Shown: positions 1-64,000 of the stretch, piece by piece
How positions within the stretch are numbered: the stretch's first letter is position 1
How the letters are laid out: each line of letters starts with the position of its first letter
Virus record (IMG/VR): IMGVR_UViG_3300028833_000094
Coordinates: 32,001 to 96,000 of that record
Reading direction: 5' to 3' (one strand)
Source: a virus
Taxonomy: Duplodnaviria > Caudoviricetes
DNA: 64,000 nucleotides
Made by a program: the position numbers and the translations under genes
The notes under the pieces: generated by a model
Seen by the model: only the letters and a program-made list of their open reading frames with translations
Databases searched by the model: none
Told to the model about the DNA's origin: nothing

Positions 1-76
1 TCGCGGCTTCTAATAGTAGCACATTACTTTTGGTTAGTGCCGTTACACAAGCACTATAGATTTCTTCTCTTGTCAT
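1..76 (-). CDS. N-terminus of a gene running off the window, possibly a helicase/ATPase
   Basis: ATG at 76 just after the upstream stop; MTREEIYSACVTALTKSNVLLLEAA.. resembles the strand preceding a Walker A motif, but the motif itself is outside the window. Confidence 0.4.
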   Translation of the reverse strand, partial: MTREEIYSACVTALTKSNVLLLEAA

Positions 77-79
77 AAT

Positions 80-460
80 TTAATCTTCTTCTGTACCATA
101 TCTAATGCATAAGATATAATCATCAAGATGCTTTTTTAGAATATGTCCAGGTATCTTACACCCTTGTAATATTCTCAATAGCTTTCTTCCTAAAACAGAT
201 GATTCATCTTCATACCTAAAATCTTCATCAATACTTTTGGTAAATCCAAGGAATGGTAAGATGATGGAGATAGTAATATAGTCATCATCATCTATGAAGT
301 TACACTCAATTTCTACAATAGGAAGGATAGAGGTAAAAGGACTTTCAAGTATTCCACTATATCCTACATATTTGTCAATATCATGAGGATCTTTCAACTT
401 TACATAGTCTTGGTCCTTATATATTACATTGAGAAGTTTTTCAATTTTCTTTTGTTCCAT
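80..460 (-). CDS. hypothetical protein
   Basis: 126-aa ORF in the leftward gene array, A-rich leader. Confidence 0.7.
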   Translation of the reverse strand: MEQKKIEKLLNVIYKDQDYVKLKDPHDIDKYVGYSGILESPFTSILPIVEIECNFIDDDDYITISIILPFLGFTKSIDEDFRYEDESSVLGRKLLRILQGCKIPGHILKKHLDDYILCIRYGTEED

Positions 461-524
461 AATTTAACTATACCAAATTTCTGGAAGTTCTGAGTCATCA
501 TAGAATGATGACCTGCTGTAAAGA

Positions 525-758
525 TTAAGCCACATCTTCATGGGCTTCCATACTTGAGAGATAACTGTCTGCTTCCTGACTCAGGAGATAATCCAAAGCA
601 TCTTGCTCTGTCATCTCATCCTGGAGAGTCTTTGTAATCAGACAATTCAGTTCATAGATACATTCTCCAAGAGCATCCCTGTAGGGCAGAGGATGGGTAG
701 TGTTACCCATACGCTCTGTCCACTGAGATATAAGTTTTTGCAAATCGGTAATCATCAT
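525..758 (-). CDS. hypothetical protein (acidic C-terminus)
   Basis: 77-aa ORF, start overlaps stop of upstream gene (ATGA). Confidence 0.7.
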   Translation of the reverse strand: MMITDLQKLISQWTERMGNTTHPLPYRDALGECIYELNCLITKTLQDEMTEQDALDYLLSQEADSYLSSMEAHEDVA

Positions 759-1069
759 AATCCTCTGATAACATTCAATAATCTGCGCCAGATAGATGAG
801 TTACTGTGTACACCCATACCATTCTTACGGTTCTTAGATACATGCTTTGCTGAAGCAGTAAAGAAGCAGAGGGATTCAGGTTTCTTGGACAACACTGTAT
901 ACCAGTGAGCCTGTACAGCCTGAGGAGTGCGCTGATATCCTGCATCATTGAGATGCTCAGACACCATCATGAAACACCTGTGAAGATTGTAGGGAGAGTT
1001 CTTCACATAGCGGAGTAACACTTGGTCTTCTTCAAAAGACCATCTTCTTTGATTTCTTCTTCTTTCCAT
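755..1069 (-). CDS. Myb/SANT-like helix-turn-helix protein
   Basis: RRWSFEEDQVLL matches the W-[ST]-x-E-E-D-x-x-L Myb start; RTPQAVQAHW matches the third helix R-[ST]-x-x-x-x-x-x-[RH]-W. Confidence 0.6.
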   Translation of the reverse strand: MERRRNQRRWSFEEDQVLLRYVKNSPYNLHRCFMMVSEHLNDAGYQRTPQAVQAHWYTVLSKKPESLCFFTASAKHVSKNRKNGMGVHSNSSIWRRLLNVIRGL

Positions 1070-1100
1070 TTTAATTATTTAAAAAATTAAACACTAAGTT

Positions 1101-1139
1101 TAAAAGAAATCCTACCCAGTCATCACGACTGAATAGGAT
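1101..1139 (-). terminator. intrinsic terminator with GUGAU loop
   Basis: minus strand ATCCTATTCAGTC-GTGAT-GACTGGGTAGGAT-TTCTTTT. Confidence 0.7.
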
Positions 1140-1250
1140 AAGGTGTAAGAAAAAATGTATAAAGAAATATTGAACCACGATTTACAACATTTTCTTACTA
1201 AAATGCACGTATTTAAATATAACAAAAAACCCTTTACACCGCTGTGTTTC
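1101..1250 (-). ncRNA. candidate small RNA (about 150 nt) with own promoter and terminator
   Basis: TATATTTG promoter element at 1256-1263 (-), U-rich body, terminator 1101-1139, no credible ORF. Confidence 0.45.
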
Positions 1251-1376
1251 AGGTGCAAATATATATATAAAGAATTTATGATTAACTGAGTTAAGGAACG
1301 TGCTTAGACTATCTAAAAGAAAAACCCCAATGCCAGAAAGACCTGACACTGGGGAATAAAAACAAAATGACAAAGA

Positions 1377-1475
1377 CTAAAAGTCTTTTAATTTACCAAC
1401 AATGTAATTGCCGATAGCAGCACCTATGATGATGGCTGCTGCAGCGAAAAGTACTGAAAAGAGAATGATTTTCAT
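1377..1475 (-). CDS. 32-aa single-pass membrane peptide (not in ORF track)
   Basis: MKIILFSVLFAAAAIIIGAAIGNYIVGKLKDF*; ATG overlaps TGA of the upstream gene. Confidence 0.65.
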   Translation of the reverse strand: MKIILFSVLFAAAAIIIGAAIGNYIVGKLKDF

Positions 1476-1708
1476 TGCTTATAGTAGCCTATATAGTTTT
1501 CATACTTAGGATTAGATGCAGAAAAGAAGCATCTTGCCATAATCTGAGCATTGGAATGATAGGATTTCTTCTTTCTCTGAGCCTTAATCTGGTTACTGAC
1601 CAGACGTTTCATTACTGGATTAAGTTCTGTACGGAAGGCTAAGAAGCACTTACCATTAAGTTCCAATTCTTTTTGAATGTCTTGGATTGCTAAATCTTTT
1701 GCTGACAT
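1472..1708 (-). CDS. hypothetical protein
   Basis: 78-aa ORF preceded by AACCCTTTAA leader motif. Confidence 0.7.
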   Translation of the reverse strand: MSAKDLAIQDIQKELELNGKCFLAFRTELNPVMKRLVSNQIKAQRKKKSYHSNAQIMARCFFSASNPKYENYIGYYKQ

Positions 1709-1854
1709 AATGTTAAATTTTAAAGGGTTTATAATTAAGTGAACTAAAATGCTGTATGAGAGGGTCAGATAAAAAAGAAGGAGAAGGAGAAGAAAGGAAT
1801 AATAATCCCTTCTTGCTCCCGCTCCTTATCTAACCCTTTAAATAACAATAATTG

Positions 1855-1993
1855 TGGGAATCAGGAGAATCGAACTCCTGTATAAGACCTACACAGTCCC
1901 TTCAGCTCAAGAAAACTTTTAAAGAGGCAGGACTGCTGTGACCTGCATTTCATACTTTTCTTGATTCAGTGTCTTATGCCACCGAGGATTCCC
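1855..1993 (-). ncRNA. tRNA-like RNA (139 nt): acceptor stem and T-arm, with a long helix replacing D and anticodon arms
   Basis: GGGAATC/GATTCCC-A acceptor; AGGAG-TTCGATT-CTCCT T-arm; nested helices ATAAGAC/GTCTTAT, TCAAGAAAA/TTTTCTTGA, GCAGG/CCTGC. Confidence 0.7.
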
Positions 1994-2007
1994 TTATAAA
2001 AATGGAG

Positions 2008-2079
2008 TAGTCCCAATGAGAATCGAACTCATATCTACTCTTTAGGAGAGAGTTATTCTATCCATTGAACTATGAGACC
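2008..2079 (-). tRNA. trnR: tRNA-Arg(CCT)
   Basis: GGTCTCA/TGGGACT acceptor, anticodon arm ACTCT-CTCCTAA-AGAGT, T-loop TTCGATT; AGG codons are common in this phage. Confidence 0.9.
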
Positions 2080-2323
2080 ATTTGCCCCACCGCTGTAGGG
2101 CTTTACTGCAATTTGTGAAATATGAAAAACTAAACCAATCGAAATTTAAATCAAGAAATATATGGCTGAAAATAATAATAAATTGCAGTAAGATGCCTTA
2201 TCTATTTTCACAAATAGAATAGGCTGGATAATTACACATATAAATGAAAAACACTTAAAGTTAGTCCTCAGCCTACTTATCACAAGCAAGCTGATGAATT
2301 TCGATTCAAGAAAACGCCTTAAT

Positions 2324-2479
2324 CTATACTATTCTATACTCATTCAGTAATTTAGGTTTCAGTTGGTATCTATCATTTGTATTAAAGGACTCCAACTTAG
2401 AATCATCTTCATCAAAGTCCATCCATTCAGTCCATTGTTTACCTTTTGGACCCATATATTCATATCTTTTCTGTATCAT
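2324..2479 (-). CDS. 51-aa hypothetical protein (not in ORF track)
   Basis: MIQKRYEYMGPKGKQWTEWMDFDEDD..EYRIV*, overlapping the end of the upstream gene. Confidence 0.6.
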   Translation of the reverse strand: MIQKRYEYMGPKGKQWTEWMDFDEDDSKLESFNTNDRYQLKPKLLNEYRIV

Positions 2480-2738
2480 TGCTTAATACATTATAGATTC
2501 TGATTAAATCTTTCTTATGCATATCATCAAATTCAACTGGCTCATTGAAGCCTTGAATATTGAAGTAGATAATTCCTTCAGAAGGAATCTGAAAAGCACC
2601 AGTCACTATAGGCATCTGAAGAGAACTGAGTCCCATTGCCTGCTCTTCGCCTATAACTATATTACAATGCATAGGCTTTTCTTCACAAGTATCCATCAGG
2701 ATAGCAGATAACTTGTGTCTTAGTTGTTCTTTTGTCAT
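2460..2738 (-). CDS. hypothetical protein
   Basis: 92-aa ORF, leader TAACCCTTTAAGATT-ATG. Confidence 0.75.
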   Translation of the reverse strand: MTKEQLRHKLSAILMDTCEEKPMHCNIVIGEEQAMGLSSLQMPIVTGAFQIPSEGIIYFNIQGFNEPVEFDDMHKKDLIRIYNVLSNDTEKI

Positions 2739-3424
2739 AATCTTAAAGGGTTAAAGTAGAGTAAAAAGGAAGGAGGACAGCCTAAGGAGATGCTATAATA
2801 AGCATGACTGTCCTTATCCTTCCAGAGAGACTTACTCCTTGTATTTCTTAAAGTAAAAGGAAAGGCAATTGCAAGGCTAAAGTACTTTCATTAATTAATA
2901 AGGGAAGTAAGCCTTGCTTGAGCCTTTCTTGGTTATATATCATTTTCCAGTTAATTGAGAAGTTATACTTTATACCAATGTATTTTGATTCGTATAAGGA
3001 CTCTATTGAGGGGAAATAGATTTGTCTTTTTGTAATAATTCCGTAAAAGGAAAACCAAAAATGAGATTTTCAGGAAATGAAAAGCCCCAAAATACCTTAG
3101 AAATAAGTATATGATATCTATATAGTGTGTAGATAAGGTGAGTGAAAAGTGTTATAGATTATGTGAATATTGAAGATTTGAGAGTCTTGAAAATAATGGT
3201 AAAGTGAGAGGGGAGGGTATTTTGTGTCCTTTTCCTCCACTAAATCATTTAATCTATATTACAAATAGACCATAATATGTTCTTTTTGTACGATTTCAAT
3301 ATTTATCATCTTTTTCTTATTTACACCTTATTATATATATAGAGGGCTAAGTCGATTGTCCCAAGGGCAAAAAATAAAATAAACAGTGGAATTAAGACCT
3401 TGAGGTAAGTCGCAAGGACCCTGA

Positions 3425-3463
3425 GAAAAAAATATAAAGGGGGTGGACATAGCCACTCCCCTT
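3425..3463 (-). terminator. intrinsic terminator
   Basis: minus strand AAGGGGAGTGG..CCACCCCCTT followed by TATATTTTTTT. Confidence 0.7.
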
Positions 3464-3485
3464 ATTGAAGTCAATCTACAAAGAC

Positions 3486-3887
3486 TTATCCACGCTTTGC
3501 CAGATACTCTTTCTTGGCATCTTCAGACTCCCATACATCATATCTCACAATGCTGGGCTGACCTGCCTTCTTCAGTTCCTGACCAAAGATGAGATTAATC
3601 TTAATCTTGTCACCTTCGTCATAACCATTCTGGACAGCCTTACCAGCCTTCAACTCAATGCTGGAACCATCCTTAAAGGGAATTGTAAGACGCAGAGATG
3701 TAGAACCATCACTGAACTCTGCAGAAGTAACTTCTGCTTCATCACCCTGGATGTCCTTGTAATTGAACATCTCTGTTGCTTCGCAGATTTCTTCAAGGGT
3801 AAATGCATCACCTGTGGGAACCCACTCTGACTTGTTGAACACTGAGTTGTTTGCTACTGCCAGGAAACTTTTGCTAATAGTTGCCAT
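3486..3887 (-). CDS. small beta-rich protein, paralog of 4726..5088
   Basis: shared MAT..VFNK..EW..TL.E..DG..L+++IP..DG..E.D.I pattern; biased codon use suggests high expression. Confidence 0.75.
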   Translation of the reverse strand: MATISKSFLAVANNSVFNKSEWVPTGDAFTLEEICEATEMFNYKDIQGDEAEVTSAEFSDGSTSLRLTIPFKDGSSIELKAGKAVQNGYDEGDKIKINLIFGQELKKAGQPSIVRYDVWESEDAKKEYLAKRG

Positions 3888-4080
3888 AATCTTTAAACTT
3901 TAAACTGTTAATAAATAAATGTGAACTGTGTGGGGAGACTAAGTCAAAGACTATCAATCTCCACCAAAAAAGGTAAGACGTGATATTTTGTTAAAGACAA
4001 GGACTATAACTTTAACTAAAGAAAGAAAATAAATAAAAGAAAGAAAGGTATAAATAAGTCGAAAATAAAAATGAAAAAAT

Positions 4081-4120
4081 AAAAAAAGGGAAATCTAACC
4101 CCAAGGCCAGACTTCCCTTC
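4081..4120 (-). terminator. intrinsic terminator
   Basis: minus strand AAGGGAAGTCTG..TAGATTTCCCTT-TTTTT. Confidence 0.7.
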
Positions 4121-4130
4121 TTTTTCTAAG

Positions 4131-4334
4131 TTACCATACTTCTACTACCGAATGATAATATCCATTTGATATTATTCGCCAATTTTCACCTGACTGAGGA
4201 GCCCTCACATCATGCAAAGCTTCCCTTATGCCAGGAGCAAGTGTCCATAAGAAAGTTTCATTAGGAACAATCTTTGCATCTGGATATTTCTCCAGCCATT
4301 TCTCAGGAGAGAAATAATGTTCTATATACACCAT
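4131..4334 (-). CDS. hypothetical protein
   Basis: 67-aa ORF directly after upstream stop. Confidence 0.65.
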   Translation of the reverse strand: MVYIEHYFSPEKWLEKYPDAKIVPNETFLWTLAPGIREALHDVRAPQSGENWRIISNGYYHSVVEVW

Positions 4335-4335
4335 A

Positions 4336-4665
4336 TTAATCTAAAATCCAAGTTTTGTTACTGAATATATTATCTTCCCATTCATCAGACAGATGATATG
4401 TTTCCACAGTTACACTATGTAACCATCCATTAATGTTGATATCAGAGGTTATCTGAAGAGTCCTATGATTCTCATCAAGCCATTTTGGATCAGAATATCT
4501 AGCATATCTGCCCATTCTGTTATTAGCAGCCTCATCATAGATACTTTGCATCAACTGCTGAGCAGTCTCTAAATCTTCAACAAGTCTTACAAGAAATGAT
4601 GATTCACTTCCTAACTCATGCTTATGGTGGCATGTAATAACATACCATAATTTCTTTTCTTCCAT
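4336..4665 (-). CDS. hypothetical protein (probable start MEEKK at 4665)
   Basis: ATG at 4665 follows the TAACCCTTTAA leader motif. Confidence 0.7.
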   Translation of the reverse strand: MEEKKLWYVITCHHKHELGSESSFLVRLVEDLETAQQLMQSIYDEAANNRMGRYARYSDPKWLDENHRTLQITSDININGWLHSVTVETYHLSDEWEDNIFSNKTWILD

Positions 4666-4725
4666 ATTATTGTATATTAAAGGGTTAGTAAATGCCCTGC
4701 CTGTCACACAGGGCTATATAATATC

Positions 4726-5088
4726 TTAGATACACTCACCTGTTATATATCCATGAGACTTACCCATAGCCTTTTCCACACAGAATTTAACAGTCTTCAG
4801 GTCAATCTCATCATCTTCCTCAAAGTCATTCTCATAGGAGAGGTCAAACTCCCCTTCACCATCCTCCAGAGGGATAGACATCTTCAAGAAGATGCCCCCA
4901 TCCTTACGTTCTTTGGCAATTACTGTAGGATTGCCAGTTACATGAGCAAGTGCAGGGTCAATCAGCTCTGCATACTCACTGAGAGTCAGAGTCATAGACT
5001 CATCAGTTTTCCACTCACGCTTGATATACTGAGCCTTGTTGAACACTTCCTTAAGTTCAGCTACTTTCTTTGCACTAAATGTTGCCAT
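4726..5088 (-). CDS. small beta-rich acidic protein, paralog of 3486..3887
   Basis: protein motif similarity plus shared DNA words (cttgttgaacact; gttgccataat). Confidence 0.75.
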   Translation of the reverse strand: MATFSAKKVAELKEVFNKAQYIKREWKTDESMTLTLSEYAELIDPALAHVTGNPTVIAKERKDGGIFLKMSIPLEDGEGEFDLSYENDFEEDDEIDLKTVKFCVEKAMGKSHGYITGECI

Positions 5089-5213
5089 AATACAAAACCT
5101 TCACATACAACTAGGCACAATGATTTAGCCCAGAGCCTCTTAGCGGAAGGTACTGGCTTTTGGTTGTTAATATAAAGGGTTATTGTGTTTCTCAGAGTGT
5201 AGATGTTAAGGGA

Positions 5214-5330
5214 TCAGATGTCCCACTCATCAAGTGCTTCTTCTGGAGTGTATCCATGATCCATACACCAGATTACTTCTGCCTGCAGATTATATTTCTC
5301 TGCTTTAGCAATTGCTTCTTCTCTTGTCAT
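5214..5330 (-). CDS. 38-aa protein (not in ORF track) with GYTPEEALDEWDI motif
   Basis: MTREEAIAKAEKYNLQAEVIWCMDHGYTPEEALDEWDI*, starts 3 nt after upstream stop. Confidence 0.7.
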   Translation of the reverse strand: MTREEAIAKAEKYNLQAEVIWCMDHGYTPEEALDEWDI

Positions 5331-5332
5331 AG

Positions 5333-5668
5333 TTATAACCTGTTGAATTCTTCTAAGTCAAAATTACTGTAGCTCACTTTCCTAAGAGGTTTATTGAACC
5401 ACAGATGCAGCAAATACCAGTTAACCTGGGCTCTCAGTCTCTGCTTTCTGAGATAATCATCAGATACCTCAATGCCTGAGAGAGCCTGATCCATAGCATC
5501 AATATATCTGCCTTCCTCTCTTTTAGCCCTCTCTTTGATGAAGGCATAAAGATCCAACACATCACGCTTGCCTCCTTGTTTTCTGTAATCCTCAAAGGAG
5601 TGGATAAGGATGCTCTCTTCTACTTTACCTTCAAAGAGAACGTTCTGATCTAATACTTGCATAATCAA
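5333..5668 (-). CDS. hypothetical protein
   Basis: about 110-aa ORF in array. Confidence 0.7.
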   Translation of the reverse strand: MIMQVLDQNVLFEGKVEESILIHSFEDYRKQGGKRDVLDLYAFIKERAKREEGRYIDAMDQALSGIEVSDDYLRKQRLRAQVNWYLLHLWFNKPLRKVSYSNFDLEEFNRL

Positions 5669-5691
5669 TACTCTTTAATCATTGTTATATT

Positions 5692-5889
5692 CTAATCATT
5701 AATAGGAAGATGCTCCGCTCTAGTCTTAAAAACATACTTCACACCTATATTACTCCAGTACTGCTGTGCTTTACGCCCTGCAGTTTGAGCATCTTGTTTG
5801 GTTTTATAAAACTCACCTTCAAGATAATCTTCATATTCAAAGTTACCATTATTGTAGTCAAACTTGAATAATAGTCTATATACTTTCAT
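5692..5889 (-). CDS. hypothetical protein
   Basis: 65-aa ORF, tightly packed. Confidence 0.65.
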   Translation of the reverse strand: MKVYRLLFKFDYNNGNFEYEDYLEGEFYKTKQDAQTAGRKAQQYWSNIGVKYVFKTRAEHLPIND

Positions 5890-5890
5890 C

Positions 5891-6154
5891 TTAGTATTCT
5901 TTAATTATTGTTGTTTTACCTGTATCAAGAAGCTGCTGAATTCTGAGTGTAGACTCATCAGCACTGTCAGATAGACTATCAATAAGGTCAGCAACCTCAC
6001 CAATAGTAGCACAATCATTCCAATCAATCTCCATCGGAGGATTAGGTAACATACCTTCTTCAGTTGCAAGGTCTTCCTTGGTCTTACACCATGTGAATGC
6101 CAAGAAGCAAGTACTATTCTTCCTTACTTCCAATACTTCTCTAAAATCTGCCAT
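5891..6154 (-). CDS. hypothetical protein
   Basis: 87-aa ORF, tightly packed. Confidence 0.7.
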   Translation of the reverse strand: MADFREVLEVRKNSTCFLAFTWCKTKEDLATEEGMLPNPPMEIDWNDCATIGEVADLIDSLSDSADESTLRIQQLLDTGKTTIIKEY

Positions 6155-6165
6155 AATTTTACTTG

Positions 6166-6561
6166 TTATTTGAATAATCCTTTTACTATAATACCCTCTA
6201 TTTCTGCTTCTGCTTGGTCTAAATATTTGTAATACAGAGTCCTATCAGTTCTTCTGAGAGCTGCATGTTTTCTTCTCAATAATTCTCCCACAGTGTGGAA
6301 GCCATTATCTTCCTCCCATGCTACATAGTACACATTACCTATCATAGTAAGTTTAGAGCTCAGAAAGAACAATCCAGAACCTTCCTCAAGAGTGACAAAG
6401 AGTTTTATCCAACCAGGATGCCTATCTCCATAAGGAGCAATCCTAACACTCTCAACATTGTAATCTACAACCTTGTCACCAGGATATACCTTATGACCAT
6501 TACTTGCAAATGCATCAATAGCTGCATTCAAAATGTCAATTACTAATTCTTTCGTTTCCAT
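6166..6561 (-). CDS. hypothetical protein (probable start METKE)
   Basis: ORF in array; ATG just after upstream TGA. Confidence 0.7.
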   Translation of the reverse strand: METKELVIDILNAAIDAFASNGHKVYPGDKVVDYNVESVRIAPYGDRHPGWIKLFVTLEEGSGLFFLSSKLTMIGNVYYVAWEEDNGFHTVGELLRRKHAALRRTDRTLYYKYLDQAEAEIEGIIVKGLFK

Positions 6562-6566
6562 AATAT

Positions 6567-6689
6567 TCAATTGTTAAATGATTTGATTTTCCAATATTGA
6601 TTCCCATAAGCAAACCTGTAATTGTCTGCCTGCTTCCAAGAAGGAAAGCTACCTATGTAGCCCCCTTCAGAGTCATAGAGTCTATACAT
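6567..6689 (-). CDS. 40-aa hypothetical protein (not in ORF track)
   Basis: MYRLYDSEGGYIGSFPSWKQADNYRFAYGNQYWKIKSFNN*; TAATG overlap with upstream stop. Confidence 0.65.
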   Translation of the reverse strand: MYRLYDSEGGYIGSFPSWKQADNYRFAYGNQYWKIKSFNN

Positions 6690-7039
6690 TATAATTCCTC
6701 CTCAACCTGTTTCTTGATAAAGACAACCTTTGGAACTTCTATGCAGCTAGTCTTAATAAACCGTACTCTGCTAATATCAGAGGCAATAATGTCAATTGTG
6801 GAACTCTCATAATACCCAGCAGGAAATTTCTTATTACCTACTACTGGCTGGATAGTCAGCTTATAAGTGTCCTTACAATATGCTCCAAGAATAGAGCACA
6901 CCTGTTCTTCAGAAAGCCTTGTTTCAAGCAGAGTATCAATAGCTCTCTGCTGTTCATGAGTCATAGGATCCTCATAGGATACCTTAACGATGAAATACTT
7001 TCTTTCCAGTCTCTGTGAATTGAATCTTACTGTAATCAT
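6689..7039 (-). CDS. hypothetical protein
   Basis: 116-aa ORF after TAACCCTTTAA leader. Confidence 0.7.
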   Translation of the reverse strand: MITVRFNSQRLERKYFIVKVSYEDPMTHEQQRAIDTLLETRLSEEQVCSILGAYCKDTYKLTIQPVVGNKKFPAGYYESSTIDIIASDISRVRFIKTSCIEVPKVVFIKKQVEEEL

Positions 7040-7065
7040 GATTTTATTATTTTAAAGGGTTAATA

Positions 7066-7224
7066 CTATTTATTCTTTAAAGGTTTGAACTCAGTGGTTT
7101 CCCACATTTTTCTTTTAAGCTCCCAGTAAGCTCTATAACCTTCTGAGAGTGTAGAAAACTGATGCCTAGTACTAGCTGACATCTTACCAGCTTTCCAATT
7201 CTCGATAAAATTCTTGATTTTCAT
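7066..7224 (-). CDS. hypothetical protein (probable start MKIKN at 7224)
   Basis: ATG follows TAACCCTTTAA leader. Confidence 0.65.
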   Translation of the reverse strand: MKIKNFIENWKAGKMSASTRHQFSTLSEGYRAYWELKRKMWETTEFKPLKNK

Positions 7225-7292
7225 AATTCTGTTTTGTTTTAAAGGGTTATAGTGCAGCTCACTTTGTATAAGGTGGAGCTGCATGACCTTGA

Positions 7293-7454
7293 TTAGTCTT
7301 CAGAATAATCTTCTTCCTTAATCATGTAAGCATGAGTATTCTTCCACTGTGTTTCAATGTAAGACTCAGCTTCTTCTCTAGTCTCAAAAGGCATGTGGTC
7401 CTCAAACCATTTTTCTGTACCTTTCAGTCTGCTGTAAACCTGAAATAGTATCAT
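7293..7454 (-). CDS. 53-aa hypothetical protein (not in ORF track)
   Basis: MILFQVYSRLKGTEKWFEDHMPFETREEAESYIETQW..SED*, starts just after upstream stop. Confidence 0.65.
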   Translation of the reverse strand: MILFQVYSRLKGTEKWFEDHMPFETREEAESYIETQWKNTHAYMIKEEDYSED

Positions 7455-7455
7455 A

Positions 7456-7674
7456 TTACATTCTCATTATTTGAGTAATAGTGAAACTCGTATAGAGCTT
7501 CATCAATCTAACAAACTCTTCCTTAGCAGCCTGCCTATTAGGACAAGTAATCCTAATGTTTGCACTCTTACTGAAGAAGCACACTGAATATGTGCTCTTG
7601 TAATGATTCTCATCTTTACGGATGGTGATGGTAGCACTCTCGGTCTTTACCATCTTATAGCTTCTAATTTTCAT
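7456..7674 (-). CDS. hypothetical protein
   Basis: 72-aa ORF, tightly packed. Confidence 0.65.
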   Translation of the reverse strand: MKIRSYKMVKTESATITIRKDENHYKSTYSVCFFSKSANIRITCPNRQAAKEEFVRLMKLYTSFTITQIMRM

Positions 7675-7675
7675 A

Positions 7676-7870
7676 TTATTTGTTATTTAAATTGTTAGTA
7701 ATAGTTTCATCAATGAGAGCAATCATTCCAGCTCCCAAGAACAGAGTAACAACAACACCATAGATGCTATTGGAGAACAGTGCAGTAATGATAGTAGCCA
7801 TACTGCCAGATACCAGAACAGCTCCCCTGAGGAGAGCTGCCTGTAATGATTTGCTTATAATTCTTTTCAT
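7676..7870 (-). CDS. small membrane protein (2 TM)
   Basis: two hydrophobic segments. Confidence 0.65.
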   Translation of the reverse strand: MKRIISKSLQAALLRGAVLVSGSMATIITALFSNSIYGVVVTLFLGAGMIALIDETITNNLNNK

Positions 7871-7880
7871 ATTATTAAGA

Positions 7881-8261
7881 TTATTCCCAACCCATCATTC
7901 TCGCATGATTGTACCAAGCAAGCTCTTGGGCCATCCATTCTCTGTACTCTTCCTCATATTCCAGGTCATTTATCATTTGCTGGTATGCTTCAGCAGAATA
8001 ATATTCTAACATAGTTTCCATATCAAAGATAGACATACCTACTTCATTACAGAAGTCTACAGCATCTACTCTTTCACAGAAGAGTATTACATCATCAACA
8101 TCCCAGTCAGTACTGTTGTCTTGATAGATAGAAAGAACTGGAATCAGATTATTGCCCTTGACAGCATACTGCACATTGGCAGTGCATTTGTAGGGATTAC
8201 CATTGACCTGCTTAATCAAATCCAGAATAAACTGGTCATCATAATTTGTTAAATTTACCAT
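7881..8261 (-). CDS. acidic hypothetical protein
   Basis: 126-aa ORF, D/E-rich C-terminus. Confidence 0.7.
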   Translation of the reverse strand: MVNLTNYDDQFILDLIKQVNGNPYKCTANVQYAVKGNNLIPVLSIYQDNSTDWDVDDVILFCERVDAVDFCNEVGMSIFDMETMLEYYSAEAYQQMINDLEYEEEYREWMAQELAWYNHARMMGWE

Positions 8262-8278
8262 TTTCTTTATTATTTATA

Positions 8279-8536
8279 TTATAAGAATGCAGCAATCATT
8301 ATAGCCTGAATAGGTGTCCAAGCCATTAAGAATATACAAATATTAGTTACCCATTCCTTCTGATTATCAATGAAGGCAATAGGCAATAGCAGAGAGACAG
8401 CAACAATAGAGAGTATTACACTGGATACAATCTCCCTATTGTAAGGTCTTAACACACCAGCAGCAAATGCTGCAATACCCAACATTAGGGCTGTACCAAT
8501 TATGGCAAGCCCTAATACTTTCATGAATTCTTTCAT
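8279..8536 (-). CDS. small membrane protein (3 TM)
   Basis: three hydrophobic segments; TAATG overlap with upstream stop. Confidence 0.7.
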   Translation of the reverse strand: MKEFMKVLGLAIIGTALMLGIAAFAAGVLRPYNREIVSSVILSIVAVSLLLPIAFIDNQKEWVTNICIFLMAWTPIQAIMIAAFL

Positions 8537-8973
8537 TAGATACAATATTTGAGTGAATAGATAGTCTCATCATAGGCTTCCTGCATCTCAGCGAGGTAAT
8601 CCTGATAGTGTTCCCATTCCCACTCCTTAGAGGGAATATCCCATTCATTACAGGCCTCCTCAAAGGAATGCCCTAATCTCATCCAAGCCTCAATCTGAGG
8701 TCTGTAAGTGAGTGCCCAATGCTCCAGAGATTCATCATTCAGAGTCTGATAGTCAGAGACAAGCAGTCTCATCCAAATCTTATCAACATCCCAGAGTGAG
8801 ATAGAAAGAAGGGAATCTTCAGGGTCATCTACTATTCCACAGCAGTCAGCACCAACTGCTATATCATTGTTGATCATCTTCTGGATAGCTTCCAGAGCTA
8901 CTGTTGCTGGCATGTCATTCCAGCCAAGTTTCTTGACAATCAGCATAATTGCTGAGAACTCTTGTTTGTTCAT
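8536..8973 (-). CDS. acidic hypothetical protein, first gene of the leftward array
   Basis: 145-aa ORF containing GHSFEEACNEWDI, similar to the 38-aa gene at 5214..5330. Confidence 0.75.
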   Translation of the reverse strand: MNKQEFSAIMLIVKKLGWNDMPATVALEAIQKMINNDIAVGADCCGIVDDPEDSLLSISLWDVDKIWMRLLVSDYQTLNDESLEHWALTYRPQIEAWMRLGHSFEEACNEWDIPSKEWEWEHYQDYLAEMQEAYDETIYSLKYCI

Positions 8974-9183
8974 TGCTGTTATTTATTAGGGTTGTGACAG
9001 TCTTTCCTGCCTCAGTAGTTGAGTTTGTAGCATTTGTAGCATTAGTGATGCTTCAGTCTCAGTTGCTGAGGATGAGTAATTCTTTGCTATATTATTACTG
9101 AGAATCAGTCAGTCTGCAAAGACCCAGGGGGGATGAACCCCAACTGTCAAAGACAGGGGGAGGTGTGATATGTTATGACACAT

Positions 9184-9309
9184 CTTTACACATATCTCAT
9201 ATTTTTATCTATTATCTCCCACCTTTACACATACTTTGCATTTTTCCCAAGTCCCCACGCCTTTACACATACCCAATATTTTTTGGAATATCTCCCCTTT
9301 TACACACAT
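9184..9309 (+). repeat. four iteron-like direct repeats (C/T)TTTACACA(T/C)A, about 38-bp period
   Basis: copies at 9184, 9223, 9261 and about 9298, at the point where gene orientation switches. Confidence 0.7.
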
Positions 9310-9393
9310 TCTTCATTCCACTTAGAGCAATTCTTAGCTATAGAACAGTCCAATCTTTTTATAATATTTTTGTGCATTATAAATAGTAGAAGT

Positions 9394-9786
9394 ATGGGAA
9401 ATATAAAGTTGCATAACATGGAAGTAATGGAGCAAGCTAAGTATAGGGCAAGACAAATGGATACTTGGCCTTCTCCATTAGAAGAAAGAATGAAAGAGTT
9501 CTTAGACAGGCACTATGTGGAATATGAGTCTCAAAAGATATTCTATATCTATGCTGATGATGGATGGATAATAAGGTATTATATAGCTGATTTCTATATA
9601 CCAGAGAAAGAGGTTATTATAGAGGTAGATGGTAAGTTCCATGATGAACACAAGCTACATGACAAGAACAGGACTAAGGATATTCAAGAACAGTATCCTT
9701 CTATAGAGGTATTAAGGTATAGGTGGAAAGATTTGTCTGATATGGATAAAATGGATGATCTATTGTGTAGGATAAACGCTATATAA
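9394..9786 (+). CDS. DUF559/Vsr-like PD-(D/E)xK endonuclease
   Basis: YIADFY..IIEVDGKFH..DKNRT..VLRY motifs; ATG 9394 follows TATTTTTG at 9365. Confidence 0.75.
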   Translation: MGNIKLHNMEVMEQAKYRARQMDTWPSPLEERMKEFLDRHYVEYESQKIFYIYADDGWIIRYYIADFYIPEKEVIIEVDGKFHDEHKLHDKNRTKDIQEQYPSIEVLRYRWKDLSDMDKMDDLLCRINAI

Positions 9787-9838
9787 TTGATGTAAAGCAT
9801 TAAATCATAGGGATTTATACAGTTTTCTCGGCATTATT

Positions 9839-9869
9839 TTTGGTGAAATAACTTTATTTTGTACCTTTG
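9839..9869 (+). promoter_or_regulatory. Bacteroidota housekeeping-sigma promoter
   Basis: TTTG-N19-TACCTTTG. Confidence 0.75.
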
Positions 9870-9900
9870 CATCCAAGAAGTTTAACTAAAACTTGATACG

Positions 9901-10212
9901 ATGAAAGGGTTAAAGGAGTATCTTAGGAAACATGGTAGACACTTTACTGAGGAACTGGCTCATGCTGTCATGGGGAATACTTGGACCTATGATGAGATAG
10001 ATGCCATCATCCAGAAGAAGGTATACTATAATGTTTCTGGTTGTACTAAGGGGGATATAGTTTATTTCTGTAATGGAATGAATTTATATACCAAGCATGA
10101 TATTATAAAGAATGTGATTCCCATGCTTATGACAGTAGATGCCTATGAGGATATATTTACCTTATGGGCCAAAGTATATGGGGATTGCTTTGATTTTACC
10201 AAGTTTGTATAG
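9901..10212 (+). CDS. hypothetical protein, paralog of 55542..55958
   Basis: YLRKHGRHFTEELA..WTYDEID..DIVYFCN vs YLNNYGCHFNKKLC..YTKEQVD..DACYVAN. Confidence 0.75.
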   Translation: MKGLKEYLRKHGRHFTEELAHAVMGNTWTYDEIDAIIQKKVYYNVSGCTKGDIVYFCNGMNLYTKHDIIKNVIPMLMTVDAYEDIFTLWAKVYGDCFDFTKFV

Positions 10213-10261
10213 AATAATTTTCTGTTTTATAATTATTTAAGAAATTTTGTTCAAGTAAAAT

Positions 10262-10292
10262 TTTGGTATTATATTATTAGTTTGTATCTTTG
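10262..10292 (+). promoter_or_regulatory. Bacteroidota housekeeping-sigma promoter
   Basis: TTTG-N19-TATCTTTG. Confidence 0.8.
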
Positions 10293-10296
10293 CAGC

Positions 10297-10722
10297 GACC
10301 CTTGGAAGTAGTAGTTCCATGTTCAGGCTATTAAGGTCCAGTGGATATATAGAGCCTTAGAAGTCGGGTTGTAAGTGCTTATAGCACTGAGATATTCAGG
10401 ATACTCAAGCCCCGATAGGTCAAAAAATGCTTGGTTATAAGTCTGGTGTCCCGCCTAACTACTATGGGAAAGAGGCTGAGGGTAAAGTGGACATTAGGGA
10501 GTTCTAAAGCTTACGAGTTAAGTTTATACTGACCGCCCAGATGAAGTGCCAAGTTAATGAGGTTAGGAAAATCCTTTAGGGACTTCTTATACCTTTTTGA
10601 ATAGTAAAATATCTCAGGCTATGCAGCTGTTGTGAAACACCTGTGTACTTACAAATACTAGGATACAATTTAAAAAGTGTCTTCAAGATAAGAGAGGCCT
10701 AAGTGTAGGCTTCTCTTTCTTT
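10297..10722 (+). ncRNA. candidate large structured ncRNA (about 420 nt)
   Basis: between consensus promoter and terminator, no ORF of 60 aa or more, many nested helices. Confidence 0.55.
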
Positions 10723-10724
10723 AT
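10690..10724 (+). terminator. intrinsic terminator
   Basis: AGAGAGGCCTA-AGTG-TAGGCTTCTCT-TTCTTT. Confidence 0.75.
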
Positions 10725-10796
10725 TTCTTAGCATTATCCTAAGATTCATTGTACCTAAAAGATTGTTTCTTATTTTTGCAACAAAATAAGAAGAAT

Positions 10797-11405
10797 ATGA
10801 ATAAATATTTTATTGCAGCTATAGTGGTTCTCTTTGCTACCATAGGATTTATGTGGAAGCAAGTAAGGGATGCAAATGAGAAATGGAAGGTTTCTGAGGG
10901 TAATGTAAAGGCCTATGCATCCATGTTTGACAATAGCAAGAAACAGAATGCTGCTTTGCTATTGACTGTAGATCAGCTTGAATATTTCAAGGATTCTGTA
11001 CTTCAGGAGCTTGATGCTACCAGGAAGGAACTGAAGGTAAAGGATAAGGACTTAAAGGCTTTACAGCAGGTTAAGTCCAGTTTCTCCAGGACAGATACTA
11101 TTACAATAACCCAGGTGGATACTTTGTTTAAAGAACCCTCCTTGGCTATTGATACTGTATTGGGAGATGAATGGTATAAGCTTAATCTAGGACTTAAGTA
11201 TCCTTCTACGATTGCAGTAAAGCCATACTTTAAGAGTGAGAAACATATCGTAGTCTCCAGTAAGAAAGAGACTGTTAATCCTCCAAAGAAGTTCTTTCTT
11301 TTGAGATGGTTTCAGAAAAAGCATCGAGTTCTTCATATAGATGTTGTTGAGAAAAATCCTTATGTGAGTGATGAAACTAGTAGATACGTTGAGATTATCA
11401 GGTAA
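10797..11405 (+). CDS. membrane-anchored coiled-coil protein, DUF6549/spanin-like
   Basis: N-terminal TM (YFIAAIVVLFATIGFM), coiled coil, C-terminal KKFFLLRWFQKKH..VVEKNPY; promoter TATTTTTG at 10771. Confidence 0.6.
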   Translation: MNKYFIAAIVVLFATIGFMWKQVRDANEKWKVSEGNVKAYASMFDNSKKQNAALLLTVDQLEYFKDSVLQELDATRKELKVKDKDLKALQQVKSSFSRTDTITITQVDTLFKEPSLAIDTVLGDEWYKLNLGLKYPSTIAVKPYFKSEKHIVVSSKKETVNPPKKFFLLRWFQKKHRVLHIDVVEKNPYVSDETSRYVEIIR

Positions 11406-11431
11406 CGGTTTGTTTGTTTTTTGTGAATAGA

Positions 11432-12616
11432 TTATCTATTTGAATTTTCTGTTTTTGTTTTTCCTCCTGCCTGTGAAGGTGGGAGGTTTTTAATGGCTTC
11501 CACTACTGTCTCATCCAATAGCTTGGCATATACCTGTTCTGTAATCCTGGTAGAGGAGTGACCACATATTCTGGATACTATCTGCATGGGTACCCCTTCA
11601 TTTAATAATAAGGTAGCTCCTGTATGTCTTGCCCAATGTGTACTCAGGGGTTTGTCTATTCCAGATGATTGTGCTACTACCTTCAGGTACTCATTGTACT
11701 TGACATTGGATATAATGGGTAGTCTGCCATTATATTTCATCAGGATATTCCAGGCAGGGGATAGGATAGGGATGGTAAAGGGTTTATCTGTCTTCAGCCT
11801 GTGTCCAGTATAGACCTTCATATCTTTAATCTCTTGTACAGATTTTATATTAAAGTATCTCAAATCCGAATAGCTTAGACAGGTATAGGTTTGGAAAATA
11901 AACACATCTCTGACTTTCTCCAGACTTTCAGTAGGCATCTTAGAGGTTTTTATCTTATGGAATTCTTCTGGAGTCAGGCATTTCTCAAGACTCTTTATGT
12001 CCCTGCCTTTATCTATACAGATATTCTTATAGGGATTCTTAGTCATGTGACCTTCATTAATAGCATCCAAGATGACAGAATTAAGATGCCTGTGGTAATT
12101 ATGCCATTTAGTATAGAGACACATTCCCTTACTTGCCAGGTAATTGTCAAAAGCTATAAGATTTAATTCATTTACATCCTTGAATCTCTTAATACCTCCC
12201 CATTCTTTAAAGACTTTCAGAAACAAGTTGTACCTGTCTATGCTTCTTGGAGCCTTACCATATTTCCTTATATCAAATCTCTGATGACAATAATCCAGGA
12301 AATTAATATTCTTTCTCTGAATCTTTAACCTGGCTGGTATGGAGAATATATCTATATTCCCCTCATTGGTCATATCAAGGAGTATCTGCCTTACATCAGT
12401 AAGCATCTTATCCAGAGTACTGCTAATCTGAAGGATATCAGGACAATTCAGGATCTTCCCTTTCTTCCACTGGTTTATATACAGCATGATACCAGTGGCA
12501 ATGTACTTTTGCTTATAGTTATAGGTAATTCTCATCTCTACTGCAGACTTTACAGTAAGGGATGCATTCTTTCTTCTGTTGAACACAAAAGTGATTTGAG
12601 GCTGTTTGTTAATCAT
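11432..12616 (-). CDS. int: Bacteroidota-type tyrosine integrase (arm-binding, SAM-like core-binding and catalytic domains)
   Basis: N-terminal VEMRITYN..KYIATGI arm domain; RDVFIFQTYTCLSYSDL (Ser in place of first Arg, as in IntDOT-like enzymes), HWARHT, GHSS, catalytic Tyr in VYAK. Confidence 0.92.
   Translation of the reverse strand: MINKQPQITFVFNRRKNASLTVKSAVEMRITYNYKQKYIATGIMLYINQWKKGKILNCPDILQISSTLDKMLTDVRQILLDMTNEGNIDIFSIPARLKIQRKNINFLDYCHQRFDIRKYGKAPRSIDRYNLFLKVFKEWGGIKRFKDVNELNLIAFDNYLASKGMCLYTKWHNYHRHLNSVILDAINEGHMTKNPYKNICIDKGRDIKSLEKCLTPEEFHKIKTSKMPTESLEKVRDVFIFQTYTCLSYSDLRYFNIKSVQEIKDMKVYTGHRLKTDKPFTIPILSPAWNILMKYNGRLPIISNVKYNEYLKVVAQSSGIDKPLSTHWARHTGATLLLNEGVPMQIVSRICGHSSTRITEQVYAKLLDETVVEAIKNLPPSQAGGKTKTENSNR
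11463..11491 (+). terminator. intrinsic terminator with GUGA loop, overlapping the integrase 3' end
   Basis: CCTCCTGCCT-GTGA-AGGTGGGAGG-TTTTT. Confidence 0.75.
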
Positions 12617-12716
12617 ATTTAAAAAGTAAAATAGGTAGTTAACTTCTCTTTTGAAGAAGCTTAGTGTAATAAATAAAAAAGTAGGGTGTAATAAATATGT
12701 AATAAATTAAGGGCTA

Positions 12717-12751
12717 AAAAATGGATGATAGGCCTGTATTTCCTACCATCC
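12717..12751 (-). terminator. terminator after tRNA-Lys
   Basis: minus strand GGATGGTAGG-N9-CCTATCATCC-ATTTTT. Confidence 0.65.
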
Positions 12752-12764
12752 CTTGGGTTCTTAG

Positions 12765-12837
12765 TACACCCGCAGGGGTTCGAACCCTGGACACCCTGAT
12801 TAAGAGTCAGGTGCTCTACCAACTGAGCTACGGGTGC
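12765..12837 (-). tRNA. trnK: tRNA-Lys(CTT)
   Basis: GCACCCG/CGGGTGT acceptor, D-arm GCTC-AGTTGGTA-GAGC, anticodon arm CCTGA-CTCTTAA-TCAGG, T-loop TTCGAAC; GC-rich and host-like. Confidence 0.95.
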
Positions 12838-12930
12838 ATGTTGAGGGGGTATGTAATGAATTTTAGGAAGAGCTGTCATAAATATGTAATGAATTATATA
12901 AAATACGTGAAGATTGTAGGGGTTTGGTTG

Positions 12931-12938
12931 CAAAGATA
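12931..12938 (-). promoter_or_regulatory. promoter -7 element for tRNA-Lys
   Basis: TATCTTTG on the minus strand; divergent TATCTTTG at 13037-13044 on the plus strand. Confidence 0.65.
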
Positions 12939-13160
12939 GTGAATAATCCTGAGATAGGAGAAGGATGGGAACCTTAAATAATTTTAAAATTAGGATAAAA
13001 TTACAAAGAAGATTAGGTTATTTAAAGAAGATTGTTTATCTTTGTGGCGTATTTCATAACTTCATAAGTTATTGAGAAATAGGATAATAACGAAAAAGGT
13101 TAAACTATTACTTTAAGACAATTTTCATTATACTAATAATTAAATTAAAAGGATACAATC

Positions 13161-13376
13161 ATGGCAATATCAAAAAAACAGGAACAACAGTGGCAGGCTC
13201 AGGATGATGCCAGAGTCATGGCCCAGTATCAGGAGATTATCAATGACAAGGCAAGGATGGGCAGAGCCATCAAGGAAGCCAGTAAGCAAGCCTCAGACTT
13301 AAGTAAGAGGGCTAATGCAATGAAGAATGCCGCCAATGTGAAGGCAAATGGTGGCACTCTCAGGAGGAAGAAGTAA
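13161..13376 (+). CDS. small basic helical protein
   Basis: 71 aa, ends ANGGTLRRKK. Confidence 0.75.
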   Translation: MAISKKQEQQWQAQDDARVMAQYQEIINDKARMGRAIKEASKQASDLSKRANAMKNAANVKANGGTLRRKK

Positions 13377-13408
13377 TCTGGTTATTAGACTTCCATATAT
13401 AATAAGGT

Positions 13409-13837
13409 ATGTCAGTAGAAGAGAAGAACCAGGAATATGATTCAGAGCCAGTGAAATACTGTGCCAGATGTTTCTCTTTGAAGATAAAGTATGAAGAGAG
13501 CATTGATGCTGAATGCTGCGGTGACTGTGGAAGTTCTGATATATTGGAATCCTCTATAGAAGAATGGGAGAAGAAGTATGAGAGGAAGTATGGGAAGAAG
13601 TTTGTCCAGAAGCAGGAAGATCCTCAGAAGAGCTTTATCTTCAAGATGTCTCTTGACAAACTAAAGCTCAAAGTCTACGAGAGCAGTAACTGGAGAGAGA
13701 TTATCAAGGCCATCTATCCCAAGTTTCCAGGAGGCTATGGAAAAGCAGACTCCATCATACTATTCTTTGATACACTCATCAAGCAGAATAAACTGAATGA
13801 GCTGAAATTATTTTTGTATAAGCATTTTAAATATTAG
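13409..13837 (+). CDS. Zn-ribbon protein
   Basis: CARC..CGDC Cys pairs. Confidence 0.7.
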   Translation: MSVEEKNQEYDSEPVKYCARCFSLKIKYEESIDAECCGDCGSSDILESSIEEWEKKYERKYGKKFVQKQEDPQKSFIFKMSLDKLKLKVYESSNWREIIKAIYPKFPGGYGKADSIILFFDTLIKQNKLNELKLFLYKHFKY

Positions 13838-13863
13838 AATAATTAATAAAAATATTAGAAACT

Positions 13864-14223
13864 ATGGAAGAGCAGAAGTTAAAGAGCAAGGAAATTAAGA
13901 TGAATCCCAATGCAGAGGCAAAGCCTCAGCCTGCTGAGAATCAGAAACTCACTTATGAGCAGTTGAATCAGGCTTGTATGGAGCTGAGTCAGCAGAACCA
14001 GCAGATGCAGACCTATATCAAGAAACTCCATCAGCAGATGGGGCAGATGAATGCTCTCTTGGAGACAAGACGTATGGACTATCTCTTTAAGGTGATTGAG
14101 CTTCACACCAAGTATGAGAAATGGTTTGATTCTGATTTTGTCCTGAAGTGTGCTGAAGAGGTACAGGAATCCCTGACTATCCCTGAGGAAACAGAGCAGG
14201 AAGATAACAAAGAGCAAAACTGA
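13864..14223 (+). CDS. coiled-coil protein
   Basis: KLTYEQLN..LSQQNQQ..RMDYLFKV heptads. Confidence 0.75.
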   Translation: MEEQKLKSKEIKMNPNAEAKPQPAENQKLTYEQLNQACMELSQQNQQMQTYIKKLHQQMGQMNALLETRRMDYLFKVIELHTKYEKWFDSDFVLKCAEEVQESLTIPEETEQEDNKEQN

Positions 14224-14225
14224 TT

Positions 14226-14666
14226 ATGGAGAGTGAAGTTCAGACAAAGAAAGAAGGATGGAACTGGTCAAGGCATAAGCCCAATAATGTACTCAACATT
14301 GATGCCAGTTCCAGCATGGACTTCTTCAAATGGTGGTGTACCCTGATACACCCCTTTGTAGAACTGACCCCCAGGGAGATAGATGTCATAGCCTCCTTCC
14401 TCAAACAGAGGCTTGAACTTTCCCAGCAGGTTCCTCCCGAACTGGTGGACAGGCTTTTGATGAGCAATGAGACCAAGAGTAAGGTTATTGAAGACTGTCA
14501 TATTACACAGTCACACTTCTATGTGGTGATGAGTACCTTAAAGAAGAAGAAAGTAATCTCTGACAAAGGTATCAATCCCAGGCTGATTCCTAATGTAAGG
14601 AAGGATGACAACGGAGTATTCCAGTTACTGATTCTCATTAAGAATAACCAGAAGAATGACCTATGA
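14226..14666 (+). CDS. probable winged-helix DNA-binding protein
   Basis: LTPREIDVIA..ITQSHFYVVMSTLKKKKVI..INP pattern. Confidence 0.55.
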   Translation: MESEVQTKKEGWNWSRHKPNNVLNIDASSSMDFFKWWCTLIHPFVELTPREIDVIASFLKQRLELSQQVPPELVDRLLMSNETKSKVIEDCHITQSHFYVVMSTLKKKKVISDKGINPRLIPNVRKDDNGVFQLLILIKNNQKNDL

Positions 14667-14967
14667 AGAAATCATAGCTCAGGTATCAGAGTCTACGGGA
14701 GTGTCCAGGACATTAGTAGATAAGACCTATAAGGCTTATTGGAAGGCAGTCAGGGAGCATATTACATCCCTTCCCTTAAAGGAAGAACTTACAGATGAAG
14801 AGTTCCTTAATCTCAGGCCAAATGTCAATATCCCCTCTATAGGCAAGCTCTATGTCACGTTAGACAGATACCATAACCTAAAGAAGCAGTTCAAGCTTTA
14901 CTATAAGAATTATAAAGGAAAAGACAAATATAAAAAGGATAGCAATGATAAAGATAAAGAAGATTAA
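14656..14967 (+). CDS. HU/IHF-like DNA-binding protein
   Basis: MTYEEIIAQVSESTGVSRTLV..VNIPSIGKL. Confidence 0.7.
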   Translation: MTYEEIIAQVSESTGVSRTLVDKTYKAYWKAVREHITSLPLKEELTDEEFLNLRPNVNIPSIGKLYVTLDRYHNLKKQFKLYYKNYKGKDKYKKDSNDKDKED

Positions 14968-15373
14968 ACCACTGTTCACTAATTTGGTAACAACAGGTGA
15001 GAAGTATGAGCAGGATATGTATGATGCACATGGGCTGATTGAATGTAAGAAGGGAGATCTTAAGACCTATCAGATAGTAGTGGCAGTAGGACCACTGGTA
15101 AGAGACATCCAGCCTGGCGATAAGGTGATGATTGATGTGATGAACTATGCAGTCAGGAAGTATGACCCTAACTCCATTAAGAATGACATGGATATGAATA
15201 AGGTCATTGACTTCAAGTTTAACTGGGTTCAGGTAGAAGATGAGAAGGGAGAGCCGCAGGATTGCCTGTTCCTAAGTGACAGGGACATTCTGTTTTCATT
15301 TGAAGGAGAAGAAGTTCAGGGTAATAAGAATCCTATTATAACTCCAGAGAAGCCTAAAATCATTATAAGCTGA
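14945..15373 (+). CDS. GroES-like co-chaperonin
   Basis: KIKPL..VVAVGP..IQPGDKV..LSDRDIL match the GroES fold. Confidence 0.7.
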   Translation: MIKIKKIKPLFTNLVTTGEKYEQDMYDAHGLIECKKGDLKTYQIVVAVGPLVRDIQPGDKVMIDVMNYAVRKYDPNSIKNDMDMNKVIDFKFNWVQVEDEKGEPQDCLFLSDRDILFSFEGEEVQGNKNPIITPEKPKIIIS

Positions 15374-15393
15374 GTAGAAGTTGTTTTTGGGAG

Positions 15394-15427
15394 AAGAGGC
15401 CTGGGCTATTTGGCCTGGGCCTTTTTT
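15394..15427 (+). terminator. intrinsic terminator
   Basis: AGGCCTGGGC..GCCTGGGCCT-TTTTT. Confidence 0.7.
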
Positions 15428-15466
15428 AGATTTGAGAATTTTGTAGAGGTAAATTGAGAATTTTGT

Positions 15467-16024
15467 ATGAAGCTTATTAGATACGAGGATTACCAGATAA
15501 AATTAGCAGATGAGGCATTCTTGGTGAGACCTATCAGGAGACTGTTTCATCAGGACAGGAGTGAAAAAAAGGAAAACTTTTGGAGACAGATATCCTTTAT
15601 GTACTTCATGGTAAGTCCTTCCAGCAGCTACTCTTATATTCTTGACATGGAAGAAAGAGCAGCAGAGATTATCAAGCAGGAAGGATTACCTAGTGACTTT
15701 AAGCCTTCAGATTTATTGAAGGAAGCTATGGAGATATACAGGAAGCTGACTATTACTCCTTCACAGAAACTGTTGGAGTCATCTCTTATTGCAGCAGATA
15801 CTGTTTCAAAATTTCTCAGGGACCCCGACATTCTGACAGCAGAGGACAGAAATGGTAAACCCAAGTATCAGATTTCATCCATTACAGCAGCCTTGAAGAA
15901 TGTGGAAGGAATAGTCAATTCCCTTCAGACACTTCAGAAGAAGGTAGAGCAGGAACTGGAAGCAGATGAAGGAAAGGCAAGAGGTTCTCAGGAATTGACC
16001 TTAGGAGATATAGGATTGGATTAA
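15467..16024 (+). CDS. probable terminase small subunit
   Basis: helical 185-aa protein immediately upstream of TerL; assignment by position. Confidence 0.5.
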   Translation: MKLIRYEDYQIKLADEAFLVRPIRRLFHQDRSEKKENFWRQISFMYFMVSPSSSYSYILDMEERAAEIIKQEGLPSDFKPSDLLKEAMEIYRKLTITPSQKLLESSLIAADTVSKFLRDPDILTAEDRNGKPKYQISSITAALKNVEGIVNSLQTLQKKVEQELEADEGKARGSQELTLGDIGLD

Positions 16025-16061
16025 GGAGTTTCCACAAAATGAAAACATACGGTAAAGGATT

Positions 16062-18308
16062 GTGATGGATAATGTAATTTTTAATAAATGCCAGACTCCC
16101 CTGGAAGAGCTGGAGCTAGGAAAGTATCCACAGGAGGTACAGGAGAATTTCTGGGACTTTATGAATAATGTTCCCTTTATCAGATGGATGGTTTCCCCTA
16201 ACAGGCCCCTTGTATCCCAGCTTCCAAGGGATGAGTTTGGCAGGGCTATCATAGATGTTACCAAGCCTCCTATATTAGAAGGTTCAGACTATTTCAGGCA
16301 ATCAGCCTTACAATGGCAGGAGAATGAAAAATACACCAACCTTAGACCTAATGCCAATCCTAACAGTGAATATGGAAGATGGATAAGAGAGGAGAGACAG
16401 AGAGGCTGGGAAGGCTTTGTCAATCCTGATACAGGTATGTGGGTAACAGGAGACTACTACTGGATGCTGAACTATTGTCCTATGCATTTGGTAGTAAAGA
16501 GAGATGATGGCTTTGAGATGCGTACTACCAGGCATCCAGGTTTCTGGGATGGGCAGTTTCTCCTTTCTCACTATGTTCTTCAGGCGAGACAACATAAGAA
16601 ACATGCAGATGCACTGGCCAGTCGTGGTAAAGGTAAGACCTCCTTTGGTGCTGGAATGCTTTCCAAGAGATTTGAGATAGGAGAGTTTGAGAATAACAGA
16701 AGTGAGGTGCAATGTATGGTTACTGCTACGGATAGGACCAAGCTGATAGGAACTAACCAGATACTCTCCGTCTTTGTAGATAACATAGACTTCTGTGCCA
16801 AGAACACACAGTTTGCTGCAAGAAGATTAAAGAGTAGTGTACAGGAGCTTGTATGGCAGTCAGGCTACAAGAAGTCAGGAAGTGATGTAGCCTATGGCAG
16901 TAAGAACTCAGTATCAGGTATTATCACAGGTGTCAATCAGGATAAGCTGAATGGTTCGCGTGGTGTACTTTATCTGATTGAGGAGGCAGGTATTTTCAAG
17001 AATCTAAGAGAGATGTATAACATGATCAGGCCTTCAGTAGAGCAAGGTTCCTCTGTATTCGGTGAAATCTATATGTATGGTACGGCTGGTGATGACCAGA
17101 GTGACTTTACAGCCTTTGCAGAAATGTTTTATTCTCCAGACGGTTATAACCTGTATGGACTGGAAAATGTATATGACAAGGAAGGTCAGGGCAGGAAGGA
17201 GTGTGGCTTCTTCTATCCAGCCTATATGAACTATGATGATACTTGTATAGACAAGGATGGTAATTCAGATGTCAGTAAGGCACTCTTGATGCTTTGTATG
17301 GACAGGTATAAAGTGAAGTATGGTTCAACAGATATCAATACTATTACCAAGCGTATTTCACAATATCCTATTACTCCACAGGAAGCTATCATCAGGAGTC
17401 AGGGAAATATGTTCCCTATTACAGAACTGAACAACAGGCTTAATCAGATAGATAATAATCCTAATGAGTATGATGATGTCTATGTAGGAGAGCTTATACA
17501 GGAAAAAGATGGTACTATACAATTCCAGCCCACAGGTGAGCTTCCCATCAGAGACTTTCCTACTAAGGATAATAAGGTAGTGGGAGCATTGGAAATATAT
17601 GAGATGCCTCAGAAGAACAGTGAAGGAAAGGTTCCTTATGACAGATATGGATTTGGATTGGACCCCTTTGATGATGATGAATCAGGTACTATGTCATTAG
17701 GAAGTATCTTTGTCATGGACTTCTGGACAGACAGGATAGTAGCAGAGTTTACAGGAAGGCCACAATTTGCCAATGACCTGTATGAGAAAGTGAGACTGCT
17801 ATGCCTATTCTATAACATGAAGGGACTCTATGAGAATAACTTAAAAGGTATTTTCTCCTATTTCAGTATGAGGAACTGTACCTATATGTTGGCTGATACT
17901 CCAGAGTACTTAAGAGACAGACAGCTTGTCACCTCTATTGGATATGGTAATAAGGCAAAAGGTGTAAGAGCTGTTACTCCTATTATCAAGGCAGGATTCA
18001 GGATGATCAGGGACTGGCTGCTTAAACCAGTTACCAAGATAGAGCATGATGCAGAAGGTAATGAGGTAGAAGTTACCGTACCCAATCTATATAATATAAG
18101 GAATAGGGCTTTGCTCAAAGAATTGATACAATGGAATCAATATGGTAACTTCGATAGAGTGATGGCCCTTGTACAATTGATGCTCTATAGGGAAGAGAAG
18201 ATGATTCTCTATCAGGGAGATATCAAGAGTGCGGAACATGTACCAACAGGTCTTGAGGCAGATGACTATTGGAGTAAGAATTATCCAGGGAAGAAAGACC
18301 AATGGTAA
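16062..18308 (+). CDS. terL: terminase large subunit
   Basis: Walker A ASRGKGKTS, Walker B YLIEEAG, motif III YGTAG, nuclease GLDPFDDD and NFDRVMAL. Confidence 0.92.
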   Translation: MMDNVIFNKCQTPLEELELGKYPQEVQENFWDFMNNVPFIRWMVSPNRPLVSQLPRDEFGRAIIDVTKPPILEGSDYFRQSALQWQENEKYTNLRPNANPNSEYGRWIREERQRGWEGFVNPDTGMWVTGDYYWMLNYCPMHLVVKRDDGFEMRTTRHPGFWDGQFLLSHYVLQARQHKKHADALASRGKGKTSFGAGMLSKRFEIGEFENNRSEVQCMVTATDRTKLIGTNQILSVFVDNIDFCAKNTQFAARRLKSSVQELVWQSGYKKSGSDVAYGSKNSVSGIITGVNQDKLNGSRGVLYLIEEAGIFKNLREMYNMIRPSVEQGSSVFGEIYMYGTAGDDQSDFTAFAEMFYSPDGYNLYGLENVYDKEGQGRKECGFFYPAYMNYDDTCIDKDGNSDVSKALLMLCMDRYKVKYGSTDINTITKRISQYPITPQEAIIRSQGNMFPITELNNRLNQIDNNPNEYDDVYVGELIQEKDGTIQFQPTGELPIRDFPTKDNKVVGALEIYEMPQKNSEGKVPYDRYGFGLDPFDDDESGTMSLGSIFVMDFWTDRIVAEFTGRPQFANDLYEKVRLLCLFYNMKGLYENNLKGIFSYFSMRNCTYMLADTPEYLRDRQLVTSIGYGNKAKGVRAVTPIIKAGFRMIRDWLLKPVTKIEHDAEGNEVEVTVPNLYNIRNRALLKELIQWNQYGNFDRVMALVQLMLYREEKMILYQGDIKSAEHVPTGLEADDYWSKNYPGKKDQW

Positions 18309-18434
18309 TAGGAGAGTAATCATAGAATGATTACTTAAAAGACGGGACAGGCAGTAAATTTAGTTTTAGCCTACTGTAAAGAAGGGATGTTTTCTTAGCA
18401 TCCCTTTTATTGTGTCTTAACGGGAAATTAAGGA

Positions 18435-18467
18435 TTTGAGCAAAAGCCTTTCAAATCAGTACTTTTG
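18435..18467 (+). promoter_or_regulatory. promoter of capsid operon
   Basis: TTTG-N21-TACTTTTG. Confidence 0.75.
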
Positions 18468-18509
18468 CAATACGAAGGATAGTAGAATAACTAAAAGAGA
18501 AGGATAACA

Positions 18510-19703
18510 ATGGCAATGTTAGATTTTAACAACATCCTTGGTGAGCAGGAGATTGATGGCCTGTTCTCAGATACCGAGGAACCTGCTACTCAGGAGGAGT
18601 CAGCAGAATCTGACAAGGAGAAGTCAGATGGGACAGTAAATGGTGATACACAAAAGACTACTGAGGTTGTAAATCCCGATGACCTTTTTAGTGGAGACAC
18701 GATTGAGGAAGAAGAGGAGAAGACACAGCCAGAGAGCGTAGGTAGTGGAAAGAATAAAGAGGAAAAGGAAGATGCCACCGCTGGTAAGGGCAGTGACACT
18801 TCTCCAAACTTCTACTCTTCCATTGCCAATGCCTTGGCAGTGGATGGTATCTTCCCCAACTCTGATGAAGCTGCAGTAAGCAAAGTGGACTCTGCTGAGT
18901 CACTCAGTGAGTTGATTGAGGCAGAGATTAATGCCCGCTTTGATGATAAGCAGCGTAGGATTTCAAAAGCTCTTGAGAATGGTGTGGAGCCCAGTCAGAT
19001 TAGGCAGTATGAAGGAGTACTGGAACAGATTTCCAATATTACTGACAATCAGTTGACTGCAGAGAGTGAAGAAGGAGAACGTCTGAGAAGAAACCTGATT
19101 TATCAGGATTATCTCAACAAAGGCTATACTCCAGAGAAAGCTCAGAAGATGACTCAGCGCACCTTTGATTCAGGAACAGACATTGAGGATGCAAAGGATG
19201 CCCTCCAAGGCAACAGGGAATTCTTCCAGGCTCAGTATGATAAACTGTTGGAAGAGGCCCAGAAAGCAGCAGAAAAGGATAAGGCAGAGTTGCAGAAGCA
19301 AGAAGCCAATCTGAAGAAGAGCATTTTGGAAGACAAGCAACTGATGGGAGACATGGAGTTGAATCAGGATGTCAGGAAGAAAATCTATGATAACATCTCC
19401 AGGCCAGTGTACAGAGACCCAGAATCAGGTCAGTACCTGACAGCCCTTCAGAAGTATGAATCAGAGAATCATGCAGACTTTATGAAGTATGTAGGTCTCT
19501 TCTACACATTGACTGATGGCTTTAAAGACTTTAAGAGTTTTGCCAAGGCTGAAGTCAAGAAAGAAATGAGAAAAGGTCTTAGGGAGTTGGAACAGACCCT
19601 GAATGGTAGCAGGAGGACTTCAGATGGTAGTCTTAACCTGGTAGGAAGCAGGAAAGAAGATCCAGAATCATTCCTCAGCGCAGGATTTAAGCTAGCTCTC
19701 TAG
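18510..19703 (+). CDS. acidic scaffold-like protein upstream of MCP
   Basis: very acidic disordered N-terminus plus helical C-terminus; position before MCP. Confidence 0.6.
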   Translation: MAMLDFNNILGEQEIDGLFSDTEEPATQEESAESDKEKSDGTVNGDTQKTTEVVNPDDLFSGDTIEEEEEKTQPESVGSGKNKEEKEDATAGKGSDTSPNFYSSIANALAVDGIFPNSDEAAVSKVDSAESLSELIEAEINARFDDKQRRISKALENGVEPSQIRQYEGVLEQISNITDNQLTAESEEGERLRRNLIYQDYLNKGYTPEKAQKMTQRTFDSGTDIEDAKDALQGNREFFQAQYDKLLEEAQKAAEKDKAELQKQEANLKKSILEDKQLMGDMELNQDVRKKIYDNISRPVYRDPESGQYLTALQKYESENHADFMKYVGLFYTLTDGFKDFKSFAKAEVKKEMRKGLRELEQTLNGSRRTSDGSLNLVGSRKEDPESFLSAGFKLAL

Positions 19704-19756
19704 ACATTAAAAATACAAGGTAAAAAGATTGTTTTTAATGTTTAACATTTTATATA

Positions 19757-21265
19757 ATGGGTAAATTAGGTAAATTTCAGAGTTTTGAGTTCGACAGCTG
19801 GGGAAAGACCAGTAAGTTGAACCACCTTGGTGGTATTTTCAGGTTGCATCCTCAGATGGCAACAGAGATGATGGTCCAGCTTTTGGCTTTCCATAAGGGT
19901 AAGACCTTGGACACATTCCTCTCACAGTTCCCCACTAAGGAATTTGACAGTGATGATGAGTACACCTGGCAGGTGATTGGTTCTATGGTTAAGAACCTTC
20001 CCCTTGTAGAAGCTCGTACTCTTGATGGCACAGTGGTAGCTGACAATGTAAATGCAGGTGCCAATGGTGAACCTTTCTATGTAGTATTTGATGAAGACCT
20101 GTTTGCTGATGGTGCAGTGATTGTTGGTGAGCTGAATGAAATCTATCCCCTCCGCATTTTGGGTGATGGCTATCGTGAAGGTACTAACATTCGCTATAAG
20201 GTACAGCTGATGGGTGGTGTTATTGGTGGTATGCCTGGTGAGCAGCTCCAGCCTGGTAAGAGGTTCTCTAAGGAGTATGCTCCTGTTGAGCGTGAGTTCT
20301 CTCGCAAGGTTGATGATATCACCTTCTCCAGTCCTATCATGATGCGTAATGAGTTCAGCTCTATCCGTATGCAGCATAAGGTATCTGGTGCTCTCATCAA
20401 CAAGAAGATTGCCTTTGGTATTCCTGTAGAAGTTCCCAACAATAATGGCTACACTGTCAAGACCTATGACATGTGGATGCACTATGAGCAGTGGGTACTT
20501 GAGCAGCAGTGGAATGCAGCTAAGAACAAGCTGATTGCTTATGGCCGTAGCAACCGCAACAAGAATGGTGAGTATCTTGACATTGGTAAGAGTGGTGAGG
20601 TTATTCGCATGGGTGCAGGTCTGTTCCAGCAGATGGAAGTTAACAACACAGACTTCTACAACAACTTCTCTCTGAAGAAGATTGAGGATGCCCTGTACAA
20701 CCTGAGTGCAGCTAATCTTGACATGAAAGACCGTGTATTCATCCTGAAGACTGGTGAGCGTGGTGCTGCCCAGTTCCATAAGGCAGCTCTTGATACTATC
20801 AGTGGCTGGCAAGCATTCACTACCAATGCAGACCAGATTGGTATGGTACGCAAGGTGAACTCTCCCCTGCATGACAATGCTTTGAGTATTGGTGCTCAGA
20901 TTGTTGAGTTCAAGGCTCCTAATGGTGTAACTGTACGTGTAGATGTAGATCCCATGTATGATGATCCTGTACGCAACAAGATTATGCATCCTAATGGTGG
21001 TCCTGCCTATTCTTACCGTTATGACATCTTTGACATTGGTACTATGGACCAGCCTAACATCTTCAAGGTAGGTGTCAAGGGTCAGGTAGGTGACTACACT
21101 TCTTATGAGTGGGGCTTCCGCAATCCATTCACTGGCAAGATGGGCAATGAGTACATGAGCCATGATGAGGATTCTGCAACTATTCACAAGTTCACTACTA
21201 CTGGTGTATGTGTTCTTGATCCTACAAGGACAATGAGCATTATTCCTGCAGTACTTCGTGGTTAA
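19757..21265 (+). CDS. major capsid protein (crAss-type)
   Basis: 502 aa, strong high-expression codon bias (CGT/GGT), GEVIRMGAGL..LKTGERG..DPMYDD pattern, followed by terminator. Confidence 0.85.
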   Translation: MGKLGKFQSFEFDSWGKTSKLNHLGGIFRLHPQMATEMMVQLLAFHKGKTLDTFLSQFPTKEFDSDDEYTWQVIGSMVKNLPLVEARTLDGTVVADNVNAGANGEPFYVVFDEDLFADGAVIVGELNEIYPLRILGDGYREGTNIRYKVQLMGGVIGGMPGEQLQPGKRFSKEYAPVEREFSRKVDDITFSSPIMMRNEFSSIRMQHKVSGALINKKIAFGIPVEVPNNNGYTVKTYDMWMHYEQWVLEQQWNAAKNKLIAYGRSNRNKNGEYLDIGKSGEVIRMGAGLFQQMEVNNTDFYNNFSLKKIEDALYNLSAANLDMKDRVFILKTGERGAAQFHKAALDTISGWQAFTTNADQIGMVRKVNSPLHDNALSIGAQIVEFKAPNGVTVRVDVDPMYDDPVRNKIMHPNGGPAYSYRYDIFDIGTMDQPNIFKVGVKGQVGDYTSYEWGFRNPFTGKMGNEYMSHDEDSATIHKFTTTGVCVLDPTRTMSIIPAVLRG

Positions 21266-21273
21266 AAAGAGAA

Positions 21274-21317
21274 GGTAAGGAGGGGGACTTAGGTTCCTCT
21301 CCTGCCAATCTTTTTTA
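21274..21317 (+). terminator. intrinsic terminator after MCP
   Basis: AGGAGGGGGAC-TTAG-GTTCCTCTCCT..TTTTTT. Confidence 0.7.
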
Positions 21318-21362
21318 TTATGATGAAGAAACGATACAACTAATAAATAAATAGGAGAAGTA

Positions 21363-22373
21363 ATGGCAAACAAGAAGAGAGTAGAAGGAGAAGAGATGCC
21401 AAACTTTGGAAGGATTGTACTGGACACAGAGGAGCATCTCCAAGAAGTCCCCAAAAGGGCAATGGCAGAGGTAGAACCTCAGCCTACACAAAAAAGACAA
21501 GAGGCTGGTGAGCCTATCAACTGTCTGAGAAATGAACGGATTATTGTAAGATTTGTCCCCAGTCCAAGTGCTATGGTTCAGACTAAAGGACATGTACTTT
21601 GGGGAGGAATGGCAGAAGGAGCAAGAAGGAGCTTTGTAGTTCCAAGACTTCGTTCAGGACAGTATGTCAATGTTCTTACTGATAATGAGATGGCATTCCT
21701 GGAGCAGGCCATGCGTTTGGAGAAAGGAGCACTGAGTATCTATAACAAGCGTGACAACTTCTGGGATGACAATAATCCAGAGGGATGTGGAAAGGTGATA
21801 CTGTTCAAGCAGGATAACTACCTTGACCTTAGTGACCCTCTTGATTACATCAAATACAAAGTGCTGCTTGCCAATAAGGACTATATCTGTCCTTCCATGC
21901 AAGAGCTTGAGGACAGGCCTAAAGCAACCTATCAGTATGTAATCATCTCAGAGAATGCAGAGGTACAGATGAACCTTAGCAAGAATGATGCAAAGATGGA
22001 GTGCTTTATGGAATATGGAGCTATCCGCAATGACAAGGATACTCTCCGTGCTATTCTTGAGATTCTTACTGGCAGACCTGTTACAGCTCAGACCAAGCTT
22101 GATTTCCTTCAGGCAAAGGTAATGGAGTATATAGAGAGTGATTCCCGCAGGTTCCTCAGCACTATCAAGGATCCACTTCTTCCTGCAAAGGTACTTATCA
22201 AGAAAGGTGTTGAAGCAGGTATTATTACACGAAGGAATGACCTTTACTACTATGATGGTTCTCCGATGTGTGAAATGGGAGAGGATAGCACACTGACAAA
22301 TGCGGCCAAGTATATCACTAATGTGAAGAGGCAAGAGCTTAAATATACCTTAGAAGCAAGATTAAAAGATTGA
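21363..22373 (+). CDS. conserved crAss protein downstream of MCP (gene 75/gp33-like)
   Basis: synteny; FWDD..LDLSDPLDYIKYKVL motif. Confidence 0.65.
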   Translation: MANKKRVEGEEMPNFGRIVLDTEEHLQEVPKRAMAEVEPQPTQKRQEAGEPINCLRNERIIVRFVPSPSAMVQTKGHVLWGGMAEGARRSFVVPRLRSGQYVNVLTDNEMAFLEQAMRLEKGALSIYNKRDNFWDDNNPEGCGKVILFKQDNYLDLSDPLDYIKYKVLLANKDYICPSMQELEDRPKATYQYVIISENAEVQMNLSKNDAKMECFMEYGAIRNDKDTLRAILEILTGRPVTAQTKLDFLQAKVMEYIESDSRRFLSTIKDPLLPAKVLIKKGVEAGIITRRNDLYYYDGSPMCEMGEDSTLTNAAKYITNVKRQELKYTLEARLKD

Positions 22374-22436
22374 TAACAACAGGGGAAGTATAGGGGCTAT
22401 TCATTAGCCCCATACAGAACCTTAAAAATAAGTACT

Positions 22437-23471
22437 ATGACTATAACAGAGTTTTCAAACCAGTTTGATGTTCTTTATAATAACATTACTTCAAATCAGG
22501 CCCCTGGTCTGAATGAATATGAAAAAAGTGTATTCCTTACCAAGGCTCAAAATGAGATAGTGAAGAACTATTTCACTGCCAATAGTAAAGGCAATAACAT
22601 TGGGCAGGGCTTTGATGACTCTGCTAAGAGGCAGGCAGATTTCTCCTGCTTAATGAAAACAGCTCATTGTGATCTTAATAGTAATCCTGGATCATCTAGT
22701 AGGTATATATATGCTTTTACATATAATAATTTCAGTCCTGCTACTACTATAAATTCTAGTGGCTCTGTTTATGCCATCTATAATGGGGAAATAGTAGAAC
22801 CATATAATCATCCTATTCCTGCCTCTAAATATACTATAACAAGTGTAGATGCTTGGAATGATGTTATTGTTGGTACTGGAAGTGGCGTAGAAGTAGAGTT
22901 TCACGGTCTATATTCAAGGATACATTATGTAGAAGGAGGTGCTGATAATAGTATTTCAGTAAGTCAGGTTCAAATAGATGTACTTAGTGTAGACAACAGA
23001 ATTGATCCTAGAAGCAGTCTATATATATTTCCAGATAGTGTTTTTATTGTTATCAATGAAGCACTTTATACATCAGATGGTAGTATTCTCCAAGTAGTTC
23101 CACTAAGATATGATGAATATTTAAGATTAATGTCTAAGCCTTTTAAACGCCCTTTAAAGAATCAGGCATGGAGATTAATTAATTCTGGAACATCTGTTAA
23201 TGATGTGAAGAATGCCGAAATCATCACTAATCTTGGTGTTTCTATTTCTACCTATATGATTAGGTACATCAGAAAACCAGAGCCGATTATATTAGCAAAT
23301 CTTGATGGTTTGACTATTGAGGGGAAAGGAATTCCATCAGAATGTGAACTAGACTCAGTTCTTCATGAGGATATCCTTCAGAGGGCAGTAGAATTAGCTA
23401 AGGTTGCTTGGACAGCAACTGGTCAGGATAATGCACAGATGGTGCTTCAGGCAGGACAAAGGAGTGAATAA
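22437..23471 (+). CDS. tail ring protein (R4/R5-like) with inserted beta-rich domain
   Basis: MTITEFSNQFDVLYN..EYEKSVFLTKAQ..YIRKPEPIIL..LHEDILQRAV. Confidence 0.7.
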   Translation: MTITEFSNQFDVLYNNITSNQAPGLNEYEKSVFLTKAQNEIVKNYFTANSKGNNIGQGFDDSAKRQADFSCLMKTAHCDLNSNPGSSSRYIYAFTYNNFSPATTINSSGSVYAIYNGEIVEPYNHPIPASKYTITSVDAWNDVIVGTGSGVEVEFHGLYSRIHYVEGGADNSISVSQVQIDVLSVDNRIDPRSSLYIFPDSVFIVINEALYTSDGSILQVVPLRYDEYLRLMSKPFKRPLKNQAWRLINSGTSVNDVKNAEIITNLGVSISTYMIRYIRKPEPIILANLDGLTIEGKGIPSECELDSVLHEDILQRAVELAKVAWTATGQDNAQMVLQAGQRSE

Positions 23472-23517
23472 TTGCAATATAATTGCCAATTAAATAACGT
23501 AACTAAAAATACAGGAT

Positions 23518-24294
23518 ATGACAGTTAAGGAATTTAGTGATTTGTTTGATACTCTCCTTAATAGCTATGCTACTACAGCATCATTTGGAGAAGATTCTTC
23601 TAAGGCAGATGTCACTTTGGATGAGTATGAGAAGTCTGTCCTCCTGACTCAGGCTCAAGATATGATAATTAAGTCTTACTTCTATAGCAATCTTAATAGC
23701 CAAGGACAGGGTTTTGATGATAGTGAGAGAAGGCAGGTAGACTTTTCAAGTCTAATTAAGGTTGCAACTCTTACACAATCAAGTAGCCAAACTAATATCT
23801 TTGATGAGAGGGGTATCTTGTTTGATATGCCTAAAAAGACTGGAGGAAGTACTGATGTACTATTTATCCTTAATGAAAGACTCCTTGTTCCTACTGGAGA
23901 AGGGACAGCCAAAGACAGTTATGTTATTATCCCTCTGAACTATAAGGAGTATGACAGAGAGATGTCTAAAGCTTATGCTCAACCTTTGAAGAAGCAGGCA
24001 TGGAGATTATTTCAGAATACTGCTACTGGTTTTGACGTGCAGTCAGAACTGATACCTATTTGGGATGTTGTAGATTCTCAGAATAAAAGTGGCATTGTTT
24101 ATAAAATAAGATATGTCCAGCGTCCTGATCCAATTGTATTAGTAAATCTGCCCGATGGGCTTAGTATTGATGGATTTAGTACAGAGCAATCTTGTACATT
24201 GAATCCTATCCTTCATGTGGATATCCTGAATAGGGCAGTGGAACTGGCACTGACTACCAGAGGAAGAGTTAGTAATAGAAGTCAAGGAGAATAA
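23518..24294 (+). CDS. tail ring protein (R4/R5-like)
   Basis: paralog of neighbours: EYEKSVLLTQAQ..YVQRPDPIVL..LHVDILNRAV. Confidence 0.7.
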   Translation: MTVKEFSDLFDTLLNSYATTASFGEDSSKADVTLDEYEKSVLLTQAQDMIIKSYFYSNLNSQGQGFDDSERRQVDFSSLIKVATLTQSSSQTNIFDERGILFDMPKKTGGSTDVLFILNERLLVPTGEGTAKDSYVIIPLNYKEYDREMSKAYAQPLKKQAWRLFQNTATGFDVQSELIPIWDVVDSQNKSGIVYKIRYVQRPDPIVLVNLPDGLSIDGFSTEQSCTLNPILHVDILNRAVELALTTRGRVSNRSQGE

Positions 24295-24300
24295 TAGACT

Positions 24301-25032
24301 ATGACAGTATCAGAGTTTTCAGACGGATTTGATGTCCTGGTTAACAGCTACAGGAGAATCAGGAGCTTTGACAACCAGGAGGCTACTGACAGTATCGAGT
24401 TTAATGAGTATGAGAAGAGTTTCTATCTTACCAAAGCTCAAGAGGAATTTGTCAGGAGTCTCTACAATGGCAGGAATCCTTCAGGTCTGAGCTTTGAAGA
24501 AACTGAAGAACAGAGGAGACTTCTCTCCAATCTCATAGGAGAGGCACTTCTTGATAAGGAGGATAATCCTGGAATCATTGGAATGAGGTTTGCTGAGTCA
24601 GCGGTCTTTACACTTGATCCTGACCTTTGGTTTATTACCTATGAAGAGGCAACAGTAGATGCTGGTAATGGTAAATGTGGAGGTAACCTTTCTCAGGAAG
24701 TGGTTCCTGTTACTCAGGATGAATTCCATAGAATCAAGAAGAATCCTTTCAGGGGAATTAATAGGAGAAGGGCTCTAAGGCTTGACTTGTCAGATGACAG
24801 GGTTGAGATAGTCAGTAAGTATCCTATTACCAAATATTATGTAAGATATATGAAGAAACCTACTCCTATCATTCTTGTGAGATTGCCGAACAATCTTGAG
24901 ATAGAAGGAGACAGAGGGCCTTCAGAATGTATCCTCAATGATAAGCTTCATCAGGATTTACTTGACTTGGCTGTGAGGATGGCTTTAAGAAGTAAAGGTA
25001 TATCAATACCTACAAATAGAAATAATGATTGA
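24301..25032 (+). CDS. tail ring protein (R3-like)
   Basis: paralog: EYEKSFYLTKAQ..YMKKPTPIIL..LHQDLLDLAV. Confidence 0.7.
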   Translation: MTVSEFSDGFDVLVNSYRRIRSFDNQEATDSIEFNEYEKSFYLTKAQEEFVRSLYNGRNPSGLSFEETEEQRRLLSNLIGEALLDKEDNPGIIGMRFAESAVFTLDPDLWFITYEEATVDAGNGKCGGNLSQEVVPVTQDEFHRIKKNPFRGINRRRALRLDLSDDRVEIVSKYPITKYYVRYMKKPTPIILVRLPNNLEIEGDRGPSECILNDKLHQDLLDLAVRMALRSKGISIPTNRNND

Positions 25033-25094
25033 TAAAAGTCCTTTGGGCTAAGCCATAGCCACTGGACAATGTTTAACTTAAATATTTTAATGTT

Positions 25095-26072
25095 ATGGCA
25101 AACTTTAGTGTAAATCAGGTACGACAGTTTTATGTACTGAATGGTGAGTATGCAGAGACAGTAACAGCTGCTTCCAATAATGGTACTATTGGTGGCCTGA
25201 AGGAAATTAAGGGTCTTCTTGGCCCAGAAGTTATGTTCTTCTATAAGGGAGCTGATAATGAGACTGTACTTCCCAGCGACATTATTCCTCTGAAGAATAT
25301 CACTTATGCAAAGGCTTACGCTGCTGCAGATTTGGCTACTAAGATGCGCAAGGTAAAGGTTACTCTTGCAATCACTCCTACTGCTGGTCAGGATTGTGTT
25401 CTGGGTATTAACTTCAAGAACTTCTTCAGCTCAGGTGATGCTTCTCAGTATTACAAGGATGCTGCTGTTCATGTAACCAGTGCAATGGTATCAGATGTCA
25501 AGGAATTCTATAAGGCAATGGTAGCTGAGCTTAATGCTTGCTTCAGCCGTGAGGATGGTGCAACTGCTACTACTAATCCTTATCTTACCTTCAGTGCTGG
25601 TACTGCAGGTTCAGAGGATGGTATCTATATTGAGGAGAAGCCTCAGGCTTGGAAGCTTGGTACCATGAAGGCTCGCAGGATTATGTTTGATGTTCTCCCT
25701 GGCACTGTTCTTGATAATGGTGATGATGTTATCTGGGGGACTGTAGCTGAGCAGACTCCTACCACTACTGTTAACAATGGTCAGCAGATTGCAGACCTTG
25801 AGTGGTTCTGTGCAGGTGAGCGTGGTGACCAGTATAGGATGAAGGGATGGCCTAACTATGTACATACTGACTATCTGGTAGATCCTACTCAGGCTTACAA
25901 TGTATTGGAGATTCACTATGCATTCACTGATACTGGTGTAAATAGCTACCGTACTGAGAAAGAGATTACCATTGTGGCAAAGACTGCAGCTCATCTGACT
26001 AGCTTCATTACAGCCTTCAATGCTTTGGATTCTGTAGAAGCTGCTGGATTTGCAATTGAAGGTCTTTCCTAA
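25095..26072 (+). CDS. auxiliary capsid protein
   Basis: synteny, high-expression codon bias, ADLEWFCAGERGD motif. Confidence 0.65.
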   Translation: MANFSVNQVRQFYVLNGEYAETVTAASNNGTIGGLKEIKGLLGPEVMFFYKGADNETVLPSDIIPLKNITYAKAYAAADLATKMRKVKVTLAITPTAGQDCVLGINFKNFFSSGDASQYYKDAAVHVTSAMVSDVKEFYKAMVAELNACFSREDGATATTNPYLTFSAGTAGSEDGIYIEEKPQAWKLGTMKARRIMFDVLPGTVLDNGDDVIWGTVAEQTPTTTVNNGQQIADLEWFCAGERGDQYRMKGWPNYVHTDYLVDPTQAYNVLEIHYAFTDTGVNSYRTEKEITIVAKTAAHLTSFITAFNALDSVEAAGFAIEGLS

Positions 26073-26162
26073 GCTGTGGTAAAACCACAACCTACTGAGA
26101 AATTGGGGAGAGGGAGACTAATCCCTTTCCCCTTTAATTTTTAACTTAAAATAGATAGAGCT

Positions 26163-26480
26163 ATGAAATATTTGAAAGTGGTATGTTCCAATACTGCACC
26201 TAATGTAAGGGATGCTCTTTGGCTGAAGCCTACAGACGGTGGCTTTACTCTCTATGCTCTTAATGGTGGGTGGAAGCCTGTCAAGATGGAGGAAGGAGAT
26301 GATGAGCCTAAGGCTGAGTATGATGCAGCAGGAGCTGCTGAAGCAGTTAAGACAGCAGTCATTGGTTCTGTGAAAGATAAGAAGACAGCCAATACTATCA
26401 ATGGTGCCAAAGCCTATGCAAAGGATGTAGCAGATGCTGTGAAATCCTATGTGGATGAGAAATTGGCAAAGTTGGATTAA
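26163..26480 (+). CDS. small virion/fibre-like protein
   Basis: AP...ALWLKP motif and TINGAKAYA coil. Confidence 0.55.
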   Translation: MKYLKVVCSNTAPNVRDALWLKPTDGGFTLYALNGGWKPVKMEEGDDEPKAEYDAAGAAEAVKTAVIGSVKDKKTANTINGAKAYAKDVADAVKSYVDEKLAKLD

Positions 26481-26529
26481 TAAAGAAGTTGTCATATAAT
26501 GACAACATAAATAACAAAACGTAGAAGCA

Positions 26530-27183
26530 ATGAGTGTAATATTTGACCAATTAAGGGTTTCTGATGATGGCAAGAGGCTTTTCATAGATTTGCATGTCAA
26601 TCAGGCAACTTACTTTAATGACTACTATCTGAAGAGCCTTACTGTTACTACTGCTGAGTATGTACCAGAATCTGTCAGTGGAATACCTGAGGATTATATC
26701 TATAAGAAAACCTATCCAGATACTGAGGAAGGACGTGTCAAAGAAGACCATTTGCTGCTGAATGTAGGAGACTTGGCTTATGGTACTGTTCAGGCTCCTA
26801 ATACCTTTAGTGGGCCTTTGCTCTTTGTCTTTGCAGAAATCCAAATCCTTGGAAGTGTTGACCCTTGTACTCCTTGTGGTCTTGATGGAGACTATGCTGT
26901 AGCAGTTACCTTTGATACTAATCTGCTGTATCAGCGAGTGATGGATTATACCAAGCAGTTTGGAGATAATTGCACTATTCCTACTGGATTCACTGATTAC
27001 ATTCTCTTGTGGAATGCATTTAAGGCCAGTGTGGAGACAGAGCATTATGTTCCTGCTATCAAGTACTACAACATGTTGTTTGGTATTCCTCATGAGTCTC
27101 CTACAAGAGATGGAAGCCATAGTCCCTTTGGAGGGGCGGGTGCTACCAGTAAGATAATTAAACCTTGTAACTGCAATGGATGA
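26530..27183 (+). CDS. tail hub protein A-like
   Basis: synteny; ends in PCNCNG. Confidence 0.55.
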   Translation: MSVIFDQLRVSDDGKRLFIDLHVNQATYFNDYYLKSLTVTTAEYVPESVSGIPEDYIYKKTYPDTEEGRVKEDHLLLNVGDLAYGTVQAPNTFSGPLLFVFAEIQILGSVDPCTPCGLDGDYAVAVTFDTNLLYQRVMDYTKQFGDNCTIPTGFTDYILLWNAFKASVETEHYVPAIKYYNMLFGIPHESPTRDGSHSPFGGAGATSKIIKPCNCNG

Positions 27184-27568
27184 GCTGATTTATAATGGAG
27201 TAGGCTCCTACTACAATGCCTTGGAGAAGACAGGCTACATGAGCTATGCTAATATGCAGAAGCTTTTGCTGCTTATCTTCTACAGGGACTTTGTATTCCA
27301 TGACTACAGGGGATTATTGAGTAAGGAGGACTACCGTCTGATAGAGAGAGCTTTAGACTGTCTTTGGGGCAGTACGTGTTTAATACCTTATCCAGATTAT
27401 TTGAAGATGGGAAAATTACATTTAGGTGAGATGACCGAAGTAGGTCAGAGACTCAGGAATATTGAGAATACTAAGGTTGTCAAAGTTAAGACTCCTGAAG
27501 AAGATGGCACTGAAGCCTATGAGAAGGTAATCAATGACATTGAGATTCCTGAAGATTCAGGTGATTGA
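27176..27568 (+). CDS. tail hub protein B-like
   Basis: synteny; overlaps upstream gene; YYNALEKTGY..CL.GSTCLIPYP. Confidence 0.55.
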   Translation: MDELIYNGVGSYYNALEKTGYMSYANMQKLLLLIFYRDFVFHDYRGLLSKEDYRLIERALDCLWGSTCLIPYPDYLKMGKLHLGEMTEVGQRLRNIENTKVVKVKTPEEDGTEAYEKVINDIEIPEDSGD

Positions 27569-27668
27569 GCCTTACTAAGTAAGGTACTTAACTCAGTAAA
27601 TAAAATCTTTAATACGGCTCAGGAGTATACTAAAATGTTGTACTTTTGAGCCGTAATATATAATAACT

Positions 27669-28367
27669 ATGAAAGTAAGAGAGGTCGTATATATGTGCCT
27701 TGACATGCTCAAGGGTTTCAGCGATGACTTTGTATATACAGAGGATCACCTGATATTCCTCTTGAAGAAGTACAGGGCCTTTCTGATTAAGAAAGAGCAG
27801 GACAAGGAGAAAGCCTCTACTGATGTAGCTTCAGAGTTTGAGTATCAGGAGATATGTCTTGACTTGGAGAAGGTAGCAGCTATTGATGGTGAGCCTTGTA
27901 CAGGAGGTTATTATCAGCGTACTACAGCAAAGATTCCTAAGATACTGGAAGGTACTCAGCCCAGAATCTATCCTATGGATTATTTCCAGGGTATCAATGT
28001 AAGCTATATCAGCAGGGACAGGATGAGGTATGTGGGAACCAATCCTTATCTCCAGAATATCCTCTATGTAGCCTTAGGTCCAGATATGCATCTGTATCTG
28101 AACAGTAACAATCCACAGTTCTTCTATATGAAGAAACTTAGGATGAGTGCTATCTTTGAGGATTTTGATGAAGCAGTGGATTTGCTTTGTGATAATGGAG
28201 ATGATTCCACAGAAGGCTGTGATGTACTGGATTCAGAATTTCCTATCAGGGAATATCTGGTTCCTCCTTTAATTGAACTGGTAGTAAAAGAGCTTTCAGG
28301 TTTCAAGTACCAGAAGGAGGATGTACAGAATAATGCCAAGGATAATATGCCTGAGAACTCCCGATAA
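27669..28367 (+). CDS. tail ring protein (R2-like)
   Basis: synteny; promoter TACTTTTG at 27641. Confidence 0.6.
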   Translation: MKVREVVYMCLDMLKGFSDDFVYTEDHLIFLLKKYRAFLIKKEQDKEKASTDVASEFEYQEICLDLEKVAAIDGEPCTGGYYQRTTAKIPKILEGTQPRIYPMDYFQGINVSYISRDRMRYVGTNPYLQNILYVALGPDMHLYLNSNNPQFFYMKKLRMSAIFEDFDEAVDLLCDNGDDSTEGCDVLDSEFPIREYLVPPLIELVVKELSGFKYQKEDVQNNAKDNMPENSR

Positions 28368-28370
28368 GCC

Positions 28371-28910
28371 ATGCAGACACTGGAAGAGTTCAAGACAGCA
28401 CACATGCCCAAAAGGACAGGTAAGGGTAACAGAAATATCATTGTCACCAATTCATGGGGTGTGTATGACGCATATAAGCTAATCAGAAAGAATGGATGGT
28501 ACAATATTGGGAGACCTCTGAAAGAGAAAGAGTTCTATGCTATAATAAGAGGAGTCAATAAACTTCTGGCAGAGAATATCATCAATGGTGAGACTGTGAA
28601 GTTTCCTGAGAAGATGGGACTCTTAGAGTTAAGGAAATGGGAGAAAGGAGTCAGTATTGTAAATGGCAAGTTGAAGGTAAACTATCCAATAGACTGGGGA
28701 GAAACCTGGAAGCTATGGTACAATGACCCTGAGGCATTTAAGAACAAAACCTTATTAAGAGATGAGAAAAATGATATATTCTCTATAAGGTATGTCAAGA
28801 ACAATGCTACCTATGAGAACAAGCTGTTCTATCAGTTTGTGCTTAACCGTAAGATAAAGAAGCGTCTCAAAGTGAATATTAAGAATGATAAAATAGATAC
28901 ACTATGGTAA
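28371..28910 (+). CDS. crAss IHF-like protein
   Basis: IINGETVKFPEKMGLLELRK..IDWGETWKLW. Confidence 0.65.
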   Translation: MQTLEEFKTAHMPKRTGKGNRNIIVTNSWGVYDAYKLIRKNGWYNIGRPLKEKEFYAIIRGVNKLLAENIINGETVKFPEKMGLLELRKWEKGVSIVNGKLKVNYPIDWGETWKLWYNDPEAFKNKTLLRDEKNDIFSIRYVKNNATYENKLFYQFVLNRKIKKRLKVNIKNDKIDTLW

Positions 28911-29665
28911 GTGAGATTAGATATACAACAGTTAAGAGAGTATTGGATGACTTGCTTGACCATCCCCAGTTAAGGGATTTAACCTTGGAACAAGTAGTCA
29001 GGCATGTAATCCGCTTTATTGCTCTACATGGATATCCCAAACTCTACGAAGACAAGATAGAGAATGTGGAGATTCATGAGTTCAGGGGTTTGCTTCCTTG
29101 TGACCTGATAAAGATTATTCAAGTGAAAGACTTGAAGCACCATGTGTGTATGAGAGCTATGACAGATAATTTCACTCCAGGAATGAGACCTGAGATAGAG
29201 GAGAGAGGAAAGAGGAGAGAGGAGAGAGATATGCACCATCATCCATTCCATCATCCTCATCATTTCTGGCATGGAGAACCAGCCTTTAAAACTCAGGGAA
29301 GGGTTATCTATACCTCATTCCCTGAAGGAATCATTCAGATAGCCTATAAGTCTATTCCTGTAGATGAAGATGGGTATCCTAAATTGATTGATAATGAGGT
29401 ATATCTTGGTGCTTTGGAAGCCTATATCAAGAAGCAGGTATTTACCGTGAAATTTGATACAGGAAAGATTTCCTCTGGTGTACTGGATAATGCCAAGCAA
29501 GACTATGCTTTCCTTGCCAAAGAACTTCAGGCAGAATTCACTATTCCTTCTGTCAGTGAAGCAGAGGCTATGTCAAGGCAGTATCAGACATTGATTCTTA
29601 ATATGAGAAGCTTTGACAGAGGATTTAAGGATTTAGGTAATAGAGAGTATTTGAGGAGACATTAA
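28904..29665 (+). CDS. tail tubular/ring protein R1-like with His-rich loop
   Basis: LPCDL..IYTSF..G.I.IAYKSIPVDEDGYPKL; directly precedes muzzle. Confidence 0.7.
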   Translation: MVSEIRYTTVKRVLDDLLDHPQLRDLTLEQVVRHVIRFIALHGYPKLYEDKIENVEIHEFRGLLPCDLIKIIQVKDLKHHVCMRAMTDNFTPGMRPEIEERGKRREERDMHHHPFHHPHHFWHGEPAFKTQGRVIYTSFPEGIIQIAYKSIPVDEDGYPKLIDNEVYLGALEAYIKKQVFTVKFDTGKISSGVLDNAKQDYAFLAKELQAEFTIPSVSEAEAMSRQYQTLILNMRSFDRGFKDLGNREYLRRH

Positions 29666-29705
29666 AGATTCAGGATTCAGGTTTCAAGATTAAAGATTAA
29701 GGAGA

Positions 29706-32700
29706 ATGAAAAGAGTAGAATCACATATATTCCAGGGAATGCAGAGAGATGTGAGTATCTCTAAGCAGCAGCCTCAGTTTCTATGGGATGCAGTAAATAT
29801 CAGACTGACAGCCAGAGAAGGTGATACCTTGATGAGTATTACCAATGAGAAGGGTTCTGTTGAAAGTGGTATATATTGTACAGGCTCCTATATGGGACAT
29901 TGTGTCATAGGTAATAACCTTGTAGTGTTCACTACAGATGATGGATATGATTATATCTACAGAATAACAAAGATGGAAGAAGGTTTCTTCAAAAAGAAGA
30001 AACTTTATGGTGGAAGTATAGGGCAACCAAGTCTTGGTTTTGACCCATCATATCCTCTTCAAACACTGGGTGTGTATGAGAATGAACATATCCAAAAAGT
30101 ATATTGGACAGATGGAATTAATCAGCCAAGAGTTATCAATATTGTAAAAGACCTTCTTAATTCTGCTGCAACTGAATATTACAATGAAAAGTCTTTTGAT
30201 TTTGTCCCTGAGATGCAGCTTGATGATTCTATTCATGTTAAAAAACTTAGTGACAGCAGCGGAAGCTTTCCCTCAGGTGTAATTCAGTATGCTGTTACCT
30301 ATTATAATAAATATGGGCAGCAGAGTAATATCAGCTGTGTATCTCCTCTGATACCTATCTCATTTTTTGGAAGAGCTGGAAGTCCTGAAGAAAAAGTAAG
30401 TAATTCATTTAGAATTGTAATTAATAATCCTGATACTACTTTTGAATATTTAAGACTTTACTCTATATTTAGAAGTAGCCTGAACGGTACTCCTATTTGT
30501 AAGAGAGTAGAAGATGTAAAATTAGGAGATGGAGGAACCAGCGGTACTTACTATAAAATGGAAACTTCTGGAACTATTATTTCTAATTATTTCTGGGTTA
30601 CAGGCGCTTACCAGGCTACTGAAAGTAATGGAGACCCTTTTAATCAATCTGGATTTGTATATACTGAGCATGTTCCCTATGTTAATAATGGCTCTTTTTT
30701 CCATATACAAAAGGGCAGCAGTACAGAACACCTAGTAATTAAAATAAAACAACAAAATAATACATATAAATATATTACCTGGGGTGATGCTACAGAAATT
30801 TTTATATCTAAAAACTCCTTAGCTGGAGGTGCTGGTACAGCATATTATGTTGTAGGAGCTGATGGCATGAATGAGACAGGTGATTTTAGAAATGCAGCGA
30901 ATTTATTTATATCCACAGAAGAAATACAATATGTAGAGAAAAGAACTGTGGAGAATGTTACTATTACCGATAATGGTAGTATTGGAGAAAATATTGATCC
31001 ACAGGAGTTGTTTTATATTGGAGGTGATGAAATCGTTGCAGAAACTATAGAATCTAAAGATGGAACTTTGTTTTTGGGTAATATTGTACTAAAGCAAGCT
31101 CAAATAGAAAGTTTAAAGAGTAGTATTAAAAATGGTGTAACTATTACTAACAACAATACAAGACAAGTTTCCAGAGCTATTGCTTTAAATAGTAATAATT
31201 ATAAATGGGGAAGTTCTCTAAATTCAACGGGAGCTGATGATTATGCTACTAATCCTGCAGGATTTAAGTATGGGGAGCATTACAGACTTGGTGTTCAATT
31301 TCAATACAAGAATGGAAAATGGAGTGAGCCTGTATATATACCTAATATGTCTGGTAATACTGATATAGGAAGTTATATATGTAATGAAAATCCTGAATAT
31401 AATGAAAGTTCTAGTTCAAGTAGTTCTGAGGTATATAACATCCCATGTTTTAAAGGTGTTTTAAGTAGTGATATTAGGATTGCTTTACAGAGTAAAGGAT
31501 ATAAAAGAGTAAGAGGAGTTGTGGTTTTTCCTACAACTTCAGATAGACTTATTCTGGCACAGGGAATATTAAATCCTACTGTGTCTTGTGTTACTGCTCA
31601 TGATCAACATTCTCCTGATTATCAAAGTTCTTGGTTTTTCAGACCTTGGATCTCTTCAAGTTTTAATAATGATAGTAATATATTAGAAGGAGCTGTAGTT
31701 GAATGGGAACACAATACTAAGTTATTTGGTTTCAATGACAGAGGTGCAGAAATACAGGGATTGCCAGTAAACTATACCAATTGGAGTATGATGGGCAACA
31801 CTATTAATTTTGGAGGAGGGCCTTTTAGTCCTGTTTATTTTGATAATGTTAATATTGGAAATAAAAATAATCCCAAATATGTGACAGTTAGACAAGATTT
31901 AGCAGATAGTGTTTTCTATGTAGACCAACAATATGTTACTATGCATTCTCCTGAATTTGAGTTTGAGGATTCCTTGAAGAATTTAGATTTCATAGAAACA
32001 TCTCTTAGGAAACGAGGATATGTACAGTTTAATGCAAATGTTGGAGATATATTCATAGAAACATCTACTCCTCCCATCGGTAAAAGCAGCACAGGGTTTG
32101 TACGTAAAGTTATGAACTGGGGAGGAACTGGGGCTTGTAGAAGACTATGTGCTGGATTATTCTATAATGATTGGCTTGTAGATGAAAATGTCAATGACAA
32201 TAAGAATCTTTATGCTGAATTCCCACATCAAGGCTATGAGGTAGGATTTATGGTTTATCCCTGGAATAAATCAGGTTCTTTGAATAATGACTGTAACAGA
32301 CCAGCAGAAGCTGGGGTGAGAAGTGCTGTGCTAAAAAGAAAGATTATTTCTAATATGCTTTACAGTAGGCAGACTTCTTTTGTATCTAGTTCAGATATTC
32401 CCATGCCATCTACATCTACTCCGAAGTTATTTGATTTGGATCAGATAGGTCTTGTGAAATTAGGAGGTAATACAAATTATTATGGTAATATAGATACCTT
32501 ATTAGGAGCTATGGCACCTTTTGGTTCTATTATTAGTACTGGAGAAAATATATGGAAAATAAATAAGAGTGACTATAACGATATGAAAGAATATGGTTCT
32601 GGGCAATATAAGCCTACAGAAGATTATATGTCGTATAGTACTCATATTTTTAATTCCCGTAAAAATTACTTTTGGAAAGGAGTAGAAAAAGGGTTTGAGC

Positions 32701-34544
32701 ATATAGCCAGAGACGAAAATCAGTTAGTTTGGACCTATAAAATGGGTATTGAGGAGAATACTATAGGAAAAGAAAATGAAAGCCTTACCATAAGTAAGGC
32801 AAGCATCAGGATGAAATATAAATCCACTCCACATGCAGTAATGTATTTAACGAGCCCATTAACTTCTTCTAATGCTAATTCTCTTTATCTTGCAGAACTA
32901 TATAGATCGGGAAACTCTAGTACAGACTTTGGGGGAACTTCTCCTGATGCTATTCAAGCAAATATGTGGGTTCCTGCTGGCGAAGCAGTCTCATTAAATG
33001 ATACTGACAATAGTGGAAGGGTACCATTCTATTATGAATGGGGAGATACTTGGTATCAGAGATATGATTGCTTGAAAACATATCCCTTTACTCCAGAAGA
33101 TGAAAATCAGATTGTAGAGATAGGCTCTTTCATGGTAGAGACTCATGTGAATATAGATGGAAGGTATGATAGAAACAGGGGTCAAGATAGTAACTTGTAT
33201 GTGAATCCTCAGAATTTTAATCTGATAAATCCTGTATATTCACAATTGGACAATTTCTTCTCCTACAAGATAATGGATGCTGATTTTTATAAGTTGAATG
33301 CTTTTCCTGCTACTGTAGCATGGACACTCCAAAAGAATAATGCTTCAGAGATAGATGCATGGACTAATATTACATTATCTAATACATTAGACATGGATGG
33401 TACTATGGGACCAGTTACTTCTATTAATAGTAGTAATGATACGCTCTATTGCTTCCAGGAAAGAGGAGTTAGTCAGATAATGTTTAATTCCAGGGTACAG
33501 ATTCCTGCTTCTGATGGTGTACCTATTGAAATCAGCAACAGCTACAAGGTAGATGGCAGTCGTGGTATCAGTAGTACTGTAGGCTGTTATAATAAGTTTT
33601 CTATTACTAAGTCTCCTATAGGATTATATTTTATTGATGGAGTAGGAAGTACTTTATATCTCCTTCAAGGAAATCAGATGCAGAACATCAGTGATACTCA
33701 TGGTATGGGTTATTGGTTCTCTCAACAAGATACCCAGAGACGCTGGATACCAAGTGGTGGAGAAGGTGGAGTCGATAGAAGAGCTCAGGGTATGAGGGTA
33801 TGCTATGATAATGTGAATAATGACCTATATATGATTCCATATAATGGTAAAGCATTATGTTATTCAGAGCAATTGCAACAATTTGTATCTTTCTTTGACT
33901 ACTATCCCTATGCTATTTTTAATCTTGGAAATAGTGTTCATGCTATTGGTGATGATGAGAATACTGTAGGTATGTGGAATCTATTTGAAGGAGAATACAA
34001 TAAACTCATGGGAACCTTCTTCCCAAGCAGTATTACTTTTGTCAGCAATGCTGATATGCAGATGGACAAGATATTCACCAATCTTGAAACAAGGACTGAC
34101 TTCTATATGAATGGTGAATTGCAGCACATGCATTTCTTTGATACTATCAGAGTATGGAATGAATACCAGGATACTGATTGGCTAGATGAAAGTTTTATGG
34201 AGGAGCATACTACTCAACTTGAACATAAGTACTACCCGTATAGTTCATCTTCTATATCTTCGAATGTAAAGAAGAAATTTAGGATTTGGAGAATAGATAT
34301 TCCAAGGGCTAAAAAATGGGTAGCTTATACACAGGCTGAAAAACAGGCTATGATAAATAGTGGTCAGTATACTTCTAATACAGTACCAGGTGGACATCTT
34401 ATCAATATCAATGATAGGATTAGAAATACTTGGTGTAAGATTAAGCTTACCATGAATATTCCACCAACAAATAGTGAGGAACTGGAAAACTTCCACTCTC
34501 ATAATATGGAGATGCATGATATAAGTGTCATTTACTATGTTTAA
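29706..34544 (+). CDS. muzzle / tail stabilization protein
   Basis: 1612 aa; FQGMQRD..AVNIR..ITNEKG, VYWTDGINQPRVIN, GDTWYQRYDCLKT, KKKFRIWR..RIRNTW. Confidence 0.8.
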   Translation: MKRVESHIFQGMQRDVSISKQQPQFLWDAVNIRLTAREGDTLMSITNEKGSVESGIYCTGSYMGHCVIGNNLVVFTTDDGYDYIYRITKMEEGFFKKKKLYGGSIGQPSLGFDPSYPLQTLGVYENEHIQKVYWTDGINQPRVINIVKDLLNSAATEYYNEKSFDFVPEMQLDDSIHVKKLSDSSGSFPSGVIQYAVTYYNKYGQQSNISCVSPLIPISFFGRAGSPEEKVSNSFRIVINNPDTTFEYLRLYSIFRSSLNGTPICKRVEDVKLGDGGTSGTYYKMETSGTIISNYFWVTGAYQATESNGDPFNQSGFVYTEHVPYVNNGSFFHIQKGSSTEHLVIKIKQQNNTYKYITWGDATEIFISKNSLAGGAGTAYYVVGADGMNETGDFRNAANLFISTEEIQYVEKRTVENVTITDNGSIGENIDPQELFYIGGDEIVAETIESKDGTLFLGNIVLKQAQIESLKSSIKNGVTITNNNTRQVSRAIALNSNNYKWGSSLNSTGADDYATNPAGFKYGEHYRLGVQFQYKNGKWSEPVYIPNMSGNTDIGSYICNENPEYNESSSSSSSEVYNIPCFKGVLSSDIRIALQSKGYKRVRGVVVFPTTSDRLILAQGILNPTVSCVTAHDQHSPDYQSSWFFRPWISSSFNNDSNILEGAVVEWEHNTKLFGFNDRGAEIQGLPVNYTNWSMMGNTINFGGGPFSPVYFDNVNIGNKNNPKYVTVRQDLADSVFYVDQQYVTMHSPEFEFEDSLKNLDFIETSLRKRGYVQFNANVGDIFIETSTPPIGKSSTGFVRKVMNWGGTGACRRLCAGLFYNDWLVDENVNDNKNLYAEFPHQGYEVGFMVYPWNKSGSLNNDCNRPAEAGVRSAVLKRKIISNMLYSRQTSFVSSSDIPMPSTSTPKLFDLDQIGLVKLGGNTNYYGNIDTLLGAMAPFGSIISTGENIWKINKSDYNDMKEYGSGQYKPTEDYMSYSTHIFNSRKNYFWKGVEKGFEHIARDENQLVWTYKMGIEENTIGKENESLTISKASIRMKYKSTPHAVMYLTSPLTSSNANSLYLAELYRSGNSSTDFGGTSPDAIQANMWVPAGEAVSLNDTDNSGRVPFYYEWGDTWYQRYDCLKTYPFTPEDENQIVEIGSFMVETHVNIDGRYDRNRGQDSNLYVNPQNFNLINPVYSQLDNFFSYKIMDADFYKLNAFPATVAWTLQKNNASEIDAWTNITLSNTLDMDGTMGPVTSINSSNDTLYCFQERGVSQIMFNSRVQIPASDGVPIEISNSYKVDGSRGISSTVGCYNKFSITKSPIGLYFIDGVGSTLYLLQGNQMQNISDTHGMGYWFSQQDTQRRWIPSGGEGGVDRRAQGMRVCYDNVNNDLYMIPYNGKALCYSEQLQQFVSFFDYYPYAIFNLGNSVHAIGDDENTVGMWNLFEGEYNKLMGTFFPSSITFVSNADMQMDKIFTNLETRTDFYMNGELQHMHFFDTIRVWNEYQDTDWLDESFMEEHTTQLEHKYYPYSSSSISSNVKKKFRIWRIDIPRAKKWVAYTQAEKQAMINSGQYTSNTVPGGHLININDRIRNTWCKIKLTMNIPPTNSEELENFHSHNMEMHDISVIYYV

Positions 34545-34561
34545 TTATAAGATAGTATTAT

Positions 34562-35617
34562 ATGAAGTACGATCAGAAATTTATAAATAAAGAAACTGGG
34601 CATTTTACAGTCAGCAAGGCTTTGAAGGGAATTACCCTTGCATCTGTTAAACAAATAGTAGAGGAAGGGGAAACTAGAGATGAATTACTCAGTGTGGAGA
34701 ATTTCAGACAAATATCTTCTGATAAATTCTCAGCTGTTGTTGATGGTGTAGAGCATTTTTTTGATAATGCTGGAAAATGTGTGGATGCTCCTGATACTGT
34801 AGGAGATCTTGCTTTTGTATCTAGTGATATTCAGAAGAGTACTCAAAATACTGCTGATGCAGATAATACAGGTACTTCTGAAACCTTAAAAACAACAGCT
34901 ACTATTTCTTCTTTAAGTCCGAGGGATTATTTTGCACAGGAAATTATGAATGCTTTTATGAAAGGCATAAATAATCCATTCAGTCTTTCTGATGCAGATA
35001 TCTATAAGTATACTACACTATCATATAAGATTGCTCAAAGTATGATTAATGTAGCCGCTTTTAACAGAAAGGGAGACCCTCAAAGTGGTTCAACTGATTC
35101 TTCAGCAGAAGTAGTAATAGATAAAGCCACACTAAATGGTAATACTGAAAAGCTGCTAAATAATATAGTAGCAGCTCTTGATAAGACCAATGGCTCAATT
35201 GAGGTACCTGGGGAGAATGATACCACTGTCTCAGTTCCAGCGGAAAGACTTACTATTCCTGAACTAAACAAGCTGATAGAGGATTTAAAGACTCTTCAAG
35301 AGAATTATGTGAAGGATGGGAGTAATACTGTAGGACTGAAGGATTTGATTGCTGCTATTAATACAACTCTTACATCATTAAAAAATATCACATCTATTGG
35401 TTCTATTAATTCTCTTCCAGACATTGAAGGAAATATAAACTCTAGTGTTAGTGGTACAATTACAGCCACTCTTTCAAGAGGAAGCAGCTCAAGCAATCCT
35501 TTGTATGTAAGCATTCCATCAACATTAATGGATACAAGAATCAAAGCTTGGCTTAATGCTACAACCATAGTAGCAGATGGTTCTGGATGGAAACTTAATG
35601 TTCCTAGTTCAATTTAA
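34562..35617 (+). CDS. hypothetical protein between muzzle and cargo 1
   Basis: 351 aa; central LSPRDYFAQEIM..SYKIAQSM helical hairpin, S/T-rich C-terminus. Confidence 0.65.
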   Translation: MKYDQKFINKETGHFTVSKALKGITLASVKQIVEEGETRDELLSVENFRQISSDKFSAVVDGVEHFFDNAGKCVDAPDTVGDLAFVSSDIQKSTQNTADADNTGTSETLKTTATISSLSPRDYFAQEIMNAFMKGINNPFSLSDADIYKYTTLSYKIAQSMINVAAFNRKGDPQSGSTDSSAEVVIDKATLNGNTEKLLNNIVAALDKTNGSIEVPGENDTTVSVPAERLTIPELNKLIEDLKTLQENYVKDGSNTVGLKDLIAAINTTLTSLKNITSIGSINSLPDIEGNINSSVSGTITATLSRGSSSSNPLYVSIPSTLMDTRIKAWLNATTIVADGSGWKLNVPSSI

Positions 35618-35763
35618 TAGAATTTTAGGAGTTCCATAATATTTACTATATAATGTGTCTAAAGGGAGTATAAGTAATTGACTTATATTCCCTTAGTACT
35701 TTAAATATCTAGGGTTGGAAATAGTGGTAATCTTTTATTTTTGCAGAAAATAGATGCATCGAG

Positions 35764-38700
35764 ATGAAAAAAGGTAAACTGTATACAGTAACTCCGTGGA
35801 ATAAACAAGCACTAGTAAAGGCAGGGCCTTTACCTGCTAAGAATTTGTTTGATGGAGTAAATATGCCTACCCAGCAAATGAATAACAGCCGCTCTGGTAT
35901 AGGAAACTTTAGTGGGCAGCAGAGTACTTTTGGTATGAATAATACTAATTTTGGAGCTGCTGGAAACCCTTATACTCCAGGAACAACTGCTTTCAACCAT
36001 TATAATATTCAAAGTGTTGAGAACAGTGTTAGTAATGGTTCTTATTTTAAAAATCCTTTTACTAGTTTAAAGAATAATCCAACTGCTAGTTATACTGGAA
36101 ATGTTAAAGGCATAGACTTTAAGACTGACTTTAATAATCCAATTCAGAGAGGTCAATTTATACAAAATTCTGCTGAGAATGGATTAGGGAATTGGAAGAA
36201 TGCTGGAGTTAATGATAATGGAAGTGGAAGTAAAGGCAAGTCTAAAGGTATGTCTGCTGGAGCCCAGCAAGCCATAGCTCTTGGAGCCAGTGCTCTTGGC
36301 AGTATTGATACAGGTGAAAAGAGAGGAATGTGGGATACTCTTGATCCTGTACATCATCTTGCAGGAGGTAGAGAGACTGGTTTTGGAAATGCTATGGAAG
36401 ATGCAGGTGTAGCACTTACTCAGGCAGGTCTTTCTTCTGGTAACTACTATCTGGCTATAGCAGGTGCAGCTGCTAAAGTAGTTGGAGGATTATCCAATGC
36501 AGCTTTTGGCTATAAGATTGAAAATGAGAAAGCTGTTAATGATAATATCAACCGTCTTGCTAACACAAACTACAATGCTGATGATTATGATACCCTCTTA
36601 AGTCAGGATGCTGCAATGGGTGGAAGGAACCGTGTAGACCTAGGAGAAATTAAAGACGGATGGTTTAATAGTAAAGGAACTGAAAAGGCTAAACAACTTG
36701 AAGCTACACAAGATTGGGCTTTGGCTTTTGGGGATAACTCTTTTGAAAATGCAGAAAAGAATATACAACAGAGACAATTGGAAAATGCTTTGAGGTGGTA
36801 TGGCACTACTGATTTTAACAGGAATCAGAGTGCTTATGGAGGACCTTTGGATATAATAGGAAATACTGAGAATGATATGAGTGCTGTGAATTATGGATTT
36901 ATGTCTGACTATCTTACGGAGAAGAAACGTCAGAATGATTTGAAGAATAAGATGATGGGTATGACTCAGATACCTAATTTTATAAATAATGGATATGCCA
37001 TTGGTGGAGATTTGCAGACTAATGGCTCTGACTTCCCTACAGGACTTACCTATGTCAATGCAGGAGGTTCTCATGAAGAGAATCCCTATGAAGGAGTACA
37101 GATGGGAGTAGATCCTCAGGGAGTACCTAACCTTGTAGAAGAAGGAGAGACAGTATTCAATGACTATGTATATTCCACAAGGATTCCTATTGATGATATT
37201 ACTAAGGAAAGATTCCATATTGGAAAGAAAAGAGAAATGACTTATGCAGACTTATCTAAGAAGCTGGAAAAAGAAGTATCAGAAAGACCTAATGACCCGA
37301 TTTCACAGGCTGCTTTTAAAGCACAGATGGCAGATTTGGCGGAAGAACAGGAGCGTCAAAAAGCTGAGATGGAAGCAGCACAGGCAAGAGAAGCTTTTGA
37401 AGCATTAAGTCCTGAAGAGCAGACAGCTTTGATGCAACAGGCAGCTCAGCAAGAACAAATGGCTCAAGAGCAAGCTATACAAGAACAGGCAATGGCTGAA
37501 CAAGCTGCTGCAGAGCAACAGCCTGCTCCTGAAGAAATAGCTATGGCAGAACAGCAGCAACAGATGGCGCAGGGAGTCCCCACAGCTGATGCTATGGGCA
37601 CTGTGGCAACAGCTCAGCCTGTAATGGCTTGTGGAGGTAGGATTAATAAGTTTGATAAAGGAGGTATGAAGCAAAAGATATATAATCTTCTCAAACTTAA
37701 AACTAAGAGTGATTGGGATGCTTGGGTTAAAAAGAATGGGCTTGATGGGCTTAATGATTTTGAAGATTGGGATAATGCACTTCAGAATACAGAGCTTATC
37801 AATGCTATTGCCAAGGATAATCCAGCACTTAGACATGCCCTTGAGAATAAATATGACTTTGGATTGTATAAGCCAGGAGCTTCTGGAAGTGTTACCTTTG
37901 ATGATGACAGAGGTAACTGGGATGCTCAGACTGTTCAAGGATGGTGGGGAAGTACAGACCCTGCTTGGCAGGAAGTTATCAAGAATAACCCAAAGCTGAC
38001 TAAAGACACTAAACTTTCTAAGGAGGAGCTTGCTAATCTTATCAGAAGTACTGATGCCTTTAAAAAGGGCACACAGTGGCTTCAGGATTCAGAAGATAAT
38101 AGACTTAACTATCTGAAGAGGATTATCAATAATCCAGGAGCTCCAGATAGAGCTGTGGCTTATGCAAGAAAATTTATTGATGAGAATGGTTGGAAGGAAG
38201 GAGCAGCAAGGGATTATGAAACTATCTTTAACAATCCTAGTGGTAGGGCAGCTAATCCTGGAACTTATTGGAAAACTCCTATAGAAGCTGTTAGAAATAG
38301 TTTGGCAAATAACTATGTCATTAATGAAGATGGTACTGTAGAAGCACTTGAAGGAGGCCTTGATGGTCTGAAATTAGACAGTACTTATCAATGGGCAGAC
38401 CCACAGACTGATTATACTAATAACTATTATAGGAGAGCAGCTGCTGCTAATGCTAATGGGCAGAATGGGACTGCTGGGAATAATGGGAATAATAATCCTG
38501 CAGCTGGAACTGGTGATGATAGAGAAGTGGTTCCTATCCATAGAAATGAGAACTGGAGGTATGCTGGATTGCTTGCTCCTGCTGTAGGATTGGGAATGCA
38601 GGCTCTTGGTATTGGAAAACCTGATACTTCTGGACTGGAAGCTGCGGCTAATAGTGGTGGTAACTATACTACTGCAAGTTGGATGCCTATTGGAGACTAT

Positions 38701-39318
38701 ATGAGATATACTCCTCTTGACAGATTGTTTGAAGGTAACAGAATACAGGCTAATGCAAGGGCTACTGACAGAGCTTTGATGAATACTTCTGGTGGTAATA
38801 GGGGAACAGCAATGGCTGGACTCTTGGCTAATGGGTATAATACTCAGATTGCCTTAGGTACTGCTGACAGGCAGGGAGATGAGAGTAACTGGAACAAGTA
38901 TGCTCAAACTAAGACCTTTAACAGAGGTACTAATCAGTTTAATGCTGAAGCCTTTAACAGGAATTCTGAGTTTAATGCCAATGCCTATAATAATGCAGCA
39001 AGGAATAATGCTCAGATGAAACTTCATGCAGCACAGGCTAAGATGGATGCTGATGCAGGATGGTACAATGGCATCTATGGTAATATCAGTGGATTGCTTA
39101 AGGGTGTAGGAGATATAGGCAGAGAGAATGCTCAGAGAAATATGATTTCTGATATGGCTGCTACTGGATTGTTTGGTCAGATGACTCCTAATACCTATAT
39201 AGCTAATGGAATGCTGAGGTATGAGACTGATGAGGAGAGGGCCAAGAGGCTTGCCAAACAGAAGAATTCTGGAGCTAAGGGAGGTAAGATTAAGAGGAAG
39301 AAAGGATTTACTTATTAA
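35764..39318 (+). CDS. cargo (ejection) protein 1-like
   Basis: G/A/N-rich, hydrophobic Gly-rich segments, GGSHEENPYEGVQMG..VEEGE motif; promoter TATTTTTG at 35736. Confidence 0.7.
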   Translation: MKKGKLYTVTPWNKQALVKAGPLPAKNLFDGVNMPTQQMNNSRSGIGNFSGQQSTFGMNNTNFGAAGNPYTPGTTAFNHYNIQSVENSVSNGSYFKNPFTSLKNNPTASYTGNVKGIDFKTDFNNPIQRGQFIQNSAENGLGNWKNAGVNDNGSGSKGKSKGMSAGAQQAIALGASALGSIDTGEKRGMWDTLDPVHHLAGGRETGFGNAMEDAGVALTQAGLSSGNYYLAIAGAAAKVVGGLSNAAFGYKIENEKAVNDNINRLANTNYNADDYDTLLSQDAAMGGRNRVDLGEIKDGWFNSKGTEKAKQLEATQDWALAFGDNSFENAEKNIQQRQLENALRWYGTTDFNRNQSAYGGPLDIIGNTENDMSAVNYGFMSDYLTEKKRQNDLKNKMMGMTQIPNFINNGYAIGGDLQTNGSDFPTGLTYVNAGGSHEENPYEGVQMGVDPQGVPNLVEEGETVFNDYVYSTRIPIDDITKERFHIGKKREMTYADLSKKLEKEVSERPNDPISQAAFKAQMADLAEEQERQKAEMEAAQAREAFEALSPEEQTALMQQAAQQEQMAQEQAIQEQAMAEQAAAEQQPAPEEIAMAEQQQQMAQGVPTADAMGTVATAQPVMACGGRINKFDKGGMKQKIYNLLKLKTKSDWDAWVKKNGLDGLNDFEDWDNALQNTELINAIAKDNPALRHALENKYDFGLYKPGASGSVTFDDDRGNWDAQTVQGWWGSTDPAWQEVIKNNPKLTKDTKLSKEELANLIRSTDAFKKGTQWLQDSEDNRLNYLKRIINNPGAPDRAVAYARKFIDENGWKEGAARDYETIFNNPSGRAANPGTYWKTPIEAVRNSLANNYVINEDGTVEALEGGLDGLKLDSTYQWADPQTDYTNNYYRRAAAANANGQNGTAGNNGNNNPAAGTGDDREVVPIHRNENWRYAGLLAPAVGLGMQALGIGKPDTSGLEAAANSGGNYTTASWMPIGDYMRYTPLDRLFEGNRIQANARATDRALMNTSGGNRGTAMAGLLANGYNTQIALGTADRQGDESNWNKYAQTKTFNRGTNQFNAEAFNRNSEFNANAYNNAARNNAQMKLHAAQAKMDADAGWYNGIYGNISGLLKGVGDIGRENAQRNMISDMAATGLFGQMTPNTYIANGMLRYETDEERAKRLAKQKNSGAKGGKIKRKKGFTY

Positions 39319-39341
39319 GGATTAAAGAATAAAGTTGAGAT

Positions 39342-41759
39342 ATGAGTTACTTATATAATGGTTTTCCACCTCAGCAGTTGTCTTTCAGCAGGAAGAATAA
39401 AGCCTGGAGAAAGAAGTGTGTGGATTTTGGTGACAACCATAGTATCATGCATCATCATGTAGCCAGGAAGTCATGGTATGGCATGAAGATTAACTATGAC
39501 TTGCTGAATGGTATTCTTCACATGGAAGACCTGAAGGCATTGGTAAATCCTTATGGACTAAATGCTTCCTTTATACCTGATAAAATCCAACACTACAGTA
39601 TCATCAATTCCAAGTTGAATGTACTCAGGGGAGAAGAAGCTAACAGGTTGTTTGACCCAAGGGTAGTGGTGACTAATCCAAGTGCCATTACCTTGATGGA
39701 AGAAGAAAAGAACCGTCAGGTAAATATAGCTCTTCAGCAATTGATTCAGGATACTTCCCAGAGTGAGGAGGATTTCCAAAGAGAGTTAGACAGGTTGAAT
39801 ACCTATTTCAAGTATCAGTACCAGGACAAGAGGGAAGTAGAGGGAAACTATTTCCTTAACCACTACAGGAAAGAACTGGAGATAGACCAGAAATTCAACC
39901 AGGGATTTGTAGATGGCTATGCTGTAGGAGAAGAAGCCTATCAGTGTGATATTATTGGAGGAGAGCCTACTTTTGAGAAGATAAATCTCTTGGAGATGAG
40001 GGTCCTGATGAGTGGCTATTCCAACAAGATAGAAGATGCTGACATGATTATCCTGGAAGGCTATAGGAATCCTGGTTCTGTAATAGATGCCTACTATGAT
40101 GTGCTTTCAGCCAAAGATATCAAAGCCATTGAGGAAGGTTCAGGAAGTGTATATAGCAATGCATCAGACTCTATGGATAACATAGATGCAAGAGTAGGTA
40201 ACCCACTCAGGAGTCTGGTAGGACTTGACTTCCTTGGAAACCATTGGGAAGCAGGAGAAAGGGTGATGACACCTGCAGACCTATTTGCAGATGATAATAT
40301 GAGTACACTGACTCCCTATGACATGAATGGTAATGTCAGGGTATTGAAGGTATACTGGAAGTCAAGAAGAAAGATTAAGAAAGTAAAGAGCTATGACCCT
40401 GTAACAGGAGAAGAAGAATTCAATTTCTATCCTGAGACCTATTACTGTGACCCTGATAAGGGAGAAGAAGAACAGATATTCTGGGTAAATGAAGCATGGG
40501 AAGGAACTAAGATTGGTGCTGATATCTATGTAAACATGAGACCCAGGCCTGTACAGTATAACTCTATGAGTAATCCTTCAAGATGTCACTTTGGTATTGT
40601 GGGCAGTATCTATTCAACCAATGGATATGAGCCTTTCTCTATGGTGGATATCATGAAGCCCTATGCCTATCTCTATGACATTATTAATGACAGGTTGAAT
40701 AAGACCTTGGCAAAGAATGTAGGTAAGGTTATCAGGTTAGACTTTGCTAAAGTTCCTAAGGGATGGGATGCAGATAAATGGCTGTACTATATCAATGTGA
40801 ATGGTGTAGCTGTAGAGAACTCATGGAATGAAGGAGATGTAGGAGCAGCTACAGGAAGGCTTGCAGCCAGTCTGAATAATGCTTCCAGTGGTGTGATTGA
40901 TGCTTCATTAGGTAATGAGATTCAGAGTTATATCTCCATGCTAGAATGGATTAGCAATAAAATAGGAGACTTGTCAGGTATCTCCAGGCAGAGAGAAGGA
41001 CAGATTTCCAACAGGGAGACTGTAGGAGGAGTAGAAAGGGCTACCCTTCAGAGTTCACACAGTACCCAATGGCTGTTTACCTATCATGATAGTGTGAAGA
41101 AGAGAGCTTTGGAATGCTTCCTTGAAACAGCCAAGATAGCCTATAAGGGAAGGAAAATCAAGTTTGACTACATCATGAATGATGGTTTCAAGAAGACCAT
41201 TGAGATTGATGGAGATGACTTTGCAGAATGTGACTATGGTCTGGTAGTAGATTTGGGCAATGATGTACAGGAGCTTAACCAGAACCTTGGACAGCTTGCT
41301 CAGGCAGGTCTGCAGAATGATAAGATGAACTTCTCTACCCTGATAAAGATATATACTACCAAGAGTGTATCTGAGCGCATGAGACTCATTGAGGCTTATG
41401 AGGAGCAGGCAATGATGCAGCAGCAGCAACAGCAGCAAATGCAACAGCAGCAGTTTGAACAGCAGTTGCAGCAGCAGGCACAGCTTGAACAGGCTAAGGC
41501 TGAAAGAGAGTATCAGATGCATCAGGAAGATAATGAGACTAAGCTGCTTGTTGCTGAGATTAATTCTCAGGCAGAGGCCCAGAGATTTGCCATGATGAAC
41601 CATGACAATGATGAGGCCAATGCTATTGAAAGGGAAAAGATTGCTGAAAATGCAAGGCAGTTTGATGAGAAGCTTTCCCTTGATAAGAAGAAGCAGGCAG
41701 ATGATGCAAGACTTAAGGAGAAACAGATTAATGTCACTAAGCAGAAGAAATCATCATAA
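39342..41759 (+). CDS. portal protein (crAss-type)
   Basis: 805 aa; FPPQQL..W; IQHYSIINSKLNVLRGEE; WVNEAWEGTKIG; SMVDIMKPY..YD; GISRQREG..ETVGGVER; Q-rich C-terminal barrel helix. Confidence 0.85.
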   Translation: MSYLYNGFPPQQLSFSRKNKAWRKKCVDFGDNHSIMHHHVARKSWYGMKINYDLLNGILHMEDLKALVNPYGLNASFIPDKIQHYSIINSKLNVLRGEEANRLFDPRVVVTNPSAITLMEEEKNRQVNIALQQLIQDTSQSEEDFQRELDRLNTYFKYQYQDKREVEGNYFLNHYRKELEIDQKFNQGFVDGYAVGEEAYQCDIIGGEPTFEKINLLEMRVLMSGYSNKIEDADMIILEGYRNPGSVIDAYYDVLSAKDIKAIEEGSGSVYSNASDSMDNIDARVGNPLRSLVGLDFLGNHWEAGERVMTPADLFADDNMSTLTPYDMNGNVRVLKVYWKSRRKIKKVKSYDPVTGEEEFNFYPETYYCDPDKGEEEQIFWVNEAWEGTKIGADIYVNMRPRPVQYNSMSNPSRCHFGIVGSIYSTNGYEPFSMVDIMKPYAYLYDIINDRLNKTLAKNVGKVIRLDFAKVPKGWDADKWLYYINVNGVAVENSWNEGDVGAATGRLAASLNNASSGVIDASLGNEIQSYISMLEWISNKIGDLSGISRQREGQISNRETVGGVERATLQSSHSTQWLFTYHDSVKKRALECFLETAKIAYKGRKIKFDYIMNDGFKKTIEIDGDDFAECDYGLVVDLGNDVQELNQNLGQLAQAGLQNDKMNFSTLIKIYTTKSVSERMRLIEAYEEQAMMQQQQQQQMQQQQFEQQLQQQAQLEQAKAEREYQMHQEDNETKLLVAEINSQAEAQRFAMMNHDNDEANAIEREKIAENARQFDEKLSLDKKKQADDARLKEKQINVTKQKKSS

Positions 41760-41797
41760 AAATGATGAAATAAATAACGGTACAAAAATATAGAGAT

Positions 41798-43624
41798 ATG
41801 CCATACAGGAGAAGTAATTATGACTTTGTCATTGATGCATCTTACCAGCCATTTAGCTTTCAAGAGATGCTGCAGCCTTTTGTAATGTATAAAGATGCTT
41901 ATGAGAAGGATGAAGCAGCCTATATTGACTTACAGAAGAATGCAGATAAATTTAAGTATCTTTCTAGGACTCTTCCTGAGGGAAGTAAGGCAAGGCAGAT
42001 ATATGAAGGCTATGCCAATCAGCTTAGCAATGATGCCAAAGACTTTATGTCTAATGGAAAGTCCATGTCTAATGCAAGAAGCCTGCTTGACTTGAAGAGG
42101 AGATATCAGGGGGAGATTGGAAGGCTTTATGATATAGATTCAATTAGGAGGAATCAGATTAAAGAGCAGAATGATCTTAGACTTAAAGATCCTACAAGGC
42201 TTTTCTCAAGGAGAGCTGATATGACATCATTTGATGACTATCTGGATAATCCTGATTTAGGGTATGAATCTTATAGTGGTGCAATGCTTGCTCAGCAAGT
42301 TGGAACTGCAGCCAGTGCTATTGCTAAGAGTCTAAGGGACTATGGTAATGGTAAACCCTTAGATGGTTTTACAAAGACTTGGTTACAGCAACATGGTTAT
42401 ACTGCTGCTGAAGTAGCTCAAGCCATACAAAATCCTGCTTCAGATAAGACTGGAGTACTTAATTCCATAGTAGAGCAAGCTGTTCAGAGTTCAAAGATTC
42501 CTGAATGGGCAGATGCTGCAACCTTGAAACAAGCTTATGCTTATGCTAGCCAAGGCTTATGGAATGCAGTTGGTCAGACACAAGTAAGTCAATATACTGA
42601 TGAAGCAGCTAAACTTGCAGCACAAGAAGCTTCTCAGATGAGAATGGCCGATTATAATCATAATCTAAGAATGGCAGAGCAAGAGCAAGCAGCTAAAATA
42701 GCTCAACAACAATTGCAACAGCAGGGAGGAGGGCTTGCTATTAATCCTGTAAATATTTATAGCCAGAAAGAAGTAGATGAAGCAAATGCAAATATGAGGA
42801 ATTTTGCCAAGTATTTTGATGTTGATGCTAATGGCCGTGTAAAGATGAATAAGAAAGGCTTTGATGAGTATAATAGGAATGCTGCTCCAAGGGTAAGCAC
42901 AGCTGCATCAGGTGGAGGTACGGCAAGACTTATGAATGCTGAAACACAATTGAATACTGAAAATAAGTATCAACCCACTGAGTTTAAAAAGTTTATTGAC
43001 AGTATTGGAGGCAGTAAATACTTTATAAACGGTAAAATGCAGCCAGGTAATTTAGGAAATCTTTGGGCACAATACAATAAAGATAATACATCTTCAAAGT
43101 ATGATGCTACTAAGAGCACTGAGTTTGACTATACTGTGTCAAGTTCTCAACAGAAAGACATGAAATCTGCTATTCAAATTGCTGCAAGAGGAACTAAACT
43201 CCAAGAGGTGGACTTTGATAGAAAGACTAATAGTTTCAAACCAGCTGGAAAGGCTATTAAGATGGATGAGCTGAATAGTGATGATGTTACAGTGGTTTCA
43301 ACTAGATTCTCTCCTTACGGCAGTACTGTTATGATTAAAGGTAAAAATGGAGAAGTGCATAGATACTTGATGCCAGAAGGTATTAATCCTACCAATGAAC
43401 ATAACAGAGATACAGCTATGCAGAAAGCATTACAATGGCAGAATGTGGTAACTTCAGGTAAGTATAAGGATACCAAGGGCAATGAAGTACAGGCTTCACC
43501 TGAAGAAATTGCTTATGCTCAAAGCATGTATAAGCAGTCACTGCAGGAAGCTTACCTATATCATTCTCAATTAGGTTTGACAAATAAGACAAAAGAACAG
43601 GAGTATAACCCATACGGATATTAA
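41798..43624 (+). CDS. cargo protein 2-like
   Basis: 608 aa helical; YQPFSFQEMLQP N-terminus; position. Confidence 0.55.
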   Translation: MPYRRSNYDFVIDASYQPFSFQEMLQPFVMYKDAYEKDEAAYIDLQKNADKFKYLSRTLPEGSKARQIYEGYANQLSNDAKDFMSNGKSMSNARSLLDLKRRYQGEIGRLYDIDSIRRNQIKEQNDLRLKDPTRLFSRRADMTSFDDYLDNPDLGYESYSGAMLAQQVGTAASAIAKSLRDYGNGKPLDGFTKTWLQQHGYTAAEVAQAIQNPASDKTGVLNSIVEQAVQSSKIPEWADAATLKQAYAYASQGLWNAVGQTQVSQYTDEAAKLAAQEASQMRMADYNHNLRMAEQEQAAKIAQQQLQQQGGGLAINPVNIYSQKEVDEANANMRNFAKYFDVDANGRVKMNKKGFDEYNRNAAPRVSTAASGGGTARLMNAETQLNTENKYQPTEFKKFIDSIGGSKYFINGKMQPGNLGNLWAQYNKDNTSSKYDATKSTEFDYTVSSSQQKDMKSAIQIAARGTKLQEVDFDRKTNSFKPAGKAIKMDELNSDDVTVVSTRFSPYGSTVMIKGKNGEVHRYLMPEGINPTNEHNRDTAMQKALQWQNVVTSGKYKDTKGNEVQASPEEIAYAQSMYKQSLQEAYLYHSQLGLTNKTKEQEYNPYGY

Positions 43625-43628
43625 TGCT

Positions 43629-46600
43629 ATGTCAAAAACAGCTAAACAAAAACCAGTTGATATAACTAAAACTGGTCCTATGACTTTTAGGCAGCTTCAG
43701 GATGCAAATGATAATACATTGTCAAGTTTGAGTCCAGAGTTCTTACAGTTTAGTCAGGGAATAGATCAAGCGTATGCTCCTGTATCTTTATACGATGCAG
43801 GAAGTCATGCTCAACAGGATATAATGTCCCCATTATCCCAACAGCAAACTTATAGTGGTAATCAAGATTATTGGGGCAGAAGTCATTATGACAATTCTTC
43901 AGCTACTGAGGCTCAATTCTCTCGGCTTGGAGATATTAGGGCTGAAAATCAACCTTGGTATTCTAAACTCCTAAATGGTATAGGAAAGGCTGGAGTATTA
44001 GCAGGTACTACTGCATTGGAGACAGCTGGATTACTCTATGGTGCTGGACATTCTTTACTTGAGACTGCTGGTGTAATTGAGGATGATAATAAATCATGGG
44101 TTCAGAATCTGTGGGACAATCCTATAACAAATGCTCTACAGAAAGTAACGGAAGCATCTGAAGAACTGATGCCTAACTACTATACCCAGGATGAGATTGA
44201 GAACCCATTTGGTAATATCTTTACAGCTAACTTCCTCGGAGATAAACTGCTGAAGAACCTTGGCTTTATGGTTGGTGCTTTCTATGGAGGTATTCCAGCT
44301 TCTACCCTTATTGGTAAAGTTGGTACTGCTGCAGTAAAAGGGGCAAGGGCTGCATCTCTAGCTGAAAGAGCAGGCATGGCTGCAAGAGTAGGAGAACTTA
44401 CTGCTAAGTATGGAGATGATGTTGCAGGTCTTGAAAGAGCTTTAGCTAGGGAAGGATTAACAGAAGCTGAGAGAGGTAAAAGGATTCTTGAAGGCTTTGA
44501 TAAAGTAAGAAATGCTGCCCAGACTACAAGGGCTACTACCCAGACTATTGGTTCTTTAGGAAGTGCTATTAATGAAGGTGCTATTGAAGCATTGAATAAT
44601 AGTAAGGACTGGGCTAAGATGGCTACTCGGCAAGAGAATGAAAGATATCAGACTGAATTGCAGGAAGAACTTGCTAAGATAGAAAATGCTCTTGGTGGTA
44701 CCGAGATGGAAGAATCTGTCAAGACAGCCAAAAGGATGGAGCTTGCTGAAAAGCATACTAAACAGCTTGAAGAAATTGAGAAGGGTAGGGCAAAGATGGG
44801 AAATGCAGACTTGCTGTTAAATATTCCTGTCTTGATGGCATCTAACATGTATCAGTTAGGAAAGCTCTATACCAGGGGATTTGATTCTACCAGAAGGCAA
44901 ATGGGTAGTTTGTTTAATGGGCACAGGATTTCTGGAGACTTAGCTAAAGGTACTCTCAAGAGTGATAAGACTTGGAAGGGTGCAGTTGGGACAGCTTTGT
45001 TAAAGAGCAATACTGAAGGTTTGGAAGAATATCTCCAAAGAGCTGCTAGTGATGGTGCTGGAAATGCTGTCAATGAAAGCATCCAAAGATTTTTTGATGC
45101 GGGACAAAATGGAGAAGCTAAAACTGATGTAGATGATTATATTGCAGGGTTTGGTAAAGCAATTGCTACCAACTTAGGAGACCCTAATGCTTGGGAAGAG
45201 TATATGATTGGTGCTCTTTCTTCTATGATAGGTATGCCTGTATTTGGTTCCCAGACAAAGAATGCCTATATGAAGTTAGGTCCTGTAGGTTTTGCTGGAG
45301 GTATTGTAGGAAACTACAACGATTACATGGATGCTAAAAAACATGAAAATGAAGTAGCACAATATCTTAATGGGAGGGTAAAAGATCCAAAATTTAAAGC
45401 TCTTTATGATAATCTGAAGAAACAGCAAGACTATGATAAGTGGTTGCAGGAAGAAATAGCAAAAGGAGATAAATCTAAATATAAAGATTTAGAACTTGAA
45501 TCCTTCTATAAGGATTTGAATGCTGCTGCTTCATCAGGACACTTGGAGGAATTTAAGCAGCTTGTAGGGTATAATACCGATTATACTGATGAGGAGCTTG
45601 AAGATATAGTTAAGCAGACTTCTACTGAGATTACTCCAGAACAACAGAAGAAACAAGATGAAGATAGAAAGGCATATCTTGAAGGTCAGATAGCTGAGTT
45701 TAATAAATTAGACAGAGCTTTGACTCCTGAAGAAAGTAAGGTATATGATGAGCTTGAAGAAGTCAATAAGAGGATAGAAGAGGATAATTATCAAAAGAAG
45801 TTAGAAGGCCCATTTATTGATAGGAATGGCCAGATGAATGTTACCAATCCTGGTAAGATGAGGGAGATTCTTGATAGGAATAGACAGAATCTTCTCCAGG
45901 GTATTGATGACTATTTGAAGATTAGGAATGATATTGATATTGAGACTGATGGCAGACTTGATGATGAGCAGATAGAACTTCTTACCCAGATGAAAGGTAA
46001 GGTTCTTAGCTATGAAAGAAGAAGTGCTGAGATGGCCGAGGATTTAATAGATAATCTCAAAGATGTAAAGGCCGCTCAAGAAATTGCAAAAGAGAGAATC
46101 AAGGCAGATTTGGAATCTGCTCAAAAGAAATATAATGAAGCAAAAGAACATTGGGAAAAAGTAAAAAATGGTAAGCATAGTCAAGAACATAAGAATGATG
46201 TAGAGAAGAAACTTCTTGCTGCCGAAAAGAAACTTAATAAAGCTAAGGTTGCTGATAGAAGTGTAGATAATGTATTGAAGTTGCTTCAGATGCTGACGGA
46301 AGAAAAAGACACTTCTGCCAGGGAGAGGATTGCTGAAGCTAGGGGGTATGGTGAAGGTTCTCTCTATAGTTTGTCTGAAGCCCTGGCTGTTGGACAAAAG
46401 AGAAAAATAAATTCTGATGAAGCCCAGGCAATATTGGCAAATCCTCAGAATGCAATGGCACTTGTTAGTATTCTGAATAGTAGAAACTCTGGTTTGGATG
46501 AGGAAGTTAAGGATAAAGCAATTCAAGAAGCCGTTGATTTATCTATTCTTGCCAATCAAAAGATGGCCTATAATAAAAAGGTAAGAGAATTCTTAGGTGA

Positions 46601-49600
46601 CCCCAGTTTAATCAATGATGCCTATAAGCAAGCACAAGATAAAATTTCTCAAAAAGAAAAAGACAATAAATCTGATGAGCTCTCGTTGAATATCAAGAAT
46701 GCCAACAATATGGTTGATCTTGACAGAATTTTAAGAGAAGCTTATAATATAAATCCTGAAATAGCTCAGGCTGCTTTAGATAAAGCAAAGCAGACTGCAG
46801 ATGAAGATACTAAGAAATTTATTGATGATTATGAGAAGGCAGTAGACTTCTATGGTAATGTAGCAAGACAGTCCCAAAAACTTGCTCCAGAGATAGCTGC
46901 TGGTGTGCAAGGAACTGCCGAGTCTGAATGGGAGAATGCTTTGCAGGAAGGGGTAGATGTGCAGAATAAGTTTATTAATGGTATGAATGAAGCTGCAGAA
47001 GAATTGGAGAAGAGTGGTGTACCAGGAGCCAAAGAGACAGCCGATGGTATCAGGCAAGTTCTGTCCACACTTAATGCAGCTAAAACTTCTACTGCTACTA
47101 ATAAAAACACAAGGAAATCAACTAAGAAGGGTAATGATGTAGAAGAAGGTGAAGCATCTGAAAAGGAAAAGAAAGGATTTGATGCTCTAAGAGAACGTCT
47201 TGCAGCAAAGAAGGCTAAAGAATCAGAAGAAAATAATAAGAAAGAAGGTACTACTGATACTAAAGACTCTCTTCAGAAAGCTGTAGAGCAAGAGGTCAAA
47301 GACAGTAAACAGAAGAATGGTTCTTATAAGGTAGATGATTTAAAGAAACTATCTAAAGAGCTTCAGGATAGGATTCAGAAGTTTAATGAAGAGAATCCTG
47401 GCAGTGAGTTTTTGGTAGATTTTGAACAACTACTTCAGAATCTTACTGATGAAGATATTGCCAATGATGACGGTAATTTTGCAGATGATGATATAGAAGA
47501 AGACGATACAGATCTTGGAGATGACAATGATGGAAGTGACAGAGCTGAGAAGATGCATGAAAACCTCAGGGTTACTTTCAAGAGTGACAATCCGACAGCC
47601 TATAGACTTTCTGACGGTGATAACTGGTTAGACTATAGAATTCCTTATGAGCCTACTGTAGAAGAGTTAATGGAGAATAATCCTAAACTTACTGAAAGAC
47701 AGGCTCAGGAATTGAAGGAAAGAATAGAAACTGTCCGTAATTTATTACTACAATATAAGGCCTATCAGTTTGTAGATAATAACTATCTTGGCTATGTAGC
47801 AAAAGCTATGGATGGAGAACCTGTAACTGTTCATCTATTAAGAAGCACCGATGATGTCCTTAATAAAGATAAGACTCATCCTATTACTTTCTTGGCTATC
47901 GAATGGAATGACAAAGTTAGGAAGGCTATAGTTGAAAATGGTTTTAATGGTAAGGAAAAAGAATTTAAGGAGAAAGTTAATCCTGTAACTATTAATGGTA
48001 AACAGTACCATATAGTAGGGGTAATGTCCATAAATGGACAGGTAGCACCTGAAGTATCCCAGGCTTTTGCAAGTCTTCAGGGAGCACTTAATCAGGAACT
48101 GAATTCCCAGATAGAAGAGGCTAAAGCTGATAACCAGCCATTTGTTGTAAGTGAAAAAACTACTGTCATTAATAAGATTAATACAGGTAGGCTTGATAAG
48201 AGGAATGATAAGGATGATGACAGGGAAAAGGTAGGACTTTATGAATTTATGACTTCCCAGCAAGGAGACAACTCAAGGACTGTTTCTTCTGAGTGGAGTG
48301 CAGGTATGGACTTTTATTTTGGTACTGTAGTAAATGGTTTGCTTAATGCTGTCGAAGATGAGAAAATCCAAGACCAGATAGAAGAACCAAACTCTACATG
48401 GATGAAGAGAAACAATGGTGCCATAGTAATGTTTATTCCTAAGGCTGATGGTATGCTTTATCCTGTACGAGTAACCAGAAGGACTGTTGCTGACTGGTTA
48501 GAAGCTAATGTTGATGGTAGTCATACTGGAAGACAGCTGCTTAATGCTGTATTAGATGGTAGTGTTAAGAATGAATATCTTGAGAATATCATCAGTTATC
48601 TGAAGAATATTTATGATGAAGATGCTACTATATCCGATAAGATGACTGCCAAGATGATGCTTCAGAAGTATTTCATCTTTAATAGCAGAAAGGATGGTAG
48701 AAATTCTATTCATTTCAATGGTGGAGATATTACCCTCCAGTTTAATGGTAAGGAGTATGATGTAAATAGAGATACTTTTGAAGAATTTGTTACGGCATTC
48801 TTTGATGCCCTTGCTGAAGAGGGCAGAAAGTTTACCCTTCCTGCAACTAGTATTGAGGAAGTAAATGGAAGGGATGTCATAACATCTGGTGTATTTGAAA
48901 TAGGATTAAGAGGTTTCTATAATTTCAATGCCAATTTCACTGTCGTTCCTATTGATGGTACAGGAAACCCTGTAGTTGTAGAAGGTACCTCAAATAATGA
49001 TGACCACTTTACAGGTGGTAATAATATGAATGATAATGAGCGTAAGTATGATTTTGGAGATGGTATGAAAAAATACTATGTTACTCCAGATTCTACTGGA
49101 ACCTTTATTAAAGTTACAGATGAAAGTGGCAAACCAGTATCTACAGACATTCTTAATCTTATCAATTTGATGGAAGCTGCACAAAAAGGAGGACTACCTA
49201 GCTATAAAGAAAGTCAGATTAATGAGAGATATAAACGATCTCCTAAAGTCAGGGATTTTGTTCTTAAAGGGGTCAAAGGATATAATGATATATTCATAAT
49301 TGATGGTGAAGAAAAGTGGATTTATAGAATAGGTGATTCAAGACCTGTTAAGCGTGATAGCGAGGAGGGTCAAAAGTTAATAAATGAAATCAATAGTGCA
49401 ATCGGAACATTTACTGCGGAAAATGCTATTAAGATACAAGAATTGAAGAAAGAAGGTGCTTTACAAACAGAATCTTCTACAGAACAGAAACCTACAAAGA
49501 AAGATGCGGAAGATGCCTTGAGAAATGTAGGAAAGCAAATGAAAGATGCTATGGAGACTTCTGGAGATATAGAAGTAATGGAGTCACTACTTGAATTAGG

Positions 49601-50045
49601 ACAAGTTGCTATTGACCAGGCAAGAGAAGCAGGAGTTGGAGAAGGTATTATTAAAAACATTGAGGGTATCCATAAGGGTCTCCAAGTTAAATACAATAAC
49701 TATAAGAAGGCAGCTGATAAAGCTAAAGAAGGTGCTAATACTGGAGAACAGGAGACTCCTAAGATGTTTGATGGGAAAACTATTGATGACTTAGATGCAA
49801 AGAATGGAGGTTTGGAAGCACTTCTTGTAACTAATAAGAAGAGTCCTATTATTAAAGGTACTAAAGAAAAGAACGGAAGGTCTGCAAGAATGGGAGTATG
49901 GGAAGCTCTTCAAAGTGCAGAATCAATAGGTAAGCCTATAGATAAAGATGATATAGCAAGGAGGATACAAGCTATATTAGATGCAGATAAGAGCCAGAAA
50001 GAGCAGATGCTTGCAGATTTAGTTCATGATATTACTTGTGGGTAA
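43629..50045 (+). CDS. very large cargo/virion protein
   Basis: 2138 aa; N-terminal Gly/Ala hydrophobic segments (RAENQPW..GIGKAG; EGLEEYLQ), long coiled coils; no RNAP DxDxD motif seen. Confidence 0.65.
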   Translation: MSKTAKQKPVDITKTGPMTFRQLQDANDNTLSSLSPEFLQFSQGIDQAYAPVSLYDAGSHAQQDIMSPLSQQQTYSGNQDYWGRSHYDNSSATEAQFSRLGDIRAENQPWYSKLLNGIGKAGVLAGTTALETAGLLYGAGHSLLETAGVIEDDNKSWVQNLWDNPITNALQKVTEASEELMPNYYTQDEIENPFGNIFTANFLGDKLLKNLGFMVGAFYGGIPASTLIGKVGTAAVKGARAASLAERAGMAARVGELTAKYGDDVAGLERALAREGLTEAERGKRILEGFDKVRNAAQTTRATTQTIGSLGSAINEGAIEALNNSKDWAKMATRQENERYQTELQEELAKIENALGGTEMEESVKTAKRMELAEKHTKQLEEIEKGRAKMGNADLLLNIPVLMASNMYQLGKLYTRGFDSTRRQMGSLFNGHRISGDLAKGTLKSDKTWKGAVGTALLKSNTEGLEEYLQRAASDGAGNAVNESIQRFFDAGQNGEAKTDVDDYIAGFGKAIATNLGDPNAWEEYMIGALSSMIGMPVFGSQTKNAYMKLGPVGFAGGIVGNYNDYMDAKKHENEVAQYLNGRVKDPKFKALYDNLKKQQDYDKWLQEEIAKGDKSKYKDLELESFYKDLNAAASSGHLEEFKQLVGYNTDYTDEELEDIVKQTSTEITPEQQKKQDEDRKAYLEGQIAEFNKLDRALTPEESKVYDELEEVNKRIEEDNYQKKLEGPFIDRNGQMNVTNPGKMREILDRNRQNLLQGIDDYLKIRNDIDIETDGRLDDEQIELLTQMKGKVLSYERRSAEMAEDLIDNLKDVKAAQEIAKERIKADLESAQKKYNEAKEHWEKVKNGKHSQEHKNDVEKKLLAAEKKLNKAKVADRSVDNVLKLLQMLTEEKDTSARERIAEARGYGEGSLYSLSEALAVGQKRKINSDEAQAILANPQNAMALVSILNSRNSGLDEEVKDKAIQEAVDLSILANQKMAYNKKVREFLGDPSLINDAYKQAQDKISQKEKDNKSDELSLNIKNANNMVDLDRILREAYNINPEIAQAALDKAKQTADEDTKKFIDDYEKAVDFYGNVARQSQKLAPEIAAGVQGTAESEWENALQEGVDVQNKFINGMNEAAEELEKSGVPGAKETADGIRQVLSTLNAAKTSTATNKNTRKSTKKGNDVEEGEASEKEKKGFDALRERLAAKKAKESEENNKKEGTTDTKDSLQKAVEQEVKDSKQKNGSYKVDDLKKLSKELQDRIQKFNEENPGSEFLVDFEQLLQNLTDEDIANDDGNFADDDIEEDDTDLGDDNDGSDRAEKMHENLRVTFKSDNPTAYRLSDGDNWLDYRIPYEPTVEELMENNPKLTERQAQELKERIETVRNLLLQYKAYQFVDNNYLGYVAKAMDGEPVTVHLLRSTDDVLNKDKTHPITFLAIEWNDKVRKAIVENGFNGKEKEFKEKVNPVTINGKQYHIVGVMSINGQVAPEVSQAFASLQGALNQELNSQIEEAKADNQPFVVSEKTTVINKINTGRLDKRNDKDDDREKVGLYEFMTSQQGDNSRTVSSEWSAGMDFYFGTVVNGLLNAVEDEKIQDQIEEPNSTWMKRNNGAIVMFIPKADGMLYPVRVTRRTVADWLEANVDGSHTGRQLLNAVLDGSVKNEYLENIISYLKNIYDEDATISDKMTAKMMLQKYFIFNSRKDGRNSIHFNGGDITLQFNGKEYDVNRDTFEEFVTAFFDALAEEGRKFTLPATSIEEVNGRDVITSGVFEIGLRGFYNFNANFTVVPIDGTGNPVVVEGTSNNDDHFTGGNNMNDNERKYDFGDGMKKYYVTPDSTGTFIKVTDESGKPVSTDILNLINLMEAAQKGGLPSYKESQINERYKRSPKVRDFVLKGVKGYNDIFIIDGEEKWIYRIGDSRPVKRDSEEGQKLINEINSAIGTFTAENAIKIQELKKEGALQTESSTEQKPTKKDAEDALRNVGKQMKDAMETSGDIEVMESLLELGQVAIDQAREAGVGEGIIKNIEGIHKGLQVKYNNYKKAADKAKEGANTGEQETPKMFDGKTIDDLDAKNGGLEALLVTNKKSPIIKGTKEKNGRSARMGVWEALQSAESIGKPIDKDDIARRIQAILDADKSQKEQMLADLVHDITCG

Positions 50046-50077
50046 AAAGAAAGGTGAGTCGTTTGGCTCACCTTTTT
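50044..50077. terminator. bidirectional terminator between convergent genes
   Basis: AAAGGTGAGTC-GTTT-GGCTCACCTTT, A-rich on the left and T-rich on the right. Confidence 0.8.
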
Positions 50078-50098
50078 AATTAATTCTAAATCTAAGTA

Positions 50099-51706
50099 TT
50101 ACTTATGCTTCCATTTTCTAGCATTTAATGCAAAGGTGGCCATCTTCTTTTGAGCAGGAGTTCCATGAGCTTTAAACCAAGAAGTAGAATGTCCTGTTCT
50201 CTTTTTTAAAGCAGTGAATTTTCCTCTATTTTCAGGCTTTATATGGATACCTCCTCCTTTGGAGAAGGGGTTGCCTGTAAGTAATCCTATGGTACTGAGG
50301 AAGGAATCTTCTTCTTGAGGATATGGATTGGTGAGATTCAGGATTCTATTAAAAGTAGAAAGCCTGTTCATTCTCTCTTGCCTATCTATTTCCTCTGGAC
50401 TGTATGGGGATATAACTACTGGCTCTTGAACTTCTGGCTCTTCAACAACTACAGGTTGCTGATAGGTATCAGGGGTAGCAAAGAAAACTTCTGGATTGAA
50501 GGGAGTGAATGGGATAGGGGATTCTAGGAATTCCTGGGATATACTGGGATTTATGGGGGCTATGGGAGTAGTGGGAGGGGTAGAAGGCTTAGCAGAAGCT
50601 ATAGGCTGATTGTTAAATCTCACTGTTCCCATACCAGCCCTGCTTCTCATGCCATTGATATAATTCTGCATGTGCTGTCTCTGGGCAGCTTTCCATTGAG
50701 GACTCTTCGGGTCATACTTCACTTTGTCTGTAACATAGTAAAGATAGCCTTTACCAGCAGTTTCTGGATTACCTAAGATAGTAGCATATTCATCAATATT
50801 CTTAGCTCCTAATGCAGACTTAAACTTGGAATTCATCATCTTCCATTTATCCTGCATATAGTCCTCTACAGTATTGTATTTAATGTTCTTACCTCCTCTC
50901 TGCATACCACCAAAGTTATTCTTTTCTCTGGCAGCATTGCTTTTTCCTCCAGCACTTTCAAGGTCATCCTGTGCTGTGAAGAACCCAGAAAGTCTTGCAG
51001 AATCTGCATCGCTTAATCCTTTATTCTTAAGAAAGTTATACCACCTGTTCTGATGTTGCTGATACCATCCTGATGTAACTTTCTTCTTTGGACCACCTTT
51101 AACAAACTTATTACCATATATAGTAACATTAGGCAGAACTCCTCCCCAAGGAATACCATCATAAATAGGTAGGCTACCATCAGCTTCTCGGAGCTGTACC
51201 CCATTATCTTCAGCATTCTCCAAATACCATTTCCTATCATCCATACTGACAGGTCCTCTATAACCATCGGGAGACATAGTAAAGACTTTATAGTCTGGAG
51301 ACCATGTTCCACCTGTTAGTCCTTTAGGATTGGTTTTGGGATTTCTTACTCCTGAGTAAATACTACCATCATTTCCAATACTCTTTGAACTAAATGTAGG
51401 ATGATATACTGTTTTAAACTCATCAGAGAAATGTGCAGTAGGATCACCATTCAGCATTTTCCAGGCTTCTTCGGGATACTTATTAAAGAAAGCTTCATAG
51501 TCATAGGTATTGTCTTCATCAGGCTTAATACCCATGTATTCTGATATCTGTTTCTTCCAGCCATTATAGCTCCAATCAGTATCTCCACCTTCAGCAAATT
51601 CATTGTATTCTCTCTTAATATCTTGAAGATTAGTAATACCATTCTTGACAGCTACTCTCATCATAGCTGCCTTCTCAGTCAAAGATAAATTATCCCAATT
51701 ACCCAT
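50099..51706 (-). CDS. modular virion-associated protein with GH73/glucosaminidase-like domain
   Basis: AQDDLESAGG..NNFGGM..Y..VEDY lysozyme-fold motif; C-terminal GGGIHIKPENRGKF..FALNARKWKH; FxxGG repeats; promoter TACTTTTG at 51725-51732 (-). Confidence 0.6.
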   Translation of the reverse strand: MGNWDNLSLTEKAAMMRVAVKNGITNLQDIKREYNEFAEGGDTDWSYNGWKKQISEYMGIKPDEDNTYDYEAFFNKYPEEAWKMLNGDPTAHFSDEFKTVYHPTFSSKSIGNDGSIYSGVRNPKTNPKGLTGGTWSPDYKVFTMSPDGYRGPVSMDDRKWYLENAEDNGVQLREADGSLPIYDGIPWGGVLPNVTIYGNKFVKGGPKKKVTSGWYQQHQNRWYNFLKNKGLSDADSARLSGFFTAQDDLESAGGKSNAAREKNNFGGMQRGGKNIKYNTVEDYMQDKWKMMNSKFKSALGAKNIDEYATILGNPETAGKGYLYYVTDKVKYDPKSPQWKAAQRQHMQNYINGMRSRAGMGTVRFNNQPIASAKPSTPPTTPIAPINPSISQEFLESPIPFTPFNPEVFFATPDTYQQPVVVEEPEVQEPVVISPYSPEEIDRQERMNRLSTFNRILNLTNPYPQEEDSFLSTIGLLTGNPFSKGGGIHIKPENRGKFTALKKRTGHSTSWFKAHGTPAQKKMATFALNARKWKHK

Positions 51707-51859
51707 AGTTAATCTCTTTTGCTGCAAAAGTAAAAAATTCCCGTGATAGTACCAAAACCTTACGGGATTTCTTATTCATTTAGAAAGTATTTATTAGGGA
51801 TTCAGTTAAAAGGATACAGGATATTTGGTTATCCAGTACCTTTGTGCTGGAGATAAGAT

Positions 51860-52066
51860 ATGGTGTTCATAATTCTCTATATGATAGGAGTGCTGGTTGC
51901 ATGGGTACAACTGCAGTACTGGTTTAAGGACAGGATACTTCTCAATGAAGACTTTCAAGTCCTTACAGCCCTGAGTTTCCTGTCCTGGCTGGTATATCCT
52001 ATATATCTGATAGCTTATTTAATGGATTACTTAGACAGTAGCGAAGATGACAGTAAACGCGATTGA
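51860..52066 (+). CDS. small 2-TM membrane protein
   Basis: hydrophobic segments; promoter TACCTTTG at 51837. Confidence 0.65.
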   Translation: MVFIILYMIGVLVAWVQLQYWFKDRILLNEDFQVLTALSFLSWLVYPIYLIAYLMDYLDSSEDDSKRD

Positions 52067-52433
52067 GCAAGGAATTTCTCAAAAATGGAAAGATAGATTC
52101 CAGTACGGAGCAGCTGGGTTTTTGATAATTACGGCAGTTACATTGGCCTTTGTCTCCTTTATTATCACCCTGACAGTAGGAGCAGGAGTGATAGCATGGG
52201 GAGGTCTGTCAATGGGAACTGCCTTAACGTTGATAGGTGGTGGAATGTACTTCCATAATCAACTGGTCACTTTTGAAACCAATGCCAACAGGAAGATGGA
52301 AGAAGTGACAACTCATGTAGAAAAGGAGATTAGAAGGATGAATCAGAAGCCCAGCAGGTATTCAAGAATGTCTCCTGAAATGCCAGAGAAAGATTACTTT
52401 GACCCAGAAGAGCAAGACTTAGATGGACAGTAA
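52047..52433 (+). CDS. probable holin
   Basis: two TM helices, charged C-terminus, overlaps amidase start. Confidence 0.6.
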   Translation: MTVNAIEQGISQKWKDRFQYGAAGFLIITAVTLAFVSFIITLTVGAGVIAWGGLSMGTALTLIGGGMYFHNQLVTFETNANRKMEEVTTHVEKEIRRMNQKPSRYSRMSPEMPEKDYFDPEEQDLDGQ

Positions 52434-53073
52434 AAGCAATTTCATTATTATATTAGGTACAGCTCACAGGATGAGAGAGCCAGGGAAACAGTCTCCTGAT
52501 GGCAGGTTAAAGGAGTGTATCTATTCAAGGGAAATTGCTTCAGAAGTAGCAGCTAAGCTCAGAGCTTATGGTTATAAGGTGGAGGTAGACTATATGCCAT
52601 TGGACTTACCAAAGACTATGCAGTCACCTAACTATAAGCAGGAGCGGAGTAATGAGCTGGCTATGAGAGTTAACTATGTAAATGAGGTATGTAGGCAGCA
52701 TGGAGCTAAGAATGTGCTGTATGTGAGTATTCATGTTAATGCCATAGGTAATGATGGTAAGTGGCACAATGCCTGTGGGTGGCAGGTGAATGTCAGTAAC
52801 AATGCCTCACAGAACAGTAAGAGACTTGCAGAATGTTTCTTTGATGCAGCCTCAGCTCATGGTTTGAAGACAAGGAAGCCTACAGCAACTCAGAAATATT
52901 GGCCTCAAAGTCTTTATGTATTGAACAATACCAAATGTCCTGCTGTCCTTACAGAGAATCTATTCCAGGATAATAAGCAGGATACAGAATATCTTTTGTC
53001 AGATGTAGGGAAGCATCAGATAGAGAGAATCCATGTAGAAGGAATTATTAGTTATCTAAATAATAGGGTGTAA
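52423..53073 (+). CDS. N-acetylmuramoyl-L-alanine amidase (Amidase_3) endolysin
   Basis: IILGTAH..GKQSPDG..E; VSIHVNA; PAVLTEN Zn and catalytic motifs. Confidence 0.88.
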   Translation: MDSKSNFIIILGTAHRMREPGKQSPDGRLKECIYSREIASEVAAKLRAYGYKVEVDYMPLDLPKTMQSPNYKQERSNELAMRVNYVNEVCRQHGAKNVLYVSIHVNAIGNDGKWHNACGWQVNVSNNASQNSKRLAECFFDAASAHGLKTRKPTATQKYWPQSLYVLNNTKCPAVLTENLFQDNKQDTEYLLSDVGKHQIERIHVEGIISYLNNRV

Positions 53074-53171
53074 TTGTTGTTTTTTTGAAAGTTAGTTAGT
53101 AATGTGGTGATTGATTAGTTTTTCATTAATTGATTAAATTTTCATTAGTTAGAAATTAGATTAAACATTGT

Positions 53172-53202
53172 AAAAGGGAGGCTGTGAAGTTTCCCTTTTT
53201 TA
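53172..53202 (+). terminator. intrinsic terminator with GUGA loop
   Basis: AAAAGGGAGGCT-GTGA-AGTTTCCCTTTT-TT. Confidence 0.75.
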
Positions 53203-53290
53203 TTTAGCTGCGATATAATCGCAACATACTCTATGTATTATCCTGTTAACTTGCTGAGAGCTAGCAGGTTTTTTGTATTTATTGGCATTG

Positions 53291-53322
53291 TTTGAGGAGC
53301 CTTTTATTTGTGCCTATCTTTG
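53291..53322 (+). promoter_or_regulatory. promoter of the CCC-protein cassette
   Basis: TTTG-N20-TATCTTTG. Confidence 0.75.
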
Positions 53323-53405
53323 CAATGTTCTTGCAAGGATAATGCTGTAGTTAAACTGCAGCCTACTGACAAATTAATTTTTTAACCGATTAAAATTTTA
53401 GAACA

Positions 53406-54386
53406 ATGGCACAAAATGAAGGTGTTTATGTTTTCCCAGATGCAATGGCAAAAGCTTCTGGTATTGATCCTGGTCTGCTTGCACTGTTGAACCAGAATGG
53501 TGGTTTTGGTGGTAATGGCAACTGGATTTGGATTCTCTTCCTCTGGTTCCTTTATGGTAACAATGGTTGGGGAAATAATGGTTTTGGCAGTAACAATGGT
53601 ACTGGTTATCTTGCCAATCAGATTTCTAACTCAGAAGGTCGTGATTTACTGTTGCAGGCTATTAATGGCAGAGCTGATGCTGCTGCTCAGTTGGCAAGTA
53701 TTACTAACACATCTGTAGAGACTGTGAAGAATGGTATCTTCTCTCTACAGAATTCCATCAACCAGGTAGGTAATCAGGTAGGTCTCTCTGGAATGCAGAC
53801 TATCAATGCTATCCAGGCTGGTGATGCTGCCCTTGGAAGACAGTTGTGTGAGTGCTGCTGCAATATGAGGTATGACCTTTCTCAGCAGACCAATGCTTTA
53901 CAGGCTCAGGCAGCTAATAACTTTGCTGCTTCACAACTCCAGGCTGCTCAGAATCAAGCTGCTACACAGCTTCAGATGGCTCAGATTGAAAGTGCAGACC
54001 AGCTTGCTGTATGTCAGCAGACTAATGCCCTCTCTTCTCAGGCTGCCAATAACACCAATAATATCCTTGGTGCTATTCAGGCCCAGAATGCTATGATTAC
54101 CAAGGAATTCTGTGACCTTAAGGAGCGTGAACTCCAGAATAAGATTGATACACAGGGTGACATCATTACCCAGTTGAGGAATCAGATTTCCAATGACCAT
54201 CAGACTCTGCAATTCAATGCTGCCTTCCATGCACTGGATGATAAGGTAGATGCTATTGCTGCCAAGCAGCCAAATACTGTACCAGTAACTTGGCCTAATC
54301 TTGTGGCAGTGAACAACACTCCTTATGTTGGTGGTGGATTCAATCCTTGGGGATATGCATCAGGTGGTACTAGCTATTGGGGATAA
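53406..54386 (+). CDS. Gly/Asn-rich, Trp-rich hydrophobic segment plus Q/A/N coiled-coil protein with CECCC
   Basis: GGFGGNGNWIWILFLWFLYGNNGWG; LCECCC; heptads; high-expression codon bias. Confidence 0.8.
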   Translation: MAQNEGVYVFPDAMAKASGIDPGLLALLNQNGGFGGNGNWIWILFLWFLYGNNGWGNNGFGSNNGTGYLANQISNSEGRDLLLQAINGRADAAAQLASITNTSVETVKNGIFSLQNSINQVGNQVGLSGMQTINAIQAGDAALGRQLCECCCNMRYDLSQQTNALQAQAANNFAASQLQAAQNQAATQLQMAQIESADQLAVCQQTNALSSQAANNTNNILGAIQAQNAMITKEFCDLKERELQNKIDTQGDIITQLRNQISNDHQTLQFNAAFHALDDKVDAIAAKQPNTVPVTWPNLVAVNNTPYVGGGFNPWGYASGGTSYWG

Positions 54387-54403
54387 TTAAAAGGTTTTGA
54401 GCA

Positions 54404-54739
54404 ATGGCAAGATTTCCATATCAGTATGCCAATATCAATGGCATCCCATGTATCAAAACCCAATCTGTAGCAGTATCAGACACAGCTGTTACCTTTAAGT
54501 TTGCTCCTGACTTTGACGGAAGACCTTTCAGAGGATTGATTCTGGTCTATATCTCTGAGGCTATTCCTGAAGGAACTACAACCACTCTGCCTATACAGTT
54601 CTCTATGGCTGGTATCACCAGTACACTGACTGCAGCAGGTGGAGCCAATGTAACAGTAGCAGACTTACCTGGAACAGGAATCTATCTGGTTTACTTTGAC
54701 AGGTGGGCAGATACATTACAGTTAATGAGTAATATCTAG
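54404..54739 (+). CDS. small beta-sandwich protein
   Basis: alternating beta pattern; GIYLVYFD C-terminus. Confidence 0.75.
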   Translation: MARFPYQYANINGIPCIKTQSVAVSDTAVTFKFAPDFDGRPFRGLILVYISEAIPEGTTTTLPIQFSMAGITSTLTAAGGANVTVADLPGTGIYLVYFDRWADTLQLMSNI

Positions 54740-54764
54740 TGAGTAATTTTTAAAGTTAATAACC

Positions 54765-55253
54765 ATGTTTTCAAATTTAAGCAAAGGCAGTGTCTTGTAT
54801 GGACTTGAGACTAAGGGAGAGATAAAACTGTTTACAGCCCCTATAGAAAGTGTGAGCCTGCCTTATCCCAAACAGAGAAGCAATATTTTCGGACAGATGC
54901 CAGAAATGGTAGTGGATATAGTTGCCACAGTGAATGGTGAAAGGAAAGAGTTCAAGCAAGTGCCTAGTAACAGTGCTATTGCTGACTTTGGTAATGATAC
55001 TTTTGTATTGGCTGATGGCAGAGATTCTCTCAATGGTCATGTGAATTCCATGCTACAGAACAGTAGAAATATTGTGAATAGTGTGGAGAAGCACAAGGCA
55101 TTGATTTCCCAGTATGAAGATGTACTTGGCTATCTCAATCCTGGACAGGCTAATGACAGTGCTGTAAAGGAACTGAGAGGTCAGGTAGAAGATATGAAGA
55201 CTCAAATGGCAGAGATGCTGTCTTTGCTTAAAGAGAAGACATCCAGTAAATAG
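54765..55253 (+). CDS. beta-domain plus coiled-coil protein
   Basis: MFSNLSKGSVLY.. with C-terminal heptads. Confidence 0.75.
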   Translation: MFSNLSKGSVLYGLETKGEIKLFTAPIESVSLPYPKQRSNIFGQMPEMVVDIVATVNGERKEFKQVPSNSAIADFGNDTFVLADGRDSLNGHVNSMLQNSRNIVNSVEKHKALISQYEDVLGYLNPGQANDSAVKELRGQVEDMKTQMAEMLSLLKEKTSSK

Positions 55254-55262
55254 TTCAAGATT

Positions 55263-55487
55263 ATGATGGTAATTAAATTTAGAAGCAGTGAGGAACATGA
55301 GGACCTGCTGAAGAAAGTGAAGAAGATGAAGAAATTCACTGAGGATTTGGAGGAATGCCTTGAAGAGGCTATGGAGGATGATTTTGAGTATCGTGGTGGC
55401 AGTTATCGCAAGGAATATGATGAGGATGACATGAAGCACTATGAGAGGATGAATGGTCGCTATGGCTATCGTAAGGGCAGAATGTAA
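55263..55487 (+). CDS. small charged protein with R/G/Y-rich tail
   Basis: YRGGSYR..GRYGYRKGRM. Confidence 0.7.
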   Translation: MMVIKFRSSEEHEDLLKKVKKMKKFTEDLEECLEEAMEDDFEYRGGSYRKEYDEDDMKHYERMNGRYGYRKGRM

Positions 55488-55541
55488 TTAATCAGGGTGG
55501 GGTGGATAGTATCCACCTCATCCATTTAAAACCTTATAGCT

Positions 55542-55958
55542 ATGTATTTCAGAAACACTGGTAGTTATGATGAGATTCCTGAAGGAATGAAGCTGTACCT
55601 TAATAACTATGGCTGTCATTTCAACAAGAAGCTCTGTATGGAGGCAGTAAGCAGGATGTACACAGAGGAGAATGGTAAGAAGAAGAAACTGAAGCCTTAT
55701 ACAAAGGAACAGGTGGATGACTTGCTTTCTTCCTATGACATAGAGCTGAAACATAATAAGATGTATGATGCTTGTTATGTTGCCAATATGTGTGCAAATG
55801 ATTTCCTTGAGAAGTCTGTACCTGATGAGAAGCATCTGGCTATGTATGTAAAGGACTTACTGGATGATCCTGATGCTGAAGAAGGATTTGTGTTTAACAG
55901 ATTCTATGCTGATACTATGTTTATGAACAATCCTATTGATTGGGAGGAAATGGTTTAA
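55542..55958 (+). CDS. helical protein, paralog of 9901..10212
   Basis: YGCHFNKKLC..YVANM..DDPD..F.RFYAD..IDWEEM. Confidence 0.75.
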   Translation: MYFRNTGSYDEIPEGMKLYLNNYGCHFNKKLCMEAVSRMYTEENGKKKKLKPYTKEQVDDLLSSYDIELKHNKMYDACYVANMCANDFLEKSVPDEKHLAMYVKDLLDDPDAEEGFVFNRFYADTMFMNNPIDWEEMV

Positions 55959-55989
55959 GTAGTCACATAGTGACTACCTACTGTAAATT

Positions 55990-56382
55990 ATGGTTAGACA
56001 GCAATTTAGTGTGGAGTCCTATTGGGAAGTGATAGTATACTATAATATAAACTTCAGATTTCTGGACTCCATCACTAAAGAGCTGAAAGAGATGGGTGTA
56101 ACTGCAGCATCTATCAAGGAAGTCTTTGCCATGTTATATCATAGGAGGGCAAAGGCAGTAACCTATAGTAATATAGAGAAGCACATCAGTATAGTCTTAT
56201 TCAATACACATACTTCCAGGAGAGACTATATCAATTCCATTGTACATGAAGCAGAGCATGTAAAGCAAGCTATGCTGAATGCCTATGATGTAGAGGATAG
56301 GGGAGAACCACCAGCCTATACCATTGGGTATTTAGTATCCCAGATGTTTAGGGTATTTAATAAGCTTCTTTATTGTAGTTAA
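55990..56382 (+). CDS. HExxH metallopeptidase-like protein
   Basis: IVHEAEH followed by EPPAYTIG. Confidence 0.6.
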   Translation: MVRQQFSVESYWEVIVYYNINFRFLDSITKELKEMGVTAASIKEVFAMLYHRRAKAVTYSNIEKHISIVLFNTHTSRRDYINSIVHEAEHVKQAMLNAYDVEDRGEPPAYTIGYLVSQMFRVFNKLLYCS

Positions 56383-56452
56383 GGGATTTCTTTAAAAGCC
56401 CTGTAATTCCGTAATTAGTCTCTACTTTTGTAGAGGTTAAATTTTTATTACT

Positions 56453-59400
56453 ATGGGCTATATTAAGAAATTAAAGAACAATGAGCTTGTAGGAGGAACC
56501 GATAAGACTACTGTCTATCCAGTTACTTCTACTGAAGCTGTATTTGAAGAAATTACCGAAGGTAGTGAGAGTAATTTCAAAAGCCAAAAGTTCCTTAACA
56601 ATAATATTACTGGAGATAGAATCAATAAAGAGACTATCACAGACTATAATATTGCTAAAGGTACTCTCAGTGAAGAAAAGCTTAATACTGAGCTTAAGAC
56701 TAAAATTCAGCAAGGCGCAGATTCTTCATGGACTCCTAAGGGGGATTATAATGCAGAAACACTTTATAATGCCAATGATTTAGCGTATGATAATAATACT
56801 CTTTCATCCTATCTTTCCCTTAAGGCAGATAATGTTGGGCATTCTGTAGAGGATACTGAATGGTGGATGAAGGTTCTTAATGGAAGTTACATCCATCAGA
56901 TTGAAGCAGATGCAGAAGCTGAAATTGATGCAGCATTAGAAGATACTAGAGCAGCTACTACTTTAGCTAATAATGCAGCAGAAAATGCCAATACTGTTTC
57001 AGAGCAAGTGGCATCTGATGTTGAAGATGCTATTGAAAGTCTAGGACAGCAGATTAGTGAGCTAATTGAAGACCAAGGAACCAGTGCTACTACAATTGTT
57101 ACAGAACCTACTGATACAGACGGTGTTAAGCCAGTACAAAATTATGTTATAGGCCGTGCTCTTAAAAAATCAGAAGATTATCTGACTAATGATTTGAAAA
57201 CTCTTGCTGTAGGAGTTAACTATAGCGCAAAAGAACCTGTAATCACTTCTAGTAAACAAATTCTAAGGATTACCCAGGATGTACGATTCTTAAATTTAAC
57301 TGATACAGTTAAACAAGGAGAATTAAGAACTTATAATAATGCTACATATCAAGCTCAAGAAGATGTGAAAGAATTCGCAGATACATCTTTGACAGGAGCT
57401 TCTGTTGCAGAACCAGTATATGCTCTCGGCAGTCCCACTAAATTATCTCTTAATATTGAAAGAGGAAATTGCAATATTGAGGCATCCTTTACTAATGGGA
57501 CTGAAATAGTAGGAAATAAAGTAGATATTACTCCAGCTACAGGCTACACTCCAACTATTATTGCTACGGCTGTATATGATGCATTAACTGCCCTTGGGGA
57601 TACTGGATGGACTTTTACAGATAAAGGTAATGGTTCTATTACTGCAGAATATCCTGCAACTGATGGGTATTCTGACTATAATATTATCTTTAGTGAATCT
57701 TCTGGTATTACAAGTACTTCTACAGTATCTGTTACAGATAGCTCAACAAAAATTACGATGGCTTTCTCTGTAGGTGTTGGAAATATCGGTGCAACATTTA
57801 ACGGTATTACTTACAATATTTCAGTAGGAGCTTCTACTACGAGTTCTCAGATAGCATCTTCTATAGCAGAAGCTTTTGAAGATGTAGAAGGTTGGAATAT
57901 TGAAAATAGTGGAAATGTAGTTTCTGCAATATGCTTAGAGGCTGGGAACAATTCTTCCACTGAATTTAAACTTACAGACGGTGTACTGGGAGTAACTTAT
58001 ACTTTAAGCAAACCTTGGACTGGAAGTAATAATATTAGCCACTATGATGGTTCTGACTGGTATATTGACACTCTTGCTACTTATTCTTCCAGCATTGTTT
58101 TTTTAAGCAATGATACTATTGATGAAGCATGGCTCATTGAAAATATCACAGAATCAGATTCTTTAGCAAAAGAAATCATTGAGGATGAATATACCGTATC
58201 CTGTGCTTTTAGCAAACAAAAAGAAGACTACGAAAAAAAGATAATAGATGATGAGTACGTTATAGCAAAAGCCATTGGAGACCATGAAGCAAGGCTTAAT
58301 GAACTTGTAGGTGATGGAGGCACTTCAATCTATAATGGTAGTGTTTCCGATACAAATTCAGATGCTATCAGTATTTTTGGTTCTTCCTACGGAGCTGCTC
58401 TGTCTAACTATGTTAACCCTACAAGCAAACATTGGGTTAATATATTGAATCTCTTTTCTGATTACACTATACAAAACCTTTCTATGGATGGAACAAGCAA
58501 TGCCCACCATATCATAAGGCTTAGAAAAGGACAAAGTGTTATGCTAAAGTCAGCAAGGTTTGCCCTTCTTGTTGACAACGAAAATCTAAAAGGAAGCATA
58601 GAACAATATTTCAAGAGTTTTATATACCTTTCCAAAGTAGTCAAATCATTTGGAGTCCAGCCTATTATTGGAACATCTCATAATAGTTATTCCTATAATC
58701 AAGACGGACATTATTACTCCTCACTCCTTAGAGAATGGTGTAAAGAAAACCATACATTATTCATGGATGCAAGTGAGTATTGTATGATTAATGGTATGAA
58801 TACTGGGGCACACCCAAATGTAAGGCAGACTGCATCGACAGCCTATGCTTATATGGATGCCTTGGCGGGAATAGAAAGCCCAAGACAGTCTATGAAAATA
58901 TACAAGGTTAGAAGTGGTGTAGATACTTCCAGCTTGGATAACCTAATATTTGATGATAATTATGAAAGGGCAAGAAGATTTGTTCCCGCTTCCACATCAA
59001 CTACCTTCAATAATATTGCATTGATAAGTGTCATTCTTCCTGCTACTTCAAATTATTTGGACAAGGTGCGACTTAATCTCACTTGCAGCACTTCTGTCAA
59101 TGTGTATTGTATGGACTCTGATACACCTCCATATCCAGAACTCACGGACTATACTAGATTTCATATCAACGATTCTTGTAATGTAGCAGAGGGAGACAGG
59201 TATAGTTATAATGGGACTATATTTACCGTTGTTTCTGTTGATACAGAGGATCACTATGGAGAATATTGTGATTTGTATTGCCTTCCCCTTGTTTCCGCAG
59301 AAGATGTTGACGGTACTTTGGTAAAAGAATCAGGAAGTAGTAGTAGTTCTTCGTCAAATATCAATTTCAATGGCCATGCTAAAGCCTCCTTGAATTCCGC

Positions 59401-60097
59401 TTCCGTGATTGAACAAGAAACAGGAGGACATTGGGCTGCTCTTGCAAATGATGGAAAAGACAGGTATAATGTATCTCCTATGACGGAAGTGTTTTATGAT
59501 AAAGTGCATTTTTTGGTGGTATCAGAAGACAGTTTTACAATAAAAAGCGTGTTTGTAGAATGGGGAGCTTCAAGAGAAAAGGAATGTGTAAGACAGCTTT
59601 TACCTGATTTTACATCAAATCTTCTTAATTCCAATACGGAATTAATCACCGAATCCACTTTTGGTTCTGGTGGTACTGTCCTTTCTTCGTGGACTGATGA
59701 AGATAATCAGCCTATAACTTCTGTTGCCGGCTCTTCATTGCCGAATGGATGTTCTTCATACATTCCCCTTACAAGTACTGGCTCAATGAATTGTATTGTA
59801 GATAATAGTAAATTAAGGCAGGGCCATCTCGTCATAGAGATTCTTGCCCGTAATAATATTCCTACAATCACTACAGAAAGTTGGGACTGGAATCTGTTAA
59901 AACTTACACTGTCTTCACCAAGAGCAAAAACTCCATATACGGTTTATAGCAGACCTATTGGTGTGTCTTGGAGAATTGTAAGAATACCTCTCGAAACAAT
60001 CTATAGGCCAAGCGACGGTAAACAAGATATGGTTATTAAGATTAGTTCTGAGTTTGACAATATGCAAATTGCGAAAGTATCTTTGAAATATATTTAA
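56453..60097 (+). CDS. tail fibre/spike with probable SGNH esterase domain
   Basis: TTVYPVTSTEAV anchor; KGDY..Y..D..W carbohydrate-binding-like repeat; ISIFGSSY, NLSMDG, AHPN SGNH blocks; promoter TACTTTTG at 56423. Confidence 0.65.
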   Translation: MGYIKKLKNNELVGGTDKTTVYPVTSTEAVFEEITEGSESNFKSQKFLNNNITGDRINKETITDYNIAKGTLSEEKLNTELKTKIQQGADSSWTPKGDYNAETLYNANDLAYDNNTLSSYLSLKADNVGHSVEDTEWWMKVLNGSYIHQIEADAEAEIDAALEDTRAATTLANNAAENANTVSEQVASDVEDAIESLGQQISELIEDQGTSATTIVTEPTDTDGVKPVQNYVIGRALKKSEDYLTNDLKTLAVGVNYSAKEPVITSSKQILRITQDVRFLNLTDTVKQGELRTYNNATYQAQEDVKEFADTSLTGASVAEPVYALGSPTKLSLNIERGNCNIEASFTNGTEIVGNKVDITPATGYTPTIIATAVYDALTALGDTGWTFTDKGNGSITAEYPATDGYSDYNIIFSESSGITSTSTVSVTDSSTKITMAFSVGVGNIGATFNGITYNISVGASTTSSQIASSIAEAFEDVEGWNIENSGNVVSAICLEAGNNSSTEFKLTDGVLGVTYTLSKPWTGSNNISHYDGSDWYIDTLATYSSSIVFLSNDTIDEAWLIENITESDSLAKEIIEDEYTVSCAFSKQKEDYEKKIIDDEYVIAKAIGDHEARLNELVGDGGTSIYNGSVSDTNSDAISIFGSSYGAALSNYVNPTSKHWVNILNLFSDYTIQNLSMDGTSNAHHIIRLRKGQSVMLKSARFALLVDNENLKGSIEQYFKSFIYLSKVVKSFGVQPIIGTSHNSYSYNQDGHYYSSLLREWCKENHTLFMDASEYCMINGMNTGAHPNVRQTASTAYAYMDALAGIESPRQSMKIYKVRSGVDTSSLDNLIFDDNYERARRFVPASTSTTFNNIALISVILPATSNYLDKVRLNLTCSTSVNVYCMDSDTPPYPELTDYTRFHINDSCNVAEGDRYSYNGTIFTVVSVDTEDHYGEYCDLYCLPLVSAEDVDGTLVKESGSSSSSSSNINFNGHAKASLNSASVIEQETGGHWAALANDGKDRYNVSPMTEVFYDKVHFLVVSEDSFTIKSVFVEWGASREKECVRQLLPDFTSNLLNSNTELITESTFGSGGTVLSSWTDEDNQPITSVAGSSLPNGCSSYIPLTSTGSMNCIVDNSKLRQGHLVIEILARNNIPTITTESWDWNLLKLTLSSPRAKTPYTVYSRPIGVSWRIVRIPLETIYRPSDGKQDMVIKISSEFDNMQIAKVSLKYI

Positions 60098-60121
60098 ACT
60101 GAATTTTAAATTTTATAAATT

Positions 60122-60955
60122 ATGAAACATATAAAATATTTTGAAACGAAAGCAGATAGGGATGCTACTATCTTAACTGGTCCTTTTTTGGCTTATACCA
60201 AAGAAACAAATAGTCTGGAGATTGAGGACGTTACCCCCATAAATATTCTAGACCAGCCAAATTTGATGGCAAAAATGTATGAATGGGGATGGGCCGAGAA
60301 TCCGAACTATATGACTATAAAGGAATGTGCTGCGGTAACTGATTCACAGTTTTCATCTAAAAAAGGAGCACTTAAAGTCAACTCTGGCTTTGCTAATATT
60401 GCTGAAGACTTTTCTGCATTTAAATATTTTACATCTGTTACAACTATACCCTCATATATGTTCTATGGTTGTAAGTTTACTGCTTTTGCTGTTCCTGATT
60501 CCATAACTAATATAAAAAATTTTGGACTTGTCGGCAGTTGGATTGTTGGAGTCCTGGATTTGTCAAATACCAAAATCCAAGTACTTACTGCTTTATATTA
60601 CAGCCATTCATCACTATCTACGGCTCAGATCAAAGCATCTGGTAATGCTTATTTGACTGCAGTTAAACTTCCTTCTTCATGTAATACTTTGGGAGCAGAA
60701 TCGGCTTATTTATGGTCAATGATCACTCCCCGTACCCCAGAACTTACTTGGGTAACATTACCATATAATGGTGTTGTTGAAACAAAATCCAATGTGACAT
60801 TGCCTTCAATAAGATACTATGTTCCAGATAATTTGGTAGATGTATATAAGGTAGACAGTACAACTGGTTGGACCAAATGGAATACTGTTGCAAATTATAT
60901 TTTCCCATTAAGTCAATGGCAGACAGATGTAGATAATGGTATAATTAGTTTATAA
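60122..60955 (+). CDS. BspA-type leucine-rich-repeat protein
   Basis: ECAAVT..FKYFTSVTTIPSYMFYGC..VPDSITNI..YVPDNLVDVYK..W. Confidence 0.7.
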   Translation: MKHIKYFETKADRDATILTGPFLAYTKETNSLEIEDVTPINILDQPNLMAKMYEWGWAENPNYMTIKECAAVTDSQFSSKKGALKVNSGFANIAEDFSAFKYFTSVTTIPSYMFYGCKFTAFAVPDSITNIKNFGLVGSWIVGVLDLSNTKIQVLTALYYSHSSLSTAQIKASGNAYLTAVKLPSSCNTLGAESAYLWSMITPRTPELTWVTLPYNGVVETKSNVTLPSIRYYVPDNLVDVYKVDSTTGWTKWNTVANYIFPLSQWQTDVDNGIISL

Positions 60956-60963
60956 GTTCAGTT

Positions 60964-61305
60964 ATGGCAACATACCGAAATAAGAATGATGATATCATAT
61001 TCTATGGTGGAGAGTTCAAGCTGAAAGTCAGTATGGACACTATAGATGGGTATGATATGTCTGATGATGGTATTGAGTTTAGTTGTACTTTCTCTACAGG
61101 TAACGGTGATTATACTCTTACTAAATCTGAAATGATTCCTGTAGAGGATGATCCTACTACTTATATAGCTCCTCTAGATAGCACTATATTAGGCAGGGGA
61201 ACTCTTACTGTCAAATATGAAGTAGATATCCCAGATACTGACTTTACTGATGATAATCACAGGCATGAGGTAGTGGAGATTCCAACTAAAATCAAGATTA
61301 AATGA
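60964..61305 (+). CDS. Ig/BppU-like beta protein, tail associated
   Basis: acidic all-beta; LDSTILGRG..PDTDF.D..R.EV. Confidence 0.55.
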   Translation: MATYRNKNDDIIFYGGEFKLKVSMDTIDGYDMSDDGIEFSCTFSTGNGDYTLTKSEMIPVEDDPTTYIAPLDSTILGRGTLTVKYEVDIPDTDFTDDNHRHEVVEIPTKIKIK

Positions 61306-61619
61306 GTTGTATAACTACAAAAGTAACAAGAGCCTCCGAGCCTTGTGATGTTCAAGTCAGCAAGACTGAAGGTATAGGAGTAGTGGTGACGGCTGTTATT
61401 TCAGCCGTCACTGCTGCTGTTACTTTTGTTTCCTCTCTTATAGTCAAGGCTACTAGTGTTCCAGGAGTGAATACTGAGGTAGCCTTAGAGGAGAGAGTGA
61501 ATGTAGAGGTAGGCATCATCTGCACTGTCAAGCTCTCTGAGGAATTAGAGATGTGGTGGTGTGATGGATGGAAAGCATTGTGGAACAATAATCTGAAGAT
61601 ATTATGGCGAGAGGAATAA
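61302..61619 (+). CDS. hypothetical tail-associated protein
   Basis: overlapping start and stop with neighbours; V/T-rich. Confidence 0.6.
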   Translation: MSCITTKVTRASEPCDVQVSKTEGIGVVVTAVISAVTAAVTFVSSLIVKATSVPGVNTEVALEERVNVEVGIICTVKLSEELEMWWCDGWKALWNNNLKILWREE

Positions 61620-61786
61620 GTATAGGGGATGTAACTAACACCTTGGATACCTTTAATGGCAAAGAAAAGATTCCTGTGTCTTCTGGGGAAACAGACCCTC
61701 AGGTAGTGACTACAGGAAAGCTAAAGGAATATATCAATGATGATGCTGAAATTCCTATAGATGTATTAGCAAGAATATTAACTTAA
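61604..61786 (+). CDS. hypothetical tail-associated protein
   Basis: 60 aa, overlapping upstream gene. Confidence 0.6.
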   Translation: MARGISIGDVTNTLDTFNGKEKIPVSSGETDPQVVTTGKLKEYINDDAEIPIDVLARILT

Positions 61787-61801
61787 TAAAATAGATAGAT
61801 T

Positions 61802-62506
61802 ATGGGACATTATTTAGGACCAACAGGTTTAGGATACCTTTGGGGCAAAATTAAAGATTATGCAAAAATTATTACTACTAGTGGCACTACTAAGGTTGTT
61901 ATCGGGGATAATGAGGTAACTATTCCTTCTGGAATATCCCCTTATACCAGTAATCCAGCAATGAATGGAAGTGCTTCAGCAGGTAGCTCTGATTTATTCT
62001 CAAGAGGAGACCATGTTCACCCTACTGATACTTCAAGAGCTGCTGCAAGTACAGCTGTAACAGGAGTGGCTTATGACATTACCAATAACAAAATCACTAA
62101 GACTATTAATGGTAATACTACTGATGTAGTTACTGCTGCCTCCATTGTAAGTGGTGGAGGAGGTGTACTAAGCTCTTCTGTGGGTGTAGCAAGTGGTGTT
62201 TGTCCTTTGGACTCCAGTGGTAAGGTTCCTTCTGATAAACTTCCTGGCTATGTGGATGATGTTGTAGAAGCATATCCTATTAGTGGAGCTACTGAATTGG
62301 CACAAGGATGGCTCAGCTTAACTGCTGGTGGTTCCGCATTAAGTCCTGAAACTGGAAAGATTTATGTGCTCATGGCTGCTTCTACAAACTATGCTGCTAA
62401 TACTGAATTTAGATGGGGAGGAAGCACTTATGTACAGCTTAATGACAGTGGCTGTAGTGAGATGAGTACTGATGAGATGGATATTGCAACAAATGATTGG
62501 GCATAA
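61802..62506 (+). CDS. tail/head fibre protein
   Basis: YLGPTGLGYLWGKIK anchor; SRGDHVHP; GVCPLDSSGKVPSDKLPGYVDDVVE; ETGKIY..FRWGGSTY. Confidence 0.75.
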   Translation: MGHYLGPTGLGYLWGKIKDYAKIITTSGTTKVVIGDNEVTIPSGISPYTSNPAMNGSASAGSSDLFSRGDHVHPTDTSRAAASTAVTGVAYDITNNKITKTINGNTTDVVTAASIVSGGGGVLSSSVGVASGVCPLDSSGKVPSDKLPGYVDDVVEAYPISGATELAQGWLSLTAGGSALSPETGKIYVLMAASTNYAANTEFRWGGSTYVQLNDSGCSEMSTDEMDIATNDWA

Positions 62507-62508
62507 CT

Positions 62509-62850
62509 ATGGCTAAATTTATAGGACCAACAGATTTAACTTATCTGTGGACTAAGATTAAAAACTATATAGCAAATAGTTCTCCAGTGACTTCAGTTAA
62601 TAATCAGACTGGAGATGTTACTATTGCTACAGGAGAAGCTAATGTGATAGAGAATGTATCTTTTAATGGGACTGCTGCAACTGTTACTAATAAAATAGCA
62701 GCTATTACAGCTACTATTCCTACAGTTCCTTCTAATATAGTCACTGGCTTAAATAGTTCTGGAGTTGCTGCAGCATATACTATTAAAGTAGTAGACTCAT
62801 TACCTGGCACAACTGACCCTTCAACCATTTATCTTGTAACAGGCTCATGA
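62509..62850 (+). CDS. short fibre protein
   Basis: FIGPTDLTYLWTKIK anchor like previous gene; VTSVNNQTGDV; LPGTTDPSTIYLV. Confidence 0.7.
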   Translation: MAKFIGPTDLTYLWTKIKNYIANSSPVTSVNNQTGDVTIATGEANVIENVSFNGTAATVTNKIAAITATIPTVPSNIVTGLNSSGVAAAYTIKVVDSLPGTTDPSTIYLVTGS

Positions 62851-63551
62851 TTAATATTGCAGGTAATGACATAATAGATATAGCCGTGGGTAGCACTCCT
62901 ATTGAGAAGGCTTACATAGGCTCTACGCTTGTGTGGGAGAAAAATGCTGCTACCGTAGAAGATGCTGATGGGAATCTTTACTATATTAAGAATTATATAG
63001 AAACATGTGTAGGAACAAAGTATTGTAGCATTGGAATAAAAACAAATGAAACAGATTACTTTGAAACTAAAATTTATCTCCCATCCACAGCAAGAAATTA
63101 TCCTTGTGGCGGATATAGTAGTAACAATAGTAATGACTATGGTCTAAAATGCTATAGTAGTTCTTTAAGATTTGCCTATGATACTGGTACTATTTATTAC
63201 TCTAAATCGTATGGCAACCAAACGTTTACTTTCAAAGAAGAATACAATCCAGATAATTCTACTATGTATTTTTATATATATAATAGTAGTGGGGCACAAG
63301 TATTTAGTTCCTCTACAGCCAAAAGAAGTGGAACAACATCAAAAGAATTCTTAATCGGAGATTATAATGGATCTAGTTATGGTTCAGAAGATGGAACTAA
63401 ATTTTATTATTTTAAATTTTGGAGAAATCAAACACTTGTAAGAGATATGATTCCTGTACAAAGTGTAGATACGGGAGAATACGGATTCTTTGATAAAGTG
63501 AATTTAAAAATATATTATAGTAGTGGTTCAAGTTCTTTTACTGGGGGATAA
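62847..63551 (+). CDS. receptor-binding/lectin-like fibre tip protein
   Basis: KAYIGSTLVW N-terminus; Y/S/N-rich beta sandwich ending LVRDMIPV..GEYGFFDKV. Confidence 0.6.
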   Translation: MINIAGNDIIDIAVGSTPIEKAYIGSTLVWEKNAATVEDADGNLYYIKNYIETCVGTKYCSIGIKTNETDYFETKIYLPSTARNYPCGGYSSNNSNDYGLKCYSSSLRFAYDTGTIYYSKSYGNQTFTFKEEYNPDNSTMYFYIYNSSGAQVFSSSTAKRSGTTSKEFLIGDYNGSSYGSEDGTKFYYFKFWRNQTLVRDMIPVQSVDTGEYGFFDKVNLKIYYSSGSSSFTGG

Positions 63552-63604
63552 TTAAAATATAATTTTTGCTTCCATAAGTTAGTAAATATATAGTTTATTC
63601 AGTT

Positions 63605-63637
63605 AGGGGGTGTTGTGAAAACACCTCCTTTCTTTTT
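63605..63637 (+). terminator. intrinsic terminator with GUGAA loop
   Basis: AGGGGGTGTT-GTGAA-AACACCTCCT-TTCTTTTT. Confidence 0.75.
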
Positions 63638-63752
63638 AGGTAATGTATTATTCCTATAATATACTGATTCTCAAATACTTCTATATTATACTGGTAATGT
63701 TTCACCTTCTTGTAGAATATTCATACCTTTGTACAGTTAAATTATTAAAGCC

Positions 63753-64000
63753 ATGACTAATATAGAAGAATTAAAAAAGAAGCAGCCTGAATACAAGGAG
63801 AGTCTTCAGGAAGTGATTGATTTTATCAACAGCAAGGAATACTTTGACCTTCCCCAGAGGGAAAAGAATCTGGTAAGTCAGTATAGGATGGGACTTGAGA
63901 TGTCTATTAATGCATTGAGTAACCTTACCTATGGAGATATGTTTACCTTTGATGCAGGAACTAACATGATATTGCCTTTCCTGCTAAGTGGTATGACAAG
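63753..64000 (+). CDS. partial gene, crAss001_48-like helical hairpin
   Basis: MTNIEELK..IDFINSKEYFDLPQREKNLV..; promoter TACCTTTG at 63724; runs off window. Confidence 0.55.
   Translation, partial: MTNIEELKKKQPEYKESLQEVIDFINSKEYFDLPQREKNLVSQYRMGLEMSINALSNLTYGDMFTFDAGTNMILPFLLSGMT

Follow-up and report, generated by a model that had tools for sequence, protein, structure and literature searches.

We report a 139-nt RNA gene of a crAss-like cattle-rumen phage, which we conclude is a real and conserved gene belonging to an undescribed, virus-only family of non-decoding small RNAs. Comparison of its copies points to a tRNA-like frame holding a pseudoknotted core with a variable loop, and we favor a model, to which we give a probability of about 0.5, in which the frame is a carrier and the pseudoknot its cargo, with the folded knot serving as a decoy or aptamer that binds a factor of the host or the phage. 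Few viruses of gut ecosystems are as abundant as the crAss-like phages, and to our knowledge almost nothing is known about their non-coding RNAs. The RNA described here has strong comparative support and is invisible to tRNA finders and to Rfam, and it offers a testable example of phages using the tRNA maturation pathway, by which it would be processed, to make an effector that is not a tRNA.

The RNA gene, its neighbors and its relatives

The gene lies downstream of a tRNA-Arg(CCU) gene in the window, by which we mean the whole 64,000-nt stretch of viral DNA analyzed (Table 1). The source genome is a complete viral record of 116,467 bp in which our covariance model R1 finds the RNA once, and its terminase has 46 to 54% identity to the terminases of crAss-like phages, identifying the source as a member of this group; the host is probably a member of the Bacteroidota. 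The spacer between tRNA-Arg and the RNA, originally given as 14 nt, has that length by Rfam but is 13 nt by ARAGORN. A tRNA-Arg(CCU) gene is also found near the RNA gene in loci L002, L005, L021, and L033.

Downstream of the RNA, a long hairpin (−41.9 kcal/mol, z = −6.9) is followed by UUCUUUUUU, and both are identical in the sister phage L024. We infer that this is a terminator-like end of a unit comprising tRNA-Arg and the RNA; a simple terminator scan did not call the hairpin. The genes beyond it code for a Myb-like DNA-binding protein, an SF2 helicase, a DnaB-like helicase, and a Sak4-like annealing protein. In the loci compared, the neighbors are replication genes, and neither a conserved partner gene nor a conserved RNA-binding, nuclease, or guide-binding gene adjoins the RNA; the large-phage loci described below and the crAss-like loci have no neighboring genes in common.

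Table 1. Features of the 139-nt RNA locus; RNA position n corresponds to window position 1994 − n
Feature	Window positions	Strand	Remarks
tRNA-Arg(CCU)	2007..2079	minus	13 nt upstream of the 139-nt RNA; ARAGORN, Rfam
Whole 139-nt RNA gene	1855..1993	minus	single copy; model R1 score 161 bits
Acceptor 5′ strand GGGAAUC	1987..1993	minus	pairs with 1856-1862
D-loop-like linker CUCGGUGGC	1978..1986	minus	contains GG
P2a 5′ strand AUAAGAC	1971..1977	minus	pairs with 1882-1888; 93% paired
Junction ACUGAA	1965..1970	minus	invariant in framed copies; ACUCAA in two distant copies
S1 5′ strand UCAAGAAAA	1956..1964	minus	pairs with 1907-1915; invariant in 26 copies; 99.6% paired
Loop L1	1937..1955	minus	GUAU (1955-1952), then variable segment GAAAUGCAGGUCACA (1951-1937)
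S2 5′ strand GCAGUCC	1930..1936	minus	pairs with 1893-1899; 100% paired; inside the S1-closed loop
Loop L2 UGCCUCUUUAAAAG	1916..1929	minus	nearly invariant; identical or UGCU in 28/30 copies, distant copies included
S1 3′ strand UUUUCUUGA	1907..1915	minus	from pairing counts; 9-bp stem
Loop L3 GCUGAAG	1900..1906	minus	consensus RCYGAWG (30-copy comparison)
S2 3′ strand GGACUGU	1893..1899	minus	3′ of S1
Junction GUAG (1892-1889) and P2a 3′ strand GUCUUAU (1888-1882)	1882..1892	minus	
T-arm AGGAG-UUCGAUU-CUCCU	1863..1879	minus	98.5% paired; 3/5 pairs change on both sides
Acceptor 3′ strand GAUUCCC and discriminator A (1855)	1855..1862	minus	
Long hairpin, then U-run	1761..1837	minus	18 nt downstream of the 139-nt RNA

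Several other features of these genomes are of note. A short G+C-rich hairpin lies just upstream of tRNA-Arg (window 2084-2101), and similar hairpins are found 3 to 12 nt upstream of the RNA in loci L002, L005, L006, L010, L012, L013, L017, and L018; their loops are of the GNGG or GNGA type (for example, CCCUACAGCGGUGGGG), and they may be processing or termination signals of small-RNA units. The source genome also codes for a second, unrelated tRNA-like RNA of about 104 nt, outside the window (G000:C1:5668-5771, minus strand), which has a closing stem GGGGA.../...UCCCC, lacks a canonical T-loop, and gives no match to model R1; it is preceded by an AGCG-loop hairpin of the same kind as that before tRNA-Arg. 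At window 11432-12837, a tyrosine-type integrase gene (PHROG 1, E = 8e-36) adjoins a tRNA-Lys(CUU) gene, which suggests that this crAss-like phage may integrate. In the sister phage L024 (a 113,881-bp contig), the anticodon loop of tRNA-Arg(CCU) carries a 468-nt insertion (L024:1934-2489, minus strand) at a site equivalent to window 2041-2045, where the tRNA-Arg of the window is intact. The insertion has no long open reading frame and gives a weak end-to-end match to RF00028 (18.9 bits, E = 0.02, below the Rfam threshold), and we regard it as a probable group I intron.

Exact-pattern scans of viral and metagenome collections identified about 35 loci, with 26 distinct framed copies of 136 to 155 nt, and all sequencing runs containing the 139-nt RNA stretch, each used as assembled contigs, are from bovine gut or rumen. 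Phage contigs of 85, 101, 192, and 388 kb carry more distant copies within their tRNA arrays, three each in the 388-kb and 101-kb records, and the pseudoknot core is common to crAss-like phages and unrelated large phages; all copies found are in or beside tRNA genes. Searching 185,579 bacterial and archaeal species genomes with two core patterns gave zero matches, and a BLASTN search of 50,697 phage records recovered tRNA-Arg only and not the 139-nt RNA. Model R1 similarly found nothing beside the tRNA-Arg genes of cr128_1 or bajarodcaudo virus 1. In literature searches, which did not extend to the supplements of an IMG/VR catalog of 10,006 candidate RNAs (2023, PMC10690425), no description of this RNA was found.

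The family is both abundant and multi-allelic in one cattle sample. In run X15, the conserved 3′ half of the RNA (window 1853-1937) has word depths of 500 to 2,200, compared with 25 to 130 for most of the neighboring DNA, tRNA-Arg excepted, and with about 40 for the variable allele of the window itself, making the core about 50 times deeper than this allele. Many short contigs in the same run end at 1920-1926, just before the variable segment. A 1,555-nt contig from an RNA library spans the copy of a relative, although DNA carry-over is possible in this library and the contig is no proof of transcription or processing.

A pseudoknot core in a tRNA-like frame

We evaluated a structure consisting of the acceptor stem, P2a, S1, the T-arm, and a pseudoknot helix, S2, in an alignment of the 26 framed copies. 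The model is 96.0% paired, a figure that drops to 34 to 54% when the registers are slid. Both sides change in ten pairs (57 cells), and none of 500 shuffles reached the covariation score of 0.218. Acceptor positions 5 and 6 covary (G-C/A-U, 18/8; U-A/C-G, 13/12), the outermost P2a pair occurs as G-C (10 copies), A-U (8), and U-A (1), and AAGAC/GUCUU within P2a becomes GAGAC/GUCUC in some copies. The first pair of S1 changes from U-A to A-U in L037 and L053, the two most distant copies.

The pseudoknot was missed when the window was first read. Its strands, GCAGUCC and GGACUGU, are 100% paired in the 26 copies, with three pairs changing on both sides, and when the comparison is extended to 30 copies using fixed anchors there are 13 versions of the strand pair, each forming 6 to 7 of the 7 pairs; among these are GUAAUCC/GGAUUAU, GCAAUUC/GAAUUGU, GGUGUC/GACACC, GAUGAC/GUCAUC, and AGCAAC/GUUGCU. 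On this comparative evidence, S2 forms a pseudoknot, and it completes a core of about 82 nt made up of the 9-bp S1, the 7-bp S2, nearly invariant loops, and an A-rich variable loop. A possible extension of S1, between the A-rich start of L1 and the UUU of L2, is 92% pairable, although its variation is one-sided only. The framed copies are close relatives, and much of the invariance of the core may stem from shared descent in addition to constraint; the distant copies speak for constraint.

The minimum free energy (MFE) fold of the window copy is different: it is cloverleaf-like and includes a D-like stem of 6 bp together with a long hairpin resembling a variable arm. In the alignment, 66.7% of the D-like stem is paired and the stem fails in 10 of the 26 copies, the distal hairpin that includes GCAGG/CCUGC is 34 to 55% paired, and because helices found in the MFE fold alone score no higher than shuffles, we reject this cloverleaf with its D-like stem and its distal and variable-arm hairpins. 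Its energy is nonetheless the lower, at −47.0 kcal/mol, versus −25.7 kcal/mol for the nested supported helices, to which S2 adds about −10 kcal/mol; nearest-neighbor energies thus favor the unsupported fold, and the case for the knot is comparative and not thermodynamic. Model R1 contains the nested helices only, as the covariance tool cannot model pseudoknots.

Most of the elements named in the original prediction are borne out by the alignment. The perfect 7-bp acceptor stem with discriminator A, the canonical T-arm, the GG-containing linker, and the helices AUAAGAC/GUCUUAU and UCAAGAAAA/UUUUCUUGA are all in the sequence, the acceptor, the T-arm, and both helices are supported by covariation, and the GG is retained throughout the family. 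The third helix proposed, GCAGG/CCUGC, is present in the window copy but is not conserved, and is specific to that copy because its 5′ arm is inside the variable segment. The lack of a D-stem holds for the family, although in the window copy such a stem can be drawn.

The frame is tRNA-like. The distance from T-loop to discriminator is 12 nt in 25 of the 26 copies, 12 acceptor and T-arm pairs (7+5 or 6+6) are stacked in 21, and the discriminator is A in 25; the tRNA-type 12-bp acceptor/T-arm minihelix with its T-loop and discriminator is present. Position −1 is U in 18 of the 26, the base after the discriminator is C in every copy, and none encodes CCA. The 3:70 pair is G-C in 18 copies, including that of the window, G-U in seven, and A-U in one. 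Features such as the 12-nt spacing and the discriminator are those read by RNase P, RNase Z, and the CCA-adding enzyme, and it is plausible that the 139-nt RNA is matured by RNase P and by CCA addition.

The core is nearly invariant while the frame varies. There are three frame types, two of them distinguished by their linkers (CUCGGUGGC-like or AAAGGCAUYAG, with GG in both), and the third, found in the 388-, 192-, 101-, and 85-kb records, beginning with GGG and having an outer stem and P2a while lacking the T-arm. In the 388-kb viral record (G001), three such T-arm-less cores lie among tRNA genes (L049:1355-1447, L049:1524-1607, and L053:1524-1604), one of them with a tRNA-Asp gene on either side; the variable segment differs in all three, and the third copy also differs in its S2 sequence. 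These arrangements show the pseudoknot module to be independent of the T-arm.

We propose that the 139-nt RNA is transcribed together with tRNA-Arg(CCU), that RNase P would cut at G1, and that 3′ trimming and CCA addition would take place after A139. Because its release would depend on tRNA maturation enzymes, the tRNA half would serve as a processing and stability handle, and the existence of cores that lack a T-arm makes a carrier for maturation and stability the most likely role of the tRNA part. The knot would be the working part, binding a factor that belongs to the phage or to its Bacteroidota host, since the same knot is found in T-arm-less form between ordinary tRNA genes in large phages. 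Invariant loops, covarying stems, and a loop of free length together make a signature of a binding site, and the occurrence of the core in unrelated phages, its absence from the cellular genomes searched, and the lack of a conserved partner gene suggest a host-directed role. The variable loop would be an exposed connector whose sequence is either free or possibly allele-specific. If the knot does bind a host factor or a small molecule, it would represent a new class of RNA decoy or aptamer.

Alleles of the variable loop

The segment between GUAU and S2 is present as 25 distinct alleles of 15 to 30 nt, with one of 53 nt. Of the 25, 23 begin with A and 23 end in CA; overall, the alleles are 42% A and 16% G, and their self-structure is not above that of shuffles. 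The exchange of one allele for another is seen in L024, which shares 95 to 98% identity with the window genome over kilobases. The RNA gene and the 70 nt downstream of it differ by one wobble-compatible change outside the segment, and the segment itself is replaced (13 nt versus 15 nt).

In four locus pairs, the downstream flanks are 96 to 99% identical and the segments are unrelated (18 to 52% identity), whereas in two other pairs the flanks are 66 to 71% identical and the segments are identical; no pair is intermediate, and the alleles are decoupled from their flanks. Three of the four flank-matched pairs also differ in the upstream flank or elsewhere in the RNA gene (the fourth is without upstream sequence), and these differences fit an unconstrained connector together with a recombination hotspot. 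The variable segment may thus be a specificity cassette, or it may simply connect, free of sequence constraint, within a gene whose invariant core is a hotspot for recombination; the discrete behavior of the alleles could mean that the loop is more than a passive connector.

The principal rival to the carrier-and-cargo model, though one we think unlikely, is that the knot displays 8 to 20 free loop nucleotides as a seed or guide to nucleic acid of the host or of a rival phage, with the alleles being specificity determinants that are kept diverse by selection and exchanged between phages. In its favor are the decoupling of segments from flanks with no intermediate pairs and a segment that is single-stranded, A-rich, G-poor, and fixed at its edges; the three different segments in the three copies of one 388-kb phage, and the roughly 50-fold excess of core over window allele in one sample, point the same way. 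Searches for targets, which covered seeds without mismatches, were negative. Local 11-mer seeds occur at the chance rate, sense or antisense matches of a segment to its own locus do not surpass those given by foreign alleles (mean rank about 9 of 16), and a 12-nt segment match in the phage's own genome is in the sense orientation and falls on an internal codon. Two segments of 20 nt recur nowhere else as exact matches in 2.9 million viral contigs, and no nuclease or guide-binding gene is conserved nearby. Moreover, recombination within an invariant core, combined with an unconstrained loop, could equally explain the decoupling, and the geometry of the pseudoknot alone may demand a long connector.

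We consider improbable the more specific proposal of a tRNA-scaffolded programmable RNA in which a swappable cassette of 8 to 20 nt sets recognition and alleles pass between unrelated Bacteroidota phages; its targets may be a transcript of the host or of a rival phage, or a defense RNA. Were the variable loop to prove a specificity cassette, the RNA would represent a new type of programmable RNA in phages, and the proposal as a whole would amount to a new RNA-guided or immunity-like phage system that has no dedicated protein gene adjoining it.

Comparison with known systems

ARAGORN, with and without its intron option, calls neither a tRNA nor a tmRNA for the 139-nt RNA, and Rfam 15 has no relevant family for it, either at gathering scores or at E values up to 10. 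A 16-bit match to the ‘skipping-rope’ family and weak miRNA-like matches are due to chance or belong to the downstream hairpin. The RNA thus has no known-family match by either program, and its homologs covary and do not decay.

The original prediction likened the RNA to a minimal tmRNA, and the likeness in topology is real. As in the tRNA-like domain of tmRNA, there is an acceptor stem and a T-arm, a loop with GG replaces the D-arm, and there is no anticodon arm; a helix, corresponding to P2 and here at the position of the anticodon stem, leaves the domain and is followed by a pseudoknot. The G3-U70 pair is the alanine identity pair of tmRNA, and the G3-C70 noted instead in the window copy is indeed the majority state in the family. 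Membership in the tmRNA class is not supported, given this predominance of G3-C70 (18 of 26 copies), the lack of a conserved tag frame with its resume codon and stop, and the lack of a match to the tmRNA models; in addition, the RNA has one knot rather than four, is 136 to 155 nt long rather than about 360 nt, and has a core that is found in T-arm-less form as well.

A minimal tmRNA-like molecule, or a decoy for SmpB, EF-Tu, or AlaRS that disturbs ribosome rescue or tRNA-sensing defense, might still be imagined from the tRNA-like topology, the position of the pseudoknot after P2a, and the seven copies with G3-U70. We think this very unlikely, given that the window copy is among those with G3-C70, that neither ARAGORN nor Rfam (E up to 10) gives a tmRNA match, and that no reading frame through the variable loop is conserved among the alleles, whose lengths of 15 to 30 nt are not in register. 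The presence of the core in T-arm-less frames also means that the tRNA-like domain cannot be the essential part. Action as a decoy for anticodon nucleases, also raised at the outset, is unlikely because there is no anticodon loop. Among those early alternatives, a stable scaffold for the inserted helix fits best, as the inserted core is found in large phages without the T-arm.

Another reading, about which we are strongly doubtful, is that the knot is a new self-cleaving ribozyme or a processing element of phage tRNA operons, cutting or marking the polycistronic transcript. Invariant junctions, covarying stems, and a free loop are also the signature of small ribozymes, and the copies are in or beside tRNA genes. 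The order of strands, with a conserved C followed by N-G-A ahead of the second stem, resembles the nested P1/P2 of HDV-like ribozymes. No ribozyme family in Rfam matches at E values up to 10, however, and an HDV-like fold (theta ribozymes included) is doubtful in that, by inspection, the loop separating S2 from S1 is unable to fold into the P3/L3 hairpin; nor would cleavage inside a tRNA-like frame have an obvious purpose. Finally, a class II tRNA whose anticodon arm is interrupted by an insertion or intron, or a decaying pseudo-tRNA, is largely refuted and has a negligible probability: the MFE fold is cloverleaf-like, a variable-arm-like hairpin can be drawn in 98.7% of cells, and the neighboring tRNA-Arg of L024 has a probable group I intron, but the D-like stem and other MFE-only helices fail as described above, there is no anticodon loop, RF00005 (E up to 10) finds no cloverleaf with a D-arm and a 7-nt anticodon loop, the ARAGORN intron option and RF00028 find no intron in the RNA itself, and the insert, far from decaying, covaries and is conserved better than any other part.

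YrlA and other bacterial Y RNAs give no Rfam match at E values up to 10 and are organized differently, with the ends forming a Ro-binding stem and the tRNA-like part being distal, whereas the ends of the 139-nt RNA form the acceptor stem. The nearest natural analog in kind is RNAC (species 1 RNA) of phage T4, which is also 139 nt long, phage-encoded, located directly after tRNA-Arg in a tRNA cluster, and equipped with a T-arm, and which a 2022 study of T4 described as an RNA ‘of yet unknown function’ (PMC9697503). The two are not homologous: RNAC has a different inserted domain and no core motif, the default search with model R1 gives no match, and its R1 score of 19.8 bits is at the level of ordinary T4 tRNAs (13 to 18 bits), from which we reject homology to T4 rnaC. 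The carrier idea may nevertheless extend to RNAC and to RNAD, small stable RNAs of the T4 tRNA cluster.

Carriage of RNA cargo by a tRNA scaffold has precedents in engineered tRNA-scaffold expression systems and in the tRNA-like/pre-miRNA chimeras of murine gammaherpesvirus 68, in which, as we propose here, a tRNA-shaped part provides processing and stability for a cargo RNA set into the tRNA body or joined to it. Unlike those examples, which are man-made or from a eukaryotic virus, the 139-nt RNA is a natural bacteriophage RNA that has no D-arm and whose cargo would be a pseudoknot.

Follow-up and report, generated by a model that had tools for sequence, protein, structure and literature searches.

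What is the long non-coding stretch that precedes the tRNA-Arg(CCU) gene of a crAss-like phage: a regulator of other mRNAs, a promoter, or a structured part of the tRNA transcript itself? The DNA analysed here, called the window, is 64,000 nt long and corresponds to bases 32001-96000 of a 116,467-bp virus record. The major head protein of the phage is ~62% identical to those of IAS virus and of Bacteroides phage crAss001, and both the large terminase and the major head protein are named by PHROGs. These proteins place the source, from gut or rumen, among the crAss-like phages (order Crassvirales). Crassvirales are among the most abundant viruses of the gut. To our knowledge, the mode of expression of their tRNAs has not been studied, and their abundant early non-coding RNAs are unexplained. 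Such RNAs, the function of which is unknown, have been described in the crAss-like phage phi14:2 (bioRxiv 10.1101/2020.03.07.982082).

Genomic context of the leader

The region 80-8973 is packed with small minus-strand genes, and the stretch in question (2080-2323, hereafter the leader) resides inside this early-looking module, on the same strand as tRNA-Arg and directly 5' of it, as is proper of a tRNA 5' leader or of an operon spacer (Table 1). A terminator scan detected no hairpin followed by a U-tract in 2080-2323, which does not classify, on this definition, as an intrinsic terminator. The long hairpin found at the other end of the RNA cluster probably terminates the cluster. The leader is non-coding, since 1-2-nt indels occur within it in the close relatives L010 and L013. 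On the plus strand, the ATGs at 2122, 2162, 2244 and 2294 open frames of 3, 9, 4 and 18 codons, and indels occur there in relatives; the view of the earlier note that these mimics of gene starts lead to no credible ORF is thus sustained.

Among the covariance models of Rfam 15, only those of the two tRNAs pass the gathering score in the window. Extending the search to E values up to 10 added, in 2080-2323, a sole match to DLEU2_4 (16 bits, E 2.5), and nothing meaningful. Hammerhead and other known ribozymes, as well as riboswitches, were ruled out, the leader having no Rfam match of these kinds.

Table 1. Features of the leader and its surroundings, with positions in the window
Feature	Position	Strand	Remarks
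92-aa ORF	2738-2460	-	Upstream neighbour
51-codon ORF	2324-2479	-	The leader starts after its stop codon; ORF conserved in L010 and L013
Leader	2323-2080	-	244 nt without credible ORF, between the 51-codon ORF and tRNA-Arg(CCU)
H1, type-1 GNRA hairpin	2268-2294	-	GUGAU-loop hairpin at 2269-2293; lower stem, then UUGCUU-GUGA(U)-AAGUAG; 11 bp including 2 G·U pairs
Linker M1	2225-2267	-	UUUUUCAU at 2251-2244, then UUAUAUGUGUAAUUAU; partly homologous to linkers in L012/L024 and L014
H2, type-2 GNRA hairpin	2195-2224	-	Apex CUAUUU-GUGA-AAAUAG, 2x2 internal loop; ends 3 nt before the clamp 5' arm
Clamp 5' arm	2180-2191	-	UUACUGCAAUUU
Clamp-enclosed segment	2115-2179	-	65 nt, 78% A+T; holds UUUUCAGCCAU (2172-2162) and UAGUUUUUCAU (2132-2122)
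Clamp 3' arm	2103-2114	-	AAAUUGCAGUAA; ends 1 nt before the AGCG hairpin
AGCG-loop hairpin	2084-2101	-	7 bp; AAAU (4-nt linker) separates it from the mature tRNA 5' end
tRNA-Arg(CCU)	2007-2079	-	Intron-less allele
tRNA-like RNA	1855-1994	-	140 nt; perfect acceptor stem and T arm, hypervariable 16-25-nt insert; same RNA cluster
Long hairpin with U-tract	1761-1836	-	Next ORF downstream

Two members of the cluster deserve mention on their own. The acceptor stem of the tRNA-like RNA (1855-1994, minus strand) measures 7 bp, the first 39 nt at the 5' side are invariant among relatives, and ARAGORN makes no call, even when introns are searched for. The 3' part of the homologue in L013 gives a weak match to cyano_tmRNA (22.9 bits). 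In L024 the tRNA-like RNA is cleanly missing, and tRNA-Arg is joined to the sequence normally located 3' of the tRNA-like RNA. Pairing of the hypervariable insert with the leader of the same locus was considered and discarded, since cognate pairs are no better than non-cognate ones. As to tRNA-Arg(CCU), in L013 (about 1950-2460, minus strand), L014 and L016 the anticodon loop hosts an insertion of ~600-750 nt between positions 35 and 36, which gives a weak full-length match to Intron_gpI (18.9 bits, E 0.02, to be compared with a gathering score of 50).

Related loci and a constant order of elements

A DNA similarity search against 50,697 phage records returned the tRNA as the sole match, and neither a relative of the 92-aa neighbour ORF nor the exact H2 pattern was found in IMG/VR. 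Related loci were reached by a protein search, which provided 27 homologues of the 92-aa neighbour and then the contigs encoding them, and by a second route, in which the conserved, invariant 5' half of the tRNA-like RNA was used as query. Seven non-redundant loci were thereby obtained, which fall into five lineages: the window with L013 and L010; L012, L016 and L024; L014; L008 and L015; L003. In L019, L022 and L023 the neighbouring gene is present and the tRNA locus is absent.

Throughout the seven loci and five lineages the elements follow one another in a constant order, one or more GNRA hairpins being followed by a long-range helix (the clamp), a hairpin with an AGNG loop, and tRNA-Arg(CCU). 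The linker between AGNG hairpin and tRNA is A/U-rich and spans 4-7 nt, the first base of which is always A. Downstream of tRNA-Arg, a further GNRA hairpin with UUUU is usually found 3-5 nt before the tRNA-like RNA, and a terminator hairpin comes last; type-1 hairpins with UUUU reside at this distance, 5' of the tRNA-like RNA, in 8 relatives. Hairpins are located 4-12 nt upstream of the tRNAs also in cr128_1, a distant crAss-like phage. Hairpins are thus conserved and the linkers between them vary across relatives, as had been proposed from the window sequence.

A conserved hairpin of ~85 nt resides upstream of the tRNA leader in L003 (about 4230-4320), L008 (about 1260-1345) and L015. Its 3' arm holds CUCUUUUUAACAA, which resembles the boxA of rRNA operon antitermination and is here paired. 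No counterpart of this CUCUUUUUAACAA hairpin was found in the window.

Hairpin families and overall fold

The minus-strand RNA of the leader folds at -57.8 kcal/mol (z -2.87), a value equalled by none of 200 shuffles; the fold of the plus strand is weaker (-43.3, z -2.29). Together with the covariation described below and the indels of close relatives, this substantiates the notion, already put forward in the earlier note, that the stretch is a non-coding, structured minus-strand RNA. The hairpins and the 12-bp stem that had been drawn, four structures in all, were recovered at the same positions.

H1 belongs to a family of hairpins (type 1, UUGCYU-GUGA(U)-ARGUAG) that counts 15 copies, all on the sense strand and confined to this RNA cluster. 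In the alignment of the family 96% of cells are paired, and compensatory changes are found in 5 of the 11 pairs. Of 14 copies, 13 retain the U·G wobble and 13 the G·U wobble, and an A-to-G change in L013 lets the pairing survive only as G·U. Because wobble pairs would be mismatches on the opposite strand, type-1 helices act as minus-strand RNA. At the position of H2, relatives carry hairpins that either fit the type-2 pattern YUAUU-GUGA-AAUAC, with a conserved C·C mismatch, or feature GCGA or GGGA loops. The C·C mismatch is found in the copies of four relatives, and corresponds to the internal loop of H2; the lower stem covaries. In both families apexes and non-canonical features, namely the wobbles of type 1 and the C·C of type 2, are conserved, while lower stems covary. 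H1 and H2 lack U-tracts in the window, whereas the homologous hairpins in relatives carry UUUU(U). Only ~16 GUGA hairpins occur genome-wide, and since some are ordinary terminators, a GUGA loop is not diagnostic by itself.

In an alignment of eight sequences the AGNG hairpin is 100% paired, 4 of the 7 pairs show compensatory changes, and the loop is AGCG, AGUG or AGAG. A second AGCG hairpin has been identified in the same genome, 28 kb away (G000 5793-5776), 4 nt before another structured RNA. The alignments indicate that the leader is a structured RNA, the helices of which are kept by compensatory changes in independent lineages.

The long-range clamp

In the window the clamp is a perfect 12-bp stem, matched by 0 of 500 shuffles. 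A perfect Watson-Crick inverted repeat of 9-13 bp is found in 7 of 7 loci, where it ends 0-3 nt before the AGNG hairpin and encloses 48-100 nt with an A+T content of 64-78%. Each of the five lineages has its own clamp sequence; the five are mutually unrelated, and for each the probability is at or below 0.004 (P<=0.004, at most 2 of 500 shuffles). In contrast to the neighbouring hairpins, clamp helices contain no G·U pairs. With such a composition, a DNA-level constraint, a recent origin or frequent replacement would account for the repeat as well as an RNA helix does. Conserved alternative pairings, of the kind used by switches, were also sought: the window offers two of 10 nt, neither of which is found in relatives.

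The U-rich CAU motif and complementarity to gene starts

Occurrences of the U-rich CAU motif, which had been predicted to recur in relatives, were counted in 3.9 kb of noncoding tRNA-cluster sequence from the seven loci, and compared with 300 shuffles. The sense strand holds 27 TTCAT (11.3±3.1 expected) and 7 TTTTTCAT (0.9 expected), and 0 of 300 shuffles reach either figure. The reverse complements of TTCAT and TTTTTCAT are not enriched in the same noncoding clusters. The motif does recur, therefore, and is enriched on the sense strand only. Several TTCAT copies occupy homologous positions in different lineages, so that the enrichment is in part due to shared ancestry and the events are not independent; the conserved core is just TTCAT[AT][AT], the extended context not being conserved. 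Over all the intergenic regions of the phage the bias between sense and antisense is weak (19 vs 14), which ties the TTCAT enrichment to the tRNA leaders. In the noncoding clusters the sense strand is poor in ATG (46 vs 65.9±6.8 expected), as one would predict for an RNA exposed to ribosomes which do not use Shine-Dalgarno sites. The TTCAT segments are conserved linker modules, and may be either relics or variants of a -7 promoter box, or a site of protein binding.

In the earlier note these segments were the guides of a multi-guide antisense cassette occluding start codons, a claim that the duplex energies do not favour. Scored by RNAduplex against 142 start regions of the phage, none of the four modules outperforms dinucleotide shuffles or windows internal to coding sequence, and the energy of module M1 is worse than that of all 40 shuffles. 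Six relatives, each compared with its own gene starts (2 to 27 per relative), show no excess complementarity; a 19-nt match in L016 was disregarded, as the gene start concerned is probably an ORF-calling artefact, an antisense frame within the leader. The forecast for related phages combined conserved hairpins, variable guides and a retained CAU. Hairpins, linkers and CAU behave as foreseen, but retention fails for the module AAAUUCAU, which precedes H1 and is lost in the near-identical relative L013. ATGAAAAA serves as a generic start in this phage: 6 of the 142 called genes have it, and 33 of 142 have ATGAA. One perfect complement of 14 nt was found, between UUUUUCAUAUUUCA and the -6 to +8 segment of an early gene that encodes 70 aa (G000 30677-30889). 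A complement of this length is reached by 3.6% of shuffles (P 0.036) and by 0 of 200 internal-window sets. This match is the single borderline positive, and hints at a possible role in trans. A homologue of the 70-aa target was not found in the relatives' loci examined, the record of one relative being searched. The anti-start-codon pattern is mostly explained by the generic gene start ATGAAAAA and by a promoter-like box.

A probable cis-acting leader and its rivals

Seen as a whole, the leader is best described as a transcribed, structured 5' leader, or intercistronic spacer, of the operon of tRNA-Arg and tRNA-like RNA, acting in cis as RNA punctuation. In this interpretation our confidence is evenly balanced. 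What is firmer is that minus-strand RNA helices are, judging from the comparison of lineages, under selection, and that their order and their spacing from the tRNA 5' end are constant. According to the preferred reading, the upstream small ORFs and the leader would be co-transcribed, and the clamp and the adjacent AGNG hairpin would stack into one helical block, leaving a 4-7-nt A/U-rich single strand before the site of RNase P cleavage. The block may shield the folding of the tRNA from the AU-rich spacer and, once cleavage has occurred, may protect the upstream RNA from exonucleases by capping its 3' end. GNRA hairpins would stabilise or mark RNA ends, and those followed by a U-tract in relatives may work as leaky terminators, setting the output of tRNA and tRNA-like RNA. 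For H1 and H2 of the window a terminator role would be deduced solely from the homologues. A purely structural leader leaves the strand-specific enrichment of TTCAT not explained.

It is unlikely that the AT-rich segment enclosed by the clamp is the promoter of the tRNA, TAGTTTTTCAT being a variant of the Bacteroidota -7 box and the inverted repeat acting on DNA, for example by supercoil-dependent extrusion; the UUUUUCAU modules would then be promoter boxes rather than RNA guides. Bacteroidota promoters carry TTTG at -33 and TAnnTTTG at -7, the phage's own late promoters read TAyyTTTGCA(G/T), and TAGTTTTTCAT (2132-2122) is one base off TAnnTTTGCAT, G being changed to T, with CTTG 19 nt upstream. 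TAnnTTTTCAT occurs 7 times in the genome, and 4 copies are intergenic and sense, although such sequence makes up only ~4% of the search space. A similar box with one more T, TATTTTTTTCAT, is located 22 nt before the second AGCG hairpin, and in L003, L008 and L015 the box TAWATTTGCA is found without mismatch 256-288 nt 5' of the tRNA. The Watson-Crick pairing of clamps points in the same direction, and promoters upstream of tRNAs have been reported in 12 of 14 crAss-like phages (bioRxiv 10.1101/2020.03.07.982082). However, the G of the -7 box, replaced in the leader, is kept in 20 of the 20 listed intergenic sense TAnnTTTG boxes of the phage, and the 130 nt that immediately precede the hairpin hold 11 near-consensus boxes, no significant excess over the 7.4 of shuffles (P 0.12). 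The distance from box to hairpin varies among lineages from 18 to >50 nt, and the neighbouring hairpins are clearly RNA-level. No site in the leader matches in full the Bacteroidota sigma-A promoter, defined by TAnnTTTG at -7 and TTTG ~19-21 nt upstream: the best boxes, TAGTTTTT and TAAATTTC, agree at 5 of 6 positions at -7 and at 3 of 4 at -33. A promoter inside the clamp, taken as a general rule, was not significant and was dropped. We know of no definition of the early promoters of the crAss virion RNA polymerase. A variant in which the repeat works on DNA to serve this enzyme is very unlikely: negative supercoiling would melt the AT-rich segment, the arms would pair intrastrand, and the TAnnTTTTCAT box would be shown single-stranded to the polymerase, a device that would share its principle, though not its construction, with the hairpin promoters of phage N4. 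In vitro, the crAss enzyme transcribes single-stranded templates only (bioRxiv 10.1101/2020.03.07.982082).

In a weakened version of the antisense model, which we regard as quite unlikely, RNase P would free a stable small RNA from the leader, with H1 as 5' cap and the AGCG hairpin as 3' cap, and UUCAU would pair in trans with A-rich starts devoid of Shine-Dalgarno sites. tRNA spacers are known to give rise to regulators, such as E. coli 3'ETS-leuZ, and binding of small RNAs to start regions is known from Bacteroides. Like 3'ETS-leuZ, the leader is a tRNA-precursor spacer with exposed U-rich segments, and its terminal hairpins would stabilise such an RNA; the restriction of TTCAT enrichment to the sense strand and the 14-nt complement to the start of the 70-aa gene speak for the model as well. 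In contrast to 3'ETS-leuZ and to small RNAs pairing at gene starts, seed complementarity in the leader, the 14-nt match apart, does not exceed that of composition-matched controls. The duplex energies of all four modules are no better than those of controls, relatives give no signal, the motif context is unconserved beyond the TTCAT core, one module is lost in L013, the 8-nt complement is a generic gene start, and two modules are enclosed by the clamp and may be poorly accessible. Alternatively, the GNRA apexes may bind a phage or host protein, much as boxB, a GNRA-like pentaloop, is bound by lambda N, so that the leader would be a cis attenuator or antiterminator controlling read-through into the genes of tRNA and tRNA-like RNA. 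The conservation of apexes, wobbles and C·C mismatch against covarying lower stems is in line with this possibility, as are the GUGAU pentaloop variant and the many homologues with U-tracts directly before the next RNA gene. Yet no candidate binding protein was identified, the 10-nt alternative pairing of the window is absent in relatives, none other being conserved, and at other genomic sites ordinary terminators have GUGA loops too; protein-controlled read-through is to our mind quite unlikely. That the leader is a chance product of an AT-rich spacer, merely separating genes, is hardly credible. The region is AT-rich, and in sequence of this kind short inverted repeats and boxes that resemble promoters are frequent. 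This view is contradicted by the shuffle tests, by covariation and by an element order that does not change across five lineages.

Relation to known systems

In the tRNA cluster of phage T4, tRNAs are made together with the small stable RNAs species 1 and 2 (rnaC, rnaD), and are cut out by RNase P. The locus described here is similar in being a phage operon of tRNA and structured non-coding RNA, with tRNA-Arg and the 140-nt tRNA-like RNA placed behind structured spacers. It differs in having no relationship to the T4 RNAs by sequence or in Rfam, and nothing equivalent to its hairpin families, clamp and AGNG hairpin is described for T4. In the leaders of rRNA and tRNA operons long-range helices and RNase III processing stems adjoin the ends of mature RNAs, and the clamp stacked on the 7-bp hairpin would likewise amount to ~17-21 bp directly beside a mature RNA end. 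The clamp, however, encloses an AU-rich spacer and not a mature RNA, and a phage-encoded RNase III was looked for in this phage and is absent. Substrates of yeast Rnt1p carry AGNN tetraloops, the N4 virion RNA polymerase uses hairpin promoters, and lambda N recognizes the boxB hairpin. The likeness to these systems is one of shape only, and consists of conserved GNRA or GNRA-like pentaloop apexes and of a helix of set length closed by a tetraloop of AGNN type (AGCG, AGUG, AGAG). Unlike in N4, G·U pairs argue for RNA hairpins in the leader, not for DNA hairpins.

The elements of the leader match no described family, and are akin to the structured spacers and accompanying RNAs found in tRNA operons of phages. 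The locus offers a compact set of elements supported by covariation: two GNRA hairpin families, a clamp, and an AGNN-type hairpin at a constant spacing from the site of RNase P cleavage. All of them are searchable in other phages, and can be tested for a role in tRNA maturation, attenuation or protein binding. A word of caution applies to scans of AT-rich Bacteroidota phages, as tempting anti-start-codon patterns may have a generic origin.

Similar units elsewhere in the genome

A smaller version of the leader layout lies outside the window, at 5660-5860 of the minus strand of the record (G000:C1; 2160-2360 in L017). In order, it comprises a CCC-GUGA-GGG mini-hairpin, UUAUUUUUUUCAU, the AGCG hairpin with compensatory changes, a 4-nt linker, and a structured RNA of ~105 nt (UGGGGA...UCCCCA), for which Rfam gives no match. 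Within the window, an exact TATATTTG -7 box is found in 1101-1270 (minus strand), with an ACAC-AGCG-GUGU mini-hairpin 8 nt downstream, and then a U-rich body. At the 3' end the terminator scan detected a 13-bp hairpin with GUGAU loop and U-tract, ~40 nt before the start codon of the next gene; this unit could be a small RNA or an attenuating leader. On the late strand, a further unit in the style of the leader follows the gene 52423-53073: at 53116-53202 (plus strand) two TAnnTTTTCAT boxes, 19 nt apart, precede a 14-bp hairpin with GUGA loop and U-tract.

At several sites of the plus strand between 9835 and 64649, host-type promoters of late genes share the extended -7 box TAyyTTTGCA(G/T), with TTTG ~19 nt upstream, and are nearly absent from the early module on the minus strand. 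Upstream of the 92-aa ORF, the interval 2739-3485 (minus strand) extends over 747 nt without any ORF of at least 45 codons, and harbors several perfect and imperfect inverted repeats, as well as a terminator-like hairpin after the gene 3486-3887. A tyrosine-integrase-like gene (11432-12837; PHROG 1, E 8e-36), unusual for a crAss-like phage, adjoins tRNA-Lys(CUU). Finally, the same sequence surrounds a TATATTTG box at both ends of the record (G000:C1 1-130 and 116340-116467, boxes at positions 52 and 116388), which points to a terminal repeat or to a circularly permuted assembly.

What the first reader, a model, noticed from the sequence alone, without database searches (positions are those of the whole stretch)
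10262..10724. About 420-nt multibranch non-coding RNA with perfect promoter and terminator
Seen: a TTTG-N19-TATCTTTG promoter and a terminator at 10690-10724. Domain 1 is closed by GACC(10297)/GGTC(10418) and contains TGGAA/TTCCA, AGGCT/AGCCT, TCGGG/CCCGA and AGTGC/GCACT helices. Domain 2 nests CTTGG(10430)/CCAAG(10549), TCTGG/CCAGA, TGTCC/GGACA and GCCT/AGGC. There is an alternative long-range 10-bp pair CTGAGATATT(10387)/AATATCTCAG(10608) and a GUGA hairpin. The region is more GC-rich than other intergenic DNA, and the longest ATG-started ORF I found is 26 aa (10427). I do not recognise tmRNA, RNase P, 6S or intron signatures. Inference: an undescribed phage structured RNA (ribozyme, scaffold, decoy or packaging RNA).
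Basis: partly seen in the sequence, partly recalled or inferred. Interest (0 to 1): 0.7.

Follow-up and report, generated by a model that had tools for sequence, protein, structure and literature searches.

The report
New two-domain structured phage RNA
A temperate crAss-like gut/rumen phage carries a free-standing gene for a roughly 425-base non-coding RNA whose two-domain fold, locked by a loop-to-loop "kiss", is kept in ten lineages by matching mutations and matches no catalogued RNA family; what it does is still unknown.

Summary
Window 10297-10724 (+) is a stand-alone RNA gene. It has a Bacteroidetes-type promoter (10262-10265 and 10285-10292) and a terminator (10690-10717), and no frame is open under any stop-codon reassignment.

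I collected ten lineages of homologues:
- rumen and gut crAss-like phages;
- metagenome contigs;
- three Prevotella/Bacteroidales MAGs;
- a distant copy in a Dokdonia mobile element.

On nine lineages, 95.8% of cells in 58 proposed pairs are paired, against 30-44% when partners are slid. Thirty-three pairs show compensatory change, against 5-8 slid, and 0 of 500 shuffles reach any measure.

A new finding is a 7-bp kissing interaction between the domain-1 hairpin loop (10308-10314) and a domain-2 loop (10459-10465). It is 100% paired. Four positions vary, three by changes on both sides, and one pair takes five pair types.

No Rfam 15 family matches the RNA in the window or in the nine homologue loci scanned. 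RNase P, tmRNA, group I intron, riboswitch and small-ORF readings were tested and rejected.

The gene is single-copy, sporadic and moves as a cassette. My best reading is a trans-acting, compactly folded RNA of a new family, closest in context to ROOL and GOLLD. Its function is inferred, not shown. The scan had noted this same stretch once before, from an overlapping window.

The parts
10262..10292 (+). Bacteroidetes-type promoter: -33 TTTG (10262-10265), 19-nt spacer, -7 TAnnTTTG box (10285-10292)
   Evidence: Sequence. The same two boxes sit at the same distance before helix P1 in L087, L094, L086/L100, L009, L059 and L148. The consensus itself is established knowledge of Bacteroides promoters.
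10297..10724 (+). The RNA gene (about 425 nt; conserved core 10297-10594)
   Evidence: Homologues were found by nhmmer and a covariance model. G-U pairs occur only on this strand. It is a single copy in the 116-kb genome.
10297..10421 (+). Domain 1: a four-way junction closed by P1 (10297-10300 with 10418-10421)
   Evidence: P1 covaries (A-U, G-U, G-C; C-G to U-A).
10303..10319 (+). Domain-1 hairpin whose 7-nt loop (10308-10314) is the 5' partner of the kissing interaction
   Evidence: helices 2 and 3.
10325..10357 (+). Domain-1 hairpin with a 23-nt loop, near-invariant in 8 of 10 lineages
   Evidence: helix 4. The loop is replaced in L212 and L148.
10363..10416 (+). Domain-1 long arm (10363-10368 with 10411-10416), containing hairpin 10374-10388 and a variable-length insert
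   Evidence: helices 5 and 6. Its flanking strands are the best conserved sequence of the family and are shared with the Dokdonia copy.
10422..10428 (+). A-rich linker between the two domains
   Evidence: Invariant A-run. It is the boundary of the half copy in L097.
10429..10554 (+). Domain 2: nested helices 10429-10435/10548-10554 and 10442-10446/10537-10541, inner hairpin 10453-10455/10474-10476, hairpin 10509-10523, and highly conserved junction strands
   Evidence: helices 7-10.
10459..10465 (+). 3' partner of the kissing interaction, within the domain-2 hairpin loop
   Evidence: helix 3: 7 pairs, 100% paired in 9 lineages. Pair 10310:10463 takes 5 pair types.
10560..10594 (+). 3' hairpin module (10560-10563 with 10591-10594; inner hairpin 10572-10581)
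   Evidence: helices 11 and 12. Absent in the L059 group.
10595..10689 (+). Accessory 3' region with a GUGA-tetraloop hairpin at 10624-10643; present only in the window, L087 and L009
   Evidence: In L009 a tRNA-Met(CAT) follows this hairpin inside the same unit.
10690..10724 (+). Intrinsic terminator
   Evidence: 12-pair stem, 4-nt loop, T-run.

Best explanation
This is a real, independently transcribed, non-coding RNA gene of a previously uncatalogued family.

Transcription starts a few bases after the -7 box, at about 10297, and stops at the terminator (10717-10724).

The fold:
- Domain 1 is a four-way junction (10297-10421).
- Domain 2 is a set of nested helices around a conserved junction core (10429-10554).
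- A small 3' hairpin module follows. In this lineage there is also an accessory GNRA hairpin.
- The 7-nt loop of a domain-1 hairpin pairs with 7 nt in a domain-2 loop. I read this as an intramolecular clamp that packs the two domains side by side.

Most likely mode of action (inferred, not shown): the RNA acts in trans as a compact particle. Its invariant junction nucleotides would bind a factor common to Bacteroidota cells, either a protein or a small ligand. It would then serve as a scaffold or decoy during lysogeny or infection.

It is not a cis-regulator of a neighbouring gene. It travels as a small cassette among temperate crAss-like phages and occasionally lands in host chromosomes.

The stated confidence applies to the whole statement. 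That it is a genuine new structured RNA gene I hold at about 0.95. The intramolecular clamp plus binding-scaffold mechanism I hold at about 0.4.
For: Shown:
- Promoter and terminator are in place.
- No frame is open under any single stop reassignment.
- No Rfam family matches this RNA.
- Ten lineages of homologues were found.
- On 9 lineages, 95.8% of cells are paired against 30-44% slid. 33 of 58 pairs show compensatory change against 5-8 slid. 0 of 500 shuffles reach any of five measures (similar).
- The kissing helix is 100% paired. Pair 10310:10463 takes 5 pair types, and 10311:10462 and 10312:10461 take 2 each.
- Many conserved G-U pairs fit only the + strand.
- Indels in homologues are not multiples of three.

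Not cis-regulatory:
- It has its own terminator, and the next gene has its own promoter.
- The downstream gene differs between lineages. The p103 homologue is upstream in the window and L009 but downstream in L087. In L059 the RNA lies 3.2 kb from the gp202 homologue, and in the L008 phage record about 40 kb away.

Works without a dedicated neighbouring protein: no gene is shared by the phage, Prevotella and Dokdonia contexts.
Against: - There is no expression, structure-probing or binding data.
- Covariation cannot tell an intramolecular kiss from an intermolecular one.
- Two of the four copies in bacterial genomes are damaged. L097 is a 3' half only, and L140 has a broken P1 and a weak -7 box. 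Selection in bacteria is therefore doubtful, and a host-factor target is only inferred.
- The lineages number ten but several are close relatives, so some covariation counts reflect shared descent.
- One helix in domain 2 has two competing models that I could not resolve.
Confidence: 0.5

Rival explanations
1. The kissing loops pair between molecules, not within one. The RNA would then assemble into dimers or closed multimers, an RNA-only particle, as cryo-EM has shown for ROOL and GOLLD. The lineage-specific loop sequences would act as a self-recognition code.
For: - Loop-loop complementarity is perfect in every lineage, with six different loop pairs among nine lineages.
- The context resembles ROOL and GOLLD: phage or prophage association, occurrence also outside prophages, proximity to or co-transcription with tRNAs, and rumen origin (PMC5737381 read; tRNA in L009).
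- The abstract of bioRxiv 10.1101/2024.12.08.627333 (listed) reports cryo-EM structures of GOLLD, ROOL and a third large RNA as RNA-only complexes, and the companion abstract PMC12585600 calls them homo-oligomeric. That kissing loops join the subunits rests on my own knowledge; the paper's text holds the term 13 times.
Against: - The two loops lie in different domains joined by a short conserved linker, a geometry that also suits an intramolecular clamp.
- At about 300 nt the RNA is much smaller than ROOL or GOLLD.
- No homology to either was found.
- Nothing here measures oligomeric state.
Confidence: 0.2
2. The RNA is a ribozyme of a new class, for example one that processes itself or a tRNA-containing precursor. 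The invariant junction strands would form the active site.
For: - The size, multi-domain fold, tertiary clamp and roughly 60 near-invariant unpaired nucleotides are typical of catalytic or ligand-binding cores.
- In L009 a tRNA is embedded in the same transcription unit.
Against: - No known ribozyme model scores at E<=10.
- No conserved cleavage-site signature was recognised.
- The tRNA is present in only one lineage.
- The host RNase P would suffice to release it.
Confidence: 0.12
3. It is a very divergent member of a known RNA family (RNase P RNA, tmRNA, group I intron, cobalamin-type riboswitch) that the Rfam models fail to score.
For: By eye, three short stretches recall RNase P conserved regions. 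A 7-bp candidate P4 (around 10350-10356 with 10583-10589) pairs in the window. It has two domains. One lineage has a tRNA next to it.
Against: - The candidate P4 is broken without compensation in L009 and L094.
- No outer helix encloses both domains.
- ARAGORN finds no tmRNA.
- No Rfam hit at E<=10 for the window or at E<=1 for homologues.
- It is sporadic: 1 of 401 genomes sampled from the family and 2 of 179 species of the genus carry it. It is therefore not a housekeeping RNA.
Confidence: 0.04
4. It is a cis-acting leader or riboswitch, or a DNA-level site such as an attachment site or origin near the integrase.
For: - It lies 0.7 kb from an integrase gene and 2 kb from tRNA-Lys.
- A half copy exists in L097, and a 4.4-kb insertion starts right after the terminator in L086 relative to L095.
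- A GC-skew minimum lies about 1 kb upstream.
Against: - The covariation keeps RNA pairs, including strand-specific G-U pairs.
- It has its own terminator, and neighbours vary.
- The phage carries a full-length copy with its promoter, not a 3' fragment as an attP would.
- Chromosomal copies have no integrase nearby.
Confidence: 0.04
5. It encodes a small protein (the 26-codon ORF at 10427 or the 33-codon TTG ORF at 10431).
For: The ORFs exist.
Against: The start codon is lost in most homologues, and frame-shifting indels (+1, +2, -1) fall inside the ORF. The substitutions are compensatory for pairing, not codon-periodic.
Confidence: 0.01

Closest known systems
ROOL and GOLLD RNAs (Rfam RF03087, RF01998)
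   Same: They are stand-alone, ornate, multi-junction RNAs of unknown function. They occur in phages and prophages and also outside them, often beside or co-transcribed with tRNAs, and ROOL was first seen in rumen data (PMC5737381). Loop-loop contacts are central to their architecture (bioRxiv 10.1101/2024.12.08.627333).
   Different: There is no sequence or structure match. The core is about 300 nt, against about 580 and 800 nt. ROOL is reported from three phyla and GOLLD from lakes and Lactobacillales, whereas every copy found here is in Bacteroidota or their crAss-like phages. The oligomeric state here is unknown.
phi29-type packaging RNA (pRNA)
   Same: It is a phage-encoded stand-alone structured RNA whose two loops are mutually complementary and covary between phage lineages (general knowledge).
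   Different: pRNA is about 120-170 nt, confined to phi29-like phages, and acts on the portal. The present RNA also sits in bacterial chromosomes without any phage genes. The phage has an ordinary large terminase. A packaging role is therefore unlikely.
Bacterial RNase P RNA (type A)
   Same: It is a two-domain RNA of about 350 nt with conserved junction strands. In one lineage the present RNA lies directly upstream of a tRNA in one transcript.
   Different: There is no Rfam match, no conserved P4 pseudoknot and no enclosing P1/P2. The distribution is sporadic rather than universal.
Small stable RNAs co-transcribed with tRNAs in phage T4 (species 1 and 2; general knowledge)
   Same: They are phage-encoded stable RNAs of unknown role that share transcription units with tRNAs and need host processing enzymes.
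   Different: They are much smaller and simpler, unrelated in sequence, and from a different host phylum.
Kissing-loop clamps inside riboswitches (for example L5-L13 of cobalamin riboswitches; general knowledge)
   Same: A covarying loop-loop helix ties two sub-domains of one RNA together.
   Different: Those RNAs are 5' leaders that control a downstream gene. This RNA has its own terminator and changing neighbours, and no cobalamin model scores.

Membership tests
Any Rfam 15 family | Covariance-model score at the gathering threshold, or at least a consistent weak hit across homologues | tested here: not met
   In the window, only two tRNAs reach gathering. The best hits over 10100-10900 score 22 bits against gathering scores of 80-115, all with E near 1. 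Nine homologue loci give nothing for this RNA.
RNase P RNA | Long-range P4 helix between conserved regions CR-I and CR-V, kept in all members | tested here: not met
   The candidate pairing is good in the window and L087. It has two uncompensated mismatches in L009 and in L094.
RNase P RNA | Universal, single-copy housekeeping distribution | tested here: not met
   1 of 401 genomes sampled from the family and 2 of 179 species of the genus carry it, one of these only a half copy.
tmRNA | tRNA-like acceptor and T-arm ends plus a tag reading frame | tested here: not met
   ARAGORN finds no tmRNA in the window or in the homologue loci.
Group I intron | P3-P7 pseudoknotted core, flanking exons, and an Rfam RF00028 match | tested here: not met
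   No hit at E<=10. Helix order shows two separately closed domains. The unit is bounded by a promoter and a terminator, not by exons.
ROOL / GOLLD | Match to the family covariance model | tested here: not met
ROOL / GOLLD | Context: phage or prophage association, also outside prophages, near tRNAs | tested here: met
   Phage copies. Chromosomal copies. tRNA in the same unit in L009. The property list comes from PMC5737381.
ROOL / GOLLD | Homo-oligomeric RNA-only assembly | not testable with these tools
   This needs native gels, SEC-MALS or cryo-EM.
Riboswitch or cis-regulatory leader | Fixed position in the 5' UTR of a regulated gene class | tested here: not met
   It has its own terminator and the next gene has a separate promoter. 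Downstream genes differ between lineages.
Small-protein gene | Reading frame and start codon conserved | tested here: not met

The most novel reading that the evidence does not exclude
The RNA is a new class of self-assembling or catalytic RNA. Its covarying loop pair would be an intermolecular recognition code that builds RNA-only multimers, a small cousin of the ROOL/GOLLD cages. Alternatively, its invariant junction core would be a new ribozyme active site used by temperate crAss-like phages.
Probability: 0.25. Interest if true: 0.85.

Novelty: new variant of a known kind. Interest (0 to 1): 0.66.

Why it matters
crAss-like phages are among the most abundant viruses of gut ecosystems, yet almost nothing is known about their non-coding RNAs.

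This case offers a well-delimited RNA gene with a defined promoter and terminator and twelve covariation-supported helices. One of these is a long-range kissing interaction supported by covariation. Together these give an unusually complete starting model for structure probing, cryo-EM and genetics.

The RNA sits in the lysogeny-proximal region of temperate crAss-like phages. It moves as a cassette and shares its slot with at least one other unrelated structured RNA. This suggests that these phages exchange functional RNAs much as they exchange accessory protein genes.

If the RNA proves to multimerise or catalyse a reaction, it would extend the small set of large functional RNAs known from bacteria and phages.

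Tried and rejected
1. Alternative genetic code. crAss-like phages often recode stops, but all three stop codons occur in every frame of 10200-10800.
2. Known family. Rfam at gathering and at E<=10 gave nothing.
3. RNase P-like reading. It was suggested by eye from three short motifs and a 7-bp candidate P4. I rejected it because the pairing is not kept in L009 and L094 and no helix encloses both domains.
4. GenBank phages. blastn (word 11) of the whole unit against 50,697 records found no match.
5. Housekeeping RNA of the host. Rejected by the sporadic distribution.
6. attP or attB reading. It was prompted by the half copy in L097 and the nearby integrase. I rejected it because the phage copy is full-length with its promoter and the chromosomal copies lack integrases.
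7. Pattern scans. The 16-mer and 17-mer scans mostly returned chance hits in coding DNA. Two relaxed genome scans added no new member beyond L140 and L148. The promoter-leader 17-mer returned only chance hits apart from L002 and L009.
8. Domain-2 covariance model (R1). It found no second copy in the window, in 33 related loci or in the phage genome. In 48 phage records it found one new divergent copy, L212.
9. The two competing pairings in domain 2 (window 10448-10451 with 10487-10490, versus 10448-10449 with 10535-10536 plus 10450-10452 with 10480-10482). Both fit all lineages, and I left this open.

Full report
**What is there.** The window is bases 32001-96000 of a 116,467-bp IMG/VR virus record. 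Its two ends overlap by 131 bp, so it is a complete genome. Its major head protein is 62-63% identical to those of IAS virus and the uncultured phages cr112_1 and cr106_1. These I know as crAss-like phages. It also has a large terminase.

Between a 103-codon gene ending at 10212 and a 202-codon gene starting at 10797 lies 585 bp without a credible ORF. Every frame on both strands contains TAA, TAG and TGA, so stop-codon recoding, which is common in this phage group, does not open a frame.

This is the two-box promoter type of Bacteroidetes (established knowledge). A 12-pair terminator hairpin at 10690-10717 with a T-run closes the unit. GC rises to 0.44 inside, against 0.28-0.32 in the flanks.

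**Is it more than chance?** Taken alone, the sequence folds only slightly better than shuffles (z = -1.57; the reverse strand gives -1.79). The case therefore rests on relatives.

Relatives were found by several routes: searching around the downstream gene, exact and gapped DNA patterns in the viral, metagenome and genome collections, nhmmer, and a covariance model of domain 2. These gave ten lineages:
- the window and a near-identical 4-kb contig (L001);
- L087, L094, and L086/L089/L090/L095/L100;
- L009 (a complete 123-kb phage);
- the L059/L068/L079/L083/L084/L088/L091/L093 group;
- L105;
- L140 (a Prevotella MAG from goat caecum);
- L212 (a different position in the 108-kb phage that also holds L008);
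- a distant copy, L148, in a Dokdonia MAG;
- and a half copy in L097 (a rumen Bacteroidales MAG).

**Secondary structure.** RNAalifold on eight sequences predicted 59 pairs, 25 of them with compensatory changes. I projected the helices onto a nine-lineage alignment and left out the few ambiguous ones. The result:

| Measure | Proposed structure | Partners slid by 1-3 columns |
|---|---|---|
| Cells forming a standard pair | 95.8% | 30-44% |
| Pairs with changes on both sides (of 58) | 33 | 5-8 |

None of 500 shuffles reaches the observed value on any of the five measures. Earlier versions gave the same picture. Many positions are conserved G-U pairs, which would be C-A mismatches on the other strand. 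Together with the promoter and terminator, this fixes the + strand.

The anatomy in window coordinates:
- Domain 1 is closed by P1, 10297-10300 with 10418-10421. It holds a hairpin at 10303-10319, a hairpin at 10325-10357 with a 23-nt loop, and a long arm (10363-10368 with 10411-10416) containing hairpin 10374-10388 and a variable insert.
- An A-rich linker spans 10422-10428.
- Domain 2 has helix 10429-10435 with 10548-10554, helix 10442-10446 with 10537-10541, an inner hairpin 10453-10455 with 10474-10476, and hairpin 10509-10523.
- A 3' module pairs 10560-10563 with 10591-10594 and has an inner hairpin at 10572-10581.

Their TGTCC/GGACA helix is compatible with every lineage and gains a U-A to C-G change in L105 and L212. 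It competes with another pairing of the same 5' bases that RNAalifold prefers. I could not decide between the two.

**A long-range kissing interaction.** The 7-nt loop of the first hairpin (10308-10314) is complementary to seven bases in the loop of the domain-2 inner hairpin (10459-10465).
- In an unbiased scan of all column pairs, the central pair of this interaction tied for the largest number of distinct pair types.
- On nine lineages all seven pairs are formed in every sequence.
- Pair 10310:10463 is A-U, G-C, U-A, C-G or G-U in different lineages.
- Pair 10311:10462 is G-C or A-U.
- Pair 10312:10461 is U-A or C-G.
- Pair 10308:10465 is G-U or A-U.

This shows that the two loops pair. Whether they pair within one molecule or between molecules cannot be read from sequences.

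**What is not conserved.** It shrinks to 5 bp in L087 and is absent in L009. The whole segment 10595-10689 is missing from L094, L086/L100, L140, L105, L212 and the L059 group.

That segment carries a GUGA-tetraloop hairpin (10624-10643) that is nearly identical in the window, L087 and L009, so it is a lineage-specific accessory. In L009 a tRNA-Met(CAT) gene sits between this hairpin and the terminator, inside the same unit. There the RNA must be released from a tRNA-containing precursor.

**Not coding, not cis-regulatory.** The start codon of the 26-codon ORF at 10427 is lost in most homologues, and indels of +1, +2 and -1 nt fall inside it. The unit has its own terminator, and the next gene has its own -7 box.

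The neighbours change between lineages:
- The order is endonuclease, p103, RNA in the window, but endonuclease, RNA, p103 in L087.
- In L059 the RNA is 3.2 kb from the gp202 homologue.
- In the L008 phage record it is about 40 kb away.

A homing-type endonuclease gene (DUF559/HNH hits) lies just upstream in the window and in L087. The RNA behaves as a small mobile cassette.

**Distribution.**
- The gene is single-copy in this phage.
- Among 48 related phage records the domain-2 model finds it in five.
- It has no blastn match in 50,697 GenBank phage records.
- Four pattern scans of species-representative genomes found it in four species. L100 is intact, next to a rhamnogalacturonan lyase gene. 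L140 lies between riboflavin synthase and purU and 0.7 kb from the 6S-like Bacteroidales-1 RNA, with P1 and the -7 box damaged. L097 has only domain 2 onward, between a helicase and a restriction-endonuclease-domain gene. L148 has neighbours with AAA_24 and DUF3871 domains, as in mobile elements.
- Within the genus of L100, 2 of 179 species have it. In a 401-genome sample of the family, 1 has it.

It is thus not a housekeeping RNA. The chromosomal copies look like sporadic acquisitions, and half of them are decaying.

**Comparison with known RNAs.** No Rfam 15 family reaches gathering, and nothing relevant appears even at E<=10.
- I examined an RNase P reading seriously, because three short stretches recall its conserved regions and a 7-bp candidate P4 pairs in the window. 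The pairing has uncompensated mismatches in L009 and L094, and no helix encloses both domains.
- tmRNA is excluded by ARAGORN.
- A group I intron is excluded by topology and by the absence of exons.
- The closest analogues are contextual. ROOL and GOLLD are large ornate RNAs of unknown function found in phages and prophages and also elsewhere, often near tRNAs, and ROOL was first seen in rumen data (PMC5737381). Cryo-EM has shown RNA-only complexes of both (bioRxiv 10.1101/2024.12.08.627333). That kissing loops hold those complexes together is my own knowledge, backed only by the term counts.
- The present RNA shares these properties but not their sequence, structure or size, so it is not a member of either family.

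**Most likely mechanism.**
- Shown: an independently bounded, strand-specific, non-coding unit with a conserved two-domain fold and a conserved loop-loop helix.
- Inferred: it is transcribed from the Bacteroidetes-type promoter and acts in trans. The kiss clamps the two domains into a compact particle. The near-invariant junction strands (around 10358-10373, 10405-10428, 10436-10441, 10477-10500 and 10524-10547) form a binding or catalytic core aimed at something common to Bacteroidota cells. This last point rests on the family working in phages of Prevotella-like hosts and in a flavobacterial element without any shared neighbouring protein.

I give about 0.95 to "a genuine new structured RNA gene" and about 0.4 to the clamp-plus-scaffold mechanism. 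The main rivals are an intermolecular, self-assembling RNA (0.2) and a new ribozyme (0.12).

**Related notes of the scan.** The same stretch was listed once more from an overlapping window (e1-5768523). Earlier follow-ups on this genome described the integrase with tRNA-Lys attachment module (e1-5768519). I re-checked the integrase domains and the tRNA. They also described two other structured RNAs at window 1855-1993 and 2085-2320 (e1-5768531, e1-5768530), which I did not re-test. This phage therefore carries at least three distinct structured RNA elements besides its tRNAs.

Noticed in passing
L002:2440-2935 (homologue at L005:588-1071): In the phage whose downstream gene and integrase are 84-85% identical to the window's, the same slot holds a completely different ORF-free insert of about 490 nt, with no Rfam match. 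The slot keeps the same upstream leader and promoter, and the insert ends in a terminator of its own. A relative of this insert lies in L005. The locus looks like an exchangeable ncRNA cassette slot.
   Followed up: partly
L009:2820-2888: A tRNA-Met(CAT) gene is embedded between the RNA's accessory hairpin and the terminator, so the RNA and the tRNA share one transcript in that 123-kb phage.
   Followed up: partly
window 9175-9786 and L087:939-1274: A homing-type endonuclease gene (DUF559, endonuclease I and HNH PHROG hits) lies just upstream of the RNA in two lineages. The order of the RNA and the p103 gene is swapped between them, which suggests cassette shuffling.
   Followed up: partly
L097:1945-2223 (minus strand): A Bacteroidales MAG keeps only domain 2, the 3' module and the terminator, starting exactly at the inter-domain linker. 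The fragment lies between a superfamily-1 helicase gene and a restriction-endonuclease-domain gene, a defence-island-like setting.
   Followed up: partly
L086:9470-13909 versus L095: A 4.4-kb segment carrying two large genes without Pfam matches is inserted right after the RNA's terminator in one metagenome contig but not in its close relatives. Several repeats of about 100 nt lie upstream (L086:6900-7920 and 8600-8850).
   Followed up: no
L140:358-538: The 6S-like Bacteroidales-1 RNA (142.7 bits) lies 0.7 kb from the partly decayed chromosomal copy of the RNA in a Prevotella MAG.
   Followed up: no
window about 9000-9400: Coding strand switches from minus to plus here, and cumulative GC skew has a local minimum. 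This may be a replication origin or a divergent early promoter region, about 1 kb upstream of the RNA.
   Followed up: no
L007, L008, L021, L045 (upstream of position 3001 in each): ORF-free gaps of 520-890 nt precede the gp202 homologue in four more related phages. ARAGORN finds no tRNA within these gaps. They may hold further non-coding cargo.
   Followed up: no
whole record (genome 1-131 and 116336-116467): The two ends of the virus record repeat each other over 131 bp at 99% identity, although the record is classed as linear without end repeats. The genome is probably complete and either circularly assembled or terminally redundant.
   Followed up: partly

Follow-up and report, generated by a model that had tools for sequence, protein, structure and literature searches.

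A probable integration module at a tRNA-Lys gene in a crAss-like phage of rumen Prevotella

The window, that is, the whole 64-kb stretch of viral DNA analyzed here, carries a tyrosine integrase gene next to a complete tRNA-Lys gene, with three copies of a 10-bp repeat on either side of the tRNA. The features found or predicted at this locus are the following:

10749..11405, plus strand: homolog of crAss001 gp27 (“lysis regulatory protein”), 44.5% identity by tblastn, convergent with the integrase
11432..12616, minus strand: tyrosine integrase, 394 aa, from its ORF, Pfam, PHROG integrase families, and catalytic motifs
12698-12707, 12687-12696, and 12665-12674, minus strand: putative P' arm, three 10-bp direct repeats of arm type lying on the integrase side; sequence in integrase orientation, ATTTATTACA
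12716..12751, minus strand: intrinsic terminator of the tRNA, 10-bp stem, 9-nt loop, U6; fold −17 kcal/mol, z −2.5
12764..12837, minus strand: complete tRNA-Lys(CTT), probable crossover (core) region of attP; ARAGORN, and Rfam at 71 bits (gathering score, 29)
12885-12894, 12874-12883, and 12852-12861, minus strand: putative P arm, far from the integrase, three arm-type sites, ATTCATTACA, ATTTATGACA, and ATTCATTACA in integrase orientation
12931..12938, minus strand: Bacteroidetes-type −7 promoter box TAtcTTTG, from sequence, reading toward the P arm, tRNA, and integrase

As the initial annotation had claimed, the integrase beside the tRNA-Lys is full length. Its ORF comprises an arm-binding domain (PF17293 Arm-DNA-bind_5, residues about 25-87, 25.0 bits against a cut-off of 22.6), a SAM-like core-binding domain (PF13102 Phage_int_SAM_5, residues about 105-198, 34.9 bits), and a catalytic domain (PF00589 Phage_integrase), with the catalytic residues R236, H327-x-x-R330, H353, and Y363 present; judged from the sequence without a structural alignment, K275 and K278 are the candidates for the catalytic lysine. 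Integrase and Xer structures in the PDB match the protein, the similarity to solved integrases being confined to the catalytic C terminus. In its composition the gene resembles the phage (GC content of 0.372 versus 0.376; observed/expected CpG of 0.02 versus 0.17), which agrees with the earlier description of the integrase as being as CG-poor as the rest of the genome.

The completeness of the tRNA-Lys(CTT), as well as the promoter and the terminator that had been ascribed to it, also held up. The terminator escaped a simple terminator scan because its loop is 9 nt long, and folding revealed it; a near-identical hairpin is found in the attL of L253 (see below). A TAnnTTTG box occupies the equivalent spot in most related attP sites (L003, L005, L006, L008, L009, L011, and L154). 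Given that AAG accounts for 55% of the Lys codons, the phage tRNA probably also serves translation. The repeat TGT(A/C)AT(A/G)AAT lies on the plus strand at 12665, 12687, 12698, 12852, 12874, and 12885, with a minus-strand copy at 8643. Against 1.63 expected, the window has these seven matches, a number that none of 100 shuffles reached, and the only six plus-strand copies in the 116-kb genome all fall within 230 bp around the tRNA. The six repeats, their 22+11 spacing within both triplets, and the triplet-to-triplet distance of 187 bp were all located as first described. The 12-bp spacers differ between the two triplets, which argues against a recent duplication of one from the other.

The 116-kb genome that contains the window was assembled as a circle, with an overlap of 126 bp between the contig ends. 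A second, independent contig of the same phage (113.9 kb) represents a different circular permutation, and attP is intact there too. Rumen samples that contain the phage include those of ODAI014364270.1 and SRR33675022. Since the site is intact in two contigs of different permutations, it appears in its free attP configuration, and with both arms beside one core the initial reading of an intact attP stands. The major capsid protein of this phage is 62.8% identical to that of IAS virus and 60.8% identical to that of crAss001, and capsid, TerL, and portal match the crAss-type families phrog_11589, phrog_6681, and phrog_6547 (E values from 1e-104 to 1e-129). The genes for TerL, the major capsid protein, and the portal lie downstream of the integration module and the gp27 homolog lies on its other side, so that phage genes do flank both sides, as had been proposed. 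Every named organism among the 78 records matching the gp27 homolog is a crAss-type phage; this gene also adjoins the integrase in L106-L109, L208, L255, and the L012 relic, and in relatives its presence identifies the phage side of attL. On these sequence comparisons, the assignment to the crAss-like phages is supported, and we classify the phage as Steigviridae related. A near-identity search of GenBank phages with the 2.5-kb region returned a sole match of 56 bp.

Ten viral loci with integrases that are 61-99% identical share one layout, consisting of a promoter, an arm doublet, a tRNA or tRNA 3' fragment, a terminator, an arm doublet followed by 12 nt and a single site, and the integrase. 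The attP core in these relatives is either a whole tRNA (Lys, Glu, or Val) or a 3' fragment of tRNA-Ser. The P' arm sites lie 91, 80, and 58 nt upstream of the integrase ATG in the window and 92, 81, and 59 nt upstream of it in relatives and in host attL junctions, and this distance is also fixed in lineages that have a tRNA fragment only. Every related attP site has the P-side arm doublet, which host attL junctions lack. The arm motif itself varies by lineage, from ATTYATKACA to ATT(A/C)TGTACA, and a shared motif is not paired with a closer N-terminal domain (L154, with the same motif, is only 60% identical). Among the integrase domains, the core-binding domain is the most divergent (44-53% identity versus 72-80% for the catalytic domain), which fits the differing tRNA cores. 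Two side observations are that short-read contigs frequently break inside the tRNA and that relatives have a weak RepL-like gene near the integrase.

The initial annotation had named the host tRNA-Lys(CTT) gene as attB and had suggested searching host genomes with the phage tRNA. In this search, 61 species genomes of rumen Prevotella(ceae) proved to have a tRNA-Lys that matches it at 74/74 positions, and identity including flanks reaches 84 bp in L014 and L064. Together with the junctions of relatives at this gene (L255, L253, L082, and L096), the identity bears out the proposed target. Strains of Prevotella (Xylanibacter) brevis and ruminicola, which are cultured candidate hosts, carry identical target tRNAs. 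Unrelated integrases (about 28% identity; L041, L069, and L057) also use tRNA-Lys(CTT) as a hot spot in Prevotella.

Host-phage junctions at tRNA-Lys, which the earlier proposal would entail, were found in relatives, whereas the window’s own phage was not seen integrated. In metagenome contigs and in relics within metagenome-assembled genomes (MAGs), the repeat triplet and an integrase (79-85% identical) are connected to Prevotella-type DNA and tRNA-Lys. L255 (SRR30693780_2887) reads, in order, host methyltransferase, host promoter, tRNA-Lys, terminator, arm sites, full-length integrase (79%), and gp27 homolog, and L253 (ERZ842375 NODE_1800) reads FtsK, LolA, host promoter, tRNA-Lys (74/74), phage-like terminator, arm triplet, and an integrase (85%) with a stop at residue 294. 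The upstream flanks of both resemble, at 70-74% identity over 1.9-2.6 kb, the flanks of tRNA-Lys loci that are unoccupied in Prevotella MAGs. Two further loci of the same attL type, L082 and L096, are relics interrupted by IS insertions, and the L012 relic has an internal deletion. The attL of L253, L255, L082, and L096, like that of L208, which goes with sister phage G405 at tRNA-Ser, retains the integrase-side triplet only. That the triplet stays with the integrase in attL, and lies at a fixed distance from it in relatives, favors the original interpretation of the repeats as arm sites. Scans for the arm-doublet pattern in genome, viral, and metagenome collections returned attP and attL forms and no attR of the Lys lineage, the remaining matches being mostly chance AT-rich sequence; neither this attR nor the integrated window phage appeared in the genome and metagenome scans, and no intact prophage was found in species representatives. 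The three MAGs that have relic junctions yielded no capsid gene, and a search of 401 genomes of that genus gave one distant match only (26% identity). This near-absence of the capsid gene from host genomes suggests that intact prophages are rare or poorly assembled.

An intact prophage is available in a sister phage, G405, whose capsid protein is 85% identical to that of the window phage. G405 (117.5 kb, IMG/VR class “provirus”) lies whole within the 148-kb Prevotella-like contig Ga0139311_1000077, between bacterial genes, at tRNA-Ser(CGA), and it is collinear with the window phage genome opened at attP. Its attP is known from the free-form contigs L209 and L210, and both attL and attR were also recovered: over bases 1-1624, L209 is 100% identical to one end of the prophage, and over bases 1592-5056 it is 99.7% identical to the other. 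The common core is 33 bp, running from the T-loop to the tRNA 3' end plus 9 bp, the tRNA gene is rebuilt after integration, and attR keeps only the arm opposite the integrase side. Both host flanks map to either side of tRNA-Ser in one unoccupied Prevotella genome, and among 31 Prevotella genomes with an identical tRNA-Ser(CGA) no integrase adjoins it. We considered whether the 148-kb contig could be a chimera and judged this unlikely, given a core of only 33 bp, flanks that bracket tRNA-Ser in the unoccupied genome, and independent free-form contigs that match both ends at 99.7-100%. In silico, then, integration within this crAss clade is shown for relatives of the window phage.

We consider it likely that this region of the window serves a temperate, Steigviridae-related crAss-like phage of rumen Prevotella as its integration module. 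In the mechanism we propose, the integrase, a heterobivalent enzyme, would use its N-terminal domain to bind the arm-type sites, three of 10 bp on either side of tRNA-Lys(CTT), and its other two domains, core-binding and catalytic, to work at core sites within the tRNA sequence. The attP (about 12660-12900) would recombine with the identical host tRNA-Lys(CTT) gene, giving an attL of host promoter, tRNA-Lys, phage terminator, P' arm, and integrase and an attR of phage promoter, P arm, tRNA-Lys, and host terminator. In attL, transcription of the rebuilt host tRNA gene would end at the phage terminator before the integrase is reached. When the phage is free, this tRNA forms a gene running from promoter to terminator and probably also supplements translation. 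Two complete tRNA copies after integration are a plausible outcome. Phage and host share an identical tRNA, so that sequence alone does not place the crossover in tRNA-Lys; by analogy with G405, it would fall between the T-loop and the 3' end. We predict that the integrase binds the repeats and that the window phage’s own enzyme is active.

It could be argued that the module is real but disused, that is, inherited and decaying in a phage that is lytic or episomal and keeps the tRNA for translation only. The gene content of the neighborhood bears on this argument. The initial annotation had noticed no repressor or excisionase nearby, and Pfam (E ≤ 0.01) likewise recognizes neither among the 29 neighboring ORFs of 80-16024, a survey that small divergent regulators could escape; homologs of Xis2c, Xis2d, and Exc were not recognized by Pfam in these 29 ORFs either. 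The same ORFs include a Myb-like DNA-binding protein (755-1069) and a weak S26/S24-like match (9901-10212). Disuse would be in keeping with this lack of recognized regulators, with the failure to find an integrated copy of the exact phage, with the degraded state of several host junctions, and with the weak RepL-like gene of the relatives. However, the integrase ORF is intact with all catalytic residues and is fully adapted to phage composition, and the attL junction of the relative at 79% integrase identity includes that gene at full length. Moreover, between the window and L003 (integrase identity, 86%) the arm sites are kept, whereas the surrounding DNA, spacers included, has diverged. On balance, we regard disuse as improbable.

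The repeats could alternatively be promoter elements, or sites for a regulator of the tRNA, the integrase, or a divergent operon, as they lie between promoter and tRNA and between tRNA and integrase, where regulators bind too. We think this very unlikely, since the distance between triplet and integrase is fixed even where only a tRNA fragment is present, the triplet goes along with the integrase into attL without the other arm, and the integrase has an arm-binding domain. There is similarly little to recommend the view of the integrase-tRNA-repeat block as a passenger, be it a separate integrative element of small size, a chimeric assembly that includes host DNA, or the end of a host island. 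While the use of tRNA-Lys(CTT) by unrelated integrases and the tendency of short-read contigs to end in the tRNA might invite such a view, both arms beside one core make up the attP form rather than attL or attR, the circle closed by the site is a whole 116-kb phage, the module occupies the same genome place in four crAss genomes (capsid identity, 66-85%), the G405 prophage is an entire phage opened at this site, and the integrase is CpG depleted like the phage. Finally, a Xer/dif-like role of the integrase, mainly in resolving multimers or aiding plasmid-like maintenance, is hardly credible: the prototypic crAssphage has been reported as a phage-plasmid (PMC10983915) and relatives have weak RepL matches, but arm-type sites and an arm-binding domain mark integrases rather than Xer resolvases, and relatives exist in integrated form.

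Going beyond integration by a temperate phage, it is tempting to speculate that a whole Steigviridae-like clade of rumen Prevotella is actively temperate, retargets itself by swapping the tRNA cassette of attP, puts the tRNA to dual use, and sustains lysogeny without a canonical repressor or excisionase. The cassettes found between conserved arm modules, either whole, host-identical, promoter-driven tRNAs (Lys, Glu, and Val) or stacked 3' fragments (Ser type), are compatible with this scenario, which we put forward as a possibility that falls short of likely. If it were true, integration would duplicate a host tRNA gene and a new kind of lysogeny switch would be implied.

The crAss-like phages rank with the most abundant viruses of the gut, and their characterized families are usually called incapable of lysogeny. 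For one branch of this group, the attachment site is now resolved to the base, the host target is defined, and a sister prophage is known that is both intact and integrated, so that classical integrative lysogeny exists inside the Steigviridae-like radiation. In practical terms, the attP and attB sequences, the integrase, and the candidate cultured hosts are now concrete enough for an assay, the identity of attB makes host assignment possible, and a crAss-like contig that stops at a tRNA sequence may be a prophage. The integrase family could also become a tool for site-specific integration in Prevotella, which is hard to engineer.

The initial annotation’s view of Crassvirales as generally non-integrating is sound as a generalization but not as a rule, since lysogeny modules had already been predicted in some crAss-like phages (PMC7511551, PMC8776839), among others by Yutin 2018, as cited in PMC7511551. 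A temperate life has also been suggested for the epsilon group, with its repressor and anti-repressor, and from incomplete prophages in Parabacteroides (PMC11054128). Our results share with these suggestions the conclusion that some Crassvirales can lysogenize; whereas those earlier reports rest on gene annotation or incomplete prophages, here attP, attL, and attR of a sister phage are resolved to the base and the architecture of the site is defined. The persistence of crAss phages has so far been explained by phase variation, carrier states, and plasmid-like life (PMC8375218, PMC10983915, PMC11054128). With crAss001 and IAS virus, the window phage shares a capsid at 61-63% identity, homologs of TerL, portal, and gp27, and a similar genome size. 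Two papers describe crAss001 as lacking lysogeny genes (PMC6235969, PMC7511551), and its syntenic gp27 region is without integrase or tRNA, unlike that of the window phage. The GenBank phage integrases that match best, at 36% identity over 93% of the protein, belong to LoVEphage, BI-TP1, and PV4-TP1, phages of 57-72 kb whose names mark them as temperate Bacteroides/Phocaeicola phages rather than as crAss-like, and no crAss-named phage is among the best 15 of 36 matches.

Heterobivalent phage integrases that target tRNA genes include those of L5 (tRNA-Gly), HP1 (tRNA-Leu), and P4 (tRNA-Leu). Like integrases of the lambda Int type, that of the window is a three-domain tyrosine integrase with both arms in attP and one with the integrase in attL, and, as in tRNA-targeting phages, the core overlaps the 3' part of a tRNA gene that is rebuilt (in sister phage G405). 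In contrast to those phages, the attP of the window carries a whole tRNA with its own promoter and terminator instead of a 3' fragment, and its arm sites, in contrast to the lambda type, are all direct repeats of one orientation with 22+11 spacing in both arms. NBU1 targets the 3' end of a tRNA gene. Its integrase IntN1 and the related-type IntDOT have the Pfam domain architecture of the present enzyme and Bacteroidota hosts as well, but they belong to conjugative or mobilizable elements, whereas the window integrase belongs to a 116-kb podovirus-like phage. The mechanism is a textbook one, and it is the group in which it occurs, the crAss-like phages, that is unusual.

The integration module, read in the initial annotation as the intact attP of a temperate crAss-like phage with a host tRNA-Lys gene as attB, comprises the following elements.

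11432-12616, minus strand: integrase ORF of 394 amino acids, with the Pfam domains Arm-DNA-bind_5 (residues 25-87), Phage_int_SAM_5 (residues 105-198), and Phage_integrase
12665, 12687, 12698, 12852, 12874, and 12885, plus strand: 10-mer TGT(A/C)AT(A/G)AAT
3′ of tRNA-Lys, minus strand: tRNA terminator, a 10-bp hairpin followed by U6
12764-12837, minus strand: tRNA-Lys(CTT), called by ARAGORN and supported by the Rfam tRNA model (71 bits)
12931-12938, minus-strand sequence: Bacteroidetes-type promoter box TAtcTTTG

The integrase is full length, as annotated, with its catalytic residues in place (R236, H327-x-x-R330, H353, and Y363), and it proved as CG-poor as had been claimed (CpG observed/expected ratio, 0.02 versus 0.17 for the phage; GC content, 0.372 versus 0.376). 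Genome-wide, the ratio of 0.17 is an extreme depletion, at 37.6% GC. The adjacent tRNA-Lys(CTT) is indeed complete, with its own promoter and terminator. The 10-mer occurs seven times in the window versus 1.63 expected, a count reached by 0 of 100 shuffles, and the six copies around the tRNA are its only plus-strand copies in the whole genome. They form the two triplets described initially, one on the integrase side (P′ arm) and one on the far side (P arm), each with 22+11 spacing and 187 bp apart; the 12-bp spacers within the two triplets differ from each other, which suggests selection on the repeat sites rather than recent duplication. A second TAtcTTTG box (13037-13044, plus strand) faces away from attP toward a plus-strand operon starting at 13161, and related loci conserve its counterpart (ACAAAGATAAACAAT on the integrase strand), which places attP between divergent promoters. 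Pfam recognized no repressor or excisionase among 29 neighboring ORFs, in agreement with the initial annotation; near the module, regulators were hinted at only by a 103-amino-acid ORF (9901-10212, plus strand) with a weak signal-peptidase S26 match (S24/S26 clan) and a 104-amino-acid ORF (755-1069, minus strand) with a Myb-like DNA-binding domain.

Core proteins mark the genome as crAss-like: its TerL, portal, and major capsid protein match crAss-type PHROG families (E values of 1e-104 to 1e-129), and the capsid protein shares 62.8% identity with that of IAS virus and 60.8% with that of crAss001 (both Steigviridae). The final 126 bases of the 116,467-bp record, of which the window covers bases 32001-96000, repeat its bases 6-131, so the assembly closes as a circle. 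An independent metagenome contig of 113,881 bp (ODAI014364270.1) carries the same phage at 96-98% identity and is opened at window position 12731|12732, within the tRNA terminator hairpin, with the rest of the attP site intact. Circular closure and this second contig with an intact site argue that the window derives from a free phage genome and not from a prophage with host flanks. Antisense within the plus-strand virion block lies a gene for 542 amino acids (50099-51727, minus strand) with a weak glucosaminidase (GH73) match.

The integrase family comprises 2007 proteins at E<=1e-60, and integrases 61-99% identical to that of the window are encoded on ten viral contigs. Upstream of all ten, the order is promoter box, arm doublet, tRNA or tRNA 3′ fragment, terminator hairpin, doublet plus 12 nt plus single site, and integrase. 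The integrase-side triplet starts 91, 80, and 58 nt before the ATG in the window and 92, 81, and 59 (or 60) nt before it in three relatives (L003, L006, and L008) and two host junctions (L082 and L096). In integrase orientation, the arm motif reads ATTYATKACA in the lineage associated with tRNA-Lys (Lys lineage) and ATT(A/C)TGTACA in the others. The core varies: the window and L003 have a whole tRNA-Lys(CTT), L109 and L111 a whole tRNA-Glu(CTC), L011 a whole tRNA-Val(CAC) with an additional fragment, and L005-L009 and L154 one or two tRNA-Ser-like 3′ fragments. Since L154 combines the window's arm motif with a Ser-type core, arms and cores are modular. Within the integrase, divergence is greatest in the core-binding domain (44-53% identity, versus 60-68% for the N-terminal and 72-80% for the catalytic domain). 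A crAss capsid gene (66-85% identity) is present on every one of the three long contigs that encode this integrase (108-123 kb); the module thus belongs to a crAss clade and is very unlikely to be a stray passenger.

Tandem tRNA-derived pieces occur in several related attP sites (L008/L209, ~1600-1680; L006 and L007, upstream of the integrase; L011, 5600-5810). One 3′ fragment is present twice in L006, two different Ser-type fragments lie in L008, and a fragment adjoins a whole tRNA-Val in L011; such additional pieces may be traces left by target switching or may provide alternative cores. A few kilobases from the integrase, two relatives encode a RepL-like protein of 154-155 amino acids (faint PF05732 match; L107, 9402-9866, and the 126-kb contig of GCA_016648615.1, 2426-2893), which recalls RepL of the phage-plasmid crAssphage; no RepL match was found among the window ORFs tested.

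The proposed attB is supported by host genomes: in 61 species representatives, almost all of them rumen Prevotella/Prevotellaceae MAGs and one a cultured strain (Xylanibacter brevis ATCC 19188), tRNA-Lys(CTT) matches the phage tRNA at 74/74 positions, and identity extends to 84 bp with the loci L014 and L064. Similarly, the attP tRNA-Glu of L109 matches many genomes of the same genus at 73/73. The tRNA-Val of L011 reaches at best 95% identity among sampled genomes. Unrelated integrases (27-31% identical) adjoin the same tRNA-Lys(CTT) in other Prevotella MAGs (L041, 4819-5958; L069, 6291-7388; L057, 7751-7999); it is a general hot spot for integration.

Host-phage junctions at tRNA-Lys(CTT), the expected trace of integration, were found in relatives, and none was found for the window's own phage. 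These junctions, together with a tRNA-Ser relic, read as follows.

L255 (Logan SRR30693780_2887): host methyltransferase, host-type promoter (TTACCTTTGCACCCGC), tRNA-Lys(CTT), terminator, arm sites, full-length integrase (79%), gp27 homologue
L253 (ENA ERZ842375 NODE_1800): FtsK, LolA, DUF5687, host promoter, tRNA-Lys (74/74), terminator, arm triplet, integrase (85%)
L082 and L096 (Prevotellaceae MAGs RUG172 and RUG403): host gene, host promoter, tRNA-Lys, identical arm triplet, first ~14 integrase codons, IS21-like element
L012 (Bacteroidaceae MAG): tRNA-Ser(CGA), arm doublet, integrase with an internal deletion, and a homologue (65%) of window gene 10749-11405 at a distance of 3.6 kb

Over 1.9-2.6 kb, the upstream DNA of L253 and L255 shares 70-74% identity with the flanks of Prevotella MAG tRNA-Lys loci that are unoccupied, which identifies it as chromosomal. 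The L253 terminator is almost identical to that of the phage, and its integrase equals the window's over the 20 N-terminal residues read, with a stop at residue 294. Window gene 10749-11405 is a homologue of crAss001 gp27 whose 78 matching phage records are crAss-type wherever the organism is named; the L012 relic thus derives from a crAss-like phage. L012 also holds a fragment (12848-12970) homologous to window gene 50099-51727. IS elements interrupt relic integrases in RUG172 and RUG403 (L082, 6200-6741; L096, 1-200; L214, 1900-1993); one resembles IS21 and encodes a transposase that begins MIEMDQKEQ, and the contigs terminate inside the IS. RUG172 has a second degraded integrase, adjoining tRNA-Glu.

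Genome and metagenome scans revealed neither the window's own phage in integrated state nor an attR of the Lys lineage. Contigs of this integrase family typically break within the tRNA (L002, L004, L106-L108, L109, and the 126-kb GenBank contig; short reads), as expected for sequence shared with the host, and such breaks hide junctions. The crAss capsid gene did not turn up in the relic-bearing MAGs, and 401 genomes of the genus yielded one distant match only (26% identity; G239:C203:23247-24407, a 513-amino-acid open frame in a Prevotella-genus genome; E value, 3.5e-36), which may belong to another crAss-related prophage.

A complete integrated example is the sister provirus G405 (117,540 bp; IMG/VR class provirus; CheckV, 100% complete), whose capsid protein and integrase are 85% and 65% identical to those of the window. 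Its exact integrase product was found on JGI contig Ga0139311_1000077 (148,409 bp), where a host promoter and a complete tRNA-Ser(CGA) precede the integrase, with genes typical of bacteria ahead of them (PRPP synthetase, thioredoxin/AhpC, endonuclease III, ECF sigma factor, YkuD, and MazG). Free-form contigs L209 and L210, which come from two further samples, encode the same protein. Bases 1-1624 of L209 match one prophage end at 100% and bases 1592-5056 the other at 99.7%, with a common core of 33 bases (tRNA-Ser T-loop to 3′ end, plus 9 bp), thus giving a complete set of attP, attL, and attR; the crossover core is the first tRNA fragment only. The prophage is collinear with the window genome opened at attP, starting beside the P arm (window ~14900) and ending at the integrase. 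Its target tRNA-Ser is identical in 31 rumen Prevotella/Xylanibacter ruminicola genomes, and both host flanks map on either side of this tRNA in Prevotella sp. tc2-28. Near the integrase end of the prophage, outside the structural block, there is a homologue of the portal (85% identity to window 39342-41759; G405:C1, ~111000-114000; L208, 12364-14778), either a rearrangement or a second copy.

The relatives' junctions and the G405 sites support the initial interpretation of the module, and it is quite likely that this attP is functional and targets tRNA-Lys(CTT) of Prevotella. The module is best explained as a heterobivalent integrase system of the classical kind, in which Int would bridge arm and core sites in attP and recombine within the tRNA sequence common to attP and attB. 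The attL would keep the host promoter and tRNA, ended by a phage-supplied terminator before the P′ arm and integrase, and attR would consist of phage promoter, P arm, tRNA, and host terminator. Because attP holds the entire tRNA, we infer a whole tRNA gene in both Lys-lineage junctions. In the free phage, tRNA-Lys is a normal gene; since the genome has only one other tRNA, tRNA-Arg(CCT), and AAG and AGG make up 55% of Lys and 34% of Arg codons, a second, translational role besides attachment is plausible.

Characterized crAss families are considered non-lysogenic or rarely lysogenic (PMC8375218; PMC10983915; PMC11054128), and integrases are "rarely detected" in Steigviridae (PMC13503771); predicted lysogeny modules and one temperate crAss-like phage have been reported (PMC7511551, PMC8776839). 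Unlike the window, crAss001 has no integrase or tRNA beside gp27. The nearest GenBank phage integrases, at 36% identity, belong to LoVEphage and BI-TP1, temperate Bacteroides phages not named crAss-like. The proposed mechanism matches the one used by lambda-type and IntDOT/NBU1-type integrases. The module is a well-resolved case of a known kind of system, in a phage group where it was unexpected.
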